IMG/VR virus record: IMGVR_UViG_3300020201_000026
Span: 1 to 54,968 of that record
DNA length: 54,968 nucleotides
Strand: one strand, 5' to 3'
DNA from: a virus
Taxonomy: Duplodnaviria; Caudoviricetes
In this document: positions 1 through 54,968 of the stretch, piece by piece
Position numbering within the stretch: the stretch's first letter is position 1
Layout: each line of letters opens with the position of its first letter
Made by a program: the position numbers and the translations under genes
Notes under the pieces: generated by a model
The model's database searches: none
The model's input: the letters and a program-made list of their open reading frames with translations, nothing else
Told to the model about the DNA's origin: nothing

Positions 1-32
1 CGCGTTTTTTTTGTTATTTGTCCTTTTTTCAT
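1..32 (-). CDS. N-terminus of a gene truncated by the window edge; paralog of 4584-4886
   Basis: ATG at 32-30 reads MKKGQITKKT, matching KKGQITKKT near the start of ORF 4584-4886. It has the A-rich leader typical of this arm. Confidence 0.65.
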   Translation of the reverse strand, partial: MKKGQITKKT

Positions 33-61
33 TTGTTTGGTTTAAAGGGTTAATAAAATAT

Positions 62-517
62 CTATGAAAGATACGGGTTTACGAACAAGCTACTAAAAGT
101 AACATATGACCCGTTTTCTAACCTAAACACGACTATATCGTCTTTTACAGTTAAAAATGTCGCTTTCATTTCAACAATTTTATTCCACACGCTGTCAATC
201 ATCTCAAGCGTAGGAAAATACTTGAAAGACAACAAGTGCTTTTGTCCGTTTTGTTCGCACAAGTCCCATTCAACATCGTATTTGTGGGCATGTTGAATCT
301 TCAACACTTCCCACGAATCGCTGTGTGCCTTGTCGGTCATTCCTCTGGTGTATCTTCCAAACGGAATCAAAACTTGGGTTATTGTGTTTGCCTTAGTGTT
401 GTCATAATTTATTTCAATGACCCCATAAGGTTTTTTGTAGTGAAGTCCTCTAATGGTTATTTTTGGACAGGTTCTTTCTCCGTCCAACACCCATTTTGAA
501 CTTAATATGTTTGTCAT
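62..517 (-). CDS. hypothetical protein (151 aa)
   Basis: ORF with leader TTTAAACCAATTAAAAAATG, co-oriented with the arm; no motif recognised. Confidence 0.75.
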   Translation of the reverse strand: MTNILSSKWVLDGERTCPKITIRGLHYKKPYGVIEINYDNTKANTITQVLIPFGRYTRGMTDKAHSDSWEVLKIQHAHKYDVEWDLCEQNGQKHLLSFKYFPTLEMIDSVWNKIVEMKATFLTVKDDIVVFRLENGSYVTFSSLFVNPYLS

Positions 518-540
518 TTTTTAATTGGTTTAAATGTAAA

Positions 541-568
541 TAAGCAGTTTACACTCTTGCTTAGGAGT
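541..568 (-). ncRNA. small H-type pseudoknot, copy 1 of 3
   Basis: Minus strand ACUC-C-UAAGCA-A-GAGU-GUAAAC-UGCUUA. Stem ACUC/GAGU; loop UAAGCA pairs with UGCUUA. The stem covaries with copies at 8794 and 9133. Confidence 0.6.
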
Positions 569-626
569 TGTTTTAAACCTCTTTATAAAAGCGGTTTAAA
601 ACGTAATAGGTGAGGACAATACTATA

Positions 627-962
627 CTACCTATTACTGTATTTTCTCCAATTGTATAGTTGTGGGGCAAGTAAGTGGTAGCAATATTTAGCCACCGCCC
701 AAGTGTCTTTTTTCCAATTGTATTTTTCTTTGTCAAGTAATCTTGAACAGAACTGAGCTACATAACAGGAGTTTTCCTCCCAATCAAAGCAGTTGTTTTC
801 AATCTGCCAAGCTATTAAATCATAGCTTGAATGTGCATACAACCACGCGTATTGTTGCCCGTGTTCAATGAACGCTAAGTGGACATTTAACTTTCCATTT
901 TCAAATCGCAATCGCCATTCATCACAAGGCACTGTTGTTAGGTTTTCTAATTCAATTATCAT
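627..962 (-). CDS. hypothetical protein (111 aa)
   Basis: ORF with A-rich leader; aromatic-rich; no motif recognised. Confidence 0.75.
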   Translation of the reverse strand: MIIELENLTTVPCDEWRLRFENGKLNVHLAFIEHGQQYAWLYAHSSYDLIAWQIENNCFDWEENSCYVAQFCSRLLDKEKYNWKKDTWAVAKYCYHLLAPQLYNWRKYSNR

Positions 963-1024
963 GTTTTTGTTTTTTGGGTTAAAAATTAATAAAATAGGGC
1001 TTACTTAAAAGCAAACCCTATCAG

Positions 1025-3844
1025 TTATCCTAACATTGCCTGACGAAGCATCACTGCTAAATCAGATTCAGACTCTGTTTCGTCTTTTCTGTCTTCAATT
1101 AGTTGGTTAAGCAACCTGACAGCTTGCACGTGAAATACATACATACTCAAAGAGCTATCAAACTCCTTTAACACGTCTTCAAGGGCTTCACAAAGAAGGC
1201 TTTGTTTTGCGGTTAAAGAGCGGTAGTCTATCTCATCAAGATATGCGTTTATCTCACCAATGGAGTGTTCAAACTCTTGGCAATAGTAGAAGTCTAACGC
1301 CATAGTTTTTAAACTCTCCTTTTCTGACTCAGCAATATCCCTTTGGTCAGTCTTTCTCCAGTAAAAGGCATCTTTTTCTTGTGCTATGTACTTATACACA
1401 TCAGCACTTAACAAAGAATTGTACTCCACTGTAAAAGAGTCAATTAGTTCTTCAACAGACAACTTGAAATCTACTTTTACGCAGGCTTTGTAGCTGTTTA
1501 TCACTAATCTTTCTTTTTCTATTTCCTCCTGCTTTTTTTCATTAGCGACATAGTCGTAATACAGCTGAGATAACTCAGTGTGAGACAGAACACCTTGTCC
1601 TTTATAACAATAAAAGACAACAACCCCTCCTAATTCTAAAGGAAGAGTGAGAAAGTTAGACAAAGAACTAACTGCAAGCAATATCCTTTCTGCTGAGTAT
1701 GACACAGAACTACCTTTGTAGCTGTCTGGTAGTATCTCGTTAACAAAGGAGTAGTGCTTTTTAATATCCTCAATAGATTTCTCTAAAGATTCAATTATCA
1801 GCTCTTTTTGTGATTCTACACTGGCAAAAGTAGGCACAGTTTTAATAACTAATACCACTTTATCTTCTCCTAACAATTCAAGTTTGGTATTAACCACTTT
1901 GATTTGGGATTGATAGTTAGGTAAATAGATACTGCTCACTGCTTTTGCGTGAATCTCCTCTGTTGTTAAAGGAGTAGAAATCCTCATTTCAGCGTTGCCC
2001 ATTGCATATACCGTAACAGTTTCACTATCAGCGTTAAACACTCTTTCTTTAGTGAATAAAGAAGGGTCAAGCTTGTAAACAAGCGCAACTACTGCCTCGT
2101 TAAAATACGTAACGTTAGTAAGAAAAGTAGCTCTTCCAATACTTGTTACTGTACCTGTTGTGTAGGAGAAATAACTCCCTTCAGAAGCAGCCGACACTTT
2201 CGTATCAAATGCTACCCTGTATGCTTTACAGCCTTTAGCTGCAACCACAACAACGGAACACAATTGCTCAGTTACTTGCTGAGTGTCTGTCATATACCCT
2301 AATTGGCTTAGAATAATAGACAGCTTTCTGTATCCCTCAAGGGCTTCTTGCTCCGCCATATAAAAAGTCATTGACTCTTTTGCTTGGCGTACTTCTTTGT
2401 TGTTCTTTTTAGCCACGATGCTGTCGTACAACTTTATATTGGCGTAAGAAGTAGACACAAACTTTGAAAAAAACTTGTTAGTTTTATCTTCGTCTGCTTT
2501 TTTGTCTATGACTGTTCCAAATTTAGTGTACGCCTCAATGGCAAGAAACTTTGCAACTTCTTTGGCGATGCCAAGTTCCATTGCATAATAGAGAATTAGA
2601 GCTTGGTTATACTCTAACATCGTCAATAGAGGAGCAATCCTTTTACCTTTTACAGTAAAACTATTGTTGCTTTCTATTACGTCATTTGCACGAAGCTCTT
2701 CAAGAACCTCGTTGTACTCCATTTGGTTATATGGAGTTATCAGATTTTCGTTATCTACACCTTGTGATAAAGTGTTAACAACAAACTCTCTTGCGTCCAA
2801 CAAGTCAATGGCTCTTAATGGATACTGTTGACGAGAATCGTAAGAACCTATAAGAGTGTATTTGTAAGGCATAGAACCTTGTTCAAGTTGCATTCTTCCA
2901 ATACGCCCAGCAGCTTGCGCCACCTCAGCTTTTGAAACGCTGTAAGTAGTCAATTGCTTGACTCCTTTAACGTTTACCATATGTCGTATTTGACCTAAGT
3001 CAATCACAGACTTTATCCATTTAGGATACGTTAAGCCTGTACGACCTATGTTAGTTGCAATGATAACAGCTTGTCCTTCTTTATGCTGGAGATAAGCCAT
3101 ACGGTCTTTACTGTCCATTTCACCGTGCATAAGATACACAGTTACTTTAGATGAAGCCTTAGTCGCATATGCTTCAACAATAGCTTGTACTTCAGCTATC
3201 TCCTTCTTTCCAGGACAGATAACTATGAAGTTGTACCCTTCTTCAAGTCTTGTATTGACAGTTGAAGTTAGGTTTTGAGAAGTTATCACACTCCCAAACA
3301 CAGGCGAGCCTTCTACACTGAAGCTTGTAGTAGTAGCTTCCACTACATTACAGTTTAGATAAGAAGCAAACATTGTACCTTGCACAGTCGCAGACATAAT
3401 CAAGACTTTACAGCCTAATTCTCTTGCTTTGTACAAGTTGATAATAGTGTTAAGCTCTAATTCGTGAGCTTCATCTATTACCACTAAAGTAGATGACATA
3501 TCCTCTTTGCCTAATTTAGACGTGAGGATTCCTTCGGTCATATACACAACAGAAGCATTAGCATTGCTGCTTGTACCTCTTCCTGTGATATGCCCTATCA
3601 TATCGGGTTGTCCACAGCCTTCAATAGCTGTAGCAGAGTTGCTTTCTGCTTGGCTAATGCGTGGCTGCGAGACATACACTTTGCTTATACCCTCTACGGC
3701 AGTCAGCAAGTGCAGTGGCAAGTATATGGTCTTACCTGTCCCTGTAGGACTTGTAAGAACACATCTGCCAACAGTGTTGAGCTGAGAGGCAATGCTCTCG
3801 GCATAACGAGCTATAGGCAGCTCTTTAAACCATTTTTTCTCCAT
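1025..3844 (-). CDS. DEAH/RHA-family (HrpA/HrpB-like) SF2 helicase with long C-terminal extension
   Basis: Motifs in order: I SPTGTGKT, Ia SQPRI, Ib TEGIL, II DEAHE, III SAT, IV PGKKEI, V ATNIGRTGLT, VI QAAGRIGR. Confidence 0.9.
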   Translation of the reverse strand: MEKKWFKELPIARYAESIASQLNTVGRCVLTSPTGTGKTIYLPLHLLTAVEGISKVYVSQPRISQAESNSATAIEGCGQPDMIGHITGRGTSSNANASVVYMTEGILTSKLGKEDMSSTLVVIDEAHELELNTIINLYKARELGCKVLIMSATVQGTMFASYLNCNVVEATTTSFSVEGSPVFGSVITSQNLTSTVNTRLEEGYNFIVICPGKKEIAEVQAIVEAYATKASSKVTVYLMHGEMDSKDRMAYLQHKEGQAVIIATNIGRTGLTYPKWIKSVIDLGQIRHMVNVKGVKQLTTYSVSKAEVAQAAGRIGRMQLEQGSMPYKYTLIGSYDSRQQYPLRAIDLLDAREFVVNTLSQGVDNENLITPYNQMEYNEVLEELRANDVIESNNSFTVKGKRIAPLLTMLEYNQALILYYAMELGIAKEVAKFLAIEAYTKFGTVIDKKADEDKTNKFFSKFVSTSYANIKLYDSIVAKKNNKEVRQAKESMTFYMAEQEALEGYRKLSIILSQLGYMTDTQQVTEQLCSVVVVAAKGCKAYRVAFDTKVSAASEGSYFSYTTGTVTSIGRATFLTNVTYFNEAVVALVYKLDPSLFTKERVFNADSETVTVYAMGNAEMRISTPLTTEEIHAKAVSSIYLPNYQSQIKVVNTKLELLGEDKVVLVIKTVPTFASVESQKELIIESLEKSIEDIKKHYSFVNEILPDSYKGSSVSYSAERILLAVSSLSNFLTLPLELGGVVVFYCYKGQGVLSHTELSQLYYDYVANEKKQEEIEKERLVINSYKACVKVDFKLSVEELIDSFTVEYNSLLSADVYKYIAQEKDAFYWRKTDQRDIAESEKESLKTMALDFYYCQEFEHSIGEINAYLDEIDYRSLTAKQSLLCEALEDVLKEFDSSLSMYVFHVQAVRLLNQLIEDRKDETESESDLAVMLRQAMLG

Positions 3845-3867
3845 TGTTTTATGTTTTTAAAGGTTTG

Positions 3868-3919
3868 TGAATAAGATTGGATTTGAACCAATTCTCCATA
3901 GGAGCAACCTTGCTTATTC
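3868..3919 (-). ncRNA. 52-nt tRNA-like element lacking a D-stem and anticodon loop
   Basis: Minus strand: acceptor GAAUAAG/CUUAUUC plus discriminator A; T-arm AUUGG-UUCAAAU-CCAAU; linker CAAGGUUG containing GG; mini hairpin CUCC-UAU-GGAG. Confidence 0.7.
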
Positions 3920-3924
3920 AATAA

Positions 3925-3953
3925 AAGTAGGGGCTACAAGAAGCAACCCCTTA
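3925..3953 (-). terminator. post-stop hairpin (terminator or processing site)
   Basis: Minus strand GGGGUUGC-UUCUU-GUAGCCCC followed by UACUUUU, just after the stop of 3957-4379. A similar hairpin lies at ~993-1020. Confidence 0.45.
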
Positions 3954-3956
3954 TAA

Positions 3957-4379
3957 CTAAAACATCTCTCTCCACTGTACGTGTTGAAAGACCGTTGTTT
4001 TGGTAACACTCCCGTCGGGGTTTACCAGCTCAACGGACTTTCTTTCGGTGGTTGACTGAATGCACACAAGAGAGGTATGTGCGTTTTTGTAGTGGGCATA
4101 CAAGTTAGCCCACATTGTCAGGGTAGGCTCACCTGTGCAATAAAAGTGAGTTGCCTCTTCCATTATTGCTTCTGAGACTATCCTCAGAGCAAGCAACTGT
4201 ATTTCTTCTAAAGTTGCTGTTGCTGAAATGGCTGACATTTGAGCTTGCAACTCAGGGTCTACCTCTTTCAAGGTAACAATTGAGTCTTCGTGGTCTTTGC
4301 CAAATTGCGAGTTAAATCCTTCAACTTGAGACTCTGTCAAAACGTGGCTAAACGCGACAAATAACTTCTTGTTTTTCAT
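3957..4379 (-). CDS. csx20: Csx20-like CARF-related protein, putative ring nuclease / anti-CRISPR
   Basis: N-terminal LFVAFSHVLTESQ, central G-E-P-T-L-T, and C-terminal STTERKSVE...DGSVTKTTVFQHVQWR match my recollection of the Csx20 pattern (FSHxLTxxQ ... STTxR ... K.s.F.HvrFR). Confidence 0.75.
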   Translation of the reverse strand: MKNKKLFVAFSHVLTESQVEGFNSQFGKDHEDSIVTLKEVDPELQAQMSAISATATLEEIQLLALRIVSEAIMEEATHFYCTGEPTLTMWANLYAHYKNAHTSLVCIQSTTERKSVELVNPDGSVTKTTVFQHVQWREMF

Positions 4380-4510
4380 ACTTTTATTTTTAAAGGTTTT
4401 AGCAACGATGCACCTTTATCCATTTGTTTCGCACACCCGTCCTGTGTGCTACATCTACCTCGTAGATGAGTTTATAAAGGGTTAGATACAACCTTTATAA
4501 ACTGACTTTG

Positions 4511-4542
4511 CAAAGTTAGTGAAATAACTTCGCATTTGCAAA
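4511..4542 (-). promoter_or_regulatory. Bacteroidota housekeeping-sigma promoter driving csx20-like and helicase genes
   Basis: Minus strand TTTG (4542-4539), 20-nt spacer, TAACTTTG (4518-4511): the -33/-7 consensus TTTG-N19-21-TAnnTTTG. It sits just downstream of a terminator. Confidence 0.75.
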
Positions 4543-4549
4543 CAAATTA

Positions 4550-4580
4550 AAAAGCCTTCCAATTAAATCGGAAGGCTTTT
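4550..4580. terminator. intrinsic terminator (bidirectional-looking)
   Basis: AAAAGCCTTCC-N9-GGAAGGCTTTT perfect inverted repeat 3 nt after the stop of 4584-4886. A related hairpin lies at 9710-9737. Confidence 0.75.
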
Positions 4581-4583
4581 GGG

Positions 4584-4886
4584 TTAAAATGTTGCTAAGT
4601 AAGCTCTCCTTGCCACAGATTCATTCAAGTTTAACCATACGAGGTACTCCTCGTTGGTCATGTCTTGAATGAAGATATATTTTATGCAACTTCTTGCCCC
4701 ACGAGAGCCATAATACGCTTCTTTTACTTCACTTGTGTCTTGTAGCCAATGGCTAAGGGGAGTCTCCTTAGATGTGGAGCAATTAAGCTCCAATAAATCA
4801 CTGAGATACAATTTACCTATTGACCCACTTCTGCGAATTGGGTAATTTGTTTTTTTTGTTATTTGCCCTTTTTTTGACTTTGTCAT
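4584..4886 (-). CDS. hypothetical protein (100 aa)
   Basis: ORF; N-terminus shared with the truncated gene at 1-32. Confidence 0.75.
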   Translation of the reverse strand: MTKSKKGQITKKTNYPIRRSGSIGKLYLSDLLELNCSTSKETPLSHWLQDTSEVKEAYYGSRGARSCIKYIFIQDMTNEEYLVWLNLNESVARRAYLATF

Positions 4887-4930
4887 ACGTTTAAATTGTT
4901 TAAATTGTTAATAAAAAACAGTACGTTTAA

Positions 4931-4970
4931 AAAACTCTTATCAACAGTATGTCTTGGTTGATAAGAATTT
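4931..4970 (-). terminator. hairpin with U-tail after 4975-5487
   Basis: Minus strand AAAAUUCUUAUCAAC-loop-GUUGAUAAGAGUUUUU, with a G-U wobble only on the minus strand. Confidence 0.55.
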
Positions 4971-4974
4971 TGAA

Positions 4975-5487
4975 TTATTTTGTGAGGAGAAAATGACTGT
5001 TTGCTTGTGTTTTGTATAACACAAAACAGTCATTTGCCGCTAAGGCTGTCCCTGAATTGCTCCCTTTCTCCTCAATAAAATATTGGCGAGTTTCAAAGAA
5101 CACAAGGGTATCTTCTCCTTCTTTTTGAAAGACTTGGAGCATTTGTCCTTTGTCAGTCCCTACTTGGTCTTCCCAATCCTTTCTACAAGATAAGCCCTCG
5201 TAGATATGTTGGTTTATGTGATGAAACTCACACGCCATTGGCAGTGTGATTTCTTTTCTGTTTACCAAAAATGTCTCTGGATTGATTTCAAAGGACACCT
5301 TGTATTCGTATGGACTACCCTCCGAGTAGTCGTCCTTTGCAGAAATCTCATACGGCTCTGAGTTACTCGCAAACCCAATAACTAGTTCGTCGTGATAGCT
5401 TACACTTGCCATTAAGTGCTTGCCGCCCTCAATGAGGGTCTCGCCTGTTATGGCGTTTTTTATTAAAATTTCCGTGAAGTTTGACAT
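4975..5487 (-). CDS. hypothetical acidic protein (170 aa)
   Basis: ORF; no motif recognised. Confidence 0.75.
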   Translation of the reverse strand: MSNFTEILIKNAITGETLIEGGKHLMASVSYHDELVIGFASNSEPYEISAKDDYSEGSPYEYKVSFEINPETFLVNRKEITLPMACEFHHINQHIYEGLSCRKDWEDQVGTDKGQMLQVFQKEGEDTLVFFETRQYFIEEKGSNSGTALAANDCFVLYKTQANSHFLLTK

Positions 5488-5497
5488 TGTTTTTGGA

Positions 5498-5545
5498 TTT
5501 AGGGTTTAGGGTTTAGGGTTTAGGGTTTAGGGTTTAGGGTTTAGG
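5498..5545 (+). repeat. (TTTAGGG)6 + TTTAGG tandem repeat
   Basis: Read directly; lies 10 nt upstream of the ATG of the minus-strand gene 4975-5487. Confidence 0.95.
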
Positions 5546-5610
5546 CTACGATTAAGAAAAAGGCTCTTTAATTTAATTGTAGAACCCTTTTCTAATTTAA
5601 TTTTAGCGCA

Positions 5611-5982
5611 CTATACTATTGAAAACCTGCTGATGTACAGGTTTTCTTCTTGGTCTTGGTCTTCGTCTTCAAGAACCCATTCGTGGGCTATGGTTTTGAT
5701 GCGTGGGAATCTTGCGATTCTTCCACACTCAACTCCAAAAACGTACAACTCAATAGTGCATTGAGCTGTCAAGTCTACTCTCAACCCACCATATTGGACG
5801 GCATACGCCCAGTTTATATTTGTTTCTAACAGAAACAAGGCAACCTCATATTGCACTTGTTCTGTGATTGGTGTGAACTTGTTAATCCCTCCATAAATGG
5901 AGTTTTTTAACTGTTCTACCATTTCTTCCTTTTCTTCTTGGTCAGCAGAGTTGTAATTTCTGCTGAATTCATAATTGTCCAT
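5611..5982 (-). CDS. hypothetical protein, paralog of 9747-10133
   Basis: YEVALFLLETNINWAYAVQYGGLRV aligns with WEIAFCLLKASPEWAYAVQFGKLNV. Confidence 0.8.
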   Translation of the reverse strand: MDNYEFSRNYNSADQEEKEEMVEQLKNSIYGGINKFTPITEQVQYEVALFLLETNINWAYAVQYGGLRVDLTAQCTIELYVFGVECGRIARFPRIKTIAHEWVLEDEDQDQEENLYISRFSIV

Positions 5983-6009
5983 AGTTTTTTGTTTTGTTTA
6001 ATGGTTTAA

Positions 6010-6041
6010 TAAAACAGGACTTACATCTTACGACTGCCTGT
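6010..6041 (-). repeat. 32-nt intergenic hairpin repeat, copy 1 of 3
   Basis: TAAAACAGGACTTACATCTTACGACTGCCTGT; near-identical copies at 6705-6736 and 7875-7906. Confidence 0.9.
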
Positions 6042-6050
6042 TGTTAGTTT

Positions 6051-6680
6051 TTAGATAGACTTCAGCATTTCTGCGAGTTTCTCTAACGTTTGAAGTCTTT
6101 CCGATACTACGGATTGAGCAGCGTAGATGACGGATTTCAACGCACTTGGCAGGGAGGTTACGGCATGAGGGGTCATGTCATAGTCCCCGAATAAAACACC
6201 AAGAGCAACCTCGTAAGGGAGCTTTGTAAAGTCTTCCCCTCCAAAACCGTTAAAGATGTTAGCCAAAGATACTCGCTCCATTTCTTCTCCATTGATTTTT
6301 GCAGAGGTTACTATTTCCCCTGAAACTATCCTTTCAGCAACCGTTTTGCAAACGAATGCAAAAAGGTTGAGTTCACCTCCATAACAATCACTGTCGTCTG
6401 CCAAATGGTTTTCAATAGCAACATTATTAATGGTTATTGTTGCTACTTCTACTACGCTGTACTTTTCCCCCCAAAAACTTGCTTGTGCGAGACTTGCAAG
6501 CATGGGTTGTCCGTTAGGGTTGAATAACCCCTCTATAATAGTTTGCGACAAAACTACATCACTGTTTATTGCCGCTTGTGTCTTGGTCTTTGCCATTAAA
6601 ACAAAAGCTGTTGCTTCTGCTTCGGTGGGGAAGAAGTACTCATTTGTTTTTTGAGTACGTTGGTTTTTGATAGTGAACAT
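6051..6680 (-). CDS. hypothetical protein, tandem paralog of 6740-7360
   Basis: Aligns end to end with the neighbouring gene (MFxIKN..KTNEYFF, NGxPMxAxL, LPYxVAxGVLFGDY, RLQTLExLAxMLKSI). Confidence 0.85.
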   Translation of the reverse strand: MFTIKNQRTQKTNEYFFPTEAEATAFVLMAKTKTQAAINSDVVLSQTIIEGLFNPNGQPMLASLAQASFWGEKYSVVEVATITINNVAIENHLADDSDCYGGELNLFAFVCKTVAERIVSGEIVTSAKINGEEMERVSLANIFNGFGGEDFTKLPYEVALGVLFGDYDMTPHAVTSLPSALKSVIYAAQSVVSERLQTLEKLAEMLKSI

Positions 6681-6704
6681 TTTTTTACTTGTTTAAAAGG
6701 TTAA

Positions 6705-6736
6705 TAAAACAGGACTTACATCTTGCGACTGCCTGT
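6705..6736 (-). repeat. 32-nt intergenic hairpin repeat, copy 2 of 3
   Basis: TAAAACAGGACTTACATCTTGCGACTGCCTGT. Confidence 0.9.
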
Positions 6737-6739
6737 GTG

Positions 6740-7360
6740 TTAAATAGATTTTAGCATTTTTGCTAAATCTTCTAACGTTTGAAGTCTTTGCGATACTACT
6801 CTTTGAGCGGCGTAAAAGATTGATTCCAATGCGCTTTTCAATGCCATTGCTGGGTGAGATTTTGTTTTGTAATCTCCAAACAAAACCCCACAGGCAACGC
6901 TGTAAGGAAGCTTTGTGGGGTCTTCCTCCCCAAAGTCGTTAAAGATACTTATGAGCGAAACCCGCTCTTTTTCCTCTCCGTTCACTTGAACGGAAATGAC
7001 ACTCTCCCCCAATATTATCATTTCTTGAACTTTTTTTGAAATAAAATCAGAGAGCTTTCCCCCCAAAAATTCGCCACTGTCGTCCGCCAAGTCGTTGTCA
7101 ATGGCAACTCCATTGATAAGCACCTTTGCACTTTCAATGACTTCGTATTTTTGCTCCAAAAACGAAGCTTTTTCAAGGAACGCCGACATTGGCTTTCCAT
7201 TAGGGTGGAACACCCCTTGCACTATTTCACTCACGTCCCCTCTGTCAATGACAGATTGTGTTTTTTCTTTTGCCATTACGAGAAAAGCGGTAGCTTCTTC
7301 GGCAGTTGCAAAAAAATACTCGTTGGTCTTTCCTGACCGTTTGTTTTTTATACTAAACAT
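6740..7360 (-). CDS. hypothetical protein, tandem paralog of 6051-6680
   Basis: Aligns end to end with 6051-6680. Confidence 0.85.
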   Translation of the reverse strand: MFSIKNKRSGKTNEYFFATAEEATAFLVMAKEKTQSVIDRGDVSEIVQGVFHPNGKPMSAFLEKASFLEQKYEVIESAKVLINGVAIDNDLADDSGEFLGGKLSDFISKKVQEMIILGESVISVQVNGEEKERVSLISIFNDFGEEDPTKLPYSVACGVLFGDYKTKSHPAMALKSALESIFYAAQRVVSQRLQTLEDLAKMLKSI

Positions 7361-7412
7361 AGTGTTTTTTTGTTTAAAAGGCTTAATAAAATAGCACGTT
7401 TATCTTAAACGT

Positions 7413-7866
7413 ACAAATAAACACTAAAACCACGAGCAATCTTGGCTCTCTGGTTGCAACACCAAACTCACACACGGTGAGGAACTATGTGTGGTCTTAG
7501 GGTTTAAGGTAGGTTTGAGCCTATAACTTTCTTGCTGTTACACAAGCCTGCTCAAACAGGATTAAGTTTTGCTAAACTTACAAAATAACATTGGACAACT
7601 TTCATTTAGCTAAATGAAGGCTTATGTTGTCCCAATGCCTCTTATCGGTCAATTACAAAATGATAGATTCTAATTCTTGACCTTTTACAGTCCCCCGTTC
7701 ATTACTCGGGCTATTTCGGAGAATAGCAAAAAACAGACGAGGCTTATGAAGCATTTTCGTGTCTGTCTTACTCCTTACTCAGTTCTAACGTATCTATCAC
7801 AGTTAGAACATATATGCACACCTGTCTTACAGGATTCAACGCTTGCATAATGCGTTATTTATTTGT
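7413..7866 (-). ncRNA. candidate large (~450 nt) structured ncRNA
   Basis: No ORF >=60 aa; termini complementary (ACAAATAAA/TTTATTTGT); at least 8 internal hairpins; two candidate loop-loop pseudoknots. Confidence 0.6.
7445..7488 (-). repeat. 44-nt repeat (two-hairpin / three-way junction module), copy 1 of 2
   Basis: Matches 8571-8614 at 43 of 44 positions; the single difference is in a hairpin loop. Confidence 0.9.
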
Positions 7867-7874
7867 TTATGAGA

Positions 7875-7906
7875 TAAAACAGGACTTACATCTTGCGAAT
7901 GCCTGT
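7875..7906 (-). repeat. 32-nt intergenic hairpin repeat, copy 3 of 3
   Basis: TAAAACAGGACTTACATCTTGCGAATGCCTGT. Confidence 0.9.
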
Positions 7907-7908
7907 TG

Positions 7909-8433
7909 TTACTTGATTTGGTGGGTTTTACACCACCCTGATTTTTTTATTGCCAAAAGGCGTAAGTAATCGGAAGAGTAGGGGTTGTCATATCCTGACG
8001 ACCACTGGTCGTCATACCCTGAGGCCCAATGAGAGTTCCTCGTGAAAGAGAAACCCAATGCCAAACTCTTTAGAATCTTTAAATGTTCCTCTCTGTCAAA
8101 AGAGGTTATTACCTGTAAGCGGTCGCAATGCAGTGAGATTTCAGCCTCCAATTTGCTGGTGCAGGAGCTTCCTTTCCAGCTATGACCCCAGCTAATCATG
8201 CCACTCCATTTTTTAAATCGTTCCGCCCATTTCTTGCAGAACGGTTCCCAGCCAGTGGCTTTGGTCTTCCCAGAAACACAAACAGTCGTCCCCGACGATA
8301 GGTTGTACGTAATGGTAACCTTGTACCGCTCTTTGTTGCGGTATAAAGTTGCAATATGATATTCAATGTACGAGATTGAATTTCGTACATTGACAGTCGC
8401 TACGGGCGTTGCAAATAATTGGATTGCTATCAT
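7909..8433 (-). CDS. hypothetical protein (174 aa, Trp/Ser-rich)
   Basis: ORF with AACAAAAAATG leader. Confidence 0.75.
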   Translation of the reverse strand: MIAIQLFATPVATVNVRNSISYIEYHIATLYRNKERYKVTITYNLSSGTTVCVSGKTKATGWEPFCKKWAERFKKWSGMISWGHSWKGSSCTSKLEAEISLHCDRLQVITSFDREEHLKILKSLALGFSFTRNSHWASGYDDQWSSGYDNPYSSDYLRLLAIKKSGWCKTHQIK

Positions 8434-8570
8434 TTTTTGTTCTGCTTACTCAATGCAGAAACACTCTGTCTTTGTCCCGAACGGGAAACAGGTGTTAGCA
8501 GTTTCTCGTAAATTCTACGAGGAAGATTTAGAGTTTTCTCTCTTTTGTTATCTACCGTACAATAATCACA

Positions 8571-8614
8571 GCTCTCTGGTTGCAACACCAAACTCACACC
8601 CGGTGAGGAACTAT
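8571..8614 (-). repeat. 44-nt repeat, copy 2 of 2
   Basis: GCTCTCTGGTTGCAACACCAAACTCACACCCGGTGAGGAACTAT. Confidence 0.9.
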
Positions 8615-8712
8615 ACTATACACTGCAAAAATGCAACATCACACCTAAGCCGAAGCTCTCCCTTTAGATTTTTCAGGGATTAAGGTGCCAACCTCCTAAG
8701 AGGTATTTAAAT

Positions 8713-8821
8713 ACGTCTTTCTTGTTCTTTCACTGTCGCATTAACCCCCGTAGGAGAAAAGACGTTGCAACAGCGAGAGGTTTTTCCTCTATCAAAGCAG
8801 TTTATAGTCCTGCTTAGGACT
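8713..8821 (-). ncRNA. ~110-nt structured repeat (small pseudoknot + hairpin + nested pseudoknot), copy 1 of 2
   Basis: Direct repeat of 9050-9160 with compensatory changes in two stems. Confidence 0.7.
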
Positions 8822-8835
8822 TGCTCTTATCGGGG

Positions 8836-9021
8836 TTAATCCCAATAAGAGCTATGACCCCCTTTTCCATACGCTGCCATACGACAGCCGGGATTTCTTT
8901 TTATTGCAGCCCTTGAGGTCTTTGCAGGGCTTTTCTTTTTGGGACGACAAGCTTTTCTCCTGCCCATTGCTTGACGAGGGTGAAAGTCATTCTTGTCTTC
9001 CACAATCTCGTGGATTTTCAT
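8836..9021 (-). CDS. small basic hypothetical protein (61 aa)
   Basis: K/R-rich ORF with the arm-typical leader TAACCTTAAAAC...ATG, flanked by the 110-nt repeats. Confidence 0.6.
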   Translation of the reverse strand: MKIHEIVEDKNDFHPRQAMGRRKACRPKKKSPAKTSRAAIKRNPGCRMAAYGKGGHSSYWD

Positions 9022-9049
9022 GATGTCTTGTGTTTTAAGGTTAAATAAT

Positions 9050-9160
9050 GCACTTTTCTTGTTCTTTCACTGTCGCATTAACTTCCGTAGAAGAAAAAGT
9101 GCTGCAACAATTAGAGGTTTATTTCCCCTATCAAAGCAGTTTATAGTCCTGCTTAGGACT
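9050..9160 (-). ncRNA. ~110-nt structured repeat, copy 2 of 2
   Basis: Direct repeat of 8713-8821 with compensatory stem changes. Confidence 0.7.
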
Positions 9161-9174
9161 TTTGACGATTAATC

Positions 9175-9606
9175 CTACAGGGCTTTAACCCAGTACTCCA
9201 TTGAACTTAACCATGTAACACACATCATTGGACTAAGTTCCTCCGCCAGCGATGTCCAATCAGGGGCATACTGATTGTCCCCTTTTGTGGGGTAGCCCAG
9301 TTGGGCATACCCGTACAAATATGTCCACATTTGAAGTCGCACGTCCTCAAAAGAGCAGTAAAGGTGGGTTGCCCCCACTTTTGTTGCCTCTTTCACGATT
9401 TCAAGAGCCAAAGCTTTCACTTGTACAAGTGCGAGCTTGGCACTTTCTGTGTCAAATCCTATCATGGTTGCAATTTCTGTACCCTCGTACCCTTGAGCAT
9501 CTTCATGGTGGCAACCATTGATATGGCTGCCGTACTGTAAGCGGAACATGTCCTCTTGGCGAGGGGTCAATACAGTTTGAGACGCTACGAATAATATCTT
9601 TTTCAT
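9175..9606 (-). CDS. divergent paralog of the Csx20-like protein
   Basis: LFVASQTVLTPRQ vs LFVAFSHVLTESQ; LALEIVKEA..GATHLYC vs LALRIVSEA..EATHFYC; LQMWTYLY vs LTMWANLY. The C-terminal STT/HV segment is lost. Confidence 0.7.
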   Translation of the reverse strand: MKKILFVASQTVLTPRQEDMFRLQYGSHINGCHHEDAQGYEGTEIATMIGFDTESAKLALVQVKALALEIVKEATKVGATHLYCSFEDVRLQMWTYLYGYAQLGYPTKGDNQYAPDWTSLAEELSPMMCVTWLSSMEYWVKAL

Positions 9607-9629
9607 ATTTTTATTTATTTAAGGTTTAT

Positions 9630-9707
9630 TTTCTTGCGAACCACCGCTTGCTCTATGTTTCCATAGACTTGTGAGACTCTCGTATTCCGAAGAACTTAGA
9701 GGTAGTT
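9630..9707 (-). ncRNA. GAAA-tetraloop / 11-nt-receptor RNA element, copy 1 of 2
   Basis: Receptor variant UCUAAG/UACGA capped by UUCG; hairpin UCUAUG-GAAA-CAUAGA; closing stem AACUAC/GUGGUU. Aligns without gaps to 10160-10237. Confidence 0.7.
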
Positions 9708-9709
9708 GT

Positions 9710-9737
9710 AAAAGCCCCCCAGTTAATCGGAGGGCTT
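9710..9737 (-). terminator. probable intrinsic terminator
   Basis: AAGCCC...GGGCUUUU hairpin after the stop of 9747-10133; resembles 4550-4580. Confidence 0.6.
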
Positions 9738-9746
9738 GTTGTTACT

Positions 9747-10133
9747 TTATTTGAGGAAGAATGTGTTTTCTACTACTTCGTCGCCGAAGTAATCTCGTTC
9801 GTCCCCTGTGTAAGGGACGGTTTTAGAGGTACAACCAATTGACGTTGTAGGAAACTTAATGTCCCCTAAATCCACTCCGCAAGTTGACAGCGAAACTACT
9901 CCGTTCTTTCCTATATACACGTTCAATTTGCCGAATTGAACAGCATACGCCCATTCTGGCGACGCTTTCAATAGGCAAAACGCTATTTCCCACTTGATGT
10001 CGTAGGATATTATGTCAAAATGTCCGTTTGCCATTTTCAGCGATTTGGCAAGGCTTTTAGCCATCTTGCCTCTTTCTGTAACTGTGCCGTATACGAAACG
10101 GCTTGTGTATACGTCTTTTTTTGAAACTTTCAT
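9747..10133 (-). CDS. hypothetical protein, paralog of 5611-5982
   Basis: Shared WAYAVQ(F/Y)G core. Confidence 0.8.
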   Translation of the reverse strand: MKVSKKDVYTSRFVYGTVTERGKMAKSLAKSLKMANGHFDIISYDIKWEIAFCLLKASPEWAYAVQFGKLNVYIGKNGVVSLSTCGVDLGDIKFPTTSIGCTSKTVPYTGDERDYFGDEVVENTFFLK

Positions 10134-10159
10134 AATACTTATTTATTTATTGAGTTTAA

Positions 10160-10237
10160 TTTCTTGCGAACTACCGCTTGCATTACTTTTCAGTAACCTT
10201 GTGAGACTCCCATATCCTACTGGACTTAGGGGAAACC
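10160..10237 (-). ncRNA. GAAA-tetraloop / 11-nt-receptor RNA element, copy 2 of 2
   Basis: Canonical receptor CCUAAG/UAUGG; hairpin GUUACU-GAAA-AGUAAU. Confidence 0.7.
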
Positions 10238-10293
10238 GATTGTATATGTACCTCAACGCCGAAATCCCAATGACGGATTCGTGTGAGAAACAA

Positions 10294-10389
10294 GAAATAG
10301 TTACATACTGTATGGGTATGTAGCTATTTCATTAGTTACGTGTACGGTTAAACACGTAACATATACCCTAAACTTTTAATTTAGGGTAT
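10294..10389. repeat. three consecutive inverted repeats
   Basis: GAAATAGTTACATAC/GTATGTAGCTATTTC, GTTACGTGT/ACACGTAAC and ATACCCTAAA/TTTAGGGTAT. Confidence 0.85.
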
Positions 10390-10394
10390 TGTTT

Positions 10395-11063
10395 TTATTT
10401 TGGCACACTTGCCGTGTTTGCTAATTTAGCTTGTTCTTTTGCTAATTTAGCTTGTTCTTTTGCCTCATCTTTGGTTTTTTCTGTGTTGTTTTCTTTTGTA
10501 ACCGCAATAGGGGCAATAAAGCCTCCTATTGCCCAAAATAGGCTCTTTGATGACTTTTCTTGCCACACTGTGTTCTCCCGTACAGTTGCAAGTTGTTCGT
10601 GGTAGCTAATACCAACCTTCATTAATGAAGGAATAGCGTTAGCAATGTTCAAATACTTTGTACCTGAACTTGTTGTAACCAAAACGGTCTCCATGTCGCA
10701 TGTTACACCCTCTAATAGGGTAGCAACATTTTTGATTGAAACGTTGATAAGTTCGTTGCCTCTTGTGAAGCAACCAACCGTGAGTGAAAGTACTGCAACC
10801 GCAGTAAAATCACTCTTAACGAGCGCGTTGTTTGCAACCTCTATGGTAGCAATTGATAGTTTCTTTTCTATCAATTTTGTGTCATACGCATTGTCTACTT
10901 CACTGTGTGTGAAGTTAGATAAGACACTGCCTTCTAAGAGGTAGTGCCTTTTAATGGGTATGATAAACTCCGACGTGGCACGTAGTGCCAAATTAGAGGG
11001 TATTAATCTATCAACCATTGGTATAGGGCTATTTTGTAAACGGTTGCACGGTTGCAGTCGCAT
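10395..11063 (-). CDS. hypothetical protein, first gene of the left arm; start uncertain (ATG 11063, ATG 11018 or TTG 10874)
   Basis: Open frame with a C-terminal 21-bp tandem repeat (AKEQAKL x2). The 5' part is hairpin-rich, and TTG 10874 has the A-rich context typical of this arm. Confidence 0.6.
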   Translation of the reverse strand: MRLQPCNRLQNSPIPMVDRLIPSNLALRATSEFIIPIKRHYLLEGSVLSNFTHSEVDNAYDTKLIEKKLSIATIEVANNALVKSDFTAVAVLSLTVGCFTRGNELINVSIKNVATLLEGVTCDMETVLVTTSSGTKYLNIANAIPSLMKVGISYHEQLATVRENTVWQEKSSKSLFWAIGGFIAPIAVTKENNTEKTKDEAKEQAKLAKEQAKLANTASVPK

Positions 11064-11668
11064 ATAGCCAAAGGCAGGAGGGGTGAATAGACATCAGACT
11101 CAATACTCCTTCTTAAAAAAATATTTTTTTTGCTGGGGTCAGTTGTCATTTTGCCTTGTGTGTTAGTTTGCTGTGTGTTAGTTTTACTGTAGAGGGGGGT
11201 ATTTGAGGGGGTGTTGTTTTATGTTTTTCTTTGGGTGGTTTCTTTGGCTATGGTATTATAGTTATAAGCTCTATCAAGGGGCAAGCCCCTTAAAAAGTTG
11301 TTTTTGGAGTACCTGATCCAGTCCTTTTTTGGGGAGAGTGTAGTATCTTTTGTTTAATGTGGAGATAGACACGTTCCACTACAATATAAATAAGGGTATG
11401 CTTTTACTGCAAAATGTTTATGCGGATTATCAGCCAGAGCTTCGTATCAGAACCTTATGAAAGAGGATGCGAAGATGTTTATGCCTTTAGCACTGAAGGA
11501 TTACCGCAAGAGGGGAGTTTCAACCGCCCATTTTGTTGCCCTTTTATCTTAATACCTTTCGTTGCCAAAAGGTAACCGAGAATCTAAAAAAGAATCGTTA
11601 TATATATAACTTATTTTTGACATAAAAGGTTCAGTTATTTTGAAAATAAATTAAAAATATTTTTTATT

Positions 11669-11700
11669 TTTGGTAGTATCGTTTTGTTGTGTTATATTTG
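11669..11700 (+). promoter_or_regulatory. Bacteroidota-type promoter for the tRNA / right arm
   Basis: TTTG (11669-72), 20-nt spacer, TATATTTG (11693-700), 8 nt before the tRNA. Confidence 0.75.
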
Positions 11701-11708
11701 CACAACAA

Positions 11709-11781
11709 GTCCTTATAGCTTAACTGGAAAAGCGTTACCCTTCTAAGGTAAGGAGTACAAGTTCAAATCTTGTTAGGGACA
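11709..11781 (+). tRNA. tRNA-Arg(TCT)
   Basis: Acceptor GTCCTTA/TAGGGAC+A; D-arm GCTT/AAGC; anticodon arm TTACC-CTTCTAA-GGTAA; T-arm ACAAG-TTCAAAT-CTTGT; CCA not encoded. Confidence 0.92.
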
Positions 11782-11796
11782 CTAATAGATTATAAT

Positions 11797-12552
11797 ATGA
11801 AAAGGAAGGACGATGTTTCGTTTGATGCTGTTACGCATTCCTATTTCAACACGGATACGGGAGTGGAGTACACTCCTGTTACGTCTTGGATAGCGAAGCA
11901 CAAGAGGGAGTTTGTTGCAGATGAGAGCAAGACCAGAGCAACTCAGAGGAAGCTTGGCTTAACTCACGAGGAGGTTCTTTCTATGTGGGAGGACAAGAAG
12001 AACAAGGCAGGACAGAGGGGGTCGTATATCCACAACACTATTGAGGACTACTTGGTTTCTGGTAGGGTAGACATGGGGTATAATCCTTTAAACAAGGACA
12101 TACCTTTTACTTATTTAAAAATGCTTAGAAGGAAAAGAGCTAAACTGTGGATAGAGGATATGCTCTGGTACAAGCAGAGGGGGATAGCTGGTCAGAGTGA
12201 TTTGGTGTTGGAGTACAAGAGGCACGTTGAAATAACAGACTGGAAGACCAATGAGAAAGAAACGGAGGCACTATCAAAAGTAATGTGGTACACTGAGAAC
12301 TTCAAGGAGTTGTTTGTAGACCTTCCCCAGACTTCTTTAAACGAGTATGTTATACAGCTTGTGTTATATGGCATAATGGCGAGTTATTATTACGGCAAGC
12401 CTTGTAGGAAGCATACGGTGGTACACATCTTTAACGGGTATAGGGAGATACACCTTGACAAGTTGAAAATGGAATACTACAATGGGCGAGGGCAAAAGAT
12501 AAAAACAACAGTGGTAGCATACGTCAAGAAGAAACTAAAACCTTTATTTTAA
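11797..12552 (+). CDS. PD-(D/E)XK (RecB/Cas4-like) nuclease
   Basis: Motifs GSYIH..IE, IAGQSDLV, ITDWKT, Y..QL..Y. ATG 11797 chosen because TTG 11770 lies inside the tRNA. Confidence 0.85.
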   Translation: MKRKDDVSFDAVTHSYFNTDTGVEYTPVTSWIAKHKREFVADESKTRATQRKLGLTHEEVLSMWEDKKNKAGQRGSYIHNTIEDYLVSGRVDMGYNPLNKDIPFTYLKMLRRKRAKLWIEDMLWYKQRGIAGQSDLVLEYKRHVEITDWKTNEKETEALSKVMWYTENFKELFVDLPQTSLNEYVIQLVLYGIMASYYYGKPCRKHTVVHIFNGYREIHLDKLKMEYYNGRGQKIKTTVVAYVKKKLKPLF

Positions 12553-12554
12553 AA

Positions 12555-12761
12555 ATGACAGAAGAAAACAAAACAGAAGATATGCAAGAGGAGTACCAGT
12601 TTAACTGGAAAGTTGCTTCTTTGCCTAAGCCTATTGGCAAGATACAAAAGAACAAGTTAGAAATTGCAAGATTGAAAAACACAATACTTAAACAGAGCAA
12701 GGTTATACAAACGCTTTGGGATTATAGGAAGGCGACACAAAACAAAACAAAACAAATATGA
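12555..12761 (+). CDS. small hypothetical protein
   Basis: ORF packed between neighbours; ATGA overlap with the next gene. Confidence 0.7.
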   Translation: MTEENKTEDMQEEYQFNWKVASLPKPIGKIQKNKLEIARLKNTILKQSKVIQTLWDYRKATQNKTKQI

Positions 12762-13780
12762 CTCACCCAAAAGAAATAAACAAGCAGGTATTAGAGTCTT
12801 GGCTAAACGGTTATAAAGGCATGCTGACGGTGTTAGCTAAGAACATACTGTATCACTACGACATAGAAGACACAGGAGACAATCGGGAATACCTCCGAAA
12901 GAGATTGTCTGCTATTAGGCATAGCCCAGTGTTTTCCCCTCCTTTTGAAGGGGAGGTTACAGGATTCACAGAGCCTTTCTTAGCTGCTGTTGCTTCTTCC
13001 CCTGTTGCCCCTGTATTGACTTCTATTCAAGCCTCTGAGATAATAGAGCGTTTGAATAGGGAGTCTTACAGAAGAGAGTTGAAGGTCATATATTTAGTAA
13101 TAGGGGACATACACGCCCCTTTTACTTCTCCTTTTTACTTTAAGCATTGTCAGGAGGTAAAAGAGAAGTACACTATTATAGGGGACGCTTTGTACGGAAA
13201 GCACAACTGGCGATTGCGGATTGTGTTTATAGGGGACATCATTGACGGGCAGGCTATCAGTATGCACGACCACAACCCCAACCTTCAATCGGCAGGGGAC
13301 GAGATGACAGAAGCAAAGGCATCTCTCCACAAGTGGACAACCGAGTTCCCTGTTGCTTATGTAACAGAGGGCAATCACGACTCCTTGTATAAAAGGCAAG
13401 TGTCAAAAGCTGGACTACCACAAGAGGCATTCTCAGGGCTTTCCCGTATGTTGGGCTTGCCTAAAGACTGGCTAATAACAGATGAGCTTATAGACTCTCA
13501 GTACAACATAGTGTTTACGCACGGTACGAAACTAAGCAAATCAACTATCGCGGTAGCTGCTATGAAACGCCAGTACAGTCATGTATGCGGACACCAGCAC
13601 AGCATTTGCAACATAAGCTATATAACTGAAAAGCTGTTTACTTCGTTTGTAGGGTGTGGCATAGACTTCTCTTCCTCCGCGTTTGACTATGCCAAAGGGG
13701 GTGCTAACAATCCTATTTTGAGTTGTCTGGTTATTGTGGACGGCGTACCTGTTTTAGAAACTATGCGAGTAGTAGAGTAA
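12758..13780 (+). CDS. calcineurin-like metallophosphoesterase
   Basis: Motifs GDIH, GDIID, GNHD, THG, GHQH in canonical order. Confidence 0.9.
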   Translation: MTHPKEINKQVLESWLNGYKGMLTVLAKNILYHYDIEDTGDNREYLRKRLSAIRHSPVFSPPFEGEVTGFTEPFLAAVASSPVAPVLTSIQASEIIERLNRESYRRELKVIYLVIGDIHAPFTSPFYFKHCQEVKEKYTIIGDALYGKHNWRLRIVFIGDIIDGQAISMHDHNPNLQSAGDEMTEAKASLHKWTTEFPVAYVTEGNHDSLYKRQVSKAGLPQEAFSGLSRMLGLPKDWLITDELIDSQYNIVFTHGTKLSKSTIAVAAMKRQYSHVCGHQHSICNISYITEKLFTSFVGCGIDFSSSAFDYAKGGANNPILSCLVIVDGVPVLETMRVVE

Positions 13781-14118
13781 TGGGAACAGAGGGGGTTCTT
13801 ACCATAGAGAACAAGCAGGGGGGACAAAGGAAGTGGGAGGCTTACATTGTTACGGCTAACTACTATGTGGGAGAGCTGAATCTAAACCTTGTAAACTTCC
13901 CATTGTTGTATGGTATTTCGCGAGAGGAGGTCATAGACAAAACAATAGACAGGCTTGTGGTGTTAAAGAAGGAAATAGCTATGCTGACGGCGGTTTGTAA
14001 AACAAAAAAGAAAACAATACAGCAAGAGGAAAGGTTAAAAGAGCGAGTCTTGCAACGTAATATAAAAAAACAACTAAGAAAAAATGAAAACAACACAGGC
14101 ATTTCTAAACAGCTTTAA
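13780..14118 (+). CDS. hypothetical protein
   Basis: TAATG stop/start coupling at 13778-13782; basic coiled C-terminus. Confidence 0.65.
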   Translation: MGTEGVLTIENKQGGQRKWEAYIVTANYYVGELNLNLVNFPLLYGISREEVIDKTIDRLVVLKKEIAMLTAVCKTKKKTIQQEERLKERVLQRNIKKQLRKNENNTGISKQL

Positions 14119-14779
14119 CAGCCCTATCACGCCTCTTGTAGTAGACGGTGTAATGGGAGCTAAGTCCAATGAGCAGCTCGGCATAGCCTTAAACAAGCTT
14201 TCTATTGAGTTTAGCAAAAGGGGCTGGGTATGGGACAAGGCGTTCAACTTTATTGGAATAAGAACAGACAACATATTTGACGACACTTTTGCGGATTGGT
14301 TTGTGCTTACTATTGGCACAACGCTTGTGGCTGTTCCTGCCTCTACTGTGGCAGGCGTTACCTCTATATGGAAGTATATGAGCTTGTGGGTCAATGGCAG
14401 GCAGGGCGTAGGCACAATAGCAGAGAACATACAAATTGACTACCTGCTTGTAGAGCCAAGAGGGGACGTTTGGACGGGTTGGACGGGCAATCAAGGCTTT
14501 CTTTACCAAGACAAGGCGATAGCAAAAGTGTATAGAGGGGCAATTAAAGACGGGAACAAGTGGTACACTGACAGGACTAACCCTGAAACGAACAATGTTG
14601 GCTCTGGCTTCAATGTTCACACGTGGGCAGGCTTTAGCCTATGGCAAGTAAGAAACCTAAGCGAGGGCTGCCAAGTAACAAGGGCTGAGTTTTGGGAGAT
14701 TATCTTCCCTTTGTTTGTGAAATACGCAAGGGTCGTATCTGGTAGTAAGAGAATCACGTATAGCCTAATCCAGTTGTGA
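14084..14779 (+). CDS. putative endolysin (peptidoglycan-binding-like N-terminus + L,D-transpeptidase/YkuD-like His...SxGC domain)
   Basis: LVVDGVMG (PG-binding-like), FNFIGIR and FNVH...LSEGCQV. Confidence 0.6.
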   Translation: MKTTQAFLNSFNSPITPLVVDGVMGAKSNEQLGIALNKLSIEFSKRGWVWDKAFNFIGIRTDNIFDDTFADWFVLTIGTTLVAVPASTVAGVTSIWKYMSLWVNGRQGVGTIAENIQIDYLLVEPRGDVWTGWTGNQGFLYQDKAIAKVYRGAIKDGNKWYTDRTNPETNNVGSGFNVHTWAGFSLWQVRNLSEGCQVTRAEFWEIIFPLFVKYARVVSGSKRITYSLIQL

Positions 14780-14832
14780 GAGTATAGACAAGGCAGTTAT
14801 CAAAGACGTATCAGAAAAAAAAATAAAATTTT

Positions 14833-15066
14833 ATGATTGACATATCCAACATCGTTGAGGGCTGGTACAACACAATAAACAAAGCTGGACTTTCTTTAGA
14901 CAAACAAAGGATAGCAGAGGACAGAATAAAAACTTGTGAAGAGTGCGAGTACATGAGGATAGGGGTGTTTTACACTGACTGTGCCTTGTGTGGTTGCAAG
15001 CTACCTCAAAAGACGTATAGCTACAAGAAATCAAACGTATGCCCAGAAAACAAATGGAAAGAGTAA
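14833..15066 (+). CDS. small Zn-binding protein
   Basis: CxxC...CxxCGC...CPxxKW pattern. Confidence 0.75.
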   Translation: MIDISNIVEGWYNTINKAGLSLDKQRIAEDRIKTCEECEYMRIGVFYTDCALCGCKLPQKTYSYKKSNVCPENKWKE

Positions 15067-15074
15067 GATAAAAT

Positions 15075-15548
15075 ATGATAGATTACATAAATGAAAAAGT
15101 GCAGATAGTACCGCAAGGAAAGCATTTCTTTAAGGACGTTCCTAAGAAAGAGCTACCAGACTTGTTGTACTATTTGTACCATTATTATAGCCCCAACAGC
15201 ATATATGTTGGAATGATGCCCAGCGAGAGGAAAGAAGAAATATTAAAAACAACCTCGCTTGACCTTGAAAAGCACAAGGCGTTTGTTAAGAGCTACGAAG
15301 AAGTTACTATGTCCCCGACAGAGAAGCTGGCTATGGCTATAAACGAAAGAATAGAAAAGATAATGCTTGAAGTCAGAACCTCAGAAGTGGATATCAAGGA
15401 CTTAGAAAAAGAGGGCAAGAATCTAAAAGCCTTAACGGAGATATTTAAACTACAAGACCTACTATCAGACAGACTGTCAAAAGAAAACAGGCAAGTAGAA
15501 GGAAAAGGGGCAAAAGCAATAGGCTACTTTGAGAATATAATACTATAA
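15075..15548 (+). CDS. hypothetical protein, possible terminase small subunit
   Basis: Helical 157-aa protein immediately upstream of TerL; positional inference only. Confidence 0.45.
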   Translation: MIDYINEKVQIVPQGKHFFKDVPKKELPDLLYYLYHYYSPNSIYVGMMPSERKEEILKTTSLDLEKHKAFVKSYEEVTMSPTEKLAMAINERIEKIMLEVRTSEVDIKDLEKEGKNLKALTEIFKLQDLLSDRLSKENRQVEGKGAKAIGYFENIIL

Positions 15549-15549
15549 T

Positions 15550-17412
15550 ATGTGGAGGAATACAAAAGCATTTAGCCCTGTCGCGACAGGCAAAGAGAAA
15601 TGTGATGCTCACGGCTTGTCGCAGGAAATGAGAGAGTGGGTGTTTATACAAGTGGAAAGATTTAAAAACGGCTTCATTGTAGACGGGCAACGCATAACAG
15701 GAGCGCACTACTTCTTTTTAAACTTCTTCATGTTGATAGACAAGAAGACAAGCAAGTACAGATACCCCACCTTTCTGGACTTTCAAGCCGACTTCTTTTT
15801 AGAAATAGAAAGAGCGAGAACAGAGCATAAGGGGATAGTTTGTGTTAAAAGAAGACAGATAGGTTTTTCAGAGCTTATGGCGGCGATAGCTGTATTAGAG
15901 CTGTGGTTCAAAGAGAGTCCGCAGATAGTTTTGGCAACAGACGGGGCAGAACAGTTAAAGCCTTTGTGGGAAAAGATAGAACAAGGGATAAACACTTTAA
16001 ACAAAGGCATATTTGCAAAGAATCTAAGGGTAAACACTAAAGAGAGGAAGCAAATGGGCTATCAAAAGAAAGGAAGCTCGGTTTGGTTAGGCAACAGTGG
16101 GGAGATAAACAGAGTAAACTATACAAAAGGAAACATAGGGGACGGGGTAGGCAAGTCGCCAAGCCTGTTGATATGTGATGAAGCAGGAAAGGCAGAGGGG
16201 CTGGTAGACTTTTACTCTATTATGCGACCTGCTATTACAGATAACCTGTCTAACACGATGACAGGGCTGCCTATTATACTTGGAGCTACTGTAGACATGA
16301 CTAAATCGGCAGACCTTAGAGAAATGTTTTACAACCCAGAGGCATACAATATGCTTTCTTACGAGTTTGACGGGCTTACTAAGCCGATAGGCTACTTTGT
16401 AGAGGGCTGGAAGATGAGAGTCATAGACGCAGAAGGAAACAGCCTTAAAGAACCTGCTTTAAAGCTTATACATGCAGAAAGAGAAAAGATACAAAACGGG
16501 ACTAAGGACGAAAGGGCATTAGTCAAAGAAATATCACAGTACCCCTTGTCTCCTGCGGAAGCATTCTTAGACAACGGGGTAAATATATTTAACGGCTACA
16601 AGCTGAAAGTCCAAATAGACGCTTTGATGATGTCGGAAATCACCTTGCGGACAGGGGACATTGAGTTTATGGACAACACGTGGCAGTTTATACAAAACAA
16701 AAACGGCAGATTCACCATTTACGAAGACCCAGAGTACATCTTAGACGAAAAGGGGAACATGGCAATTCCTGAAGGAATGTATATAGGAGGGGCAGACCCT
16801 ATCCACCAAGAGTTAGGGACATCACAAGGGGCTATCTACATTCACAAGCTATACAACGACAAGGCTAAGACTACTTGCGACTTGCCTGTAGCAGAATATT
16901 TGTTTAGACCTACTAACCCAGCTGTTTTTGCTGACGACTGTTTAAAACTGTCGTACTACTACAATGCGACAATGATGGTTGAGCCAACCACCTATATTGT
17001 AAAAGACTACTTCAACAGCAAGAATCAAATGGGACGATTAGCGAATGTCCCTCGTGTGGTAACAACGGATATAAGCAAGGGCAGCCAGACAAAATACGGT
17101 TGTCCTGTTAATGCCTCTACCAAGCCCTACGTTATAGGCTTAGTGGCAAAGTACATAGACGAGAACGTAGAAAAGATAGTGTTCCCACGACTCTTAGATG
17201 AGATGATACGCTATACTTCTGACGGCAACTTTGACTTAATAATGGCTTTTGCGCAAGCACTGGCATATAGAGCAGACTTGTGGGACTGGAAGCCTAAAAC
17301 ACAACGGGAACAAATAACTGAGTTTAACCGTTTCATACGGACAAGGGACGGCAGGATAATACGAGAAGCCGTTTCAAAAGCAGTGTCCCCAACAAGCGAG
17401 TTATATGGATAG
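15550..17412 (+). CDS. terL: terminase large subunit
   Basis: ITGAHYFFLNF, KRRQIGFS (Walker A region), LICDEAG (Walker B), nuclease-domain GADP and NFDLIMAF. Confidence 0.93.
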   Translation: MWRNTKAFSPVATGKEKCDAHGLSQEMREWVFIQVERFKNGFIVDGQRITGAHYFFLNFFMLIDKKTSKYRYPTFLDFQADFFLEIERARTEHKGIVCVKRRQIGFSELMAAIAVLELWFKESPQIVLATDGAEQLKPLWEKIEQGINTLNKGIFAKNLRVNTKERKQMGYQKKGSSVWLGNSGEINRVNYTKGNIGDGVGKSPSLLICDEAGKAEGLVDFYSIMRPAITDNLSNTMTGLPIILGATVDMTKSADLREMFYNPEAYNMLSYEFDGLTKPIGYFVEGWKMRVIDAEGNSLKEPALKLIHAEREKIQNGTKDERALVKEISQYPLSPAEAFLDNGVNIFNGYKLKVQIDALMMSEITLRTGDIEFMDNTWQFIQNKNGRFTIYEDPEYILDEKGNMAIPEGMYIGGADPIHQELGTSQGAIYIHKLYNDKAKTTCDLPVAEYLFRPTNPAVFADDCLKLSYYYNATMMVEPTTYIVKDYFNSKNQMGRLANVPRVVTTDISKGSQTKYGCPVNASTKPYVIGLVAKYIDENVEKIVFPRLLDEMIRYTSDGNFDLIMAFAQALAYRADLWDWKPKTQREQITEFNRFIRTRDGRIIREAVSKAVSPTSELYG

Positions 17413-19705
17413 CAAAATATACACCAGCCAAAGCCCTGACTACAACAGAACAAGAACGGCGAACGGAAAAGACTTTATAGAAAGGTTTAGTCCTTTTTCA
17501 GAAAACAAAAACAAAGAATGGTACATGTATTGGGCTAATATGTATATAAGTGCCTTTAGCTCTACTCAGTCCCGTTATGAAGACGAGGCATATAAAAAAT
17601 ACAGGGGCATTAGACAGGCATCTGACTTTGAATACATAACCAAGTCTTTTGGGGCAGCTATGCCCGTACCAGACATACCCCACGTCCCCTTAATTAGCCG
17701 ATTCATAAATCACTTGCGGTCTACAAACGACCTCCGTCCTCTTGTGTTTAATATAAAGTACAATGACGTAGACGCAGTACAGGCGAAAGACAAAGAGATG
17801 ACGGAAAGAGTGGCAAAACAGCTAATGGGAGAAATAATGCAGTCTGTGGACAAGCAGATGCAGGAAGGGGGAGAAATAAAACAAGAAGAAAACAACCAAG
17901 CACTACAAGAAAAAACAAAAGAGATATTAAAACAGATACCTGATTTCAGAACAGTGCAGGAAAAAGCAGCCCAAAAAACAATGGATTTGGCAATTGAGCG
18001 GCTCAATCTTAGGGACAAGTGGTCTACCGCCTTCTTAGACAAGCTGGTAACAGGAAAGCAGTATTACAGATGCAAGCTAAACAGAAAAGGGGAACTACCC
18101 CAATTTGACATTATAAACACAGGCGACATTGCCTTTAGTGCAGATAATGTAGATAGTCTAAACGAATCAACGTTTGTAGTCCACAGGCACTGGCTTGGAG
18201 TGCAGGAGGTGTATGCTAAATACGGTCATTTGCTAAACGCAGAAGAGAAATCCAGACTAAACAGATATGCCTACACTTATACCTCCGACAGCAGAGATAA
18301 AAGGCAACAGCCCTCAGAGTTCAGCGAAATAAACTCTAATGACTTTGGCTATACAGGCTCACAGTCTTCAAACGGGGGAATAGAAATACACGAAGTGGAG
18401 TGGAAGGCAGTGAAAAAGATAGCTGTAACAGAGCTAAACGGAAAATACGAAATACTAAGAGAGGACAGCATATTGACAGACAAAGAGGAAGTCAAATACA
18501 AGTACTTTCAAGAACTGCACACTTGCGTTCGTCTTGACGGAAACATATACCTCAAGTACGGGACAGTGGAATATGCAAGAAGAGACCCTAACAACATATC
18601 AAAGTGTCTTCTTTCTTTTAACGGGCGACTGTATAATAATAGAAACAACCCCCCTCTTTCTATGGTAAGAGAGTTAGGCGACTTACAAGACAGATATGAC
18701 ATCTTGTGGTACAAGCTGTTAGAGATGATTTTGCTAAGTGGCAACAAGGGGATAACTATGATTAAAGAGCTTATACCAAATGGGGACTTGGACGACTGGA
18801 TGTATTGGAGGAAGTTAGGTGTAATGCAACTAAGCATTGCAGGAGAAGGAGTCCACAAAGAACTGATAAACCAAATAGGGCAAGTGATACAGCCTTATGA
18901 CGACAGCCTTTCTCAAAACGGAATACAATCAATCATTGCCCTTTTAAACCAAATAGAGAAGACGGTAGGGGATATATGCGGTGTCCCTCCACAGGCATTA
19001 GGGCAGACCCAGCAGTATGAAACAAAGGCAAATGTAGAAACCTCTATCACACAAGGCACAATAACAACAGAGGTTATCCACAGAGACCACAGCAACTTTG
19101 TAAGGGACAGCCTAAACGATATCCTGTATTGGTCTAAAATAGGACTCAGCGAAGGAACACTAAAAGACTATGTTCTATCTCCTGCCGAGCAGGCACTCAC
19201 AAAAGACTTGTCGTGGAACTATATAGACTACAATGTCTTTGTAACAGACAGCTTCAGAGAAGAAAAGAACCTAATGACAGCGAAGAAACTGGTACAAGAA
19301 CTTGCTATGGCGCAGGCTATTAGTTTTGGCGATGTAATCAAGTCGCTCAACTCAAACTCAATGAACGAGATAAACAACATTGTCAATTCTGCCGTTAAAG
19401 AAATGAGAGAGGCACAACAGAAAAACGCACAAGGGGAGCAACAAGCCAAACAACAAGAGCTACAAGCTAAGATGCAGTTAGAGCAAGCTAAGATGCAGCA
19501 AGACGCTCAATTAGAGCAGGCTAAGATGCAACAAGAAAAAGAGAAACACGTAACAGACAACAGCGTGAAGAAAGAAGAAACAAGCATCAAAGAAAGACTC
19601 GCAGTAGTTGAAGAGCGATATGCCGAAATAGCACAAAAGCAATTAGACGCAGACATAAGCACATCTAACGCAAAAATATCCGCCAGAAAAGGAAAAAACG
19701 AATAA
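17405..19705 (+). CDS. portal protein
   Basis: 766 aa directly after TerL; AFLDKLVTGKQYY, IEV/HEVEWK-type segment, Q-rich coiled tail with QAKMQ repeats, as in crAss-like portals. Confidence 0.85.
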   Translation: MDSKIYTSQSPDYNRTRTANGKDFIERFSPFSENKNKEWYMYWANMYISAFSSTQSRYEDEAYKKYRGIRQASDFEYITKSFGAAMPVPDIPHVPLISRFINHLRSTNDLRPLVFNIKYNDVDAVQAKDKEMTERVAKQLMGEIMQSVDKQMQEGGEIKQEENNQALQEKTKEILKQIPDFRTVQEKAAQKTMDLAIERLNLRDKWSTAFLDKLVTGKQYYRCKLNRKGELPQFDIINTGDIAFSADNVDSLNESTFVVHRHWLGVQEVYAKYGHLLNAEEKSRLNRYAYTYTSDSRDKRQQPSEFSEINSNDFGYTGSQSSNGGIEIHEVEWKAVKKIAVTELNGKYEILREDSILTDKEEVKYKYFQELHTCVRLDGNIYLKYGTVEYARRDPNNISKCLLSFNGRLYNNRNNPPLSMVRELGDLQDRYDILWYKLLEMILLSGNKGITMIKELIPNGDLDDWMYWRKLGVMQLSIAGEGVHKELINQIGQVIQPYDDSLSQNGIQSIIALLNQIEKTVGDICGVPPQALGQTQQYETKANVETSITQGTITTEVIHRDHSNFVRDSLNDILYWSKIGLSEGTLKDYVLSPAEQALTKDLSWNYIDYNVFVTDSFREEKNLMTAKKLVQELAMAQAISFGDVIKSLNSNSMNEINNIVNSAVKEMREAQQKNAQGEQQAKQQELQAKMQLEQAKMQQDAQLEQAKMQQEKEKHVTDNSVKKEETSIKERLAVVEERYAEIAQKQLDADISTSNAKISARKGKNE

Positions 19706-19706
19706 T

Positions 19707-20024
19707 ATGGACAACGATACAAGATTACTTTTACGAGCAATAATAGATTTATTGTCAGTTGTTTCTCCTATAACAGGAACAGTGTCAATAAACAACTCTG
19801 CTTTAGTTTCAACCCCTACCTCAAGCTTGGTTGTTGCAGGGGGAACTGTTTCAGCTGGGAGCAACGCTGTTAATTTCACAACAAGCGTTGATTTCGTAGG
19901 AAGCATACTCGGTACTGTAAGACAGTCAAGCACCTCTTACTCTTTCTCAGCTCCTCTTAACGGGACACTGAGCAGCATTGCATACACTGTTACAGCAGGA
20001 AACATAATTATTGACAAACTATAA
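19707..20024 (+). CDS. small Ser/Thr-rich beta-strand protein, possibly structural
   Basis: Composition and position only. Confidence 0.55.
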   Translation: MDNDTRLLLRAIIDLLSVVSPITGTVSINNSALVSTPTSSLVVAGGTVSAGSNAVNFTTSVDFVGSILGTVRQSSTSYSFSAPLNGTLSSIAYTVTAGNIIIDKL

Positions 20025-20037
20025 TTCCTTTTTAAAA

Positions 20038-20379
20038 ATGAATACGTGGATATCTTTCCTAAATAAGCAAACTGCGTTAATAATAACGCTCATAATAGTA
20101 ACCAGTGCTATCTTGATTATGATAATAGTCTATGAGATAGACAGGGTGTTAGCTGTTAAAATGTCCCCTATGCTCCTGCCCTCTTGTATTGGTATTGCCA
20201 ATCTCTATACCTCGCAGCACATTATAAAAATAAGCAGTCGCAAGGACGCTATTGACCAGGAGTCTAAAACAAATCTCGCTGTTGAAATAGCAGAGATAAA
20301 AAGCAAAGAGAAGGAAATACAAAAAGAACTCTTAGAAATCTACAAACGCATTATAGTAATAGAAAACAAACTTTCGTAA
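20038..20379 (+). CDS. membrane protein (holin/antiholin-like)
   Basis: Strong TM segment ALIITLIIVTSAILIMIIVY, a second hydrophobic stretch and a coiled C-terminus. Confidence 0.55.
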   Translation: MNTWISFLNKQTALIITLIIVTSAILIMIIVYEIDRVLAVKMSPMLLPSCIGIANLYTSQHIIKISSRKDAIDQESKTNLAVEIAEIKSKEKEIQKELLEIYKRIIVIENKLS

Positions 20380-20381
20380 AT

Positions 20382-20684
20382 ATGAAAAGCAATAAACTTT
20401 TTCCAAGTGTAAATTTCAGACACGCCTTTACCGTCTTACTGCTTTTTTGCTTTATGACCTTGTGCCTTATACGAGTCAAATACGACAAAGCGGTTTTGGA
20501 CATGCACATAGGGGTAATTGGCACATTGCTCACTTTGTCAGGCAGAAGGTACTTTGACGCTAAACAAATAGACAATGAAGAACCAATTGAAAATAAGGGA
20601 GGACAACCAGATGAAAAAGCTATTCCTGCTGTTAGGGCTTGTACTTGTGCTGTCCCTACTTGCGTTTGCGACACAAAGTTGTAA
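20382..20684 (+). CDS. putative holin
   Basis: Two hydrophobic segments and a charged tail; adjacent to the spanin-like gene. Confidence 0.55.
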   Translation: MKSNKLFPSVNFRHAFTVLLLFCFMTLCLIRVKYDKAVLDMHIGVIGTLLTLSGRRYFDAKQIDNEEPIENKGGQPDEKAIPAVRACTCAVPTCVCDTKL

Positions 20685-21066
20685 AAGCCCTAAGCTCATA
20701 ACAAGGACATCTGAAACGATTATTAAAACAGACACTGTTAAAACAGAAGTCGTTAGGATAGACACTGTTAAAAGAAACGACACTGTTTTTATAAAAGAAA
20801 CAATAGAAAAAATAAAAACAATAGAAAACACAAAAACAGTGTTTGTAAAAGAGGAGTGTAAAACAAAATATGAAATAAAGTACGAGTATAAGATCATAAA
20901 AGACACTACGCGAATAAAAGCAAAAGAAAAAGCAAATATAGAAAGAACAAACGCAAAAGAAAAAGTAAAGACAACAAGGATAAACAAAAGAAACAACTGG
21001 TGGCTATGGCTACTTGTAGGAGTCGTAATAGGGTTTGTCTTAGGTAAAACAACTAAAACAAGATAA
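20611..21066 (+). CDS. putative unimolecular spanin
   Basis: MKK + hydrophobic core + TQSC lipobox-like Cys; beta-rich DT/VK repeats; C-terminal TM WWLWLLVGVVIGFVLG followed by a basic tail. Confidence 0.7.
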   Translation: MKKLFLLLGLVLVLSLLAFATQSCKSPKLITRTSETIIKTDTVKTEVVRIDTVKRNDTVFIKETIEKIKTIENTKTVFVKEECKTKYEIKYEYKIIKDTTRIKAKEKANIERTNAKEKVKTTRINKRNNWWLWLLVGVVIGFVLGKTTKTR

Positions 21067-21067
21067 A

Positions 21068-22021
21068 ATGAAAGAAGAAATATCTATAGTACAAGAGGAA
21101 GACAACGAATACTTTCCAACATTAGAAGACTTGTCAAAAGAAGAAGCAGAACCCTCCACCCCTTTTAGCTTTGAGGAAGAAGAAACAACCCTCTCAGCTA
21201 AAACGGAGGCACAGCCAACCTCAAAACAAACACTTGCCCCCACTGACTTTGCCAAACACTTAGAACAAACGTTCGGCTGGGAGAACGTGCCAAAAGACAT
21301 AGACCCCGTAAAAGCAATAGGGGCAATGTCAGATATGTACGAGGAAGAGCTAAACACCCTGAGAAACCAGCTGAAAGAGGCAACTAACAATGCCCCCTCA
21401 GACGAACTGGTACAATACAATAAGGCGTTTGAAACCTTTAAGGCATTAGACAAAAAGCAAGCTGTGATAAACCACTTAATGTCTGCTGATGAACTAACAC
21501 AAGAAGAAGCAGAAGAAGAAGCAGCTGAGTTAGAACTTGAAGGCAAGCTGGAAAGAACATATACCAAGCTATACCGTACTACCGAAAAAGAGTACAAGAA
21601 GGAAGTAGAAGCAATAGACCAAACAATAGCCCGTAACCACCAACTGCGAGAGCAACAAGAAGAATTAGCGTACAAAGAAGAAATAGCCAACTTTAGCAAT
21701 ATTCTTATAGACTTTAAGTCAGAGTACCTCGCAGTAACAGATAAAGACAAATCGTTTTTAAAAGATGCCTTTTTAGAACAAGACAACGAAGGCTACTCCT
21801 TAGTAGACAAAATGCTTGATGACAAAAAGACCCTTATTGAAATGGTGATTGCCTATTACAAAATGCAGGACATAGCAGGTATGCCTGCAAGAAACAAGAA
21901 GCAAGTAGCAAGTGAAATGGTAAACAGCATGTCAAACGAACCTCTGTTTAATCAAAAGTCGTTTACAAGCACAGACGTGCTAAAAGACTACTGGCGAAAA
22001 GAAGAAGAAGAAGAATACTAA
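21068..22021 (+). CDS. acidic helical protein, probable capsid scaffold
   Basis: Very Glu-rich coiled-coil protein immediately upstream of MCP. Confidence 0.55.
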   Translation: MKEEISIVQEEDNEYFPTLEDLSKEEAEPSTPFSFEEEETTLSAKTEAQPTSKQTLAPTDFAKHLEQTFGWENVPKDIDPVKAIGAMSDMYEEELNTLRNQLKEATNNAPSDELVQYNKAFETFKALDKKQAVINHLMSADELTQEEAEEEAAELELEGKLERTYTKLYRTTEKEYKKEVEAIDQTIARNHQLREQQEELAYKEEIANFSNILIDFKSEYLAVTDKDKSFLKDAFLEQDNEGYSLVDKMLDDKKTLIEMVIAYYKMQDIAGMPARNKKQVASEMVNSMSNEPLFNQKSFTSTDVLKDYWRKEEEEEY

Positions 22022-22067
22022 ACTAAACAAAATATAACAAACACAAAACAAACACGTAATAACAGCT

Positions 22068-23516
22068 ATGAAATTAGTAAACACAAAAAACTCAATGTTT
22101 AGAGGACACGATGTAACAACTACTGTTCCATCTTTGTCTCAGATTTATGGACCAGAAGCCAAAGGCTCTCCAGGTAAGATAATTAGGTTATTTGACAAGC
22201 CTCTCCTTCAGATATTTGCAGACGCATACTCCTCCGTGCTTGGTGTTAAAAGCGGCACGGCAAAAGGCATAGCGTCAATGAAGTACGTCTACACTGTCAA
22301 AGGGACTCCCTCATTTATATCAAGAATAGCCCAAAACGTTCCGTCAAACACCAGTCTTGGTAGAAACTTCCAGCCTTTCACTGTTTGCTTAAACGAGAAC
22401 AGCTTCTTCAATAATGACATTATGTACTTGCAAAACAGACAACAATTGCAGGTAGTAAGAGGCAATGGGGTAGAGCTTTCAGCTGGAAAATGGCAGTACA
22501 CCGTTATTCTTGTGGGGAACAATCCTGAAGAAGTAGTAGATTTTAATTTTCTACAAGCTAACAACACTGTTTCAAAGTTAGGCAATGCCCAACCAGAGCT
22601 TTCTCGTGAAGGGTACATGTCCCAACGTTCAAACGAGGAATCCCGTGTCAATTACTTACGCAAAATGCGAGTAGGCAGAGACTGGTCAGGAGATGCTGCT
22701 ATGGCTAAGTTTGCTGTATGCGACACAATAGACGGCAAGTCTACCCCTGTTATGTGGATGACAGGTCTTGAGAAAGACATGCTTGAAGACCTCATGCTAC
22801 AAAAGGAGATGGCGTTGTTGTTTGGCAAGGCTAATGTAGACCCAGAAACAGACAGGGTGTTTGGTTTAAATGGCTTTTCAGAAGAAACCATTATGGGGGA
22901 CGGTGTTTGGGAAGCTATCCGCAAAGAGGGCATTAATGAAATGTACACTGTCTTTACAGAAGGCTTGTTACGCGACATACTCGGTTCTGTGTTACAGAGA
23001 AACCCTATGAAGGCAATAGGAGACGTGAATATTGTCATGATGACTGGTTTTGACGGTTTGGCTCAGTTTGACAGTGCGATGAGAAACATACTCAAAGAGT
23101 ACACTATTACAAGCGACCACATCGTTACAAAGAAAGGCGACAACATAGAAATAGGAGCTAACTTCACAACATACAAGTATATGGGGGCTAAGTTCACTGT
23201 GGTTCGCAATCCAATATTTGACGATGTTCAGCTGGTGGCAGACCGTTTGACTCCAAGTGGCAGACCAAGTAGAAGTTCAACTTTCCTTGTTCTTGACATG
23301 AGTTCTTATGACGGCGTTCCCAACATTCAATTGCTAACCAAAGAGGGCTGCAACTTGATAACAGGTTACCAACTTGGCTTTGGTGGAAAGAACGGAAAAA
23401 CATCAGGTGAATATTCAACCCCTGTTCAAGGAGCAAGAATGGACATGATGACTTATGCAGGAGTGGTAGTTCACGTACCAGAAACCTGTATGATTCTTGA
23501 AAAGTCGTTTATTTAA
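22068..23516 (+). CDS. major capsid protein (crAss-like)
   Basis: 482 aa; position after portal and scaffold; PELSREG, KEMALLFG, GDGVWE, MMTGFDG, FTTYK...NPIFDD segments resemble crAss-like MCPs. Confidence 0.85.
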   Translation: MKLVNTKNSMFRGHDVTTTVPSLSQIYGPEAKGSPGKIIRLFDKPLLQIFADAYSSVLGVKSGTAKGIASMKYVYTVKGTPSFISRIAQNVPSNTSLGRNFQPFTVCLNENSFFNNDIMYLQNRQQLQVVRGNGVELSAGKWQYTVILVGNNPEEVVDFNFLQANNTVSKLGNAQPELSREGYMSQRSNEESRVNYLRKMRVGRDWSGDAAMAKFAVCDTIDGKSTPVMWMTGLEKDMLEDLMLQKEMALLFGKANVDPETDRVFGLNGFSEETIMGDGVWEAIRKEGINEMYTVFTEGLLRDILGSVLQRNPMKAIGDVNIVMMTGFDGLAQFDSAMRNILKEYTITSDHIVTKKGDNIEIGANFTTYKYMGAKFTVVRNPIFDDVQLVADRLTPSGRPSRSSTFLVLDMSSYDGVPNIQLLTKEGCNLITGYQLGFGGKNGKTSGEYSTPVQGARMDMMTYAGVVVHVPETCMILEKSFI

Positions 23517-23548
23517 TTTTACCACCCCCAAATAAAACAATTAAAAAC

Positions 23549-24265
23549 ATGGATATAGTAATTAAGCCCACCGACACAAAGATAAAAGCTGTCTACACGA
23601 TTGTAGTCCCAATAGACCCCCACACAAAAAACATGTGGGTAGAAGACGAGGATATGCAAAAGAACTTCATTGAGAAATACAACATTGACCACAGCACAAA
23701 ACAATCGTTCCTGCCTTTTATGGTGATAAGCAAAAGCAACGAGCGACTAAGCTATTGGTTAAAAGTAGCTAAGAAGGTAGGCATACTCCGAGAAGCCAAA
23801 GACCAACACCTATCTACTCCTTTTGAAATACAGGACTTAGAGGAACAGTCTGCAAGAATTGTAGAAGCAACAGACTCTAAATACAGAGCTATTGCCGCAG
23901 TAGCAGCATTGTCTCACGGAAAGATGATAGAGCTTTCTAAGCTTCTTGGCTTTGACGGGAAGTCAGTTTCAGTAGACACTCTAAAGCGTCAGCTGTATGA
24001 GATTTGCGAAACGACTCCTTCTCGTGTGCCTGATAGAAACTACGAGGTTGTGCTAAAACTATTAGACGACAAGGACTACAATGTCAAGTTGCTTGTAGCC
24101 GAGCTTATATTTAGTGCGGTTATTACGGGCAAAGACGGCAAGTACATGTACAAAGAGACGTATCTCGGTAGTAGCAAAGAGGAATTGCTGGCGTGGGTCA
24201 AGGACAAGACAAACAAGGACGTGGTAAACTCGTTCAAAATGATGCTTAAACAAGATGTAGAGTAA
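23549..24265 (+). CDS. conserved post-MCP protein of crAss-like phages
   Basis: Synteny; C-terminal KYMYKETYLGSSKEELLAWVKD-type segment. Confidence 0.55.
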   Translation: MDIVIKPTDTKIKAVYTIVVPIDPHTKNMWVEDEDMQKNFIEKYNIDHSTKQSFLPFMVISKSNERLSYWLKVAKKVGILREAKDQHLSTPFEIQDLEEQSARIVEATDSKYRAIAAVAALSHGKMIELSKLLGFDGKSVSVDTLKRQLYEICETTPSRVPDRNYEVVLKLLDDKDYNVKLLVAELIFSAVITGKDGKYMYKETYLGSSKEELLAWVKDKTNKDVVNSFKMMLKQDVE

Positions 24266-24921
24266 TGTTGATAAAGGACAGCGTTGATGTTTATAATGCC
24301 GTGTTAGTTGAATTAAACAAGGAGTACAATGCCTCATTTGAAACGTGGGACTACTTGTTTTATTTGAACAAGGCGGTGTATGAGTGGGTCAAACTAAAGT
24401 ACAAGGAGTATGAAACCACACAGAAGCGAACAGACGACTTGCAGCTTATCACAAACAGAAACTACCCTGTTGAGCTTCAATTCTTAACAGGGGCGTTGCC
24501 TGCTAATTACTTGTTTCTATTAGGAGTACGAGCAGAAGTAAAAGGCAAAAAGAAATGTGAAGAGGGGGGAAACATCAAGGAGTGTTATAAAATGACTTCG
24601 GACAGAAAAGGGTACGAGGACAGCAACTATTACGGCAAGCTTAAAAACTGGTACGAGGTTTCAAAAGATAAAATAACTATGATACCTGAAAAAGATGCAA
24701 CGATAGACACAATACTGATTGAGTACTTGGAAAAGCCTTTGACGCAAGGTCTGGACATTGACAATGTTTCTTCCCCTTCTAACGTTTTGATTACTTTGTT
24801 AGAGAAGGAGTACATTGCTATTGAAATAATAAAAATAACCGCCTTGATGTTTTTAGAAAGCATAGAGCAGCAAAGAACACAAGGGCATTTACAACTAAAT
24901 AACCAATTCTTAACAAACTAA
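24265..24921 (+). CDS. neck/ring (head-tail adaptor) protein
   Basis: YLNKAV, YETTQKRTDDLQ, LPANYLF and IEYLEKP resemble crAss-like ring proteins. Confidence 0.65.
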   Translation: MLIKDSVDVYNAVLVELNKEYNASFETWDYLFYLNKAVYEWVKLKYKEYETTQKRTDDLQLITNRNYPVELQFLTGALPANYLFLLGVRAEVKGKKKCEEGGNIKECYKMTSDRKGYEDSNYYGKLKNWYEVSKDKITMIPEKDATIDTILIEYLEKPLTQGLDIDNVSSPSNVLITLLEKEYIAIEIIKITALMFLESIEQQRTQGHLQLNNQFLTN

Positions 24922-24925
24922 AAAC

Positions 24926-25891
24926 ATGTCATTTAAGATAAGAAAAACAATACTTGTAGCAAACACAAATGCTGACGTAAAAATATTAGAAGACAACATT
25001 GTTGATGAGGCAACAACCCCTTTGTTTAACGGGTTTGCCAATATAAATGCTTCTATTCAAATACAACCTTGTTCTACTATTATCAAACAAGGACAAATTG
25101 TGTCCTTACGTAGGACTTTAGTAGGGTCTACCTCAACAACGATTGCTGGCGCAAATGCCCCTAACTATTCTGTAGATGCTCTTGCGACTTCGTTTGTTAA
25201 TTTTAAAAACGAAACAGTTGTCCCTGTAACAAACACTGTGAGAAGAGCCGCCCCTCACATACTTGCTGCCATTTTGACAACGACAGGACTTGTGGCAGGT
25301 CTTCCTTACAAAATGCGACTGTCGTATAGGTCTCTTGACAGAAACCAAGTGGATATGCAAAGAGGCTGGAAGACAATAGGAACAAACGACATATTTAGAG
25401 CTAATATGTCAGATGCCAGTGTTTTTGCTACCAGAATTTCGTTGTTACTTAGCGCATTAGTCAAAAACAACCCAGAGTTAAAAGCAAACGTATACCCACA
25501 AGGGAGCATAGTATTCGTTGAAGGGCTAACGGCAGGCGTGGAGTTTTTCCTTTCTTTATCAGATGACGGGGACAACCTATACCAGAATGTCCCAGTTACC
25601 TATTCAGAAATTTCCAAAGCGTTTATGGGGGTTAATGATGCAGACTATATTCGCACATACATACAAACAAGAGAGGGAATGTATAACTTAAACAATGGCG
25701 ATACAAGATTCCTCCCTATCAACGGGGCGTACTACAACTCTTACCACATTGTATATCGTGTTGAGTCAGGCACAAACGAACATCAAATGGACACTATCAA
25801 TGCAGAACAATCGCATCTTATGGAGATAGTGTTATATGTAAATCAAGCAGCAACAGCAACAACAGCCGCACTCGGGGCTATGTTTGCGTAA
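24926..25891 (+). CDS. virion structural protein (possible auxiliary capsid protein)
   Basis: A/T/N/V-rich 321-aa protein in the structural block, followed by a terminator-like hairpin. Confidence 0.5.
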   Translation: MSFKIRKTILVANTNADVKILEDNIVDEATTPLFNGFANINASIQIQPCSTIIKQGQIVSLRRTLVGSTSTTIAGANAPNYSVDALATSFVNFKNETVVPVTNTVRRAAPHILAAILTTTGLVAGLPYKMRLSYRSLDRNQVDMQRGWKTIGTNDIFRANMSDASVFATRISLLLSALVKNNPELKANVYPQGSIVFVEGLTAGVEFFLSLSDDGDNLYQNVPVTYSEISKAFMGVNDADYIRTYIQTREGMYNLNNGDTRFLPINGAYYNSYHIVYRVESGTNEHQMDTINAEQSHLMEIVLYVNQAATATTAALGAMFA

Positions 25892-25918
25892 CTATTTGGG
25901 GGTTTATTTCGTTGAATG

Positions 25919-25941
25919 TGGAGTACGTTGTACTCCATTTT
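25919..25941 (+). terminator. probable intrinsic terminator
   Basis: TGGAGTAC-GTT-GTACTCCA-TTTT. Confidence 0.6.
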
Positions 25942-25953
25942 CATTTTATACAC

Positions 25954-26625
25954 ATGACTCTTTTGCAGATAGCCTCCCTTATTCGTAACCAAATAAGCCC
26001 GTTTATTACTAATGCCAACATAGATATAAACATGTTGAAGGACGAGATAATAAACACAAGAAACAGGCTTGTTTACGAGTATGACTTAAAGAAGCAGTTG
26101 CTATCCCCAGAGCAGTTGTATGTTGAGATAAACTGCATTCCCGTAGTGTGCAAAGACATAAGTGAGTGTTGCGACATAGACAGTGATGAGAAAGTTTTAG
26201 TTGCGGAAATACCAGAGCTAATGCAGATTAGCTCTATACCAAACCTTAGGTATGTAGGAACAATAGACAGGTCTACCCCGTTCAACCTTATAAAAGGGAA
26301 CGCCTACCTTTATAGGAAGTTTGCAAAGTGGACTTCCAAAATGAAAGCCGTGTGGCACAGAGAAGCTAAGAAGCAACTTGTTCTTTACAACTACAACACC
26401 TCTATCCCTCCTAAGTACATTACGGTAGAGCTTATCCCTAAAAACGAGCAGGAGATACTAAAGTACGAGTGCGCTTGTATAAACGAGGAAGATGTAGAGT
26501 TCAAATGTCCAGACTACCTTATATCAGTAATTACAGAAAAGCTATTAGCACAATACATGAGTCAATATCAAATGGGACACTTGCAAGCAAACACTCAGTC
26601 TGAAATAATAGGATTAAAACAATGA
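25954..26625 (+). CDS. neck/ring structural protein
   Basis: MTLLQI...R start, Cys cluster, RYVGTID. ATG 25954 preferred over TTG 25912, which overlaps the terminator. Confidence 0.55.
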   Translation: MTLLQIASLIRNQISPFITNANIDINMLKDEIINTRNRLVYEYDLKKQLLSPEQLYVEINCIPVVCKDISECCDIDSDEKVLVAEIPELMQISSIPNLRYVGTIDRSTPFNLIKGNAYLYRKFAKWTSKMKAVWHREAKKQLVLYNYNTSIPPKYITVELIPKNEQEILKYECACINEEDVEFKCPDYLISVITEKLLAQYMSQYQMGHLQANTQSEIIGLKQ

Positions 26626-27281
26626 GGTTAAAACGAAAGGGCATTTCCACAAACAACTTACGGTTATACAAGTACGAACACTATAGTCCTGAAACAGGCA
26701 TAAGCGTAGTAGCAATACGGTATGACTGTGAAGACCTGTTTGTTCTTTTGAAAAGCAAGGTCAAGGACTATATAAAAGAGAGTTATGTAAATGAGTGGAA
26801 CAAAACAAAAAAGAAAAAGAAAGACACAGCATACACCGCCGTCTACACAAAAGTAATACAGAGGTATTTTGAATGGTTAATAGAAAAGTGCATAGAAGGA
26901 CACAGCGTTGCTTTGTTCAACAATCCAAACCTGATAGCCAAAGTAACCCGTTACGTCCCTACAAGCGTTGAAAACACAAGGGTTGAGCAACTTAGAAAAG
27001 AGGCACTGTTGTTAGCAGCAAAGAAGAATATGGAAATAACCTTTGTGGAAACAGAAGACTTCTTTCTAAACAAATACAGGATATCCTTGTTAAAGACAAG
27101 CAAAGAGAACAGTCTTCACTACGTAGAAGCAGGCTACTTCATACGCCTGCCAAACAAGCAAAACAAAGAGTTAGAAAAACAGATAACCAAAAACCCAGAA
27201 GTATATGGAGATATCGCAGTACAGTTTTCAGGACAACTTAAATCTACCAAGAATCTTAGACTCTTTACGAAGAGACTTTGA
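26622..27281 (+). CDS. basic protein, possibly the IHF/HU-like protein of crAss tail modules
   Basis: VIQRYFEWLIEKCIEGHSVAL resembles the HU/IHF helix-strand; located just before the tail tubular gene. Confidence 0.4.
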   Translation: MRLKRKGISTNNLRLYKYEHYSPETGISVVAIRYDCEDLFVLLKSKVKDYIKESYVNEWNKTKKKKKDTAYTAVYTKVIQRYFEWLIEKCIEGHSVALFNNPNLIAKVTRYVPTSVENTRVEQLRKEALLLAAKKNMEITFVETEDFFLNKYRISLLKTSKENSLHYVEAGYFIRLPNKQNKELEKQITKNPEVYGDIAVQFSGQLKSTKNLRLFTKRL

Positions 27282-27807
27282 CATAGACGCTCCTTTAGAC
27301 TACGTTATAGAACAAGTAGGACAGTGCCTTAGACTAATAGGAAAGAAGGCGTTCCTTTTAGAAACATCAACTATGTGTGTTGTTAATGGGCAAATAAAAC
27401 TACCCTGCTATGTGGACAGAGTAGACATGGTAAGATTGAAAAACCAAAGCATTCCTTTTAGGTTTAAAGGGACAAGCACTGTTACATTCAACAGTATCTT
27501 CAACAAAGAGGAAGTAGAAGTAACATACTACGTTTATCAAAACGACGAGAACGGATTCCCTTTAATAGCTACAGAAGAGGAGTATTATGCCTGTTACCAC
27601 TGGGTCTTGTACCAGCATTTCCTACGTTTGTTTGCCAAAGGACTGGGACAAGAAGACAAGCTACAGTACTTTGAAAACTTGAAGAACCGATACATATTAC
27701 AAGCAAAAGCGGTAATGACCAACAGCGAGCTACAAGGAGTAGTGGACATACTTTACAGCACTTATAACAGGACACAGAGATATGGAAACAGCCCAAAACA
27801 CCGCTAA
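27205..27807 (+). CDS. tail tubular / ring protein
   Basis: CLRLIG, IKLPC, VTYY...DENGFPLI, ACYHW; precedes the stabilisation protein. Confidence 0.65.
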   Translation: MEISQYSFQDNLNLPRILDSLRRDFDIDAPLDYVIEQVGQCLRLIGKKAFLLETSTMCVVNGQIKLPCYVDRVDMVRLKNQSIPFRFKGTSTVTFNSIFNKEEVEVTYYVYQNDENGFPLIATEEEYYACYHWVLYQHFLRLFAKGLGQEDKLQYFENLKNRYILQAKAVMTNSELQGVVDILYSTYNRTQRYGNSPKHR

Positions 27808-30800
27808 TAAAGGACTGTCAATGGACTTAGACGAGTACATAAGTCTAAATGACACTTTGACTTTTGCACAAAACCTACGCCTGCTGTCTCAGTCAGACAA
27901 CAGCTACGTTATGCAGAACTTAGAAGGCAACGAGGAGTCCTTTGTGCTAACACGAGGGTTTCAGCCAATTGGGGTGGTAACAGACAACAGAGTGTCATAC
28001 ATTATATCCCATAACCCAACAACGAGACAAGGAGAAATAGGGACATACCCCTCCCCTAACTTCGGCACGAGGATATACGAAGAGGACTTTGATGTCAGTC
28101 CCTTTTACGAGTTTGACTTGTTCCCTGACAACCACCGCTATTACTATGCGGCGTACCTTGTAGGAGTGGGATACCCTGTTTCAATGGTGAACGAGTATCA
28201 CCCTCTGATGACGATGAAGTACGGGAGTAACAACAGATACCCTTTGAGAAGCAAGCTGTTTAACTTTAACCTGAACAATCCTATCGCAAATGAGATTGTA
28301 GCCAAGCTGTCGTATGACTACTCCTATGGTTTGTATTTCACAGACAACCTAAACCCTATCCGTAGTGTGAACGGCAGTGTGGTATATAAAGACGGGGCTT
28401 ACTCTATTAACGCTCGCACATACACAGAGCAGGACTTTTCAACTGAGCTGAACCTAATACTCAACACTTTAAAATACACCTCCATAGCTCTACAAGACGT
28501 TGCGGCAGGAGGACGGTTGAAGTTTGGGAACTACATATACTATTTAAAGTACAAGACGCAAGACTCTAACACTACCTCTGTCATAGCACAGTCTTCGTTA
28601 GTCAGTGTTTTTAGAACTACGACAGGAGGAAGTAACGGCAATGTTTCATATGGAGGAAGTTCTGTTATAGGACAGAACTCTTCATTGGGTCAGTCTTTTA
28701 CAGACATAACAACGCCTAATCAAGTCATACTGTTTGTATCAGATATAGACCCCTCCTACACTTCTTTTAGGCTTATAGTAGAGTACAGTACAGGGGACGA
28801 CATAGCTACACAGGAGTTTTATGAAATAGACCAAGACTTTCCTATCACAAGCACAACCCAATACATTTCTCACACTGGCTTTGAGAACACTCTTGCTGTT
28901 TCAACTACTTCTATAAGCAGTGCGTACTACTCTTCCTTTTTAGCTAAGTCAATTACTCAATTAGACGGAAGGCTGTTTGCCACAAACATAAAGATAACCT
29001 CTCAGAACCACGCCTTATACACTAAGTTTGCAAACGCTTTTGTGTTAGAAGCAGTTGAAGTTTCAGCAGGGACACCTACTATAATGGCAGGGGACGTTTT
29101 AAACTATAGCCAAACGGGCTACCACAAGCCTCTAACCATATACAATAGCTTGGGCTATTGGTGGGAGGAGACATATGCTTTTGGAATAGTCTTTAAGCTC
29201 AAAGACGGAAGTGAAACCCAAGCCTACTTCCCAACAGGATACGACTACTTATCAACCACTCCTTTAACCAGCGTTAATAAAAAAGGAATAATAAGAACCC
29301 CTAAGAAGCCTGAGACGCTTGAGCTAACCACTGTGCGAATAGATGTTAGGTTAGAGTCCACTATGTTTGGCAATCTGACAATAGCAGAGAAAAACGAACT
29401 AAAAGAAAACATAATAGGCTGCAAGATAGTAAGAGCAGATAGAAACAGAGACGCAATAGCACAAGGGGTAGTCTGTACTACTTCTTCTGTGCCAGCAGGC
29501 GACTACAGTGTTACAGAACTAAGCTGGTTAGGGGTTGTTAGTTGGGGTAGCTCCCTTGACAAGAACAACAGCAATCAGTGGACTACTTATCAAAACGCAA
29601 CAGACAGAAGAGTAATCCCTGCTCCAAGAGGACACACAGAAACAGAATGGAGAAGACACTCTGGGAACAGTGCAAAGTCCTCACAGGTAGGTTCTTATAT
29701 GAACATCTTAAAAGACGAACGCAGGTATGCCTTCTATTCCCCTGACTGCGACTTAAACAGGACTACAAGGAGCAGGTTAAACGATGTAACTTTGTCCGTA
29801 GTGCCAAAACACAGGTATCTTTCTGGGCGATACTCTAAACAAACTAACAGCTCATTTAGAACTGACTTTTTGTATTTTCCTTCTTCAATATACAATGAAA
29901 ACACCCCCGTCAAAAAAAACTGCAAGAGCTGGATAGTAGACACAGGAAGAGATATAACAGGAGGTTTATTTGCAAGCAACTTAAACTATCTGTCTAACTC
30001 TGTTGTAACAGGAAACAACAACAACTCAACGGCTTTAATCCACGTCAATCACGTTTTTGAAGGCTATGTAGGGCTTGTGCTTTCGGAAGACACTTTTCAA
30101 GGCAACCAGTTTGGGTTAAGGGACTTTGTGTTTCAGGACGGAGGAAATGAAAACCAGAGAGTAATCCAGTCTTTGACAATGGAACAAGACAGCACTTCCT
30201 CTCCTGACTTCACAGTTGTAAATATTTACGACACGGAACAACGGGCTAACTATCTTTCTCTCTACCCACAAGTAAACCTGCTACAATACAAGAGTGTTAC
30301 ACAAGGTTCGCTTTTTGATTGGAAAACCATATTGTTAGGGGCATTGCCCACAATACAATGTTTTAGAGGAGACTGCTTTGTAGGAGAGTTCTTTAAAAGA
30401 ATGTGGTATTGTAAAACAGGGGAAGGCTACACAGGAGTCGTTTTACAGATAATAACAGAAAACAACTCAAACCCTTACCTAAGAAACAGTGAGCTGGTAG
30501 ATATAAATGAGGGGCAACGAGTCGCCTTGCCAGAGGTTGAAATAGACAACAACAACTTAGTAGCGGCTACTACCAACTTTGCAAACGCGGATTGGAGATT
30601 AGACAGCCCTGTCAATGGGCAGTTGCTTTTGTTTACTCGCTACAACAAATCACCAGAAAGCAGAGGCTACAACAAAGGCTATAGCCACGTGTTGGGGGAA
30701 CAAAGAACTACGGCATTTGACACAACCCTGCCGTCAGTTAGCAACCACTTCCCTACCAGAGTGATATATAGCGAACAGCAAGTTGGATTGTCCTTCACAG

Positions 30801-31852
30801 ACTTTTACAGGCAGATAGGACTGCTAAACACACAAGACTACCCTATTGAACTTGGGGAAGCTTCGGATATATGCTCCTTAGGCTTTAGCCTGTACCTGAC
30901 ACAGGAGTTTGGGGTGTCTAAGCTCCCTTATAAAGAAAGAGTCCCTATATCAACAGAAGGACAGGTGTTTGTAAGTGGAACGGGAGTACTCACTCCATAC
31001 AGTCAGCTGCTTTCTAAAATAGGCTCACAGCACACTCACTCAGTTATTTCAACAGACAATGCTATATACGGTATAGATGTCAATAGAAGAAAGCTATGGG
31101 CTATTGTAGGGGACACAGTGAAGGCTATTTCCGATGATGTTGTAAGCTCCTTTCTCAGAAGCAACGAAGGCACAGACAGAATAGGAGGATACAATTTTCT
31201 AAGGGACTTAGAAGGGAGATACCACGTAAGAACTGTCTGGGACAAAAGGCAAAACGAGGTTATGTTTGTTTTCTACAGAAGCACCGTCCCTTTGTCAAAC
31301 TACATGGATACCTTCACTCTCTGTTACAGCGAAAAGCTACAAGTGTTTATGTCTTATTACACTTATAGCCCTTCTATTATGTGGAACGTCAGTGATGTGT
31401 TGTTCTCTTTTCCTTCTTCGGAAGTTAAACAGTACGATAAATTAGAAGGGTACAAGCACAATGGAGGAGGCTACAACAACTTCTACGGGGGAAGCCTGCC
31501 TACTATAATGGAGATAGTAGTGAACGACAATGTGGCATACAGCAAAGTGTTTGACAATCACTCTGTGATAGGAAACAACATCTACCCTACGGAAATAGAG
31601 TGGAACACTGAAAACCAAACGGCGAAAAGGGATATCTCGTGGTTGCTAAAAAGGAAAAGAGTAAGGCAAGAGGAGAATCGCGTTTCAATAGTCATAGGCA
31701 GTAGCGACACAGACAAAGGGGAAGACTACAACCATAGCCGAGTCAATTCTCGTATAAGAGATAAATACGTAAAGGTGAGGTTCACATACAACGCAATAAA
31801 AAAACTAAGAGTACAATCGTTTCTAACTAAATACAGAATGTCAAATGTGTAA
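27782..31852 (+). CDS. tail stabilisation (muzzle/nozzle) protein
   Basis: 1356 aa; NTANKGLSMD...LTFAQNLRL start, ETYAFGIVFKLKDGS, FRGDCFV and RIRDKYVKVRF end resemble crAss-like Tstab. Confidence 0.8.
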   Translation: METAQNTANKGLSMDLDEYISLNDTLTFAQNLRLLSQSDNSYVMQNLEGNEESFVLTRGFQPIGVVTDNRVSYIISHNPTTRQGEIGTYPSPNFGTRIYEEDFDVSPFYEFDLFPDNHRYYYAAYLVGVGYPVSMVNEYHPLMTMKYGSNNRYPLRSKLFNFNLNNPIANEIVAKLSYDYSYGLYFTDNLNPIRSVNGSVVYKDGAYSINARTYTEQDFSTELNLILNTLKYTSIALQDVAAGGRLKFGNYIYYLKYKTQDSNTTSVIAQSSLVSVFRTTTGGSNGNVSYGGSSVIGQNSSLGQSFTDITTPNQVILFVSDIDPSYTSFRLIVEYSTGDDIATQEFYEIDQDFPITSTTQYISHTGFENTLAVSTTSISSAYYSSFLAKSITQLDGRLFATNIKITSQNHALYTKFANAFVLEAVEVSAGTPTIMAGDVLNYSQTGYHKPLTIYNSLGYWWEETYAFGIVFKLKDGSETQAYFPTGYDYLSTTPLTSVNKKGIIRTPKKPETLELTTVRIDVRLESTMFGNLTIAEKNELKENIIGCKIVRADRNRDAIAQGVVCTTSSVPAGDYSVTELSWLGVVSWGSSLDKNNSNQWTTYQNATDRRVIPAPRGHTETEWRRHSGNSAKSSQVGSYMNILKDERRYAFYSPDCDLNRTTRSRLNDVTLSVVPKHRYLSGRYSKQTNSSFRTDFLYFPSSIYNENTPVKKNCKSWIVDTGRDITGGLFASNLNYLSNSVVTGNNNNSTALIHVNHVFEGYVGLVLSEDTFQGNQFGLRDFVFQDGGNENQRVIQSLTMEQDSTSSPDFTVVNIYDTEQRANYLSLYPQVNLLQYKSVTQGSLFDWKTILLGALPTIQCFRGDCFVGEFFKRMWYCKTGEGYTGVVLQIITENNSNPYLRNSELVDINEGQRVALPEVEIDNNNLVAATTNFANADWRLDSPVNGQLLLFTRYNKSPESRGYNKGYSHVLGEQRTTAFDTTLPSVSNHFPTRVIYSEQQVGLSFTDFYRQIGLLNTQDYPIELGEASDICSLGFSLYLTQEFGVSKLPYKERVPISTEGQVFVSGTGVLTPYSQLLSKIGSQHTHSVISTDNAIYGIDVNRRKLWAIVGDTVKAISDDVVSSFLRSNEGTDRIGGYNFLRDLEGRYHVRTVWDKRQNEVMFVFYRSTVPLSNYMDTFTLCYSEKLQVFMSYYTYSPSIMWNVSDVLFSFPSSEVKQYDKLEGYKHNGGGYNNFYGGSLPTIMEIVVNDNVAYSKVFDNHSVIGNNIYPTEIEWNTENQTAKRDISWLLKRKRVRQEENRVSIVIGSSDTDKGEDYNHSRVNSRIRDKYVKVRFTYNAIKKLRVQSFLTKYRMSNV

Positions 31853-32879
31853 AGAATGTGATAAAAAAAGACTTGTCAGACAACGCGTCTTTCAAAAAGG
31901 GGGGTCTGTTTCTACAATGGGCTACAAAGACAACTCCCCGTATAGAAACGCCCCTTCTCTGATGATAGATAGCCCGAACGGCACAATAACAATGGACGGG
32001 GTATCCAAAGACCTAATAGGCATAGACGAGTACGGGAATAGGAAAGTGATGAAGGCTAATAGTGGGGAGTACCGTTTTAAAGGCAGCAAGGTAAAGGAAA
32101 TACCAATCGCTCAGGCAGGCGGAGAGCTAAGTGAGGGAATGTCTGGAAACCTATTAGGAGGAATACAAGGAGGCGTAGGTCTATTGTCAGACGGGGTGGA
32201 CTACCTTTCTAACAAGAACACAATGAACAATCCGCAAAAAGGAAAGTCGCTTGGCTCTATGATAGGCGGAGGCTTAGGATTAGCCTCAATGGCTTTTGGC
32301 GTCCCTCCAACAGTAGGAATGGCGATAGGCAGCAAGTTAGGAGGGGCAGTAGGCGGAGTAGTAGGAAACAAAATATTAGAAAAACCAGTATTACAAACAG
32401 TAAACACAGTAGGAATCCCAAAAGCTAAAACAGGAGGCTTATTAAACCAAAGAAACATGAACTTCAGAGAAAAGTACAACGACTACCAAAGCGGTGGGGC
32501 ATTGACAAAGAATTATCAAGGCGGCGGCTTAGTGTCAGGAGAAGGGGCTATGCCTCATAGTCAGGGGGGTGTTCCCACTGTAGACGAAACAGGACAGCAA
32601 ATAGCAGAAGTAGAAGGGGGAGAACGCATCTTCTCAGTAGAGGACACTGCCCAAATTGAACAGATGGTTCAAGAATACAGCCAGACAAATTCACCAGAGC
32701 TGGCTCAACAAGGCTGGGACTTTGTGGTACAGGCTATTATGAAACAGGAGCAGGTGAATCCTTCTGAAACGGGGGTAGCAGGAGATACCTCTATGCAACA
32801 ACCGATGATGGAGAAAGGCGGAAAGTTCTTGTCTAAAAAAGGGCTATTTAACTATTGGAAAAACGATGACGAAGAATAA
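31845..32879 (+). CDS. internal virion cargo/ejection protein
   Basis: Gly-rich hydrophobic hairpin, PHSQGGVP...AEVEGGE, six xxxGG motifs. Confidence 0.65.
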   Translation: MCKECDKKRLVRQRVFQKGGSVSTMGYKDNSPYRNAPSLMIDSPNGTITMDGVSKDLIGIDEYGNRKVMKANSGEYRFKGSKVKEIPIAQAGGELSEGMSGNLLGGIQGGVGLLSDGVDYLSNKNTMNNPQKGKSLGSMIGGGLGLASMAFGVPPTVGMAIGSKLGGAVGGVVGNKILEKPVLQTVNTVGIPKAKTGGLLNQRNMNFREKYNDYQSGGALTKNYQGGGLVSGEGAMPHSQGGVPTVDETGQQIAEVEGGERIFSVEDTAQIEQMVQEYSQTNSPELAQQGWDFVVQAIMKQEQVNPSETGVAGDTSMQQPMMEKGGKFLSKKGLFNYWKNDDEE

Positions 32880-34128
32880 AATAAAAAACCCGTTTAAGAA
32901 GCTACAGAGCGGAGCAAGGATACCCCTCCAAACATTCCCTCTTTTAAAGCCAAGAGGGATTGCTCCTTTTACAGAAGGCAGTCTTGCCGCAAAAACAATG
33001 GGAGAGAAAGCATCAAGGATTAGCTCAGGCACTCTTGAACCTTTTCCTTTTATGAAAGTGGAAGACAGTCTTGCCCCAGAAACAATGCAAAAGAAAGCAT
33101 TAGCGATTAACCCACTTACCCCTGTTCCTGTTCCTGTAAAAGACCCAACAAAAGCACGAATGGTCTATGACAAAGTAACAGGCAGGTTAAAAAGAGTATT
33201 TGACGGAGCAACCGCTGGAGCAACTGGAATGGACAAGGTCTTTGCTGTTACAAACCTTGTGAATATGGGCAAGGGCTATTTGGGAAGAGGACTAAAGCCT
33301 CCTGCCAGAAGCCTTCAAGACAGACAAGACATAATAGGAAGCACGCAGGGTATGAACCAGTATGCCAAAGATAGTGCCTTGCAAGGAATGAGCAACCAAG
33401 CCAACACACAAGCTAACAACAATAGAAGCATTGACAATAGAATGAACATAGCCTCCACAATGGGGACACAAGAGGGGCTTAACAACAGTGCCACACAGCT
33501 AAATGCTCAGGACAGTCAGATGTATGACCAAAGCAGAAACACCCAGCTGCAAGCACGGCAAGGGGAAAACATGAGAATGTTAAGCACAAGTCAGAAGTTC
33601 CAGCAAGGACTACAAGACGAGGCTATGACCAATTACAAAAACCAACAAGCCGCTTCCCAACAAGCAATAAATCAAGGACAGCAAAATATGTTTTTGCAAA
33701 GCAGAGACATACAAGCCAAGAAAGAACAGGAAAAAGCAATGATTTACCAATCTGCCGTAGGACAAGTTCAAAAAAACGTAAAAGTAAACCCGACAGCAGA
33801 CGGCAAATTCACTGTTTCCCACTATGACCAATCAGGAAAACTTGTTGTCTCCCCTGTTTTTAACAGCATGTACGAAGCCAGTATCTTTGCCTCCAGTGAA
33901 AAAGCATCTTCTTCTATAGACAAAGCAATAGCTGAACAAATGGAAAAGATTAGAAAAGGAATAGCTGGTTTTTCCAACGGAGGAAAGATGACGCAGTCTC
34001 ATGCTAAGAACCCCTTTTCGTACATGGAAAAATACAACGTCAAACTAATGGACATAACCAAGAACTGGGGAGCGATTAATATGAAAAACAGAAACAAAAT
34101 ATCCTTAAACTTTAAAAAACAACTGTGA
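32866..34128 (+). CDS. internal virion cargo protein (Q/N/M-rich helical)
   Basis: Composition, position and FSNGG motif. Confidence 0.6.
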   Translation: MTKNKIKNPFKKLQSGARIPLQTFPLLKPRGIAPFTEGSLAAKTMGEKASRISSGTLEPFPFMKVEDSLAPETMQKKALAINPLTPVPVPVKDPTKARMVYDKVTGRLKRVFDGATAGATGMDKVFAVTNLVNMGKGYLGRGLKPPARSLQDRQDIIGSTQGMNQYAKDSALQGMSNQANTQANNNRSIDNRMNIASTMGTQEGLNNSATQLNAQDSQMYDQSRNTQLQARQGENMRMLSTSQKFQQGLQDEAMTNYKNQQAASQQAINQGQQNMFLQSRDIQAKKEQEKAMIYQSAVGQVQKNVKVNPTADGKFTVSHYDQSGKLVVSPVFNSMYEASIFASSEKASSSIDKAIAEQMEKIRKGIAGFSNGGKMTQSHAKNPFSYMEKYNVKLMDITKNWGAINMKNRNKISLNFKKQL

Positions 34129-34352
34129 TATTAAACACGACAACAGGCGGCTTCATAGACTGGCTGAAAGAAAAAGACGAGCCTTTATGTATAAACACAA
34201 AGGCTCTTTCTATTATATACAAAACCAGAAAGCCGTTTGCCCGTATTATAAAAGACCAGCACGACTTTTTAATACGCAAGGTATGCACTGTAAAGAGAGA
34301 CTTGTATAAGTTTGAACAAGACTACATAGACCAATTAAACAAGAACACATGA
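34125..34352 (+). CDS. small hypothetical protein
   Basis: GTGA and ATGA overlaps at both ends indicate translational coupling. Confidence 0.6.
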   Translation: MILNTTTGGFIDWLKEKDEPLCINTKALSIIYKTRKPFARIIKDQHDFLIRKVCTVKRDLYKFEQDYIDQLNKNT

Positions 34353-36535
34353 GCAAGAAGATAAAAATGTTCCAGCGAGGAGGACTCTTAAACAGAATAG
34401 GAAGAGGCGTGTCTACTGTTGGCAACTACGTAGGGGATAATGTCAAAGGGGCGTTTGGACAAGGCATCATAGGAAACGATAGAAACAACTATGACTATGC
34501 CAACACTGCCGATAGAGCAACCTCTTATGACGGCTTGCAATACGTGCCACAAGCTCCTGTCTCCCCTTTCTTAGCAGCGTATCAAAGCAGATACAGTGCA
34601 AAAAACTTTTATGACCCAGCTAAACACACTATGGACACTTCCGCTTTTGAGAAAGACCTCAAAACATACCATATTGACAAAGAAGGGTGGATGAGCAGAA
34701 AGGAAGCGGCAACAGCAGAAATAGCAGCGTATATTGCATTACACAACACAGACGAACAAATGATGGCTCAACTGCCAATGTTTATTGTGCAACAGAAAGA
34801 CAAGCTCACAAGGGACACACAAGGGTTAGTAAACACTTATGATGAAAACCAAACAGCATATAAAAAATATGTAAGTGAAGGAAAGCACGGGATACAATAC
34901 CGCGACAATGGAGAAAGCTATTTCACAAGAACAGAGAAGCAATTGGTAAACGGAGTAGAAAAAAATGTTAGAATAGTAAGACCACAGTCAGAAATATTAA
35001 ATCGTTTAGGAAGCCTAAGTGGCTGGAAGGCAGCAACTCCAAGAGACCTACAGGAAAGCTACGAGTACATAAACCCAGAAAACCCTCTTCACTCCAAAAA
35101 GATGATGGTCAATCTTAACGACAGAGACACTGCCCTTACGAGAATGCAAGCCTACTTTAAAGATGCAGAAACAAACAGCAAAGCAGAAGCTATAGCAGGG
35201 TCATACCGCCAAGCAAACATAGGGGGATACAACTCAGACATGGTTATATTCCATAACACTTCTTCAAAAGTAATAAATGAAAACAACTTCAAACAAATAG
35301 AAGAGGCAACTAAAGAAATAAACCAATTAGACCCTGTTATTAGAGACGGGTTAATGAGTGCTTTTTACTCAGAGATGAAAGCTATAATAAATGTCCCAGT
35401 GTATGACAAAGACGGAAATGCAATAACAACAGAAGAGAACGGAGTAAAAGGAGTAAAACTTCAAGCAACAAAGATTGAAGACATGAACAATGCTCAGTTG
35501 GCATTTGCCCAAAGTGCGTATATAGCAAATGCTATAATCAGAAGAGCAGCAGTTAATACAACGGAGAAAACCGACCAAAACAAAAGTTCTTCCGTAAATA
35601 TGGCAGCCATTGTTCACGGGGCTGGAAGTGGAGCAGCGTTATTAGAAAAACAAAAAAGGGATAGAGTAACAGACCTTTCAGACATGGTTGAAAACGGGCA
35701 AAAAGTACGAACTGCCGACACTATCGCCGCAAGATTGTTTGGGCAAGATTTTACAAAAAGATTTGGAGAAAACTCTGTGTGGCAAGTTAAAAAACCCTTA
35801 CTCAAAAGTGCCTCAACGGGGGCAACAATAACGGAAGATATAATTGGAAGCGCAGCAATAACATGGGACGGGACTATACTTAACAAAAACGGGATTAAAC
35901 TTGTATTAACGAAAGACGGAAAAAGAGTAGAAGGCAATGACATAACTAAAAACGTGCATCGTTTGGGGCAAAATATTATGACTACTACTGTTTATACAGA
36001 CGAATCAGGAGAGGAAATAAACTATAGCGACAAGATGTATGCTGTAATTCAAGCGGCTATAAGCGGAAATGAAAAAGCGAGAGAGGCATTGAAAGAACAT
36101 GGTATTAAAACACAACAAATAACAGGAATGGAAGTTTACGCTTTAAAGATGGGAGAAATAGGGACAACCATAAAAGGAGGGGTAATTATACCAAACAGTT
36201 CTACTGAAGGGCAAGAAATACTAAAACAACAGTTAGCCCTACACTCCTATTTAGGACCTACTCACGCATCAGTTGTAGCTCTTAAAGGGGCATTGACAGG
36301 AGACAGTGGTTCTACAGTTGTGCTTACAAGAGATTTCTTAACAGGAAAAACTCCCCCTTTATCTACCTATTTTGGAAGTGGTACTCTGTTTACCGACAAC
36401 AACAACGCAACTCTATACCCCACTGAAGAACAAGGAGTTATTCCTAAACGACAAGAGGGAGGAACAATACAACAACAAATCACTCTGCAACAACAAAACA
36501 CCCTGCCAGATATAACCTTAGACGATTTATACTAA
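34349..36535 (+). CDS. internal virion cargo protein
   Basis: MFQRGG at the N-terminus and RQEGG near the C-terminus; lies in the cargo block. Confidence 0.6.
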   Translation: MSKKIKMFQRGGLLNRIGRGVSTVGNYVGDNVKGAFGQGIIGNDRNNYDYANTADRATSYDGLQYVPQAPVSPFLAAYQSRYSAKNFYDPAKHTMDTSAFEKDLKTYHIDKEGWMSRKEAATAEIAAYIALHNTDEQMMAQLPMFIVQQKDKLTRDTQGLVNTYDENQTAYKKYVSEGKHGIQYRDNGESYFTRTEKQLVNGVEKNVRIVRPQSEILNRLGSLSGWKAATPRDLQESYEYINPENPLHSKKMMVNLNDRDTALTRMQAYFKDAETNSKAEAIAGSYRQANIGGYNSDMVIFHNTSSKVINENNFKQIEEATKEINQLDPVIRDGLMSAFYSEMKAIINVPVYDKDGNAITTEENGVKGVKLQATKIEDMNNAQLAFAQSAYIANAIIRRAAVNTTEKTDQNKSSSVNMAAIVHGAGSGAALLEKQKRDRVTDLSDMVENGQKVRTADTIAARLFGQDFTKRFGENSVWQVKKPLLKSASTGATITEDIIGSAAITWDGTILNKNGIKLVLTKDGKRVEGNDITKNVHRLGQNIMTTTVYTDESGEEINYSDKMYAVIQAAISGNEKAREALKEHGIKTQQITGMEVYALKMGEIGTTIKGGVIIPNSSTEGQEILKQQLALHSYLGPTHASVVALKGALTGDSGSTVVLTRDFLTGKTPPLSTYFGSGTLFTDNNNATLYPTEEQGVIPKRQEGGTIQQQITLQQQNTLPDITLDDLY

Positions 36536-39500
36536 TGGACGAATTAAAACTACCATACAACGTTAATGCTTTTAAAGGCGGAGATGAACAACCAATGATT
36601 CCTGTTCTTCCCGATACACCAGCATACGCAAATACCTTTGCCCCTGCAATAGAAGAAGAACAAAAGAACAAACACGATGTCCTAAGACAAGAATCACTAA
36701 ATGTAAATAGAAGTGTAGGATATGACGGGTCATACAAAGGCACTATATACTCCGACACAATGCGCAAAAGGCTGGAGGAAAGAGACGGAATGATAGGCTC
36801 TTTTATCTATCCAGATGCTTTAAAGACACCAGACTACGACTTCCGAATAGAAGACATAGAAAAATACTGGGCAAAAAAGGAGATACAAGACAAGTTCAAA
36901 AAGGAAGACGGCACAACAGATAGAAAAGCATTTGACAAATATTTTTTTGAAGTTCAGAAAACAATTAAAGGGTTACAAGACTTTCGTAGGTTTCAAGACG
37001 TAGTTCAAGAGTACGACCCTCTCAAAAACCTAACAGAAAGAGACTTAGAAGCAAGAAAAAGGTTTATGCCTACCCTTGTGCGTAAAACAAGCTACCGAGA
37101 TGAAAGTCTAACGCTACAACACCAACTGCTAAACGAAGGCAAGATAGTAGACCTAAAAGGAAAACCAGTAGCGTATAACGGAAACTACTTTGGGGCATCA
37201 GACAAAGGAGTTTCTTATTCTGAGTTAGTAGGCAGAGGCTTTCACGTAGCAGTACAAGACGGTGAGAAAGTATTAAAAGAAGGAGCTTGGGGAAAAGACT
37301 TAAGTTTAGAAGACCGACTCGGCTACTGGGGTGTTTCAAGAATGGACAAAGCAGACTGGGCAGACGCAACATACATTATAGGAGGGGTCTTTAACGGGCT
37401 TTTGTCTACTGTATCTAACGTAACCCAAATTGCACAAATAGCCTCTGAAGTAGTAGGGGCTTCTATGCGTTTGACAGGCATGAGCAAGGACAACGCAGAG
37501 TATGTGTCAGGCTACAACATGTTCACAGGGACTAACAACTTTGTAGAACGCGTTATGGTAAACAAGTACGAAGGAAATGACGGCAATCTAAGACACTACG
37601 GGGACATAATAGGGAATGCCACAGGACAGCTGGGGGGTATGTTTCTTACAGGAGGACTTGGTATAGGAACTTGGGCAGCAGCTAAAACACTTATGGCAAC
37701 TCGCAGCGCAGCTAAAATGGCACTGTTGGCTACTAACCTCATTAAACCTTCTACTGGTCCAGCGGTTGTAAACTTATTAAGGTCTGCTAATCCTTTATAC
37801 CAACGAGTTGGGCTTGCTCTTAATCTCGGGGTATTAGGGGCAAACCAAACAATGGACGCAATGAGGCATAGCGGCATAGACATAAAGTACAGAGGACCAA
37901 TGGGGATTGCAGCACTATCTGTCTTTGGCGTATTAGCACAAGTAGATGACTTTCTAATTGGCAAGAACTCTACACAATACTTTCTTAGCAAAGTGGGATT
38001 GTTAAACACTCCTGCTGTATTAGCTAAGAGCTTGGTGGATATGGTTACCCCTCTTAAAGGAGTATTGAACACTATGACAGAAAGAGAAGCCTCTAAGCTG
38101 TTTGTTTCATTAAGTGAAAAAGCGTACCAAAAAGTTATCCGCAGCCTTACAGGGAATGCAGGAGTTGGACAAGCAGTAAAAGAAACTTTCCAAGAGCTTA
38201 TGGAGGAAGGAGCAGACAAAGCACTGTTAAACTTATACAATCAACTTCCCGAGAAAACATACGGCAAAGTAAGAAAAGAACACGCAGCGGTCAAGTTTCA
38301 AAACTTTGTTGACGCAGCTGTTGGTGGTGCTGCTGGTGGTGCTATTTCTGGGACAGCCCAACGAATGATTCAAGGAGACACCTCTAAAGAAGGCGAGACA
38401 GTCTTAGATGTCATTGTAGACGAGTCTTCGTACAAGAAGACTATGGCTATGTTAGTGGAACAAGCTGACGACACTAACAGAAGCAAGAAATGGTTGTTTT
38501 CTTCTATTGACATAGATGACAAAGGGGAGTTGATTAAAAAAGGGGCATTGACAAAGTCTGCCAACGCAACAACAGCTGACTTGATGATACACAATATGAA
38601 AGTATTGAAAAAGACGTGGACGGCTTTTAAGACTACATACAAGGACAAAACAAAAAGCTATCAGGCGATGTCAAAAGAGTTTAAGGAGTTAATAGCCCAA
38701 AACCCTGACGACACCAATTTATTTAGCTTTTTAGCAGGCAAGAAGTTTAAAGACCAGTTGTCTAAGGTTAAAATAGGCGAAGAAGATGAAACCGCAAATA
38801 AGGAGATACAAGAAGGATTGAACACTATACTTGTAGACGATGCTGATAGTATAAAAAGAGAGTTCTTTGACAAAATGTTTTACTTAGCAAAAGGAGGGGA
38901 CACTACCTACTATGACGAGTATAACAGACTGAATGTTGATGTTATCACAAGAAACTTCAACAATATGCAAGAAAGGGTCGCTACTCTTCCTGCTATAACC
39001 GACCTTAATTCTACCCTTGACTTCTTAAATCAAACAGAAGGAGTAGCAGAAAAAGGACAAATAGAAAAAGCTACTTCTTTCATTGAACAAACGAATAAAC
39101 AGCTTTTAGAAGGAAGACAAACACTAACAGAGGAATCCGCCCTGAACAATACTCTCTCAGAAACAGTGGAAAACACTAAAGCAAAGGTAGAAGGGACATT
39201 AGGGAATGACGAAGAAGCAGACATAAACCCGTTTTTAGAAGATATTTTTTCAGCAGTAGATAAGTATTCCCATTTCTTAGCGTCAGAAGTTAGAAGGGCA
39301 ATTGAAGAAGAAGACATAGATGCAAAACTAAGTGTGATAGCATTAGTTGAAGATTTTTCGGCAAACAAAAAAATAGCTTTGGAAGCCCAAGTACAAGACG
39401 CTACTGAACAAGAACAAAAGCTGGCGGCTTACGGGAATAAGCTAAAGTCTTTAAAAGACATAACAGACCAATCGGTTATGGCAGATGTAAACAAAGAAAT

Positions 39501-42126
39501 ATACTTCTCCCCTATTGAGATAGACGGAGTACGATTTAACATAAAAGACATTGAAGCCAAAGCAAGCGAAGATGTTCAAGATAAAGACTTTGGAATATCC
39601 GAATATGCCGAAATGGAACAGGCGTTTCAGACATATAGGGCAATTAAACAACACCAGATACTCTACAACAACCTAACAGGAGCTAAAGTAAATGAATACC
39701 TAAAAGGGAATAAGACAGATTTAGTGCCTGCTATAACAGAAGAACAAGCAAAAGAATACACGGCATACCTTGCGAAAGTAGAAACAGACTTAGCCAAGCT
39801 AAAAGCGTTGGCAATAAGCAATGAAAGCAGTTTTGTTAAAAACAACTTTAACAGTTCAATAGGTGTGTTTTCAGATAAGCTCAGTAGAATCTCACGTATC
39901 ACTTTTGTAGACCCAAAAACAGAAGAGGATATAAAAGAGATACAATCTCAATTAGGGGCATACATAGATGCTACAGCAGCGTTAGACCACATGGACGATG
40001 TTTTAGTTGACGAGCTTTCTAAAATAGAAGCAGGGTTGTTTACAGCTATTTCAGCGATAGAAGAGTCAATATTTAAAAGCTACAAAACCAACACTGCTGA
40101 AGTAGACACCGCCCTAAAAAACATTGCCGTTAGGTTAGCTCAGGCTGACTCAGCTTCAGCCGCAGAAGAAAGAGACGCTAAGATAGAAGAGCTGCGTACT
40201 TTCAACTACCTGCATCAGATAGCTACAGTAAGCACAACGGAAACCAACAAACAACTTTGGCTGGCTATTGCCGAGTTAAACAAAATAGACAAGTACTTCT
40301 TTCCTTCTTTTGAGCAAATATACGCTTTACAAAGAATGTATATGAGTATTTCCGCTTCTCAAAAAGGGCAAGAAATGCTAATTGCAAACGGGGTAACAGA
40401 AGTAGCTAACACGGTGATTATCCTAAATGGCTTTAATGGAACAGGCAAAACTAAAACAATGTCTTTGTTTAAGACAATGGTTAATGGAAAGCTCAAGTAC
40501 TTTGCTCATAGTGAAAAACAAAACGAAAATCTTTCTAAACTGACAGCTGGAAAAGGTAGCTTTCTGTTTTCAGAGAAAGGTAAAAAAAACGACTACACTA
40601 TTGTCCCAAGCACAGACCCCACTGACACAGACAGTATTACCCCTACGGAAGAGTCAAAACTAAATAAAGCTTTATCAGGGTTGAAAAAAGGCGACGTGTT
40701 AGTTGTAGACGAGTACACTATGTCTGCAACAAAAGGGTTGAAGATGATATTAAAAGAGGCAAAGGACATCGGGTTTCATGTTGTGTTGATAGGCGACACT
40801 GGGCAAGCTACTACAAATGCTACCAGTTACACCCCAAGAGGCAATCTCACAAACGTTTTTGCTTTGACAGACTCTACTGTCCCTTTGAAGCTACAACAAA
40901 GGGGGGGCATTGTTACAATACGAAAGGCAACGGACTACTTCAGGGGACTGCAAGCGGTGTTAGAAACCCAGAAAGGCGTTGTGGAGGCAGAGCAAGTGGA
41001 TAAGATGCAGGAGCTAATTGAGAAGCTGCCTCCTTTTTATTATCAGGAACACACTGTGGAGGGTTTCACAGAAGGCATTTCGGTAGTAAGCACATTAGAA
41101 GAAGCAGAAGCACTTGTGAAAGGTAGAGAGGTTATTAAAATAGGGCATAGGGCAAGTGGGGACACTATGAGTGTTATGACGGCTCAAGGGTCTGAGGCGG
41201 AAGTAGTAATAATTGACTTGGGTACTTCTTTGACGAATGGAGAAATAAATGTTTTAGATTCAATCCCCTTTTACTTTTCTGTATCAGAACACTTTAAAAA
41301 GCTACTGTCTGCTTCTGGCAGGGCAAAGACGCATTTGATTATTATACAACCTGCTAATGACTTGTTGCAGGGCAAGTTCAAAAAGGTATCTGGGAAGGTT
41401 TCTGAGTTTAGTGAAAAGGAAGAAACGAGAAAGACCTTACACGAAAAGGGGACTTCGGCATTTGAGTCTTACAATACAGTTCCTGTTGTTTCTGCTACAC
41501 CTGTTGTTGCTCCTGTTGTTTCTGCTACACCTGTTGTTGATACAGATACTGATACAGATACAGATACAGATACTGAAGCTGATACTGAAGCTGATACTGA
41601 AGCTGATGCCTCTAACAACAATTTGTTTTTGGCAGGAGTGAGGCAACTGTTAGACGCGTATAAAGGGCGCATTACCTACCCTGTTACAGACTTCGTTATA
41701 AACGTAGACAACACGGTTACTATTATGCTTAGAGGATTAGAAGAACAAACAATAGATATAAACGCCTCTTTTATTGAGGCGTTAAGAAAGACCACTGAGG
41801 TTATCTCCTGTTCTTTATTGACAACAGAAGGAGGGCTTGATTCCAAGACGGCAGTAGAAGTCTACACTGATTTAACTGGAAACACAATAATCATAGGAGC
41901 AGACGGGACTATAGACGCAAACAGTGATATGTACTATGTAATAAACAACATCGCACACACACATGAAAACGGAGGCTTTAGAGAAGTGTTAGATGCTGAC
42001 GGAAAAGCTTTTGAAATAGACGACACCGCAACGGACAACTATGACAAAATTGCAAAATGCACGGTTGTTGGAACAAAACCCCCAGAAGGAAAAGGAAACA
42101 GAAACGAAAGCAAATTAAAACTATAA
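36535..42126 (+). CDS. giant cargo protein with hydrophobic segments and a C-terminal SF1 (RecD/UvrD-like) helicase domain
   Basis: GFNGTGKT, VLVVDEY, LIGDTGQ, QQR, TAQGSE, SASGRAK; several Gly/Ala-rich hydrophobic helices at about aa 280-610. Confidence 0.8.
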   Translation: MDELKLPYNVNAFKGGDEQPMIPVLPDTPAYANTFAPAIEEEQKNKHDVLRQESLNVNRSVGYDGSYKGTIYSDTMRKRLEERDGMIGSFIYPDALKTPDYDFRIEDIEKYWAKKEIQDKFKKEDGTTDRKAFDKYFFEVQKTIKGLQDFRRFQDVVQEYDPLKNLTERDLEARKRFMPTLVRKTSYRDESLTLQHQLLNEGKIVDLKGKPVAYNGNYFGASDKGVSYSELVGRGFHVAVQDGEKVLKEGAWGKDLSLEDRLGYWGVSRMDKADWADATYIIGGVFNGLLSTVSNVTQIAQIASEVVGASMRLTGMSKDNAEYVSGYNMFTGTNNFVERVMVNKYEGNDGNLRHYGDIIGNATGQLGGMFLTGGLGIGTWAAAKTLMATRSAAKMALLATNLIKPSTGPAVVNLLRSANPLYQRVGLALNLGVLGANQTMDAMRHSGIDIKYRGPMGIAALSVFGVLAQVDDFLIGKNSTQYFLSKVGLLNTPAVLAKSLVDMVTPLKGVLNTMTEREASKLFVSLSEKAYQKVIRSLTGNAGVGQAVKETFQELMEEGADKALLNLYNQLPEKTYGKVRKEHAAVKFQNFVDAAVGGAAGGAISGTAQRMIQGDTSKEGETVLDVIVDESSYKKTMAMLVEQADDTNRSKKWLFSSIDIDDKGELIKKGALTKSANATTADLMIHNMKVLKKTWTAFKTTYKDKTKSYQAMSKEFKELIAQNPDDTNLFSFLAGKKFKDQLSKVKIGEEDETANKEIQEGLNTILVDDADSIKREFFDKMFYLAKGGDTTYYDEYNRLNVDVITRNFNNMQERVATLPAITDLNSTLDFLNQTEGVAEKGQIEKATSFIEQTNKQLLEGRQTLTEESALNNTLSETVENTKAKVEGTLGNDEEADINPFLEDIFSAVDKYSHFLASEVRRAIEEEDIDAKLSVIALVEDFSANKKIALEAQVQDATEQEQKLAAYGNKLKSLKDITDQSVMADVNKEIYFSPIEIDGVRFNIKDIEAKASEDVQDKDFGISEYAEMEQAFQTYRAIKQHQILYNNLTGAKVNEYLKGNKTDLVPAITEEQAKEYTAYLAKVETDLAKLKALAISNESSFVKNNFNSSIGVFSDKLSRISRITFVDPKTEEDIKEIQSQLGAYIDATAALDHMDDVLVDELSKIEAGLFTAISAIEESIFKSYKTNTAEVDTALKNIAVRLAQADSASAAEERDAKIEELRTFNYLHQIATVSTTETNKQLWLAIAELNKIDKYFFPSFEQIYALQRMYMSISASQKGQEMLIANGVTEVANTVIILNGFNGTGKTKTMSLFKTMVNGKLKYFAHSEKQNENLSKLTAGKGSFLFSEKGKKNDYTIVPSTDPTDTDSITPTEESKLNKALSGLKKGDVLVVDEYTMSATKGLKMILKEAKDIGFHVVLIGDTGQATTNATSYTPRGNLTNVFALTDSTVPLKLQQRGGIVTIRKATDYFRGLQAVLETQKGVVEAEQVDKMQELIEKLPPFYYQEHTVEGFTEGISVVSTLEEAEALVKGREVIKIGHRASGDTMSVMTAQGSEAEVVIIDLGTSLTNGEINVLDSIPFYFSVSEHFKKLLSASGRAKTHLIIIQPANDLLQGKFKKVSGKVSEFSEKEETRKTLHEKGTSAFESYNTVPVVSATPVVAPVVSATPVVDTDTDTDTDTDTEADTEADTEADASNNNLFLAGVRQLLDAYKGRITYPVTDFVINVDNTVTIMLRGLEEQTIDINASFIEALRKTTEVISCSLLTTEGGLDSKTAVEVYTDLTGNTIIIGADGTIDANSDMYYVINNIAHTHENGGFREVLDADGKAFEIDDTATDNYDKIAKCTVVGTKPPEGKGNRNESKLKL
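41481..41607 (+). repeat. in-frame tandem repeats encoding a PVVSAT/DT/DTEA linker
   Basis: 30-bp unit x~2, GATAC(A/T) hexamers and 12-bp GATACTGAAGCT x3. Confidence 0.9.
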
Positions 42127-42129
42127 AAA

Positions 42130-44664
42130 ATGGCTAATTGTAGCATAAAACCACAAGTCCAAGAAAGTATTAAAAGAGCAACACACGTAAAAAACATCTT
42201 AGAAGGACAGATAGCGTCAGACAGTGTAGATTTTACAAACCTGCTTATCGCTTTTGCCGCTTACGGGTTTCCCTCATTAGAAGGTCGCGTGAAGATAGAG
42301 TCAAAATACGCAAGTTCTTTTTACTTACCTGGAATGATAGACGATATACAAGTCTCAACAGGGGCAACTTTTGCAAAGGTTAAAGATTTCCTCAATAGCG
42401 AAGACCCAAGAGCGATAAAACTCCTTGAAAAATCAGATGCTTTTTACGACCACCTTAAAGCTTTCAACAACAAGGACGACATAGAGTTGTTTGAGAAGAT
42501 AAAGAACTGGATAGCTTTAAACCGCACAGGGGTTACAACCATTGTCCCTGTTGATTATGCAGACGCAGATATCATAGTGCAGCAACCACTTGATTTTACA
42601 AGCAGAGTGCAAATGATGAGCCACATCATAGACACTATTGAAGACTCTACTTTAAGAGCTAAGGCAGCAGTGTTCCTTGACTATATAAGCACAGGGAACA
42701 TTAATGCCCTAATAGACAAGGAACAAGCCACAGGCACTGACTTTGTAAGTAAACTGTCTAATGCTGTGAAGAACCAAACAAGAGTCCCCGTACAAGTGAG
42801 AACAGAGCTTGTTATGGAAGGAGGCATTACAGTTGCTAAACACAAGGTGTATATGGGAGATGAGCTAATAGGAACATTACAAGACCCTGCTCTGTTTCAA
42901 CACGCTAACACCAATGAACTCAAACAGACACACGACAAGGCTGTAGAGATGTGGGGACTTGAACACGTAGAAAAAAGATTAGCTGCGTTTGGCAATGCTA
43001 TTGCTGAATTACACCGAATCAAAACAGTCAGCTTGGAATTAGTCGGCTTAGGCAAAGGTAACTTCACACACAACAAAAAGAATACTTTTTTAACAGGTAT
43101 CACATTGTCAAGTCTTCAAACAGACGAATACAAAAGCAATTTGCCTGCTAACCTTGAAATAGGAAAAAAAGTACTAATAGACTGGTCTAAGTGGCGAATG
43201 ATAGCTGGAATAAAGATGTCCCAAAAAGAACGAAAAGAGCTATCTGGATTTGTTGAAAAAATAGGGGGCATAACTGAGTTAATGAACGCGACAGAAACTA
43301 CAGTACAAGATGTAGACATTGCTCTTTTAAAAAAGTACCAGCAGTACTACGAAGAAAACAAATCATACCTAAAGCCCTTTGTGGTTTATTCTTTTACAGG
43401 GCAGGACTTAGAACCCCCTACTATTACTCCTAACCAGTTAGTTTCTCAGTACTACGAAAACTTGTTGGAGTTTATGGATAAAAGAGGGCGGATAATGTTA
43501 GACACTCCGTCTTTTACTTTTTCCGAGCTAATGAAAAAGTTTAGCACGAACTCCCCTATTAAACAGTATATTGACGAGTTGCAAGAAAGCGATAAGGAAG
43601 TAGATAAAAACGTGAACAGAGCCAAGTTAGGCTTTGCGTTTGTTTCTTCAGCAAGCACCCACAAGACATTAGAGACAATGCAATCACTGGTAACCAGTAA
43701 CCGTATAAAGGTTTTCAATACTGACAAAGACGGGGTACATAGAAACTCTTTTGCAGTAGCTATGACAGCAGACGTAAATGGCGATTCTTCAAGCCCAAAG
43801 TCAATCTTGGAAATGCTTAAGGAAACAATAAAAGAAGGTAACTTTGACAGTAAACTTGGTCATTCATCAATTGGAGGAATCCTTAGTTCAGACGGTGCTT
43901 TTAGTCTAAAACAGGACGATGAGATATTAACCCATCTTTTTTCTTTTCTACCGCTGGTAAAAGTAGGTAAAAAATACAAACACGCTTTAGACTATTTGTT
44001 TCAAGAACTTGCTGATTTCAATGAAGACTATAAGAAGTTTTCTAATGAAACACTCAAAGGGGGCAAAAACATAACGGATTATTTGTTCAGTAAAAGGGCA
44101 TCTCCTGCAAACATAATCAACAGAATGGTCGTTATGAAAGTAGGGGGCAAAGAAACAAGCAACCCTATCTATGACGAGCAAGGGGTGTTTGTTACAGTAG
44201 CCAGAAGGATAGGAACAAAGGCAGAGGAAATATTTGAGATAGAAAAGGCTTTAAAACGGAACAATAAAGACGTTGAAATGAGGTATCAAGCTAATGCTCT
44301 TTTACAAAAGGACAGTGGCAAAGCGGCTATAAAAAACCAAAACAGTGTAGGGGGCTTTGCTATTGTGGAAAGTGCCAAAATGGCTAAGTTAGGAATAGAG
44401 TACACTGTTCCGTCAATCCCTACTGAACCAAACATTTTATTAAGCGTTAAAGAGAGTAACCCTGTGGCGGCTGAAAGAACTACAATGGAAACTTTTCAAA
44501 ACATAGTAGCCCACAAAGAGGTGTCTTCTACAATAAAAAAAGCAGTACAAGTATATATAGATATAAACGACACATCTCCTAAAGCTATTGCAGACGTTGA
44601 CGAACTTCTTTTAGAGGAGTTTGAAGACAGAGACCAAATCCCCCCACTTTGTAACGTTACATAA
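42130..44664 (+). CDS. large virion protein adjacent to the RNA polymerase
   Basis: 844 aa, TAATG-coupled to the RNAP gene; no motif recognised. Confidence 0.6.
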   Translation: MANCSIKPQVQESIKRATHVKNILEGQIASDSVDFTNLLIAFAAYGFPSLEGRVKIESKYASSFYLPGMIDDIQVSTGATFAKVKDFLNSEDPRAIKLLEKSDAFYDHLKAFNNKDDIELFEKIKNWIALNRTGVTTIVPVDYADADIIVQQPLDFTSRVQMMSHIIDTIEDSTLRAKAAVFLDYISTGNINALIDKEQATGTDFVSKLSNAVKNQTRVPVQVRTELVMEGGITVAKHKVYMGDELIGTLQDPALFQHANTNELKQTHDKAVEMWGLEHVEKRLAAFGNAIAELHRIKTVSLELVGLGKGNFTHNKKNTFLTGITLSSLQTDEYKSNLPANLEIGKKVLIDWSKWRMIAGIKMSQKERKELSGFVEKIGGITELMNATETTVQDVDIALLKKYQQYYEENKSYLKPFVVYSFTGQDLEPPTITPNQLVSQYYENLLEFMDKRGRIMLDTPSFTFSELMKKFSTNSPIKQYIDELQESDKEVDKNVNRAKLGFAFVSSASTHKTLETMQSLVTSNRIKVFNTDKDGVHRNSFAVAMTADVNGDSSSPKSILEMLKETIKEGNFDSKLGHSSIGGILSSDGAFSLKQDDEILTHLFSFLPLVKVGKKYKHALDYLFQELADFNEDYKKFSNETLKGGKNITDYLFSKRASPANIINRMVVMKVGGKETSNPIYDEQGVFVTVARRIGTKAEEIFEIEKALKRNNKDVEMRYQANALLQKDSGKAAIKNQNSVGGFAIVESAKMAKLGIEYTVPSIPTEPNILLSVKESNPVAAERTTMETFQNIVAHKEVSSTIKKAVQVYIDINDTSPKAIADVDELLLEEFEDRDQIPPLCNVT

Positions 44665-47600
44665 TGAGTAAAATATCCTTTAACAACTGCAGCACCACTG
44701 CTCAAAAAATGGAGTTTTTAGAACAAGAAGGCAAAGCAACAAATACTCAGAACAGGGCAGTAATGCAAGAATACGTTGCTAAATACCACCCTGTAACGGT
44801 GTTGAAAACTACAGAGGCATATAAAAGCACTGTTACTGACGACCCTACAAATGCCCTTTTGTATTTTCCTAAAACAGATAACCCTGTTATAGAAGGAAAA
44901 GGACTGTCCATATACGAAGATGAAAATGGACTGTATATGTATGGTTATTCTAAAGAGATTGCAGACGCTAATGAGGCAGTTAAAAAAGACCCTGAAAAGG
45001 TTTATTTTAGCAACCTCCTAATGGAATCAGACATACTTACAGAAGGAGTAGTAAAAGAGATTAAAGAACAGTTCGTCCCTTTAAAAATAGGGGAAGAAGT
45101 AGACAAGAGACCTGTTAGCGAAGTAGTATATGAGATATCCGAAAAAGAACTAAACAACTATACCCAAACTGAAATATCTGGTTTTATACAACGCTTTAGA
45201 ACAGAAGTGTTTGACAGTGTTTTCAGATACAAAATAGGAAAATGGGAAGAGTTATACCGACTCAAAAAAGAAATCATAGACAAAGCCAAAGAAGGAATAA
45301 ATGACGATACAAAAAGCACACACTATTTTGTGTTTATGTCTAAGTACTTTGACATATTCTTAGAAAACGAGTTCAAAGATGTGTTCACAGTAGATAGAGA
45401 GAAGCAGGATTACAAAATAGCAGTTACAATAGAAGAAACCGAAACAGAAATAGACGAAGACGAAGAAGGAGACCACGAGTATTCAAAAAACCAACTGTTT
45501 GTTGAGAGCAATAAACCACTAAAAGTAACTGGTTTTATGAAGATACTCTTTGGTGCTTTGAAAGGGACAGACGGCAAAAGGTACACTTACCCTAACTATG
45601 TCATCGCTTTATCCGAACTACAAGCTACTACCCTAAAAGAGTTTAGAGAGAAGGTAGATGCCTCGCATAGCCCTGAAATAAAAATCATTAAAGAGTACCT
45701 GTACGGACTTAAAGGGATAATAGCGTCTTCTACAACAACACCAAACCCTCTAATAAAAGATGCCTTCTCTCCTATCGCCTCTAATATAGAAACAGCCCTG
45801 CAACAAATAGCAACTTCTAACAAGCCACAAATACACGCCAACATAATAAAGAAAGACAAAACAGAACAAGGCTTAGAGGTACTCTCTGTGTTTAGAACAC
45901 AAGGGCAAAAAGAAAGACTAAACTCTATTGTAAGTATTGTAAATGACAAAGACGTGCTTGCCCTTTTAAGAGCGCATACTGGGCTAAAGAAAAAGGCAGA
46001 AGACACTACAAAGACTGCTGAAGAACAAGCGGTAGCAAAAGAGCTATACAAAGAATCTATTGTCAATCTATCAAAAGTGTTAGGTATAATAAACAGCCCT
46101 GACGCAACAGTGTTGATAAATGAAATATCAGCTAAAGCAAGTAGTTCAAAAGATGACAACCCACAGAGGTTTAGCAGAAGCATCTCACAAGACAGCGACC
46201 TCATAACACTTATACAACAAGGTGAGGCTTTGCAAGCTAACAATACACTGACAGTTAGTGTAGACGGCAAGCAGGTATCTGTCTTACAGAGAAGCAATCA
46301 GCTAAACACATTGCCTGCTGTTTCAACAGAGTATGGAAAAACAGACACCTTCTCAGTAGGCACAGTTGTAGAAACAAACAGGTTCAAAGACGGCGACTTA
46401 GCAAGAGGGGTAGTCAGAATAGACAATACCGCATATCTACAGTCAGGGTACGTTTTAAACGGGTTCAAAATATCGTATGCTGGGTTCACTGATTTAGAAA
46501 TGCTGAAGACAGCGTTAGAGATGTTTAACAAAGGAAGAAACATTGCCCAAACTTCCTTTTTAATACAGACCATAACACAATCTGACCAATCAACTCCTGT
46601 TGCTACTCAAATTAGTTTTGGCTCAAGATTCTTTGAAAATGTGTCTTTAAACTTTAAAGATGAAAACGGAAAACCAATAGCGTTTGACAGTAGCAACAAT
46701 GCTCACTGGATAAAAGTCCTTAACCAACGCACTTTCAAAAACGAGTTAAACTATTGGGGACACACATTGCGTAACATGTTTGCCCACATAGGATTACCCC
46801 CATACATAACTCTATCTGAAATGGTAGAAGAGCTAAGTAAAGAAACGGCTATCCCAGAAGGAATATCTGTCAATCAACTCCAAGCCAGATTAGGTAGAAA
46901 CTACATAAGTGTTTCTAAAGACGGAAAAACATTTAGTCTTAACCCCGACTTAAAAAAATACCTCAACGCTCTTGACACACAAGAAGGGTTTACTTCTGAG
47001 TTAGACAAGATGTGGGAGGAAACCCTGTTAGTAATCAAAGACAGGTATGCCGCTGGTGTTTTTAGTGCCGATGAAACTGACCAGTTAAAACTAATGCACT
47101 ATCTACACGCTTATACAGACCGCGTGATTAACCCATTGCTGGTAGGCGATATGTTCTCCTATAAAGGCAACAACGTGTTTAAGAAGGTGGTAGACAGGTT
47201 TAAGAGGAGCAAGCAGTCAGGAGGCATAGGGTTAGCTGAAACAGCTTTCGGATTAGGAGAAACAGTTAGCACAATTGCCCTCACCTCCTTTTCAAGCAGC
47301 AAGTTGTTCAAAAACGATTTGCCTGATAGCAACACTGACACACGGATACATGATGTTTTTGGCAACGAGGTAAAAGACTTCAAGGCAGTAGACGGACAGT
47401 CTTTTATGTCCCCTTTACAAGCACGATTAATGAGAGAGTCATTCGGTGGGGACTTGCAAGACTACTTCAAGAACGGGCTTGACACTAAGACACTGATAAC
47501 AGGAATGCTGGGCAACCACACAATCAATATAAAAGACTCAACCCTGACTATCTCCCCAAACATTTACCGCATATCAACGCCTGTGCAGAAGGCAATATAC

Positions 47601-50600
47601 AGACTAATGTATAGCCGAACATACGCAACAGACTTAACCGATATACAATCCTCTATTGACTTTGTTGTAGACAAAGTAATAAAAGACCATGACAAAAGAC
47701 AAGGGCTTAAAACGCACCTTTCAGAAAACCCAACCCACAACAACGCTTGGGAGTTATTGCGTAGCATCAACATAGGCTTAGGAAACAATAACACGAGCAA
47801 TGAAATACTACAGGAGTCAGAAGACTTGCTGTATTACCTCACTATTGTCTTTTATCTTCAAGGTGGCAAATACAGCGACATCAAAGAGAAGTTTTTCAGC
47901 AGTGTTTCTAACATAGAAAACATTAAAGCCAACAACGGCATAGAGCTAAAGCCAATAGACGACTCTTTTGTATTTGAAGACGGCAATATTGCTATAAACA
48001 ATGCGACATTTGACGACTATCAGTATTCTCAAATACCAACTAAGAACATAAAGATACAGTTAAATGCCAATCACGACATAGCGCACTCTGCTATAACCCT
48101 AATGACACAAGCGGTAAATGTGATGGGTATTCAAGGGAGAGTAGAAAAGGGCAAGAAGATGAAGGAAATAATCAAACGCCTTACAGACACAATAGTAGTG
48201 GACATACCGCTACTCAAAGACATACCTGAAGAAGAGCTAAACGAAGAGTTAACAAAAATACTGTTACAAACTATTGAGGATAAAGACAACCTCATGCAGA
48301 AGAATGAGATATTAGCATCAGAAGACGGTAGCATAGTTTTTCTGCCATACTACTCCAATCTTTTAAGCAACAAGCTAAACACATATATAAACAAAGCAAT
48401 TAAGCCTAAGATAAAAGGGGACTTGTTTGTGCTTAGACAAGGCACTAATATGATACAGGTTTATGACTGGCAAGTTGCTACAACAGGGGAAACACAGTCT
48501 GGGCTATATGACGAGTACCAAAGTGCAATGTCAAAAGGACACGTGATAGTAGGAAAACCTCGTACATTGAAAAACGACGGCATCTTATACAAAGGGAAAG
48601 ACATTAGATTCCCTAACAAATACAACGAAGAAGAAAAAGACACCATAACAGAAAGAGCATCTGAGATATTACAAGGGGTAGCCTCAAAGACAATAGACGA
48701 ACAAGTGTGGTTAGACTTTATAGACGAAAACAGCAGTGTTTTTACTGTAAGACCGTTTGAAGTAGTTTTACCAAACAACTACAGGAAGGAACTTCCATTT
48801 GTGCAACAGCTCGGATTAAACGCTTCACAAGCTGAAATAAAGCAGTGGTATGATAAAGCAGGCAAAGAAGAAGACAACACGGAACTCGCTCATAAAAAGT
48901 ATTTAGAACTGCAATCTATAAAAGAAGTTATAGTAAACAGGATACCTACAACAGGTCTTCACTCTTCTGGGTACTCTAAAATAGTAGGCTTCCACAATGA
49001 CAACTCCAACACTATCTTTATACCAGACGGCATAATGTATATACAAGGCTCGGATTTGGATATTGACAAAGGAGTAACTGTTTTACGCGACCTTAAAACA
49101 AAAGACAAAACAGGCAACGATAAACAAAGCATAAAAGAAGCTAACAGCATATTAGACACCTTTATAGATGTGTTGTCTAAACCTCGTAGCTACAACGAGG
49201 CACACACTCCTGTAACAACCAACGAGATGGACGAGGTTAAGACAGACCTAATGGAGGAATTGTCAGATGAAGACAAAAGGTTTATGAACTTTAACCCGTA
49301 CAGAACCTTTATGGATATGATAGCTGGCAACTGGCTAAACGGTGGAGGCAAGACACAAGTAGGGGTATATGCTAACTCTCAAAAAGTATATAACAACGTG
49401 TTTTATGTTTGCAGCACTCTAATTGAAGAGGCATATTTCGCAGCAAAAAGCGTTTCTTTTTATGGACAATCTGCCGAGTGGATAAGAACAGAGGGAAGAA
49501 AATGGGTACTTGCAAACCACTCTGACGCAAAAATAAAACAAGTATTTAATTTGTTTCCTGCTATTACATTTCAAAGCCCTATATTAGTAGAAGCAACAGA
49601 CGGAGGCAAGGCAAACACAATAGGCAATATCTTTCAACCACGCAGTAAAAATCAAGTTTGGGCAAGTCAGTCAGGGGCAAGTAACTCCGCAATGGACAAT
49701 GCAAAAGACCCTAAGTTAGCAATAATAGGTAGCACGTCAGTAACCTCTCCCCTAATAGGAGCGGCTATGATGCTTGGAGGAGAAGACAGCTCTCCTATTC
49801 ACTATTCGTTTTTAAAGTTTTTTGCTGACCCTATTACCAAAGCTATTGTCAAGAACAAAGGGCAAGCCACTGATAAAATGACAGCTGAGTTTGAAAAAGA
49901 CCCAGCCTCTAAAGGGCTTGTTGCCAAGTACTTAAAGGACTACAAGGCTTTAGAAAAGTGGGCGGAGTTTTCTAACGGGCTTGCTAAACTGTTAAAGATA
50001 AATCAGGGCGCACCGTTTCAAACAGTAGACCTCTTGATATTTCAAGACGACTATGATACAGCAATGCAGGCTAAAGACGGCAGAATAAAAATAGTAATGG
50101 ACAACTTACCAGAGTTTTCTAACTATTTTAAAGTAATGAATAGTAACACAAAGTCAAAGTCCAAGCTGTTCAAAGATGTAGCTTTGATAATGGAGTATTT
50201 TAGAACAGATAAAAACATAATAGCCTCTCAAAAAACAAATACTGATGACGAGGCTGAAACAATAAACGTCAACAAGTCAGCAAGGACAAGAGACCATTAC
50301 AAAAGCATATCAAAAGCAGTGTCGTATTTGCTTTTAGCATCAAGCAGAGTAAACATAGCCATTGATTACAATGGAAAAAAGGAAGTCTTTGAAATAAATA
50401 GCAAAGAAGTTTTGGACTATCAAGGAAACACAGTAGGGTCAAAGGCACTTGAAGACTTTGGCAGAAGGTTTCCTAAAATGATAAAATGGTATTTAACCAC
50501 AAACTCATCGTTATATCCTACCTTATACGACAAAGTCAAATTAGACGAGGACGTAATAGGCAAGGACGAAACAGTAGCCAAAGCAGAGATAAAGTACTCA

Positions 50601-53600
50601 AGCACATTAGACTACAAGACACAGTTAGCTCTTCAAGAGGAGTTTCAAAAGATGCCTCTTGAGTGGCAAGACGCATTGTATATGTACTCTGCTATGAAAG
50701 ACGGCGAGTCTTTTGGCAAACACACCTTCACTTCTATTTTCGGGGGCAGCGTGCAACGTCAAAGAACTATAGACGCTATACGCAGATTTGACATTCGCAA
50801 AGTTCCTGACGACTACATGATGGACGCAATAAGAAAGATAAGCAAAGGAGGGTTTCGGCTTGTGTTTAACACTCAGCCAGCGGTAAACGCAAGTGTTGTC
50901 AGCATAGACTCCTCTCTTTCAAAAAACGAAATGGCAACAACAGAAGCCAAAACAAAGATGAAAGGGCTTGTAGGAGCTTTGTTTACAAAACTGTTTGACT
51001 TCCTAAACGCAAAAGGAGTGGTAGTCCATTCTGGAAACAGTGAAACGTTAAAAGCCGTCTTTATAGCAAAGGGGGGGACGGAAGCAATGTACAATAACTA
51101 CGCCTCTTCTGCAAAAGGGTTTACTTTTAAAAATGAAATTTATATAAACCCTTTTGAAGATAGCGAAAATGTGCTTTTAACAAGAGCGCACGAGTACGCC
51201 CACATATTTTTACAAATGCTAAAGCACGGAGGCAAAGAAGCTAATGCCAGCTATGTCAAGCTATTAGAACAAGTGAAAGAGGCAAGAGGGGAGTTCAAAG
51301 AGTCAATAGACAAGGTCAATGCGTTGTATGAAGGGGAGTTAGAAGAAACCTCAGAAGACTATTGGGAAGAGGTTCTGGTTCAAGAGTTAGAAAGAATAGC
51401 CAAACTTGAAATTGAGAAGAAGCCTGTTGAAATAACCCCTTCTATACAAGACGCAAGAAAGTCAATATGGCAAGCCATAAGAGCCTTTTTCACGTTTGAC
51501 TTTAGCTTCAACACGGTTAAGGCAAACAGAAAAGGGGTAAGTGCAGAAGAAACCCTTCTTTCTATTGTGAAGTCGTTACACAGATACATAGGCGAAAGCA
51601 CAAAGGAAACTTCTCTGAGAGAGCAATACCCGTTAAAAAGCCTGACCAAGACGGAAACAGAAAAGGTTCGCCAAAGCAAACAAGACACAGAACGCCCTAT
51701 TGGTAGGTTTACTAATCAAGACACTCTTACTCCTAACTATGACTATGTTCTTTTAAGAGAGAGGTACATGAAAGACCTAAACCCAAAACTCAACGCGGCA
51801 CTGATAAAAAAATTAGAAGCAAACAAAACTCCTGAGAGCATTAGGATAATCTTAGAAAACGCAGGACTGATATCTTCTGCTCCTACTGTGTTAGCTCTCT
51901 CTTTGTTTGATGCTCAAAACCTAAAAGAAAAAGACCAGCACAGGGTTAATAGAATATTCCAACATTCTTCTAAGCTACAAGTTGAAAGAAGAGAAATACG
52001 CGAAAGCCCTGACCCAAGATTTAAGGACGTGTTGTATGCTGTTAAAACAGTAAACGGCGTAGAATACATAGACTTGATAGGGTGTTTGTCTGTTGTACCT
52101 TTAACTAAGACGCACGGTTCTTTGACTAAGTTTAGTTCATTCACCAGCTTCTTTCAAAACAACATAAGAGATGCAAAGATGTTAGAGCTTGCTATCTTTG
52201 CCTTGTACTTAAAGACCAAGTATCCAAAAGCTGTGTTTGGAACTATGAAGGTAGCCCAAATTGCAAACAACTTGGACAAAGCGGAAGACGTGCATATAAA
52301 AGATGCCAATCAAGTGATACGTGAGTTCCAGAGAATGGGCAAAGACAACAAGGACAAGTACACAGCAGACTTCTTAGCCACTTTAAAAGACAAAGACTTA
52401 ATAGAAGCTATTCAGAGTATAGACTTGGTGGCTTCCAACTACCTTGAAATATACAAGCAGGAGTTTGCTGCAATGGGGGCAAACTTAGAAAAGACAGACG
52501 ACAAAGTTGCCTTTGTTAGAAAACGCAAGTCGGAAATAAGAAACACGACTGTTGGATTTTCAACAAACGAGGAGTACATTTTATTGTCGCGACTTGAATC
52601 AGAGCTTATCGGCTTAGACATGCAAGGCAACAAGGTGATTGACAAGATAAGTCGCTGGCTTAAGTCCTCTTCTGATTTTACAAACGAGATAGTGCAGTAT
52701 GTTCAGAACTTGACTAAGAAGGCTTTTGACAATATAGCGAAAGAGTATTGGAGCGGATTTAGAAAAGTGTCTGATTTGAAAACAGCAGCATTGATTGTGG
52801 CTCTTAGAAAAGCCTTGCCCGAGTTGCAGTACGGAACAATCAAAGGCTACCGTGAGTACTACAAGCACTTGTGGGAGACGGATACTAATGGAATAAAAAC
52901 AGGCAGATTGATAAACCCTGTAACCTCTCCTACTGTCAATCCCTCGTTGTGGAGTAGCAAGTGGAGTCATTTGCTAAAAGACAAAGACATTATAGGCTAC
53001 ATTGAATGGTACAAGGACACTTTGGCAGAATACAAAACAAAGATGTACCAAAGAGAAGAAGGCATAAACAGGTCTCCTATAAGCCTACTTGGGGACGAGT
53101 ACTTTATACCTTTGGTCAATGCCAAATGGTCGCAGCAGCTGTTCCAAAACGGAAAGATAGTAAAAGCTTTTAACGAAGTTACAGCTGTAATAAACGACTA
53201 TGATAGAATTTCAGGGAAGCAGTTGCTCACGGACAACTTAGACAAAGACTTATACAATCACTTTGTTTCTCAGTCTTTAAGCAAAGACATTTACTTTAAC
53301 AGGATAGGGCTACAGCGATTAGGGGACAACACCTATGCAGTACAAGAGGGCGGCAAGGTCAAGAACGAAAGTACAGAGATACACTTGGAGAACTTGTTGA
53401 ACTTGTTCGTTATGACAGAAATGAAGCAGTCCCATTTGAAGGAAGTCGCAGAAGTCTATGACACTGTCCTGACTATCTTAAAAGCAGAAAACAACCCAGA
53501 CCTTGACTACTCTATAAGATTCTTTACAGACCAGTACCAGAGGGTTATTCTGAACCATAAGAACTTAGACAACGGGTTGTTTGATAAAATAACCTCTGCT

Positions 53601-54956
53601 TTGGGGTCAGTGGCGACATATTTCGGCATTGGCTTCAACATGACAACAGCAGTACACCAAATGGCACAAGGGCAGTGGAACTTGTGGAACAATGCCTTTT
53701 CTGGTGTTATGGGAGTAGACAATGCGGTTAGCATGAAGGCTTGTGCAAAAGCATTTGGCATAATGACTACGGCGACAGGAGGAAACATTGCAGGCACTAT
53801 CTTTAAGATAGGCGGCTACAACGGGCAAAACACCAAGACAGTAGAGAAAGTTGAAGCCTTGTCTAAACATTTCAGATTGTTGGACATGGACTATAGCAGG
53901 ATAACAGGAAACCAGTATTCGCTGACAGGGAACTTTGCTTCTGACTTACCTTTCATAGGACTGAACGCAGGGGATTACTTTAACAAAATGCAGTACTTTA
54001 TTGCAAAAATGATTGACGATGGTTCTTGGGACGCGTACAATATGACTAAGGTTAATAAAGACGGCAAAAAAGTAAAAGACTCGGAGGAAGGAATTTACAC
54101 GTTGTTTTATGACGAAAGCAAAGACAGACGGCTAAAAGAAAACCCTTTGTTTAGGGCATACCTTGTTGAGCAGGGATTAGAAGTAGACGGGAAGCTAACA
54201 GACGGCTACTCTTATGAAATGGCTAACAAGATAAGAAGGCTCTCTGACATATTGTTTGGCACGTTTTCTAAAGAAGACCAGAACAATCTTAACTCGTATG
54301 CGTTTTTTAGATTGATACTTGCTTTTAGAAGGTGGGTTGTCCCTAAGATAATGCGGTATTGGAACGGGAGAACCTTTGACAATAAGGAACTCGGCAACCT
54401 TGTAAACAAAGACGGCAAAATGGTTTGGGAAGGCACGTTTAGTGAAGGTATATTTATGTCTATTGGCTCTTGGATGTATAACATCAACAAGGCGTTCAAG
54501 CAAGACGGAATGGGCATATCTGTTTTCCCCAAAGCGTGGGGCGAGCTAAACAAAACTCAGCAAGACAACATTTACAGAGGGGCTACGGACTTAGTTATGT
54601 TTATTGCTCTTGTTTCTATGATGATGTTAGCAGAGCCTGACCCAGAGGAAAGAAGTAGAAGAAGGGGGATATGGAAAAAGATATATGACCTAACAGCAGA
54701 TTTCACTATTGCGAATGACCCGAGTCAGGTTTTGGCAATTATAAAATCTCCTATCACGTTGGTTACCTATTTAGAGAGGCTGCTTTCTATTTTCACGCTT
54801 GGGCTTTTTACGGGAATAGAAGGGGCGACAGGGTTTGATATTTTGACAGACCGACAAGTTAAACAGAGATTAAAAGGAGTACGTGATTTTGGGGGGTTGT
54901 TTGTACCACTCTACAAAGACTACAGGTACTGGGAAGAAATGATGGACGATAAATAA
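44664..54956 (+). CDS. virion-packaged two-barrel RNA polymerase polyprotein (phi14:2 gp66-like) with zincin-like domain
   Basis: NRIPTTGLHS followed by QGSDLDIDKG (DxDxD, 49053-49067); upstream DGQSFMSP; HEYAH at 51189-51203 with downstream EEVLV; hydrophobic C-terminus. Confidence 0.88.
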   Translation: MSKISFNNCSTTAQKMEFLEQEGKATNTQNRAVMQEYVAKYHPVTVLKTTEAYKSTVTDDPTNALLYFPKTDNPVIEGKGLSIYEDENGLYMYGYSKEIADANEAVKKDPEKVYFSNLLMESDILTEGVVKEIKEQFVPLKIGEEVDKRPVSEVVYEISEKELNNYTQTEISGFIQRFRTEVFDSVFRYKIGKWEELYRLKKEIIDKAKEGINDDTKSTHYFVFMSKYFDIFLENEFKDVFTVDREKQDYKIAVTIEETETEIDEDEEGDHEYSKNQLFVESNKPLKVTGFMKILFGALKGTDGKRYTYPNYVIALSELQATTLKEFREKVDASHSPEIKIIKEYLYGLKGIIASSTTTPNPLIKDAFSPIASNIETALQQIATSNKPQIHANIIKKDKTEQGLEVLSVFRTQGQKERLNSIVSIVNDKDVLALLRAHTGLKKKAEDTTKTAEEQAVAKELYKESIVNLSKVLGIINSPDATVLINEISAKASSSKDDNPQRFSRSISQDSDLITLIQQGEALQANNTLTVSVDGKQVSVLQRSNQLNTLPAVSTEYGKTDTFSVGTVVETNRFKDGDLARGVVRIDNTAYLQSGYVLNGFKISYAGFTDLEMLKTALEMFNKGRNIAQTSFLIQTITQSDQSTPVATQISFGSRFFENVSLNFKDENGKPIAFDSSNNAHWIKVLNQRTFKNELNYWGHTLRNMFAHIGLPPYITLSEMVEELSKETAIPEGISVNQLQARLGRNYISVSKDGKTFSLNPDLKKYLNALDTQEGFTSELDKMWEETLLVIKDRYAAGVFSADETDQLKLMHYLHAYTDRVINPLLVGDMFSYKGNNVFKKVVDRFKRSKQSGGIGLAETAFGLGETVSTIALTSFSSSKLFKNDLPDSNTDTRIHDVFGNEVKDFKAVDGQSFMSPLQARLMRESFGGDLQDYFKNGLDTKTLITGMLGNHTINIKDSTLTISPNIYRISTPVQKAIYRLMYSRTYATDLTDIQSSIDFVVDKVIKDHDKRQGLKTHLSENPTHNNAWELLRSINIGLGNNNTSNEILQESEDLLYYLTIVFYLQGGKYSDIKEKFFSSVSNIENIKANNGIELKPIDDSFVFEDGNIAINNATFDDYQYSQIPTKNIKIQLNANHDIAHSAITLMTQAVNVMGIQGRVEKGKKMKEIIKRLTDTIVVDIPLLKDIPEEELNEELTKILLQTIEDKDNLMQKNEILASEDGSIVFLPYYSNLLSNKLNTYINKAIKPKIKGDLFVLRQGTNMIQVYDWQVATTGETQSGLYDEYQSAMSKGHVIVGKPRTLKNDGILYKGKDIRFPNKYNEEEKDTITERASEILQGVASKTIDEQVWLDFIDENSSVFTVRPFEVVLPNNYRKELPFVQQLGLNASQAEIKQWYDKAGKEEDNTELAHKKYLELQSIKEVIVNRIPTTGLHSSGYSKIVGFHNDNSNTIFIPDGIMYIQGSDLDIDKGVTVLRDLKTKDKTGNDKQSIKEANSILDTFIDVLSKPRSYNEAHTPVTTNEMDEVKTDLMEELSDEDKRFMNFNPYRTFMDMIAGNWLNGGGKTQVGVYANSQKVYNNVFYVCSTLIEEAYFAAKSVSFYGQSAEWIRTEGRKWVLANHSDAKIKQVFNLFPAITFQSPILVEATDGGKANTIGNIFQPRSKNQVWASQSGASNSAMDNAKDPKLAIIGSTSVTSPLIGAAMMLGGEDSSPIHYSFLKFFADPITKAIVKNKGQATDKMTAEFEKDPASKGLVAKYLKDYKALEKWAEFSNGLAKLLKINQGAPFQTVDLLIFQDDYDTAMQAKDGRIKIVMDNLPEFSNYFKVMNSNTKSKSKLFKDVALIMEYFRTDKNIIASQKTNTDDEAETINVNKSARTRDHYKSISKAVSYLLLASSRVNIAIDYNGKKEVFEINSKEVLDYQGNTVGSKALEDFGRRFPKMIKWYLTTNSSLYPTLYDKVKLDEDVIGKDETVAKAEIKYSSTLDYKTQLALQEEFQKMPLEWQDALYMYSAMKDGESFGKHTFTSIFGGSVQRQRTIDAIRRFDIRKVPDDYMMDAIRKISKGGFRLVFNTQPAVNASVVSIDSSLSKNEMATTEAKTKMKGLVGALFTKLFDFLNAKGVVVHSGNSETLKAVFIAKGGTEAMYNNYASSAKGFTFKNEIYINPFEDSENVLLTRAHEYAHIFLQMLKHGGKEANASYVKLLEQVKEARGEFKESIDKVNALYEGELEETSEDYWEEVLVQELERIAKLEIEKKPVEITPSIQDARKSIWQAIRAFFTFDFSFNTVKANRKGVSAEETLLSIVKSLHRYIGESTKETSLREQYPLKSLTKTETEKVRQSKQDTERPIGRFTNQDTLTPNYDYVLLRERYMKDLNPKLNAALIKKLEANKTPESIRIILENAGLISSAPTVLALSLFDAQNLKEKDQHRVNRIFQHSSKLQVERREIRESPDPRFKDVLYAVKTVNGVEYIDLIGCLSVVPLTKTHGSLTKFSSFTSFFQNNIRDAKMLELAIFALYLKTKYPKAVFGTMKVAQIANNLDKAEDVHIKDANQVIREFQRMGKDNKDKYTADFLATLKDKDLIEAIQSIDLVASNYLEIYKQEFAAMGANLEKTDDKVAFVRKRKSEIRNTTVGFSTNEEYILLSRLESELIGLDMQGNKVIDKISRWLKSSSDFTNEIVQYVQNLTKKAFDNIAKEYWSGFRKVSDLKTAALIVALRKALPELQYGTIKGYREYYKHLWETDTNGIKTGRLINPVTSPTVNPSLWSSKWSHLLKDKDIIGYIEWYKDTLAEYKTKMYQREEGINRSPISLLGDEYFIPLVNAKWSQQLFQNGKIVKAFNEVTAVINDYDRISGKQLLTDNLDKDLYNHFVSQSLSKDIYFNRIGLQRLGDNTYAVQEGGKVKNESTEIHLENLLNLFVMTEMKQSHLKEVAEVYDTVLTILKAENNPDLDYSIRFFTDQYQRVILNHKNLDNGLFDKITSALGSVATYFGIGFNMTTAVHQMAQGQWNLWNNAFSGVMGVDNAVSMKACAKAFGIMTTATGGNIAGTIFKIGGYNGQNTKTVEKVEALSKHFRLLDMDYSRITGNQYSLTGNFASDLPFIGLNAGDYFNKMQYFIAKMIDDGSWDAYNMTKVNKDGKKVKDSEEGIYTLFYDESKDRRLKENPLFRAYLVEQGLEVDGKLTDGYSYEMANKIRRLSDILFGTFSKEDQNNLNSYAFFRLILAFRRWVVPKIMRYWNGRTFDNKELGNLVNKDGKMVWEGTFSEGIFMSIGSWMYNINKAFKQDGMGISVFPKAWGELNKTQQDNIYRGATDLVMFIALVSMMMLAEPDPEERSRRRGIWKKIYDLTADFTIANDPSQVLAIIKSPITLVTYLERLLSIFTLGLFTGIEGATGFDILTDRQVKQRLKGVRDFGGLFVPLYKDYRYWEEMMDDK

Positions 54957-54968
54957 ATAAACAATAAA

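Follow-up and report, generated by a model that had tools for sequence, protein, structure and literature searches.

A three-hairpin leader RNA with a candidate GAAA tetraloop and 11-nt receptor precedes unrelated small genes in a crAss-like phage lineage

Two short noncoding segments of a 54,968-nt phage sequence (the window, i.e., the whole stretch of DNA that was analyzed) resemble each other closely and stand directly before two small genes that are unrelated to one another. An earlier note on this DNA had proposed a duplicated leader RNA of approximately 75 nt, with a GAAA tetraloop and its 11-nt receptor, as a riboswitch or ribozyme candidate. Alignment of positions 9630-9707 with 10160-10237 was indeed free of gaps, with 56 of 78 positions identical, and 60 of 84 were identical over 9626-9709 and 10156-10239, the span of the model used here. 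Because the genes in this region lie on the minus strand, the leader RNA reads as the reverse complement of the positions that note gives. The elements of the two copies are as follows.

9626-9709, minus strand: motif copy 1 (84-nt model; alignment and covariance model, 109.2 bits)
9679-9701, minus strand: copy 1, P1 receptor hairpin
9668-9678, minus strand: copy 1, J1/2
9652-9667, minus strand: copy 1, P2, with GAAA at 9658-9661
9648-9651, minus strand: copy 1, J2/3
9636-9647, minus strand: copy 1, P3
9626-9635, minus strand: copy 1, tail
10156-10239, minus strand: motif copy 2 (84-nt model; alignment and covariance model, 109.5 bits)
10209-10231, minus strand: copy 2, P1 with the canonical 11-nt receptor
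10198-10208, minus strand: copy 2, J1/2
10182-10197, minus strand: copy 2, P2, with GAAA at 10188-10191
10178-10181, minus strand: copy 2, J2/3
10166-10177, minus strand: copy 2, P3
10156-10165, minus strand: copy 2, tail

Most details of the earlier description were borne out. The receptor halves are canonical in copy 2 and a U-A / C variant in copy 1, the P2 stems differ in five of six pairs while retaining both pairing and the GAAA loop, and the last A of the conserved tail lies 23 nt (copy 1) or 26 nt (copy 2) from the ATG, where approximately 25 nt had been given; from the end of the model, the distances are 19 and 22 nt. The claim that the unpaired blocks are invariant has to be amended: they are conserved, but two of them can pair as the 4-bp hairpin P3, and J1/2 varies at two of its 11 columns in the wider family. 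The joint J1/2...J2/3 pattern occurred twice in the window, versus 0.00 expected from 100 shuffles. With filters off, the covariance model matched only copies 1 and 2 in the whole window, and the next-best match (14.2 bits) was the antisense of copy 1. Furthermore, the 24 differences between the copies were unevenly placed: the stems, L1 and flanks, together 38 columns, held 21 of them, and the 46 remaining columns held three (Fisher p = 1.2e-6). These results confirm a conserved, structured leader element that is present in two copies and is a sense-strand RNA.

The fold consists of three hairpins: P1 carrying the 11-nt tetraloop receptor, P2 capped by GAAA, and an invariant P3. It was assessed on eight distinct sequences, all of which come from strains of one phage lineage and one habitat type. 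Standard pairs were found in 136 of 136 pair cells, and seven of the 17 pairs (two in P1 and five in P2) had changed on both sides. The observed covariation score was reached by none of 500 shuffles, slid controls were only 31-50% paired, and RNAalifold, unprompted, predicted the identical structure. The pair cells included 21 G-U and no A-C combinations, which places the fold on the sense strand. Variation was distributed unevenly: 10 of 12 columns varied in P2 and all four in L1, compared with two of 11 in J1/2 and none in J2/3 (of four), the GAAA loop (of four) or P3 (of eight), so that the stems, L1 and flanks differed in variability from the remaining columns (Fisher p = 9.6e-6). In P3 and the tail, neither strand showed any change despite the drift of the other stems, which favors recognition by sequence. 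However, the motif copies also recombine with each other, as seen from hybrids in contig L030 and run X5; given this and their shared lineage, the eight sequences are not independent, and the junction invariance may come partly from gene conversion.

Three additional pairings were considered and rejected. A long-range helix between columns 5-9 and 65-69 was 92.5% paired, with no both-side change and with uninformative shuffles. Pairing of P3-loop column 68 with the start-region AAACC/AAACU, noticed by eye, is possible in six of eight sequences and absent from two, and showed no real covariation. A closing helix suggested by an alignment to the Moco riboswitch model was present only in the upstream context of the copy-2 type.

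The tetraloop and receptor were examined for the variation expected of a tertiary contact. GAAA was present in all eight sequences, as was the receptor core C2-G10, U3-A8, A4-A5 (columns 11-14, 27 and 29). Three of the eight have canonical receptor halves, and within the receptor the eight differ from one another only at positions 1/11, 7 and 9. In the available part of the study by Shin et al. (10.1101/2022.12.15.518780), changes at 9 and 1/11 cost less than changes in the C2-G10, U3-A8, A4-A5 core, and a Watson-Crick pair at receptor 6/7 is rated deleterious; one copy in contig L031 carries a pair of this deleterious type. Independent variants in Logan contigs (A46-U55 to G-C; C28 to U) conform to the overall pattern of variation. 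The bare receptor pattern is not rare in itself (one found versus 0.43 expected; 10 versus 9.72 for a loose form), so the case for the receptor rests on its conservation and not on the pattern count. The sequence features of the GAAA/11-nt receptor module, namely a GAAA loop and a receptor internal loop with a C-G, U-A handle and an AA platform core, were found. Altogether, the pattern of variation supports the reading that the loop and receptor vary as a functional tertiary pair should, and the motif is very probably a functional RNA folded through this contact. The lower part of P1 has only 3 bp, versus 6 bp in P2, and docking would require the junction to adjust the register.

Beyond the window, seven further full copies (98-109.5 bits) and one partial copy were found in five metagenome contigs, and all known copies belong to strains of one crAss-like phage lineage from microbial mats. 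Two of the seven stretches returned by the metagenome scan (L028 and L029) were chance matches. Exact-pattern scans of IMG/VR, a collection that may omit the window's own or near records, gave chance matches in G+C-rich coding DNA or none, and a scan of a genome-contig collection gave four chance matches, none with a match to the model. Searches with the two downstream proteins, P0001 and P0002, revealed no further loci; P0001 had seven weak relatives and P0002 a single cluster of near-identical proteins. The terminase alone as query returned one identical short contig. A terminase alignment search returned 13 IMG/VR loci, 12 of them at no more than 32% identity, and the absence of covariance-model matches from these 13 records carries no weight; closer terminase relatives, at 50-60% identity, are in Logan and ENA. 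In the limited literature collection searched, no description of such a motif in phages was found.

A cmscan search of Rfam, which the earlier note had proposed as a check, matched no characterized family at gathering threshold. In relaxed scans (E up to 10) of positions 9000-11000 and of two 131-nt stretches, the best match was the Moco riboswitch (RF01055), which aligned to copy 2 only, at 13.8 bits and E 0.49 where the gathering threshold is 36; copy 1 did not match this model at all. GEMM (RF01051) was matched neither at gathering threshold nor at E up to 10 in these scans, and no small self-cleaving ribozyme family was matched in the same stretches at E up to 10, in a library that presumably includes the hammerhead, twister, twister-sister, pistol, hatchet and HDV-like models.

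To relate the motif to the genes behind it, we considered the following neighboring features.

9175-9606, minus strand: P0001, 143 aa, gene behind copy 1; no Pfam/NCBIfam family
9607-9625, minus strand: A/U-rich stretch from copy 1 to the ATG of ORF 9175-9606, comprising spacer and start region; mostly unpaired in the prediction
9710-9737, minus strand: terminator-like G+C hairpin with U-tract, belonging to the gene upstream; the Phe_leader model aligned here through its terminator portion
9747-10133, minus strand: P0002, 128 aa, gene behind copy 2; no family
10134-10155, minus strand: A/U-rich stretch from copy 2 to the ATG of ORF 9747-10133, comprising spacer and start region
10240-10394, minus strand: conserved upstream module of copy 2 (terminator-like hairpin, two more hairpins and linker); nearly identical in four contigs

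P0001 is a paralog of the product of 3957-4379 (37% over 107 aa), which has a sub-threshold Csx20 match, and P0002, unrelated to P0001, is a paralog of the product of 5611-5982 (34% over 77 aa). Across the family, the motif stands before six unrelated ORFan families, with no Pfam or PHROG match and no coherent gene set among them, and the end of the model is always 12-24 nt from the ATG. The start regions were predicted to be mostly unpaired in all eight copies (mean unpaired probability 0.54-0.84), and neither a terminator nor a conserved start-sequestering helix that could serve as an expression platform was found among these copies. No sigma-70-like promoter adjoins either copy, and TAnnTTTG, the Bacteroidota promoter motif, was absent from both strands of 8144-11178. 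A gap of 8 nt (9702-9709) separates the terminator-like hairpin at 9710-9737 from P1 of copy 1; copy 1 would therefore be transcribed only by read-through, or if this hairpin serves in processing or stability.

The motif is also the boundary of a gene cassette in a hypervariable region, a point absent from the earlier note. In three of three pairs compared in this way, ungapped identity dropped from 95-100% to random within approximately 20 nt past the motif, and loose ends of Logan contigs at 9624 and 10154 correspond to the same break. In L033 and L034, core phage genes were 99.6-100% identical while the flanking accessory proteins were 38-72% identical, and the motif was kept. The motif occurs in three upstream and six downstream contexts.

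The motif is best read as a cis-acting structured RNA module that is new, occurs narrowly, and forms part of the leaders of small accessory genes in a crAss-like phage. We infer that it is transcribed together with the leftward gene array and then folds into the three hairpins. The P2 GAAA would dock into the 11-nt receptor of P1 and clamp the helices side by side, and docking would fix the invariant J1/2, J2/3, P3 and tail as one defined surface; judged by model columns and spacers, P3 and the tail occupy a region some 12-45 nt ahead of the start codon. This surface might be read by a partner acting in trans, such as an RNA-binding protein of the phage or the host, or else the 30S subunit. 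The hosts are apparently Bacteroidota, which are not known to rely on Shine-Dalgarno pairing. The partner would govern translation and/or stability for any gene placed behind the module, and so bring unrelated cassettes under common control, while at the DNA level the approximately 84 bp of identity may provide portable homology for cassette exchange. The partner-binding operator mechanism specifically is proposed tentatively, as a possibility still short of an even chance.

Among the alternatives, it is unlikely that the motif is a small self-cleaving ribozyme or a host RNase site, which would cut a polycistronic early transcript between cistrons and leave the downstream RNA with a defined, compactly folded 5' end. 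Such an activity would fit the approximately 30 invariant non-helical or P3 nucleotides around drifting stems, a core clamped by a tertiary contact, and unrelated genes behind a motif without an expression platform. Also in favor of it, the motif always follows a hairpin or pseudoknot at the 3' end of the preceding gene and comes before the next start, and other intergenic gaps of the same array contain further structured modules. However, the Rfam ribozyme models gave no match in the relaxed scans described above, and the distribution of the motif is very narrow. To our knowledge, none of the known small ribozyme classes is so narrowly distributed.

We consider it equally improbable that the motif is a constitutive, partner-free fold, which insulates the A/U-rich start region and/or blocks 5'-end-dependent decay, whatever the cassette. 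The mostly unpaired start regions in all eight predictions, the portability of the motif among its upstream and downstream contexts, and its location at the cassette boundary are consistent with this explanation. A passive fold, however, needs no invariance of nine of 11 J1/2 columns, all four J2/3 columns and both strands of P3 while P2 changes five of its six pairs.

A small-molecule riboswitch, with the junction as ligand pocket and, for example, a cyclic-nucleotide immune signal as ligand, is less probable still. The size and architecture of the motif resemble those of the tetraloop-receptor-clamped aptamers GEMM/c-di-GMP-I and Moco, the junctions are conserved, and the weak Moco alignment has the same module order. 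Against this, the Moco match is absent for copy 1, the genes behind the motif fall into six ORFan families that are unrelated and without Pfam/PHROG match, neither a terminator nor an alternative helix sequestering the start was found, and the sole alternative helix found (columns 5-9 with 65-69) shows no covariation. The earlier note had pointed to a Csx20-like gene behind one copy and, as a speculation, to sensing of a cyclic-nucleotide immune signal. P0001 is a weak, distant Csx20-like paralog, as stated, but it represents just one of the six downstream families, and the better Csx20-like gene, 3957-4379, has a different leader that lacks the motif; on these grounds, the cyclic-nucleotide idea found no support.

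N4-like phages have hairpin-type promoters for the phage's own RNA polymerase, and the GAAA/11-nt receptor pair depends on 2'-OH contacts of RNA. The weakest alternative, a DNA-level element whose hairpins form in single-stranded DNA as a phage RNA polymerase promoter or recombination site, would accord with the lack of a host-type promoter near the copies, with the break of homology at the motif edge, with the terminator directly before copy 1 (the layout of T4-type PeSL in the available part of PMC2839356) and with the crAss-like virion RNA polymerase gp66, described in the accessible portion of 10.1101/2020.03.07.982082 as preferring single-stranded templates, with early promoters unknown, but it is most improbable, as the template strand would carry C-A mismatches in 21 of 136 pair cells, the 84-nt conserved span far exceeds known promoters, there are just two copies in 55 kb, and the RNA-dependent conservation pattern of the GAAA/11-nt receptor would have to be a coincidence.

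We know of very few natural RNAs below 100 nt with a canonical GAAA/11-nt receptor clamp, namely GEMM-I and Moco, both of them aptamers that sense ligands. A third small fold of this type, phage-borne and placed before unrelated genes, thus qualifies well as a candidate new class of functional RNA, whether operator, ribozyme or sensor. In the hypervariable accessory region of the crAss-like phage, genes are swapped behind a constant RNA leader, and a constant leader would explain how new ORFans could be expressed immediately in hosts that apparently do not use Shine-Dalgarno sequences. As far as the available part of the phi14:2 study (10.1101/2020.03.07.982082) describes them, early transcripts of that phage lack a common motif, and abundant early non-coding RNAs are of unknown function. 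It is rather doubtful, though less so than the alternatives weighed above, that the motif represents a small RNA of a new class, catalytic or sensing, i.e., a self-cleaving ribozyme or riboswitch-like sensor of approximately 75 nt with its core clamped by the GAAA/11-nt receptor, and that it acts as a universal "cistron start" switch of crAss-like phages before swappable, possibly anti-defense, genes. If true, this would point to a layer of control over early genes that is based on RNA, in a very abundant phage order.

Among known systems, the Moco RNA is described, in the part of Regulski et al. 2008 (PMC2408646) that was available, with P4 ending in a GNRA tetraloop and P2 carrying the receptor. 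Like the Moco model (RF01055), the motif has a hairpin whose internal bulge forms the 11-nt receptor and which is capped by 4 bp and a tetraloop, followed by a GAAA-capped hairpin and then a small hairpin, and the cmscan alignment covers exactly these three hairpins of copy 2. Unlike Moco, its stems are of 3+4 and 6 bp versus 11+4 and 11 in the Moco consensus, it has no conserved closing P1 (the 5' flanks of the three upstream contexts share no closing helix), its junction letters do not match the Moco junction consensus, and no molybdenum-related genes are nearby, six ORFan families lying downstream instead. GEMM/c-di-GMP-I, in the available text of Weinberg et al. 2007 (PMC1950547), has a GAAA tetraloop clamp, with an 11-nt receptor in about half of its members, and shares with the motif an adjacent, GAAA-clamped pair of hairpins in a leader. 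The order of modules is reversed, as the earlier note recognized: the tetraloop hairpin comes first in GEMM and the receptor hairpin in the motif, the linker is AAA in the former and 11 nt in the latter, and both expression platforms and a coherent gene set go with GEMM (PMC1950547) but were not found with the motif. The GAAA/11-nt receptor itself, as in the group I intron P4-P6 and tectoRNA, is a building block and not a family; the motif places it in approximately 75 nt, with 3 bp below the receptor.

Finally, the motif may be compared with the PeSL cassettes of T4-type phages, on which Comeau et al. 2014 is reportedly a further paper. PeSL, as described in the accessible part of Arbiol et al. 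2010 (PMC2839356), combine a sigma-70-type promoter with a terminator. Like them, the motif is a short conserved noncoding module repeated among small ORFans of a hyperplastic region in which recombination swaps genes (PMC2839356), and it lies at recombination joints, as judged from the three of three breakpoint pairs, the Logan joints and the divergence of accessory from core genes. Unlike in PeSL, no sigma-70-type promoter was found in it, and what is conserved is an RNA of three hairpins that covaries and has a predicted tertiary contact.

The two minus-strand leaders of the window, copy 1 (before ORF 9175-9606) and copy 2 (before ORF 9747-10133), aligned without gaps, with 60 of 84 positions identical (9709-9626 against 10239-10156) and 56 of 78 over the narrower limits of the earlier note, which had described a duplicated leader RNA with a GAAA tetraloop and its 11-nt receptor. 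The canonical receptor halves it had read in copy 2, the variant halves in copy 1, and the different P2 stems under the same GAAA loop were all present in the sequence. The joint linker pattern occurred twice in the window versus 0.00 expected, and a whole-window scan, with filters off, using a covariance model built from the two copies (R1) returned only these copies at ~109 bits, the next match scoring 14.2 bits. The 24 differences between them were distributed unevenly, 21 falling in the 38 columns of the stems, P1 loop and 5' flank and 3 in the other 46 (p = 1.2e-6), and because of this concentration a decaying duplicate is unlikely.

The window represents part of a crAss-like phage genome, with a major capsid protein that matched Pfam Crass_capsid (E 3.5e-45) and with a large terminase, a portal and a head protein identified by PHROGs. 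The stored record of 54,968 bases has an estimated completeness of 33%, and the sequencing runs containing it are labeled as microbial mat metagenomes. The motif sits in a leftward array of small genes (1 to ~11,700), the majority of them without any family, and the RNA is therefore the minus strand. Spacers in this array are rich in hairpins, and three are ORF-free and hairpin-dense: 7361-7908 (548 nt), 8434-8835 (402 nt) and 11064-11699 (636 nt). A second repeated intergenic module consists of three terminator-like hairpins that share one loop and are almost identical (6681-6739, 5983-6050 and ~7880-7908, minus strand); they precede ORFs 5611-5982, 6051-6680 and 6740-7360. Seven tandem copies of a telomere-like CCCTAAA-type 7-nt repeat (~5495-5550, minus strand) lie just 5' of the start of ORF 4975-5487. 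Furthermore, many leftward genes carry an AAACC-W-W-T-W-AA element 10-25 nt 5' of their start codons, and the tail of the motif merges into a variant of it. Variants stand before most leftward genes; the exact matches, 4 versus 1.16 expected and all on the minus strand, are as follows.

521-531, minus strand, AAACC-W-W-T-W-AA element
3856-3866, minus strand, AAACC-W-W-T-W-AA element
4389-4399, minus strand, AAACC-W-W-T-W-AA element
5997-6007, minus strand, AAACC-W-W-T-W-AA element

Exact-pattern scans of IMG/VR gave chance matches only, as did a looser pattern in GTDB genomes (4 matches); searches with the proteins downstream of the motif recovered no relatives' loci, and 13 IMG/VR records found by terminase alignment (12 at ≤32% identity) contained no model match. 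A scan of JGI metagenomes with one pattern from the 3' half of the motif yielded 7 stretches, and 5 of these (contigs L030-L034) contained 1 partial copy and 7 full ones, which scored 98-109.5 bits. The partial copy (L032:181-236, minus strand; 28.5 bits with R1 and 33.5 bits with a further model, R2) comprises the P1 receptor hairpin and the first J1/2 bases, followed by an unrelated structured stretch, so the receptor hairpin can also serve as a module on its own. We also aligned Logan contigs from 4 other mat runs on 9100-10400. Here the motif reappeared in other arrangements, with contigs matching to 9624 or 10154 and then continuing into unrelated sequence, and one contig joined 9693 to 10224 as a hybrid of both copies. 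Among the variants, 9682 G>A changed the bulged C of the receptor to the canonical U, 9670 T>G affected a single position of J1/2, and 10185 A>G together with 10194 T>C converted P2 columns 46/55 from A-U to G-C. Within the searches made, the motif was confined to mat samples and, there, to strains of a single phage lineage (6 contigs and those from the 4 runs).

The fold was assessed in a gapless alignment of 8 distinct sequences and 84 columns (A5), in which the hairpins are placed as follows.

Columns 9-11/29-31 and 15-18/23-26, P1, carrying the receptor
Columns 43-48/53-58, P2, capped by the GAAA loop
Columns 63-66/71-74, P3

Standard pairs occupied 136 of 136 pair cells, and both sides changed in 7 of 17 pairs (2 in P1 and 5 of 6 in P2). 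RNAalifold produced exactly the same three-hairpin structure from the alignment alone, and sliding the partners by 1-3 columns reduced pairing to 31-50% and left no double changes. None of 500 shuffles matched the observed covariation score or double-change count, in rows that are not independent because they come from closely related strains and the copies recombine among themselves; our own count from pair types gave 4 P2 variants and ~6 separate compensatory events. P3 is invariant and is therefore without covariation support either way.

The GAAA loop was kept in all 8 sequences on a closing pair that varies (G-C, U-A or U-G). Within the receptor, the C2-G10 pair, U3-A8 handle and A4-A5 platform were invariant, and variation was confined to pair 1/11 (C-G, U-A, U-G), position 9 (5 U, 3 C) and position 7 (a C in one sequence out of 8). 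According to the available part of the study by Shin et al. (10.1101/2022.12.15.518780), changing position 9 or 1/11 weakens GAAA binding less than changing the receptor core does: effects stay below 2 kcal/mol at the flipped-out U9 and are moderate for other Watson-Crick pairs at G11-C1, as against more than 2.5 kcal/mol for core changes. A Watson-Crick pair at 6/7 is described there as deleterious, so the L031 copy, which has one, may dock less well. Since the receptor pattern taken alone is not rare, the case for the contact rests on this conservation pattern, which suggests that the GAAA loop docks into the receptor.

The 9 full copies precede 6 unrelated protein families (BLASTP, E 1e-3), none with a Pfam or PHROG match, and the model ends 12-24 nt before the ATG. 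Contig pairs with a common upstream side (3 of 3) showed ungapped identity of 95-100% through the motif, which became random within ~20 nt after it. Terminase, exonuclease and phosphoesterase of L033 and L034 were 99.6-100% identical to those of window 1-17412, whereas behind the motif, strains with such core genes had accessory proteins of 38-72% identity or wholly different genes, which indicates a sharply bounded hyperplastic region. In the same comparison, neighboring leftward accessory genes were 38-92% identical or replaced.

Three contexts were seen upstream: a terminator-like hairpin at a distance of 8 nt, a ~155-nt module, and a small pseudoknot-like element abutting P1. The ~155-nt module (10240-10394, minus strand, 5' of copy 2) consists of a linker and three hairpins. 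It hardly differs among 4 contigs (window, L030, L033, L034), its conservation exceeding that of the stems in the motif 3' of it, and it may hold the promoter or belong to a longer RNA. The ~28-nt pseudoknot-like hairpin, whose loop is able to pair with the bases 3' of it, recurs after stop codons (9133-9160, 8794-8821 and 541-568, minus strand), and at 3 places in L031 and L032 it abuts P1 with few bases between. Cassettes are thus bounded 5' by the motif and 3' by this hairpin.

The earlier note had called the linkers invariant. They are identical in both window copies, but in A5, J1/2 varies at 2 of 11 columns; J2/3 varies at 0 of 4 and P3 at 0 of 8, versus 10 of 12 for P2, which favors specific recognition or catalysis. 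We tentatively prefer a leader acting in cis, in which a partner, either a protein or the ribosome, would read P3 and the clamped junction near the standby region. A self-cleavage or processing element is rather unlikely, and we give a similarly low rating to a passive insulator or stabilizer. A small-ligand riboswitch is improbable: there is no coherent gene set downstream, prediction leaves the start region largely unpaired in each of 8 copies (mean unpaired probability 0.54-0.84), and no competing helix is conserved, the single candidate being without covariation. The speculated sensing of a cyclic-nucleotide immune signal found no support, and the Csx20 link is thin. The 140-aa product of 3957-4379 (minus strand) matched NCBIfam CAS_Csx20 below threshold (E 3.2e-10, 40.4 bits; cutoff 70); the product of ORF 9175-9606 is its 37%-identical paralog without a Csx20 match of its own, and 3957-4379, the stronger Csx20-like gene of the two, stands behind another leader. 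A promoter or recombination site acting on DNA is the least probable reading; A5 contains 21 G-U and 0 A-C cells, so the fold is good on the sense strand and the other strand would carry 21 mismatches. The Bacteroidota -7 element, in the form we assume for it, was absent from both strands of 8144-11178; 4511-4542 (minus strand), before 3957-4379, is a good match to what we take to be the Bacteroidota promoter/-7 pattern.

At gathering thresholds, Rfam recognized only a tRNA (11709-11781), and a 2-kb scan with E up to 10 gave no match to the motif on its own strand. Scanned as a bare 131-nt sequence, copy 2 weakly matched one family, the Moco riboswitch (E 0.49, 13.8 bits against a threshold of 36), with exactly the receptor hairpin, GAAA hairpin and third hairpin aligned in that order; the same scan of copy 1 gave only a meaningless greA-leader match. 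None of the literature searched describes a motif of this kind in phages. Altogether, the motif represents an RNA family that combines known modules and is not catalogued.

In phi14:2, according to the accessible part of its description (10.1101/2020.03.07.982082), two early intergenic regions of unknown function out-transcribe most genes, early transcripts from the virion polymerase have no common upstream motif in the data presented there, and this polymerase favors single-stranded templates. In GEMM (c-di-GMP-I) RNAs, as the available portion of PMC1950547 has it, the tetraloop hairpin comes first; the motif shares the idea of a two-hairpin clamp and is not a member. It is likewise not a member of the Moco RNAs, in which the receptor lies in P2 and the tetraloop on P4 (PMC2408646, in the part available), although its modules follow the same order. 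Unlike the PeSL cassettes of T4-type phages, as far as the accessible text on them extends (PMC2839356), the motif has no sigma-70-like site adjoining it, and it shows the same boundary behavior as those cassettes.
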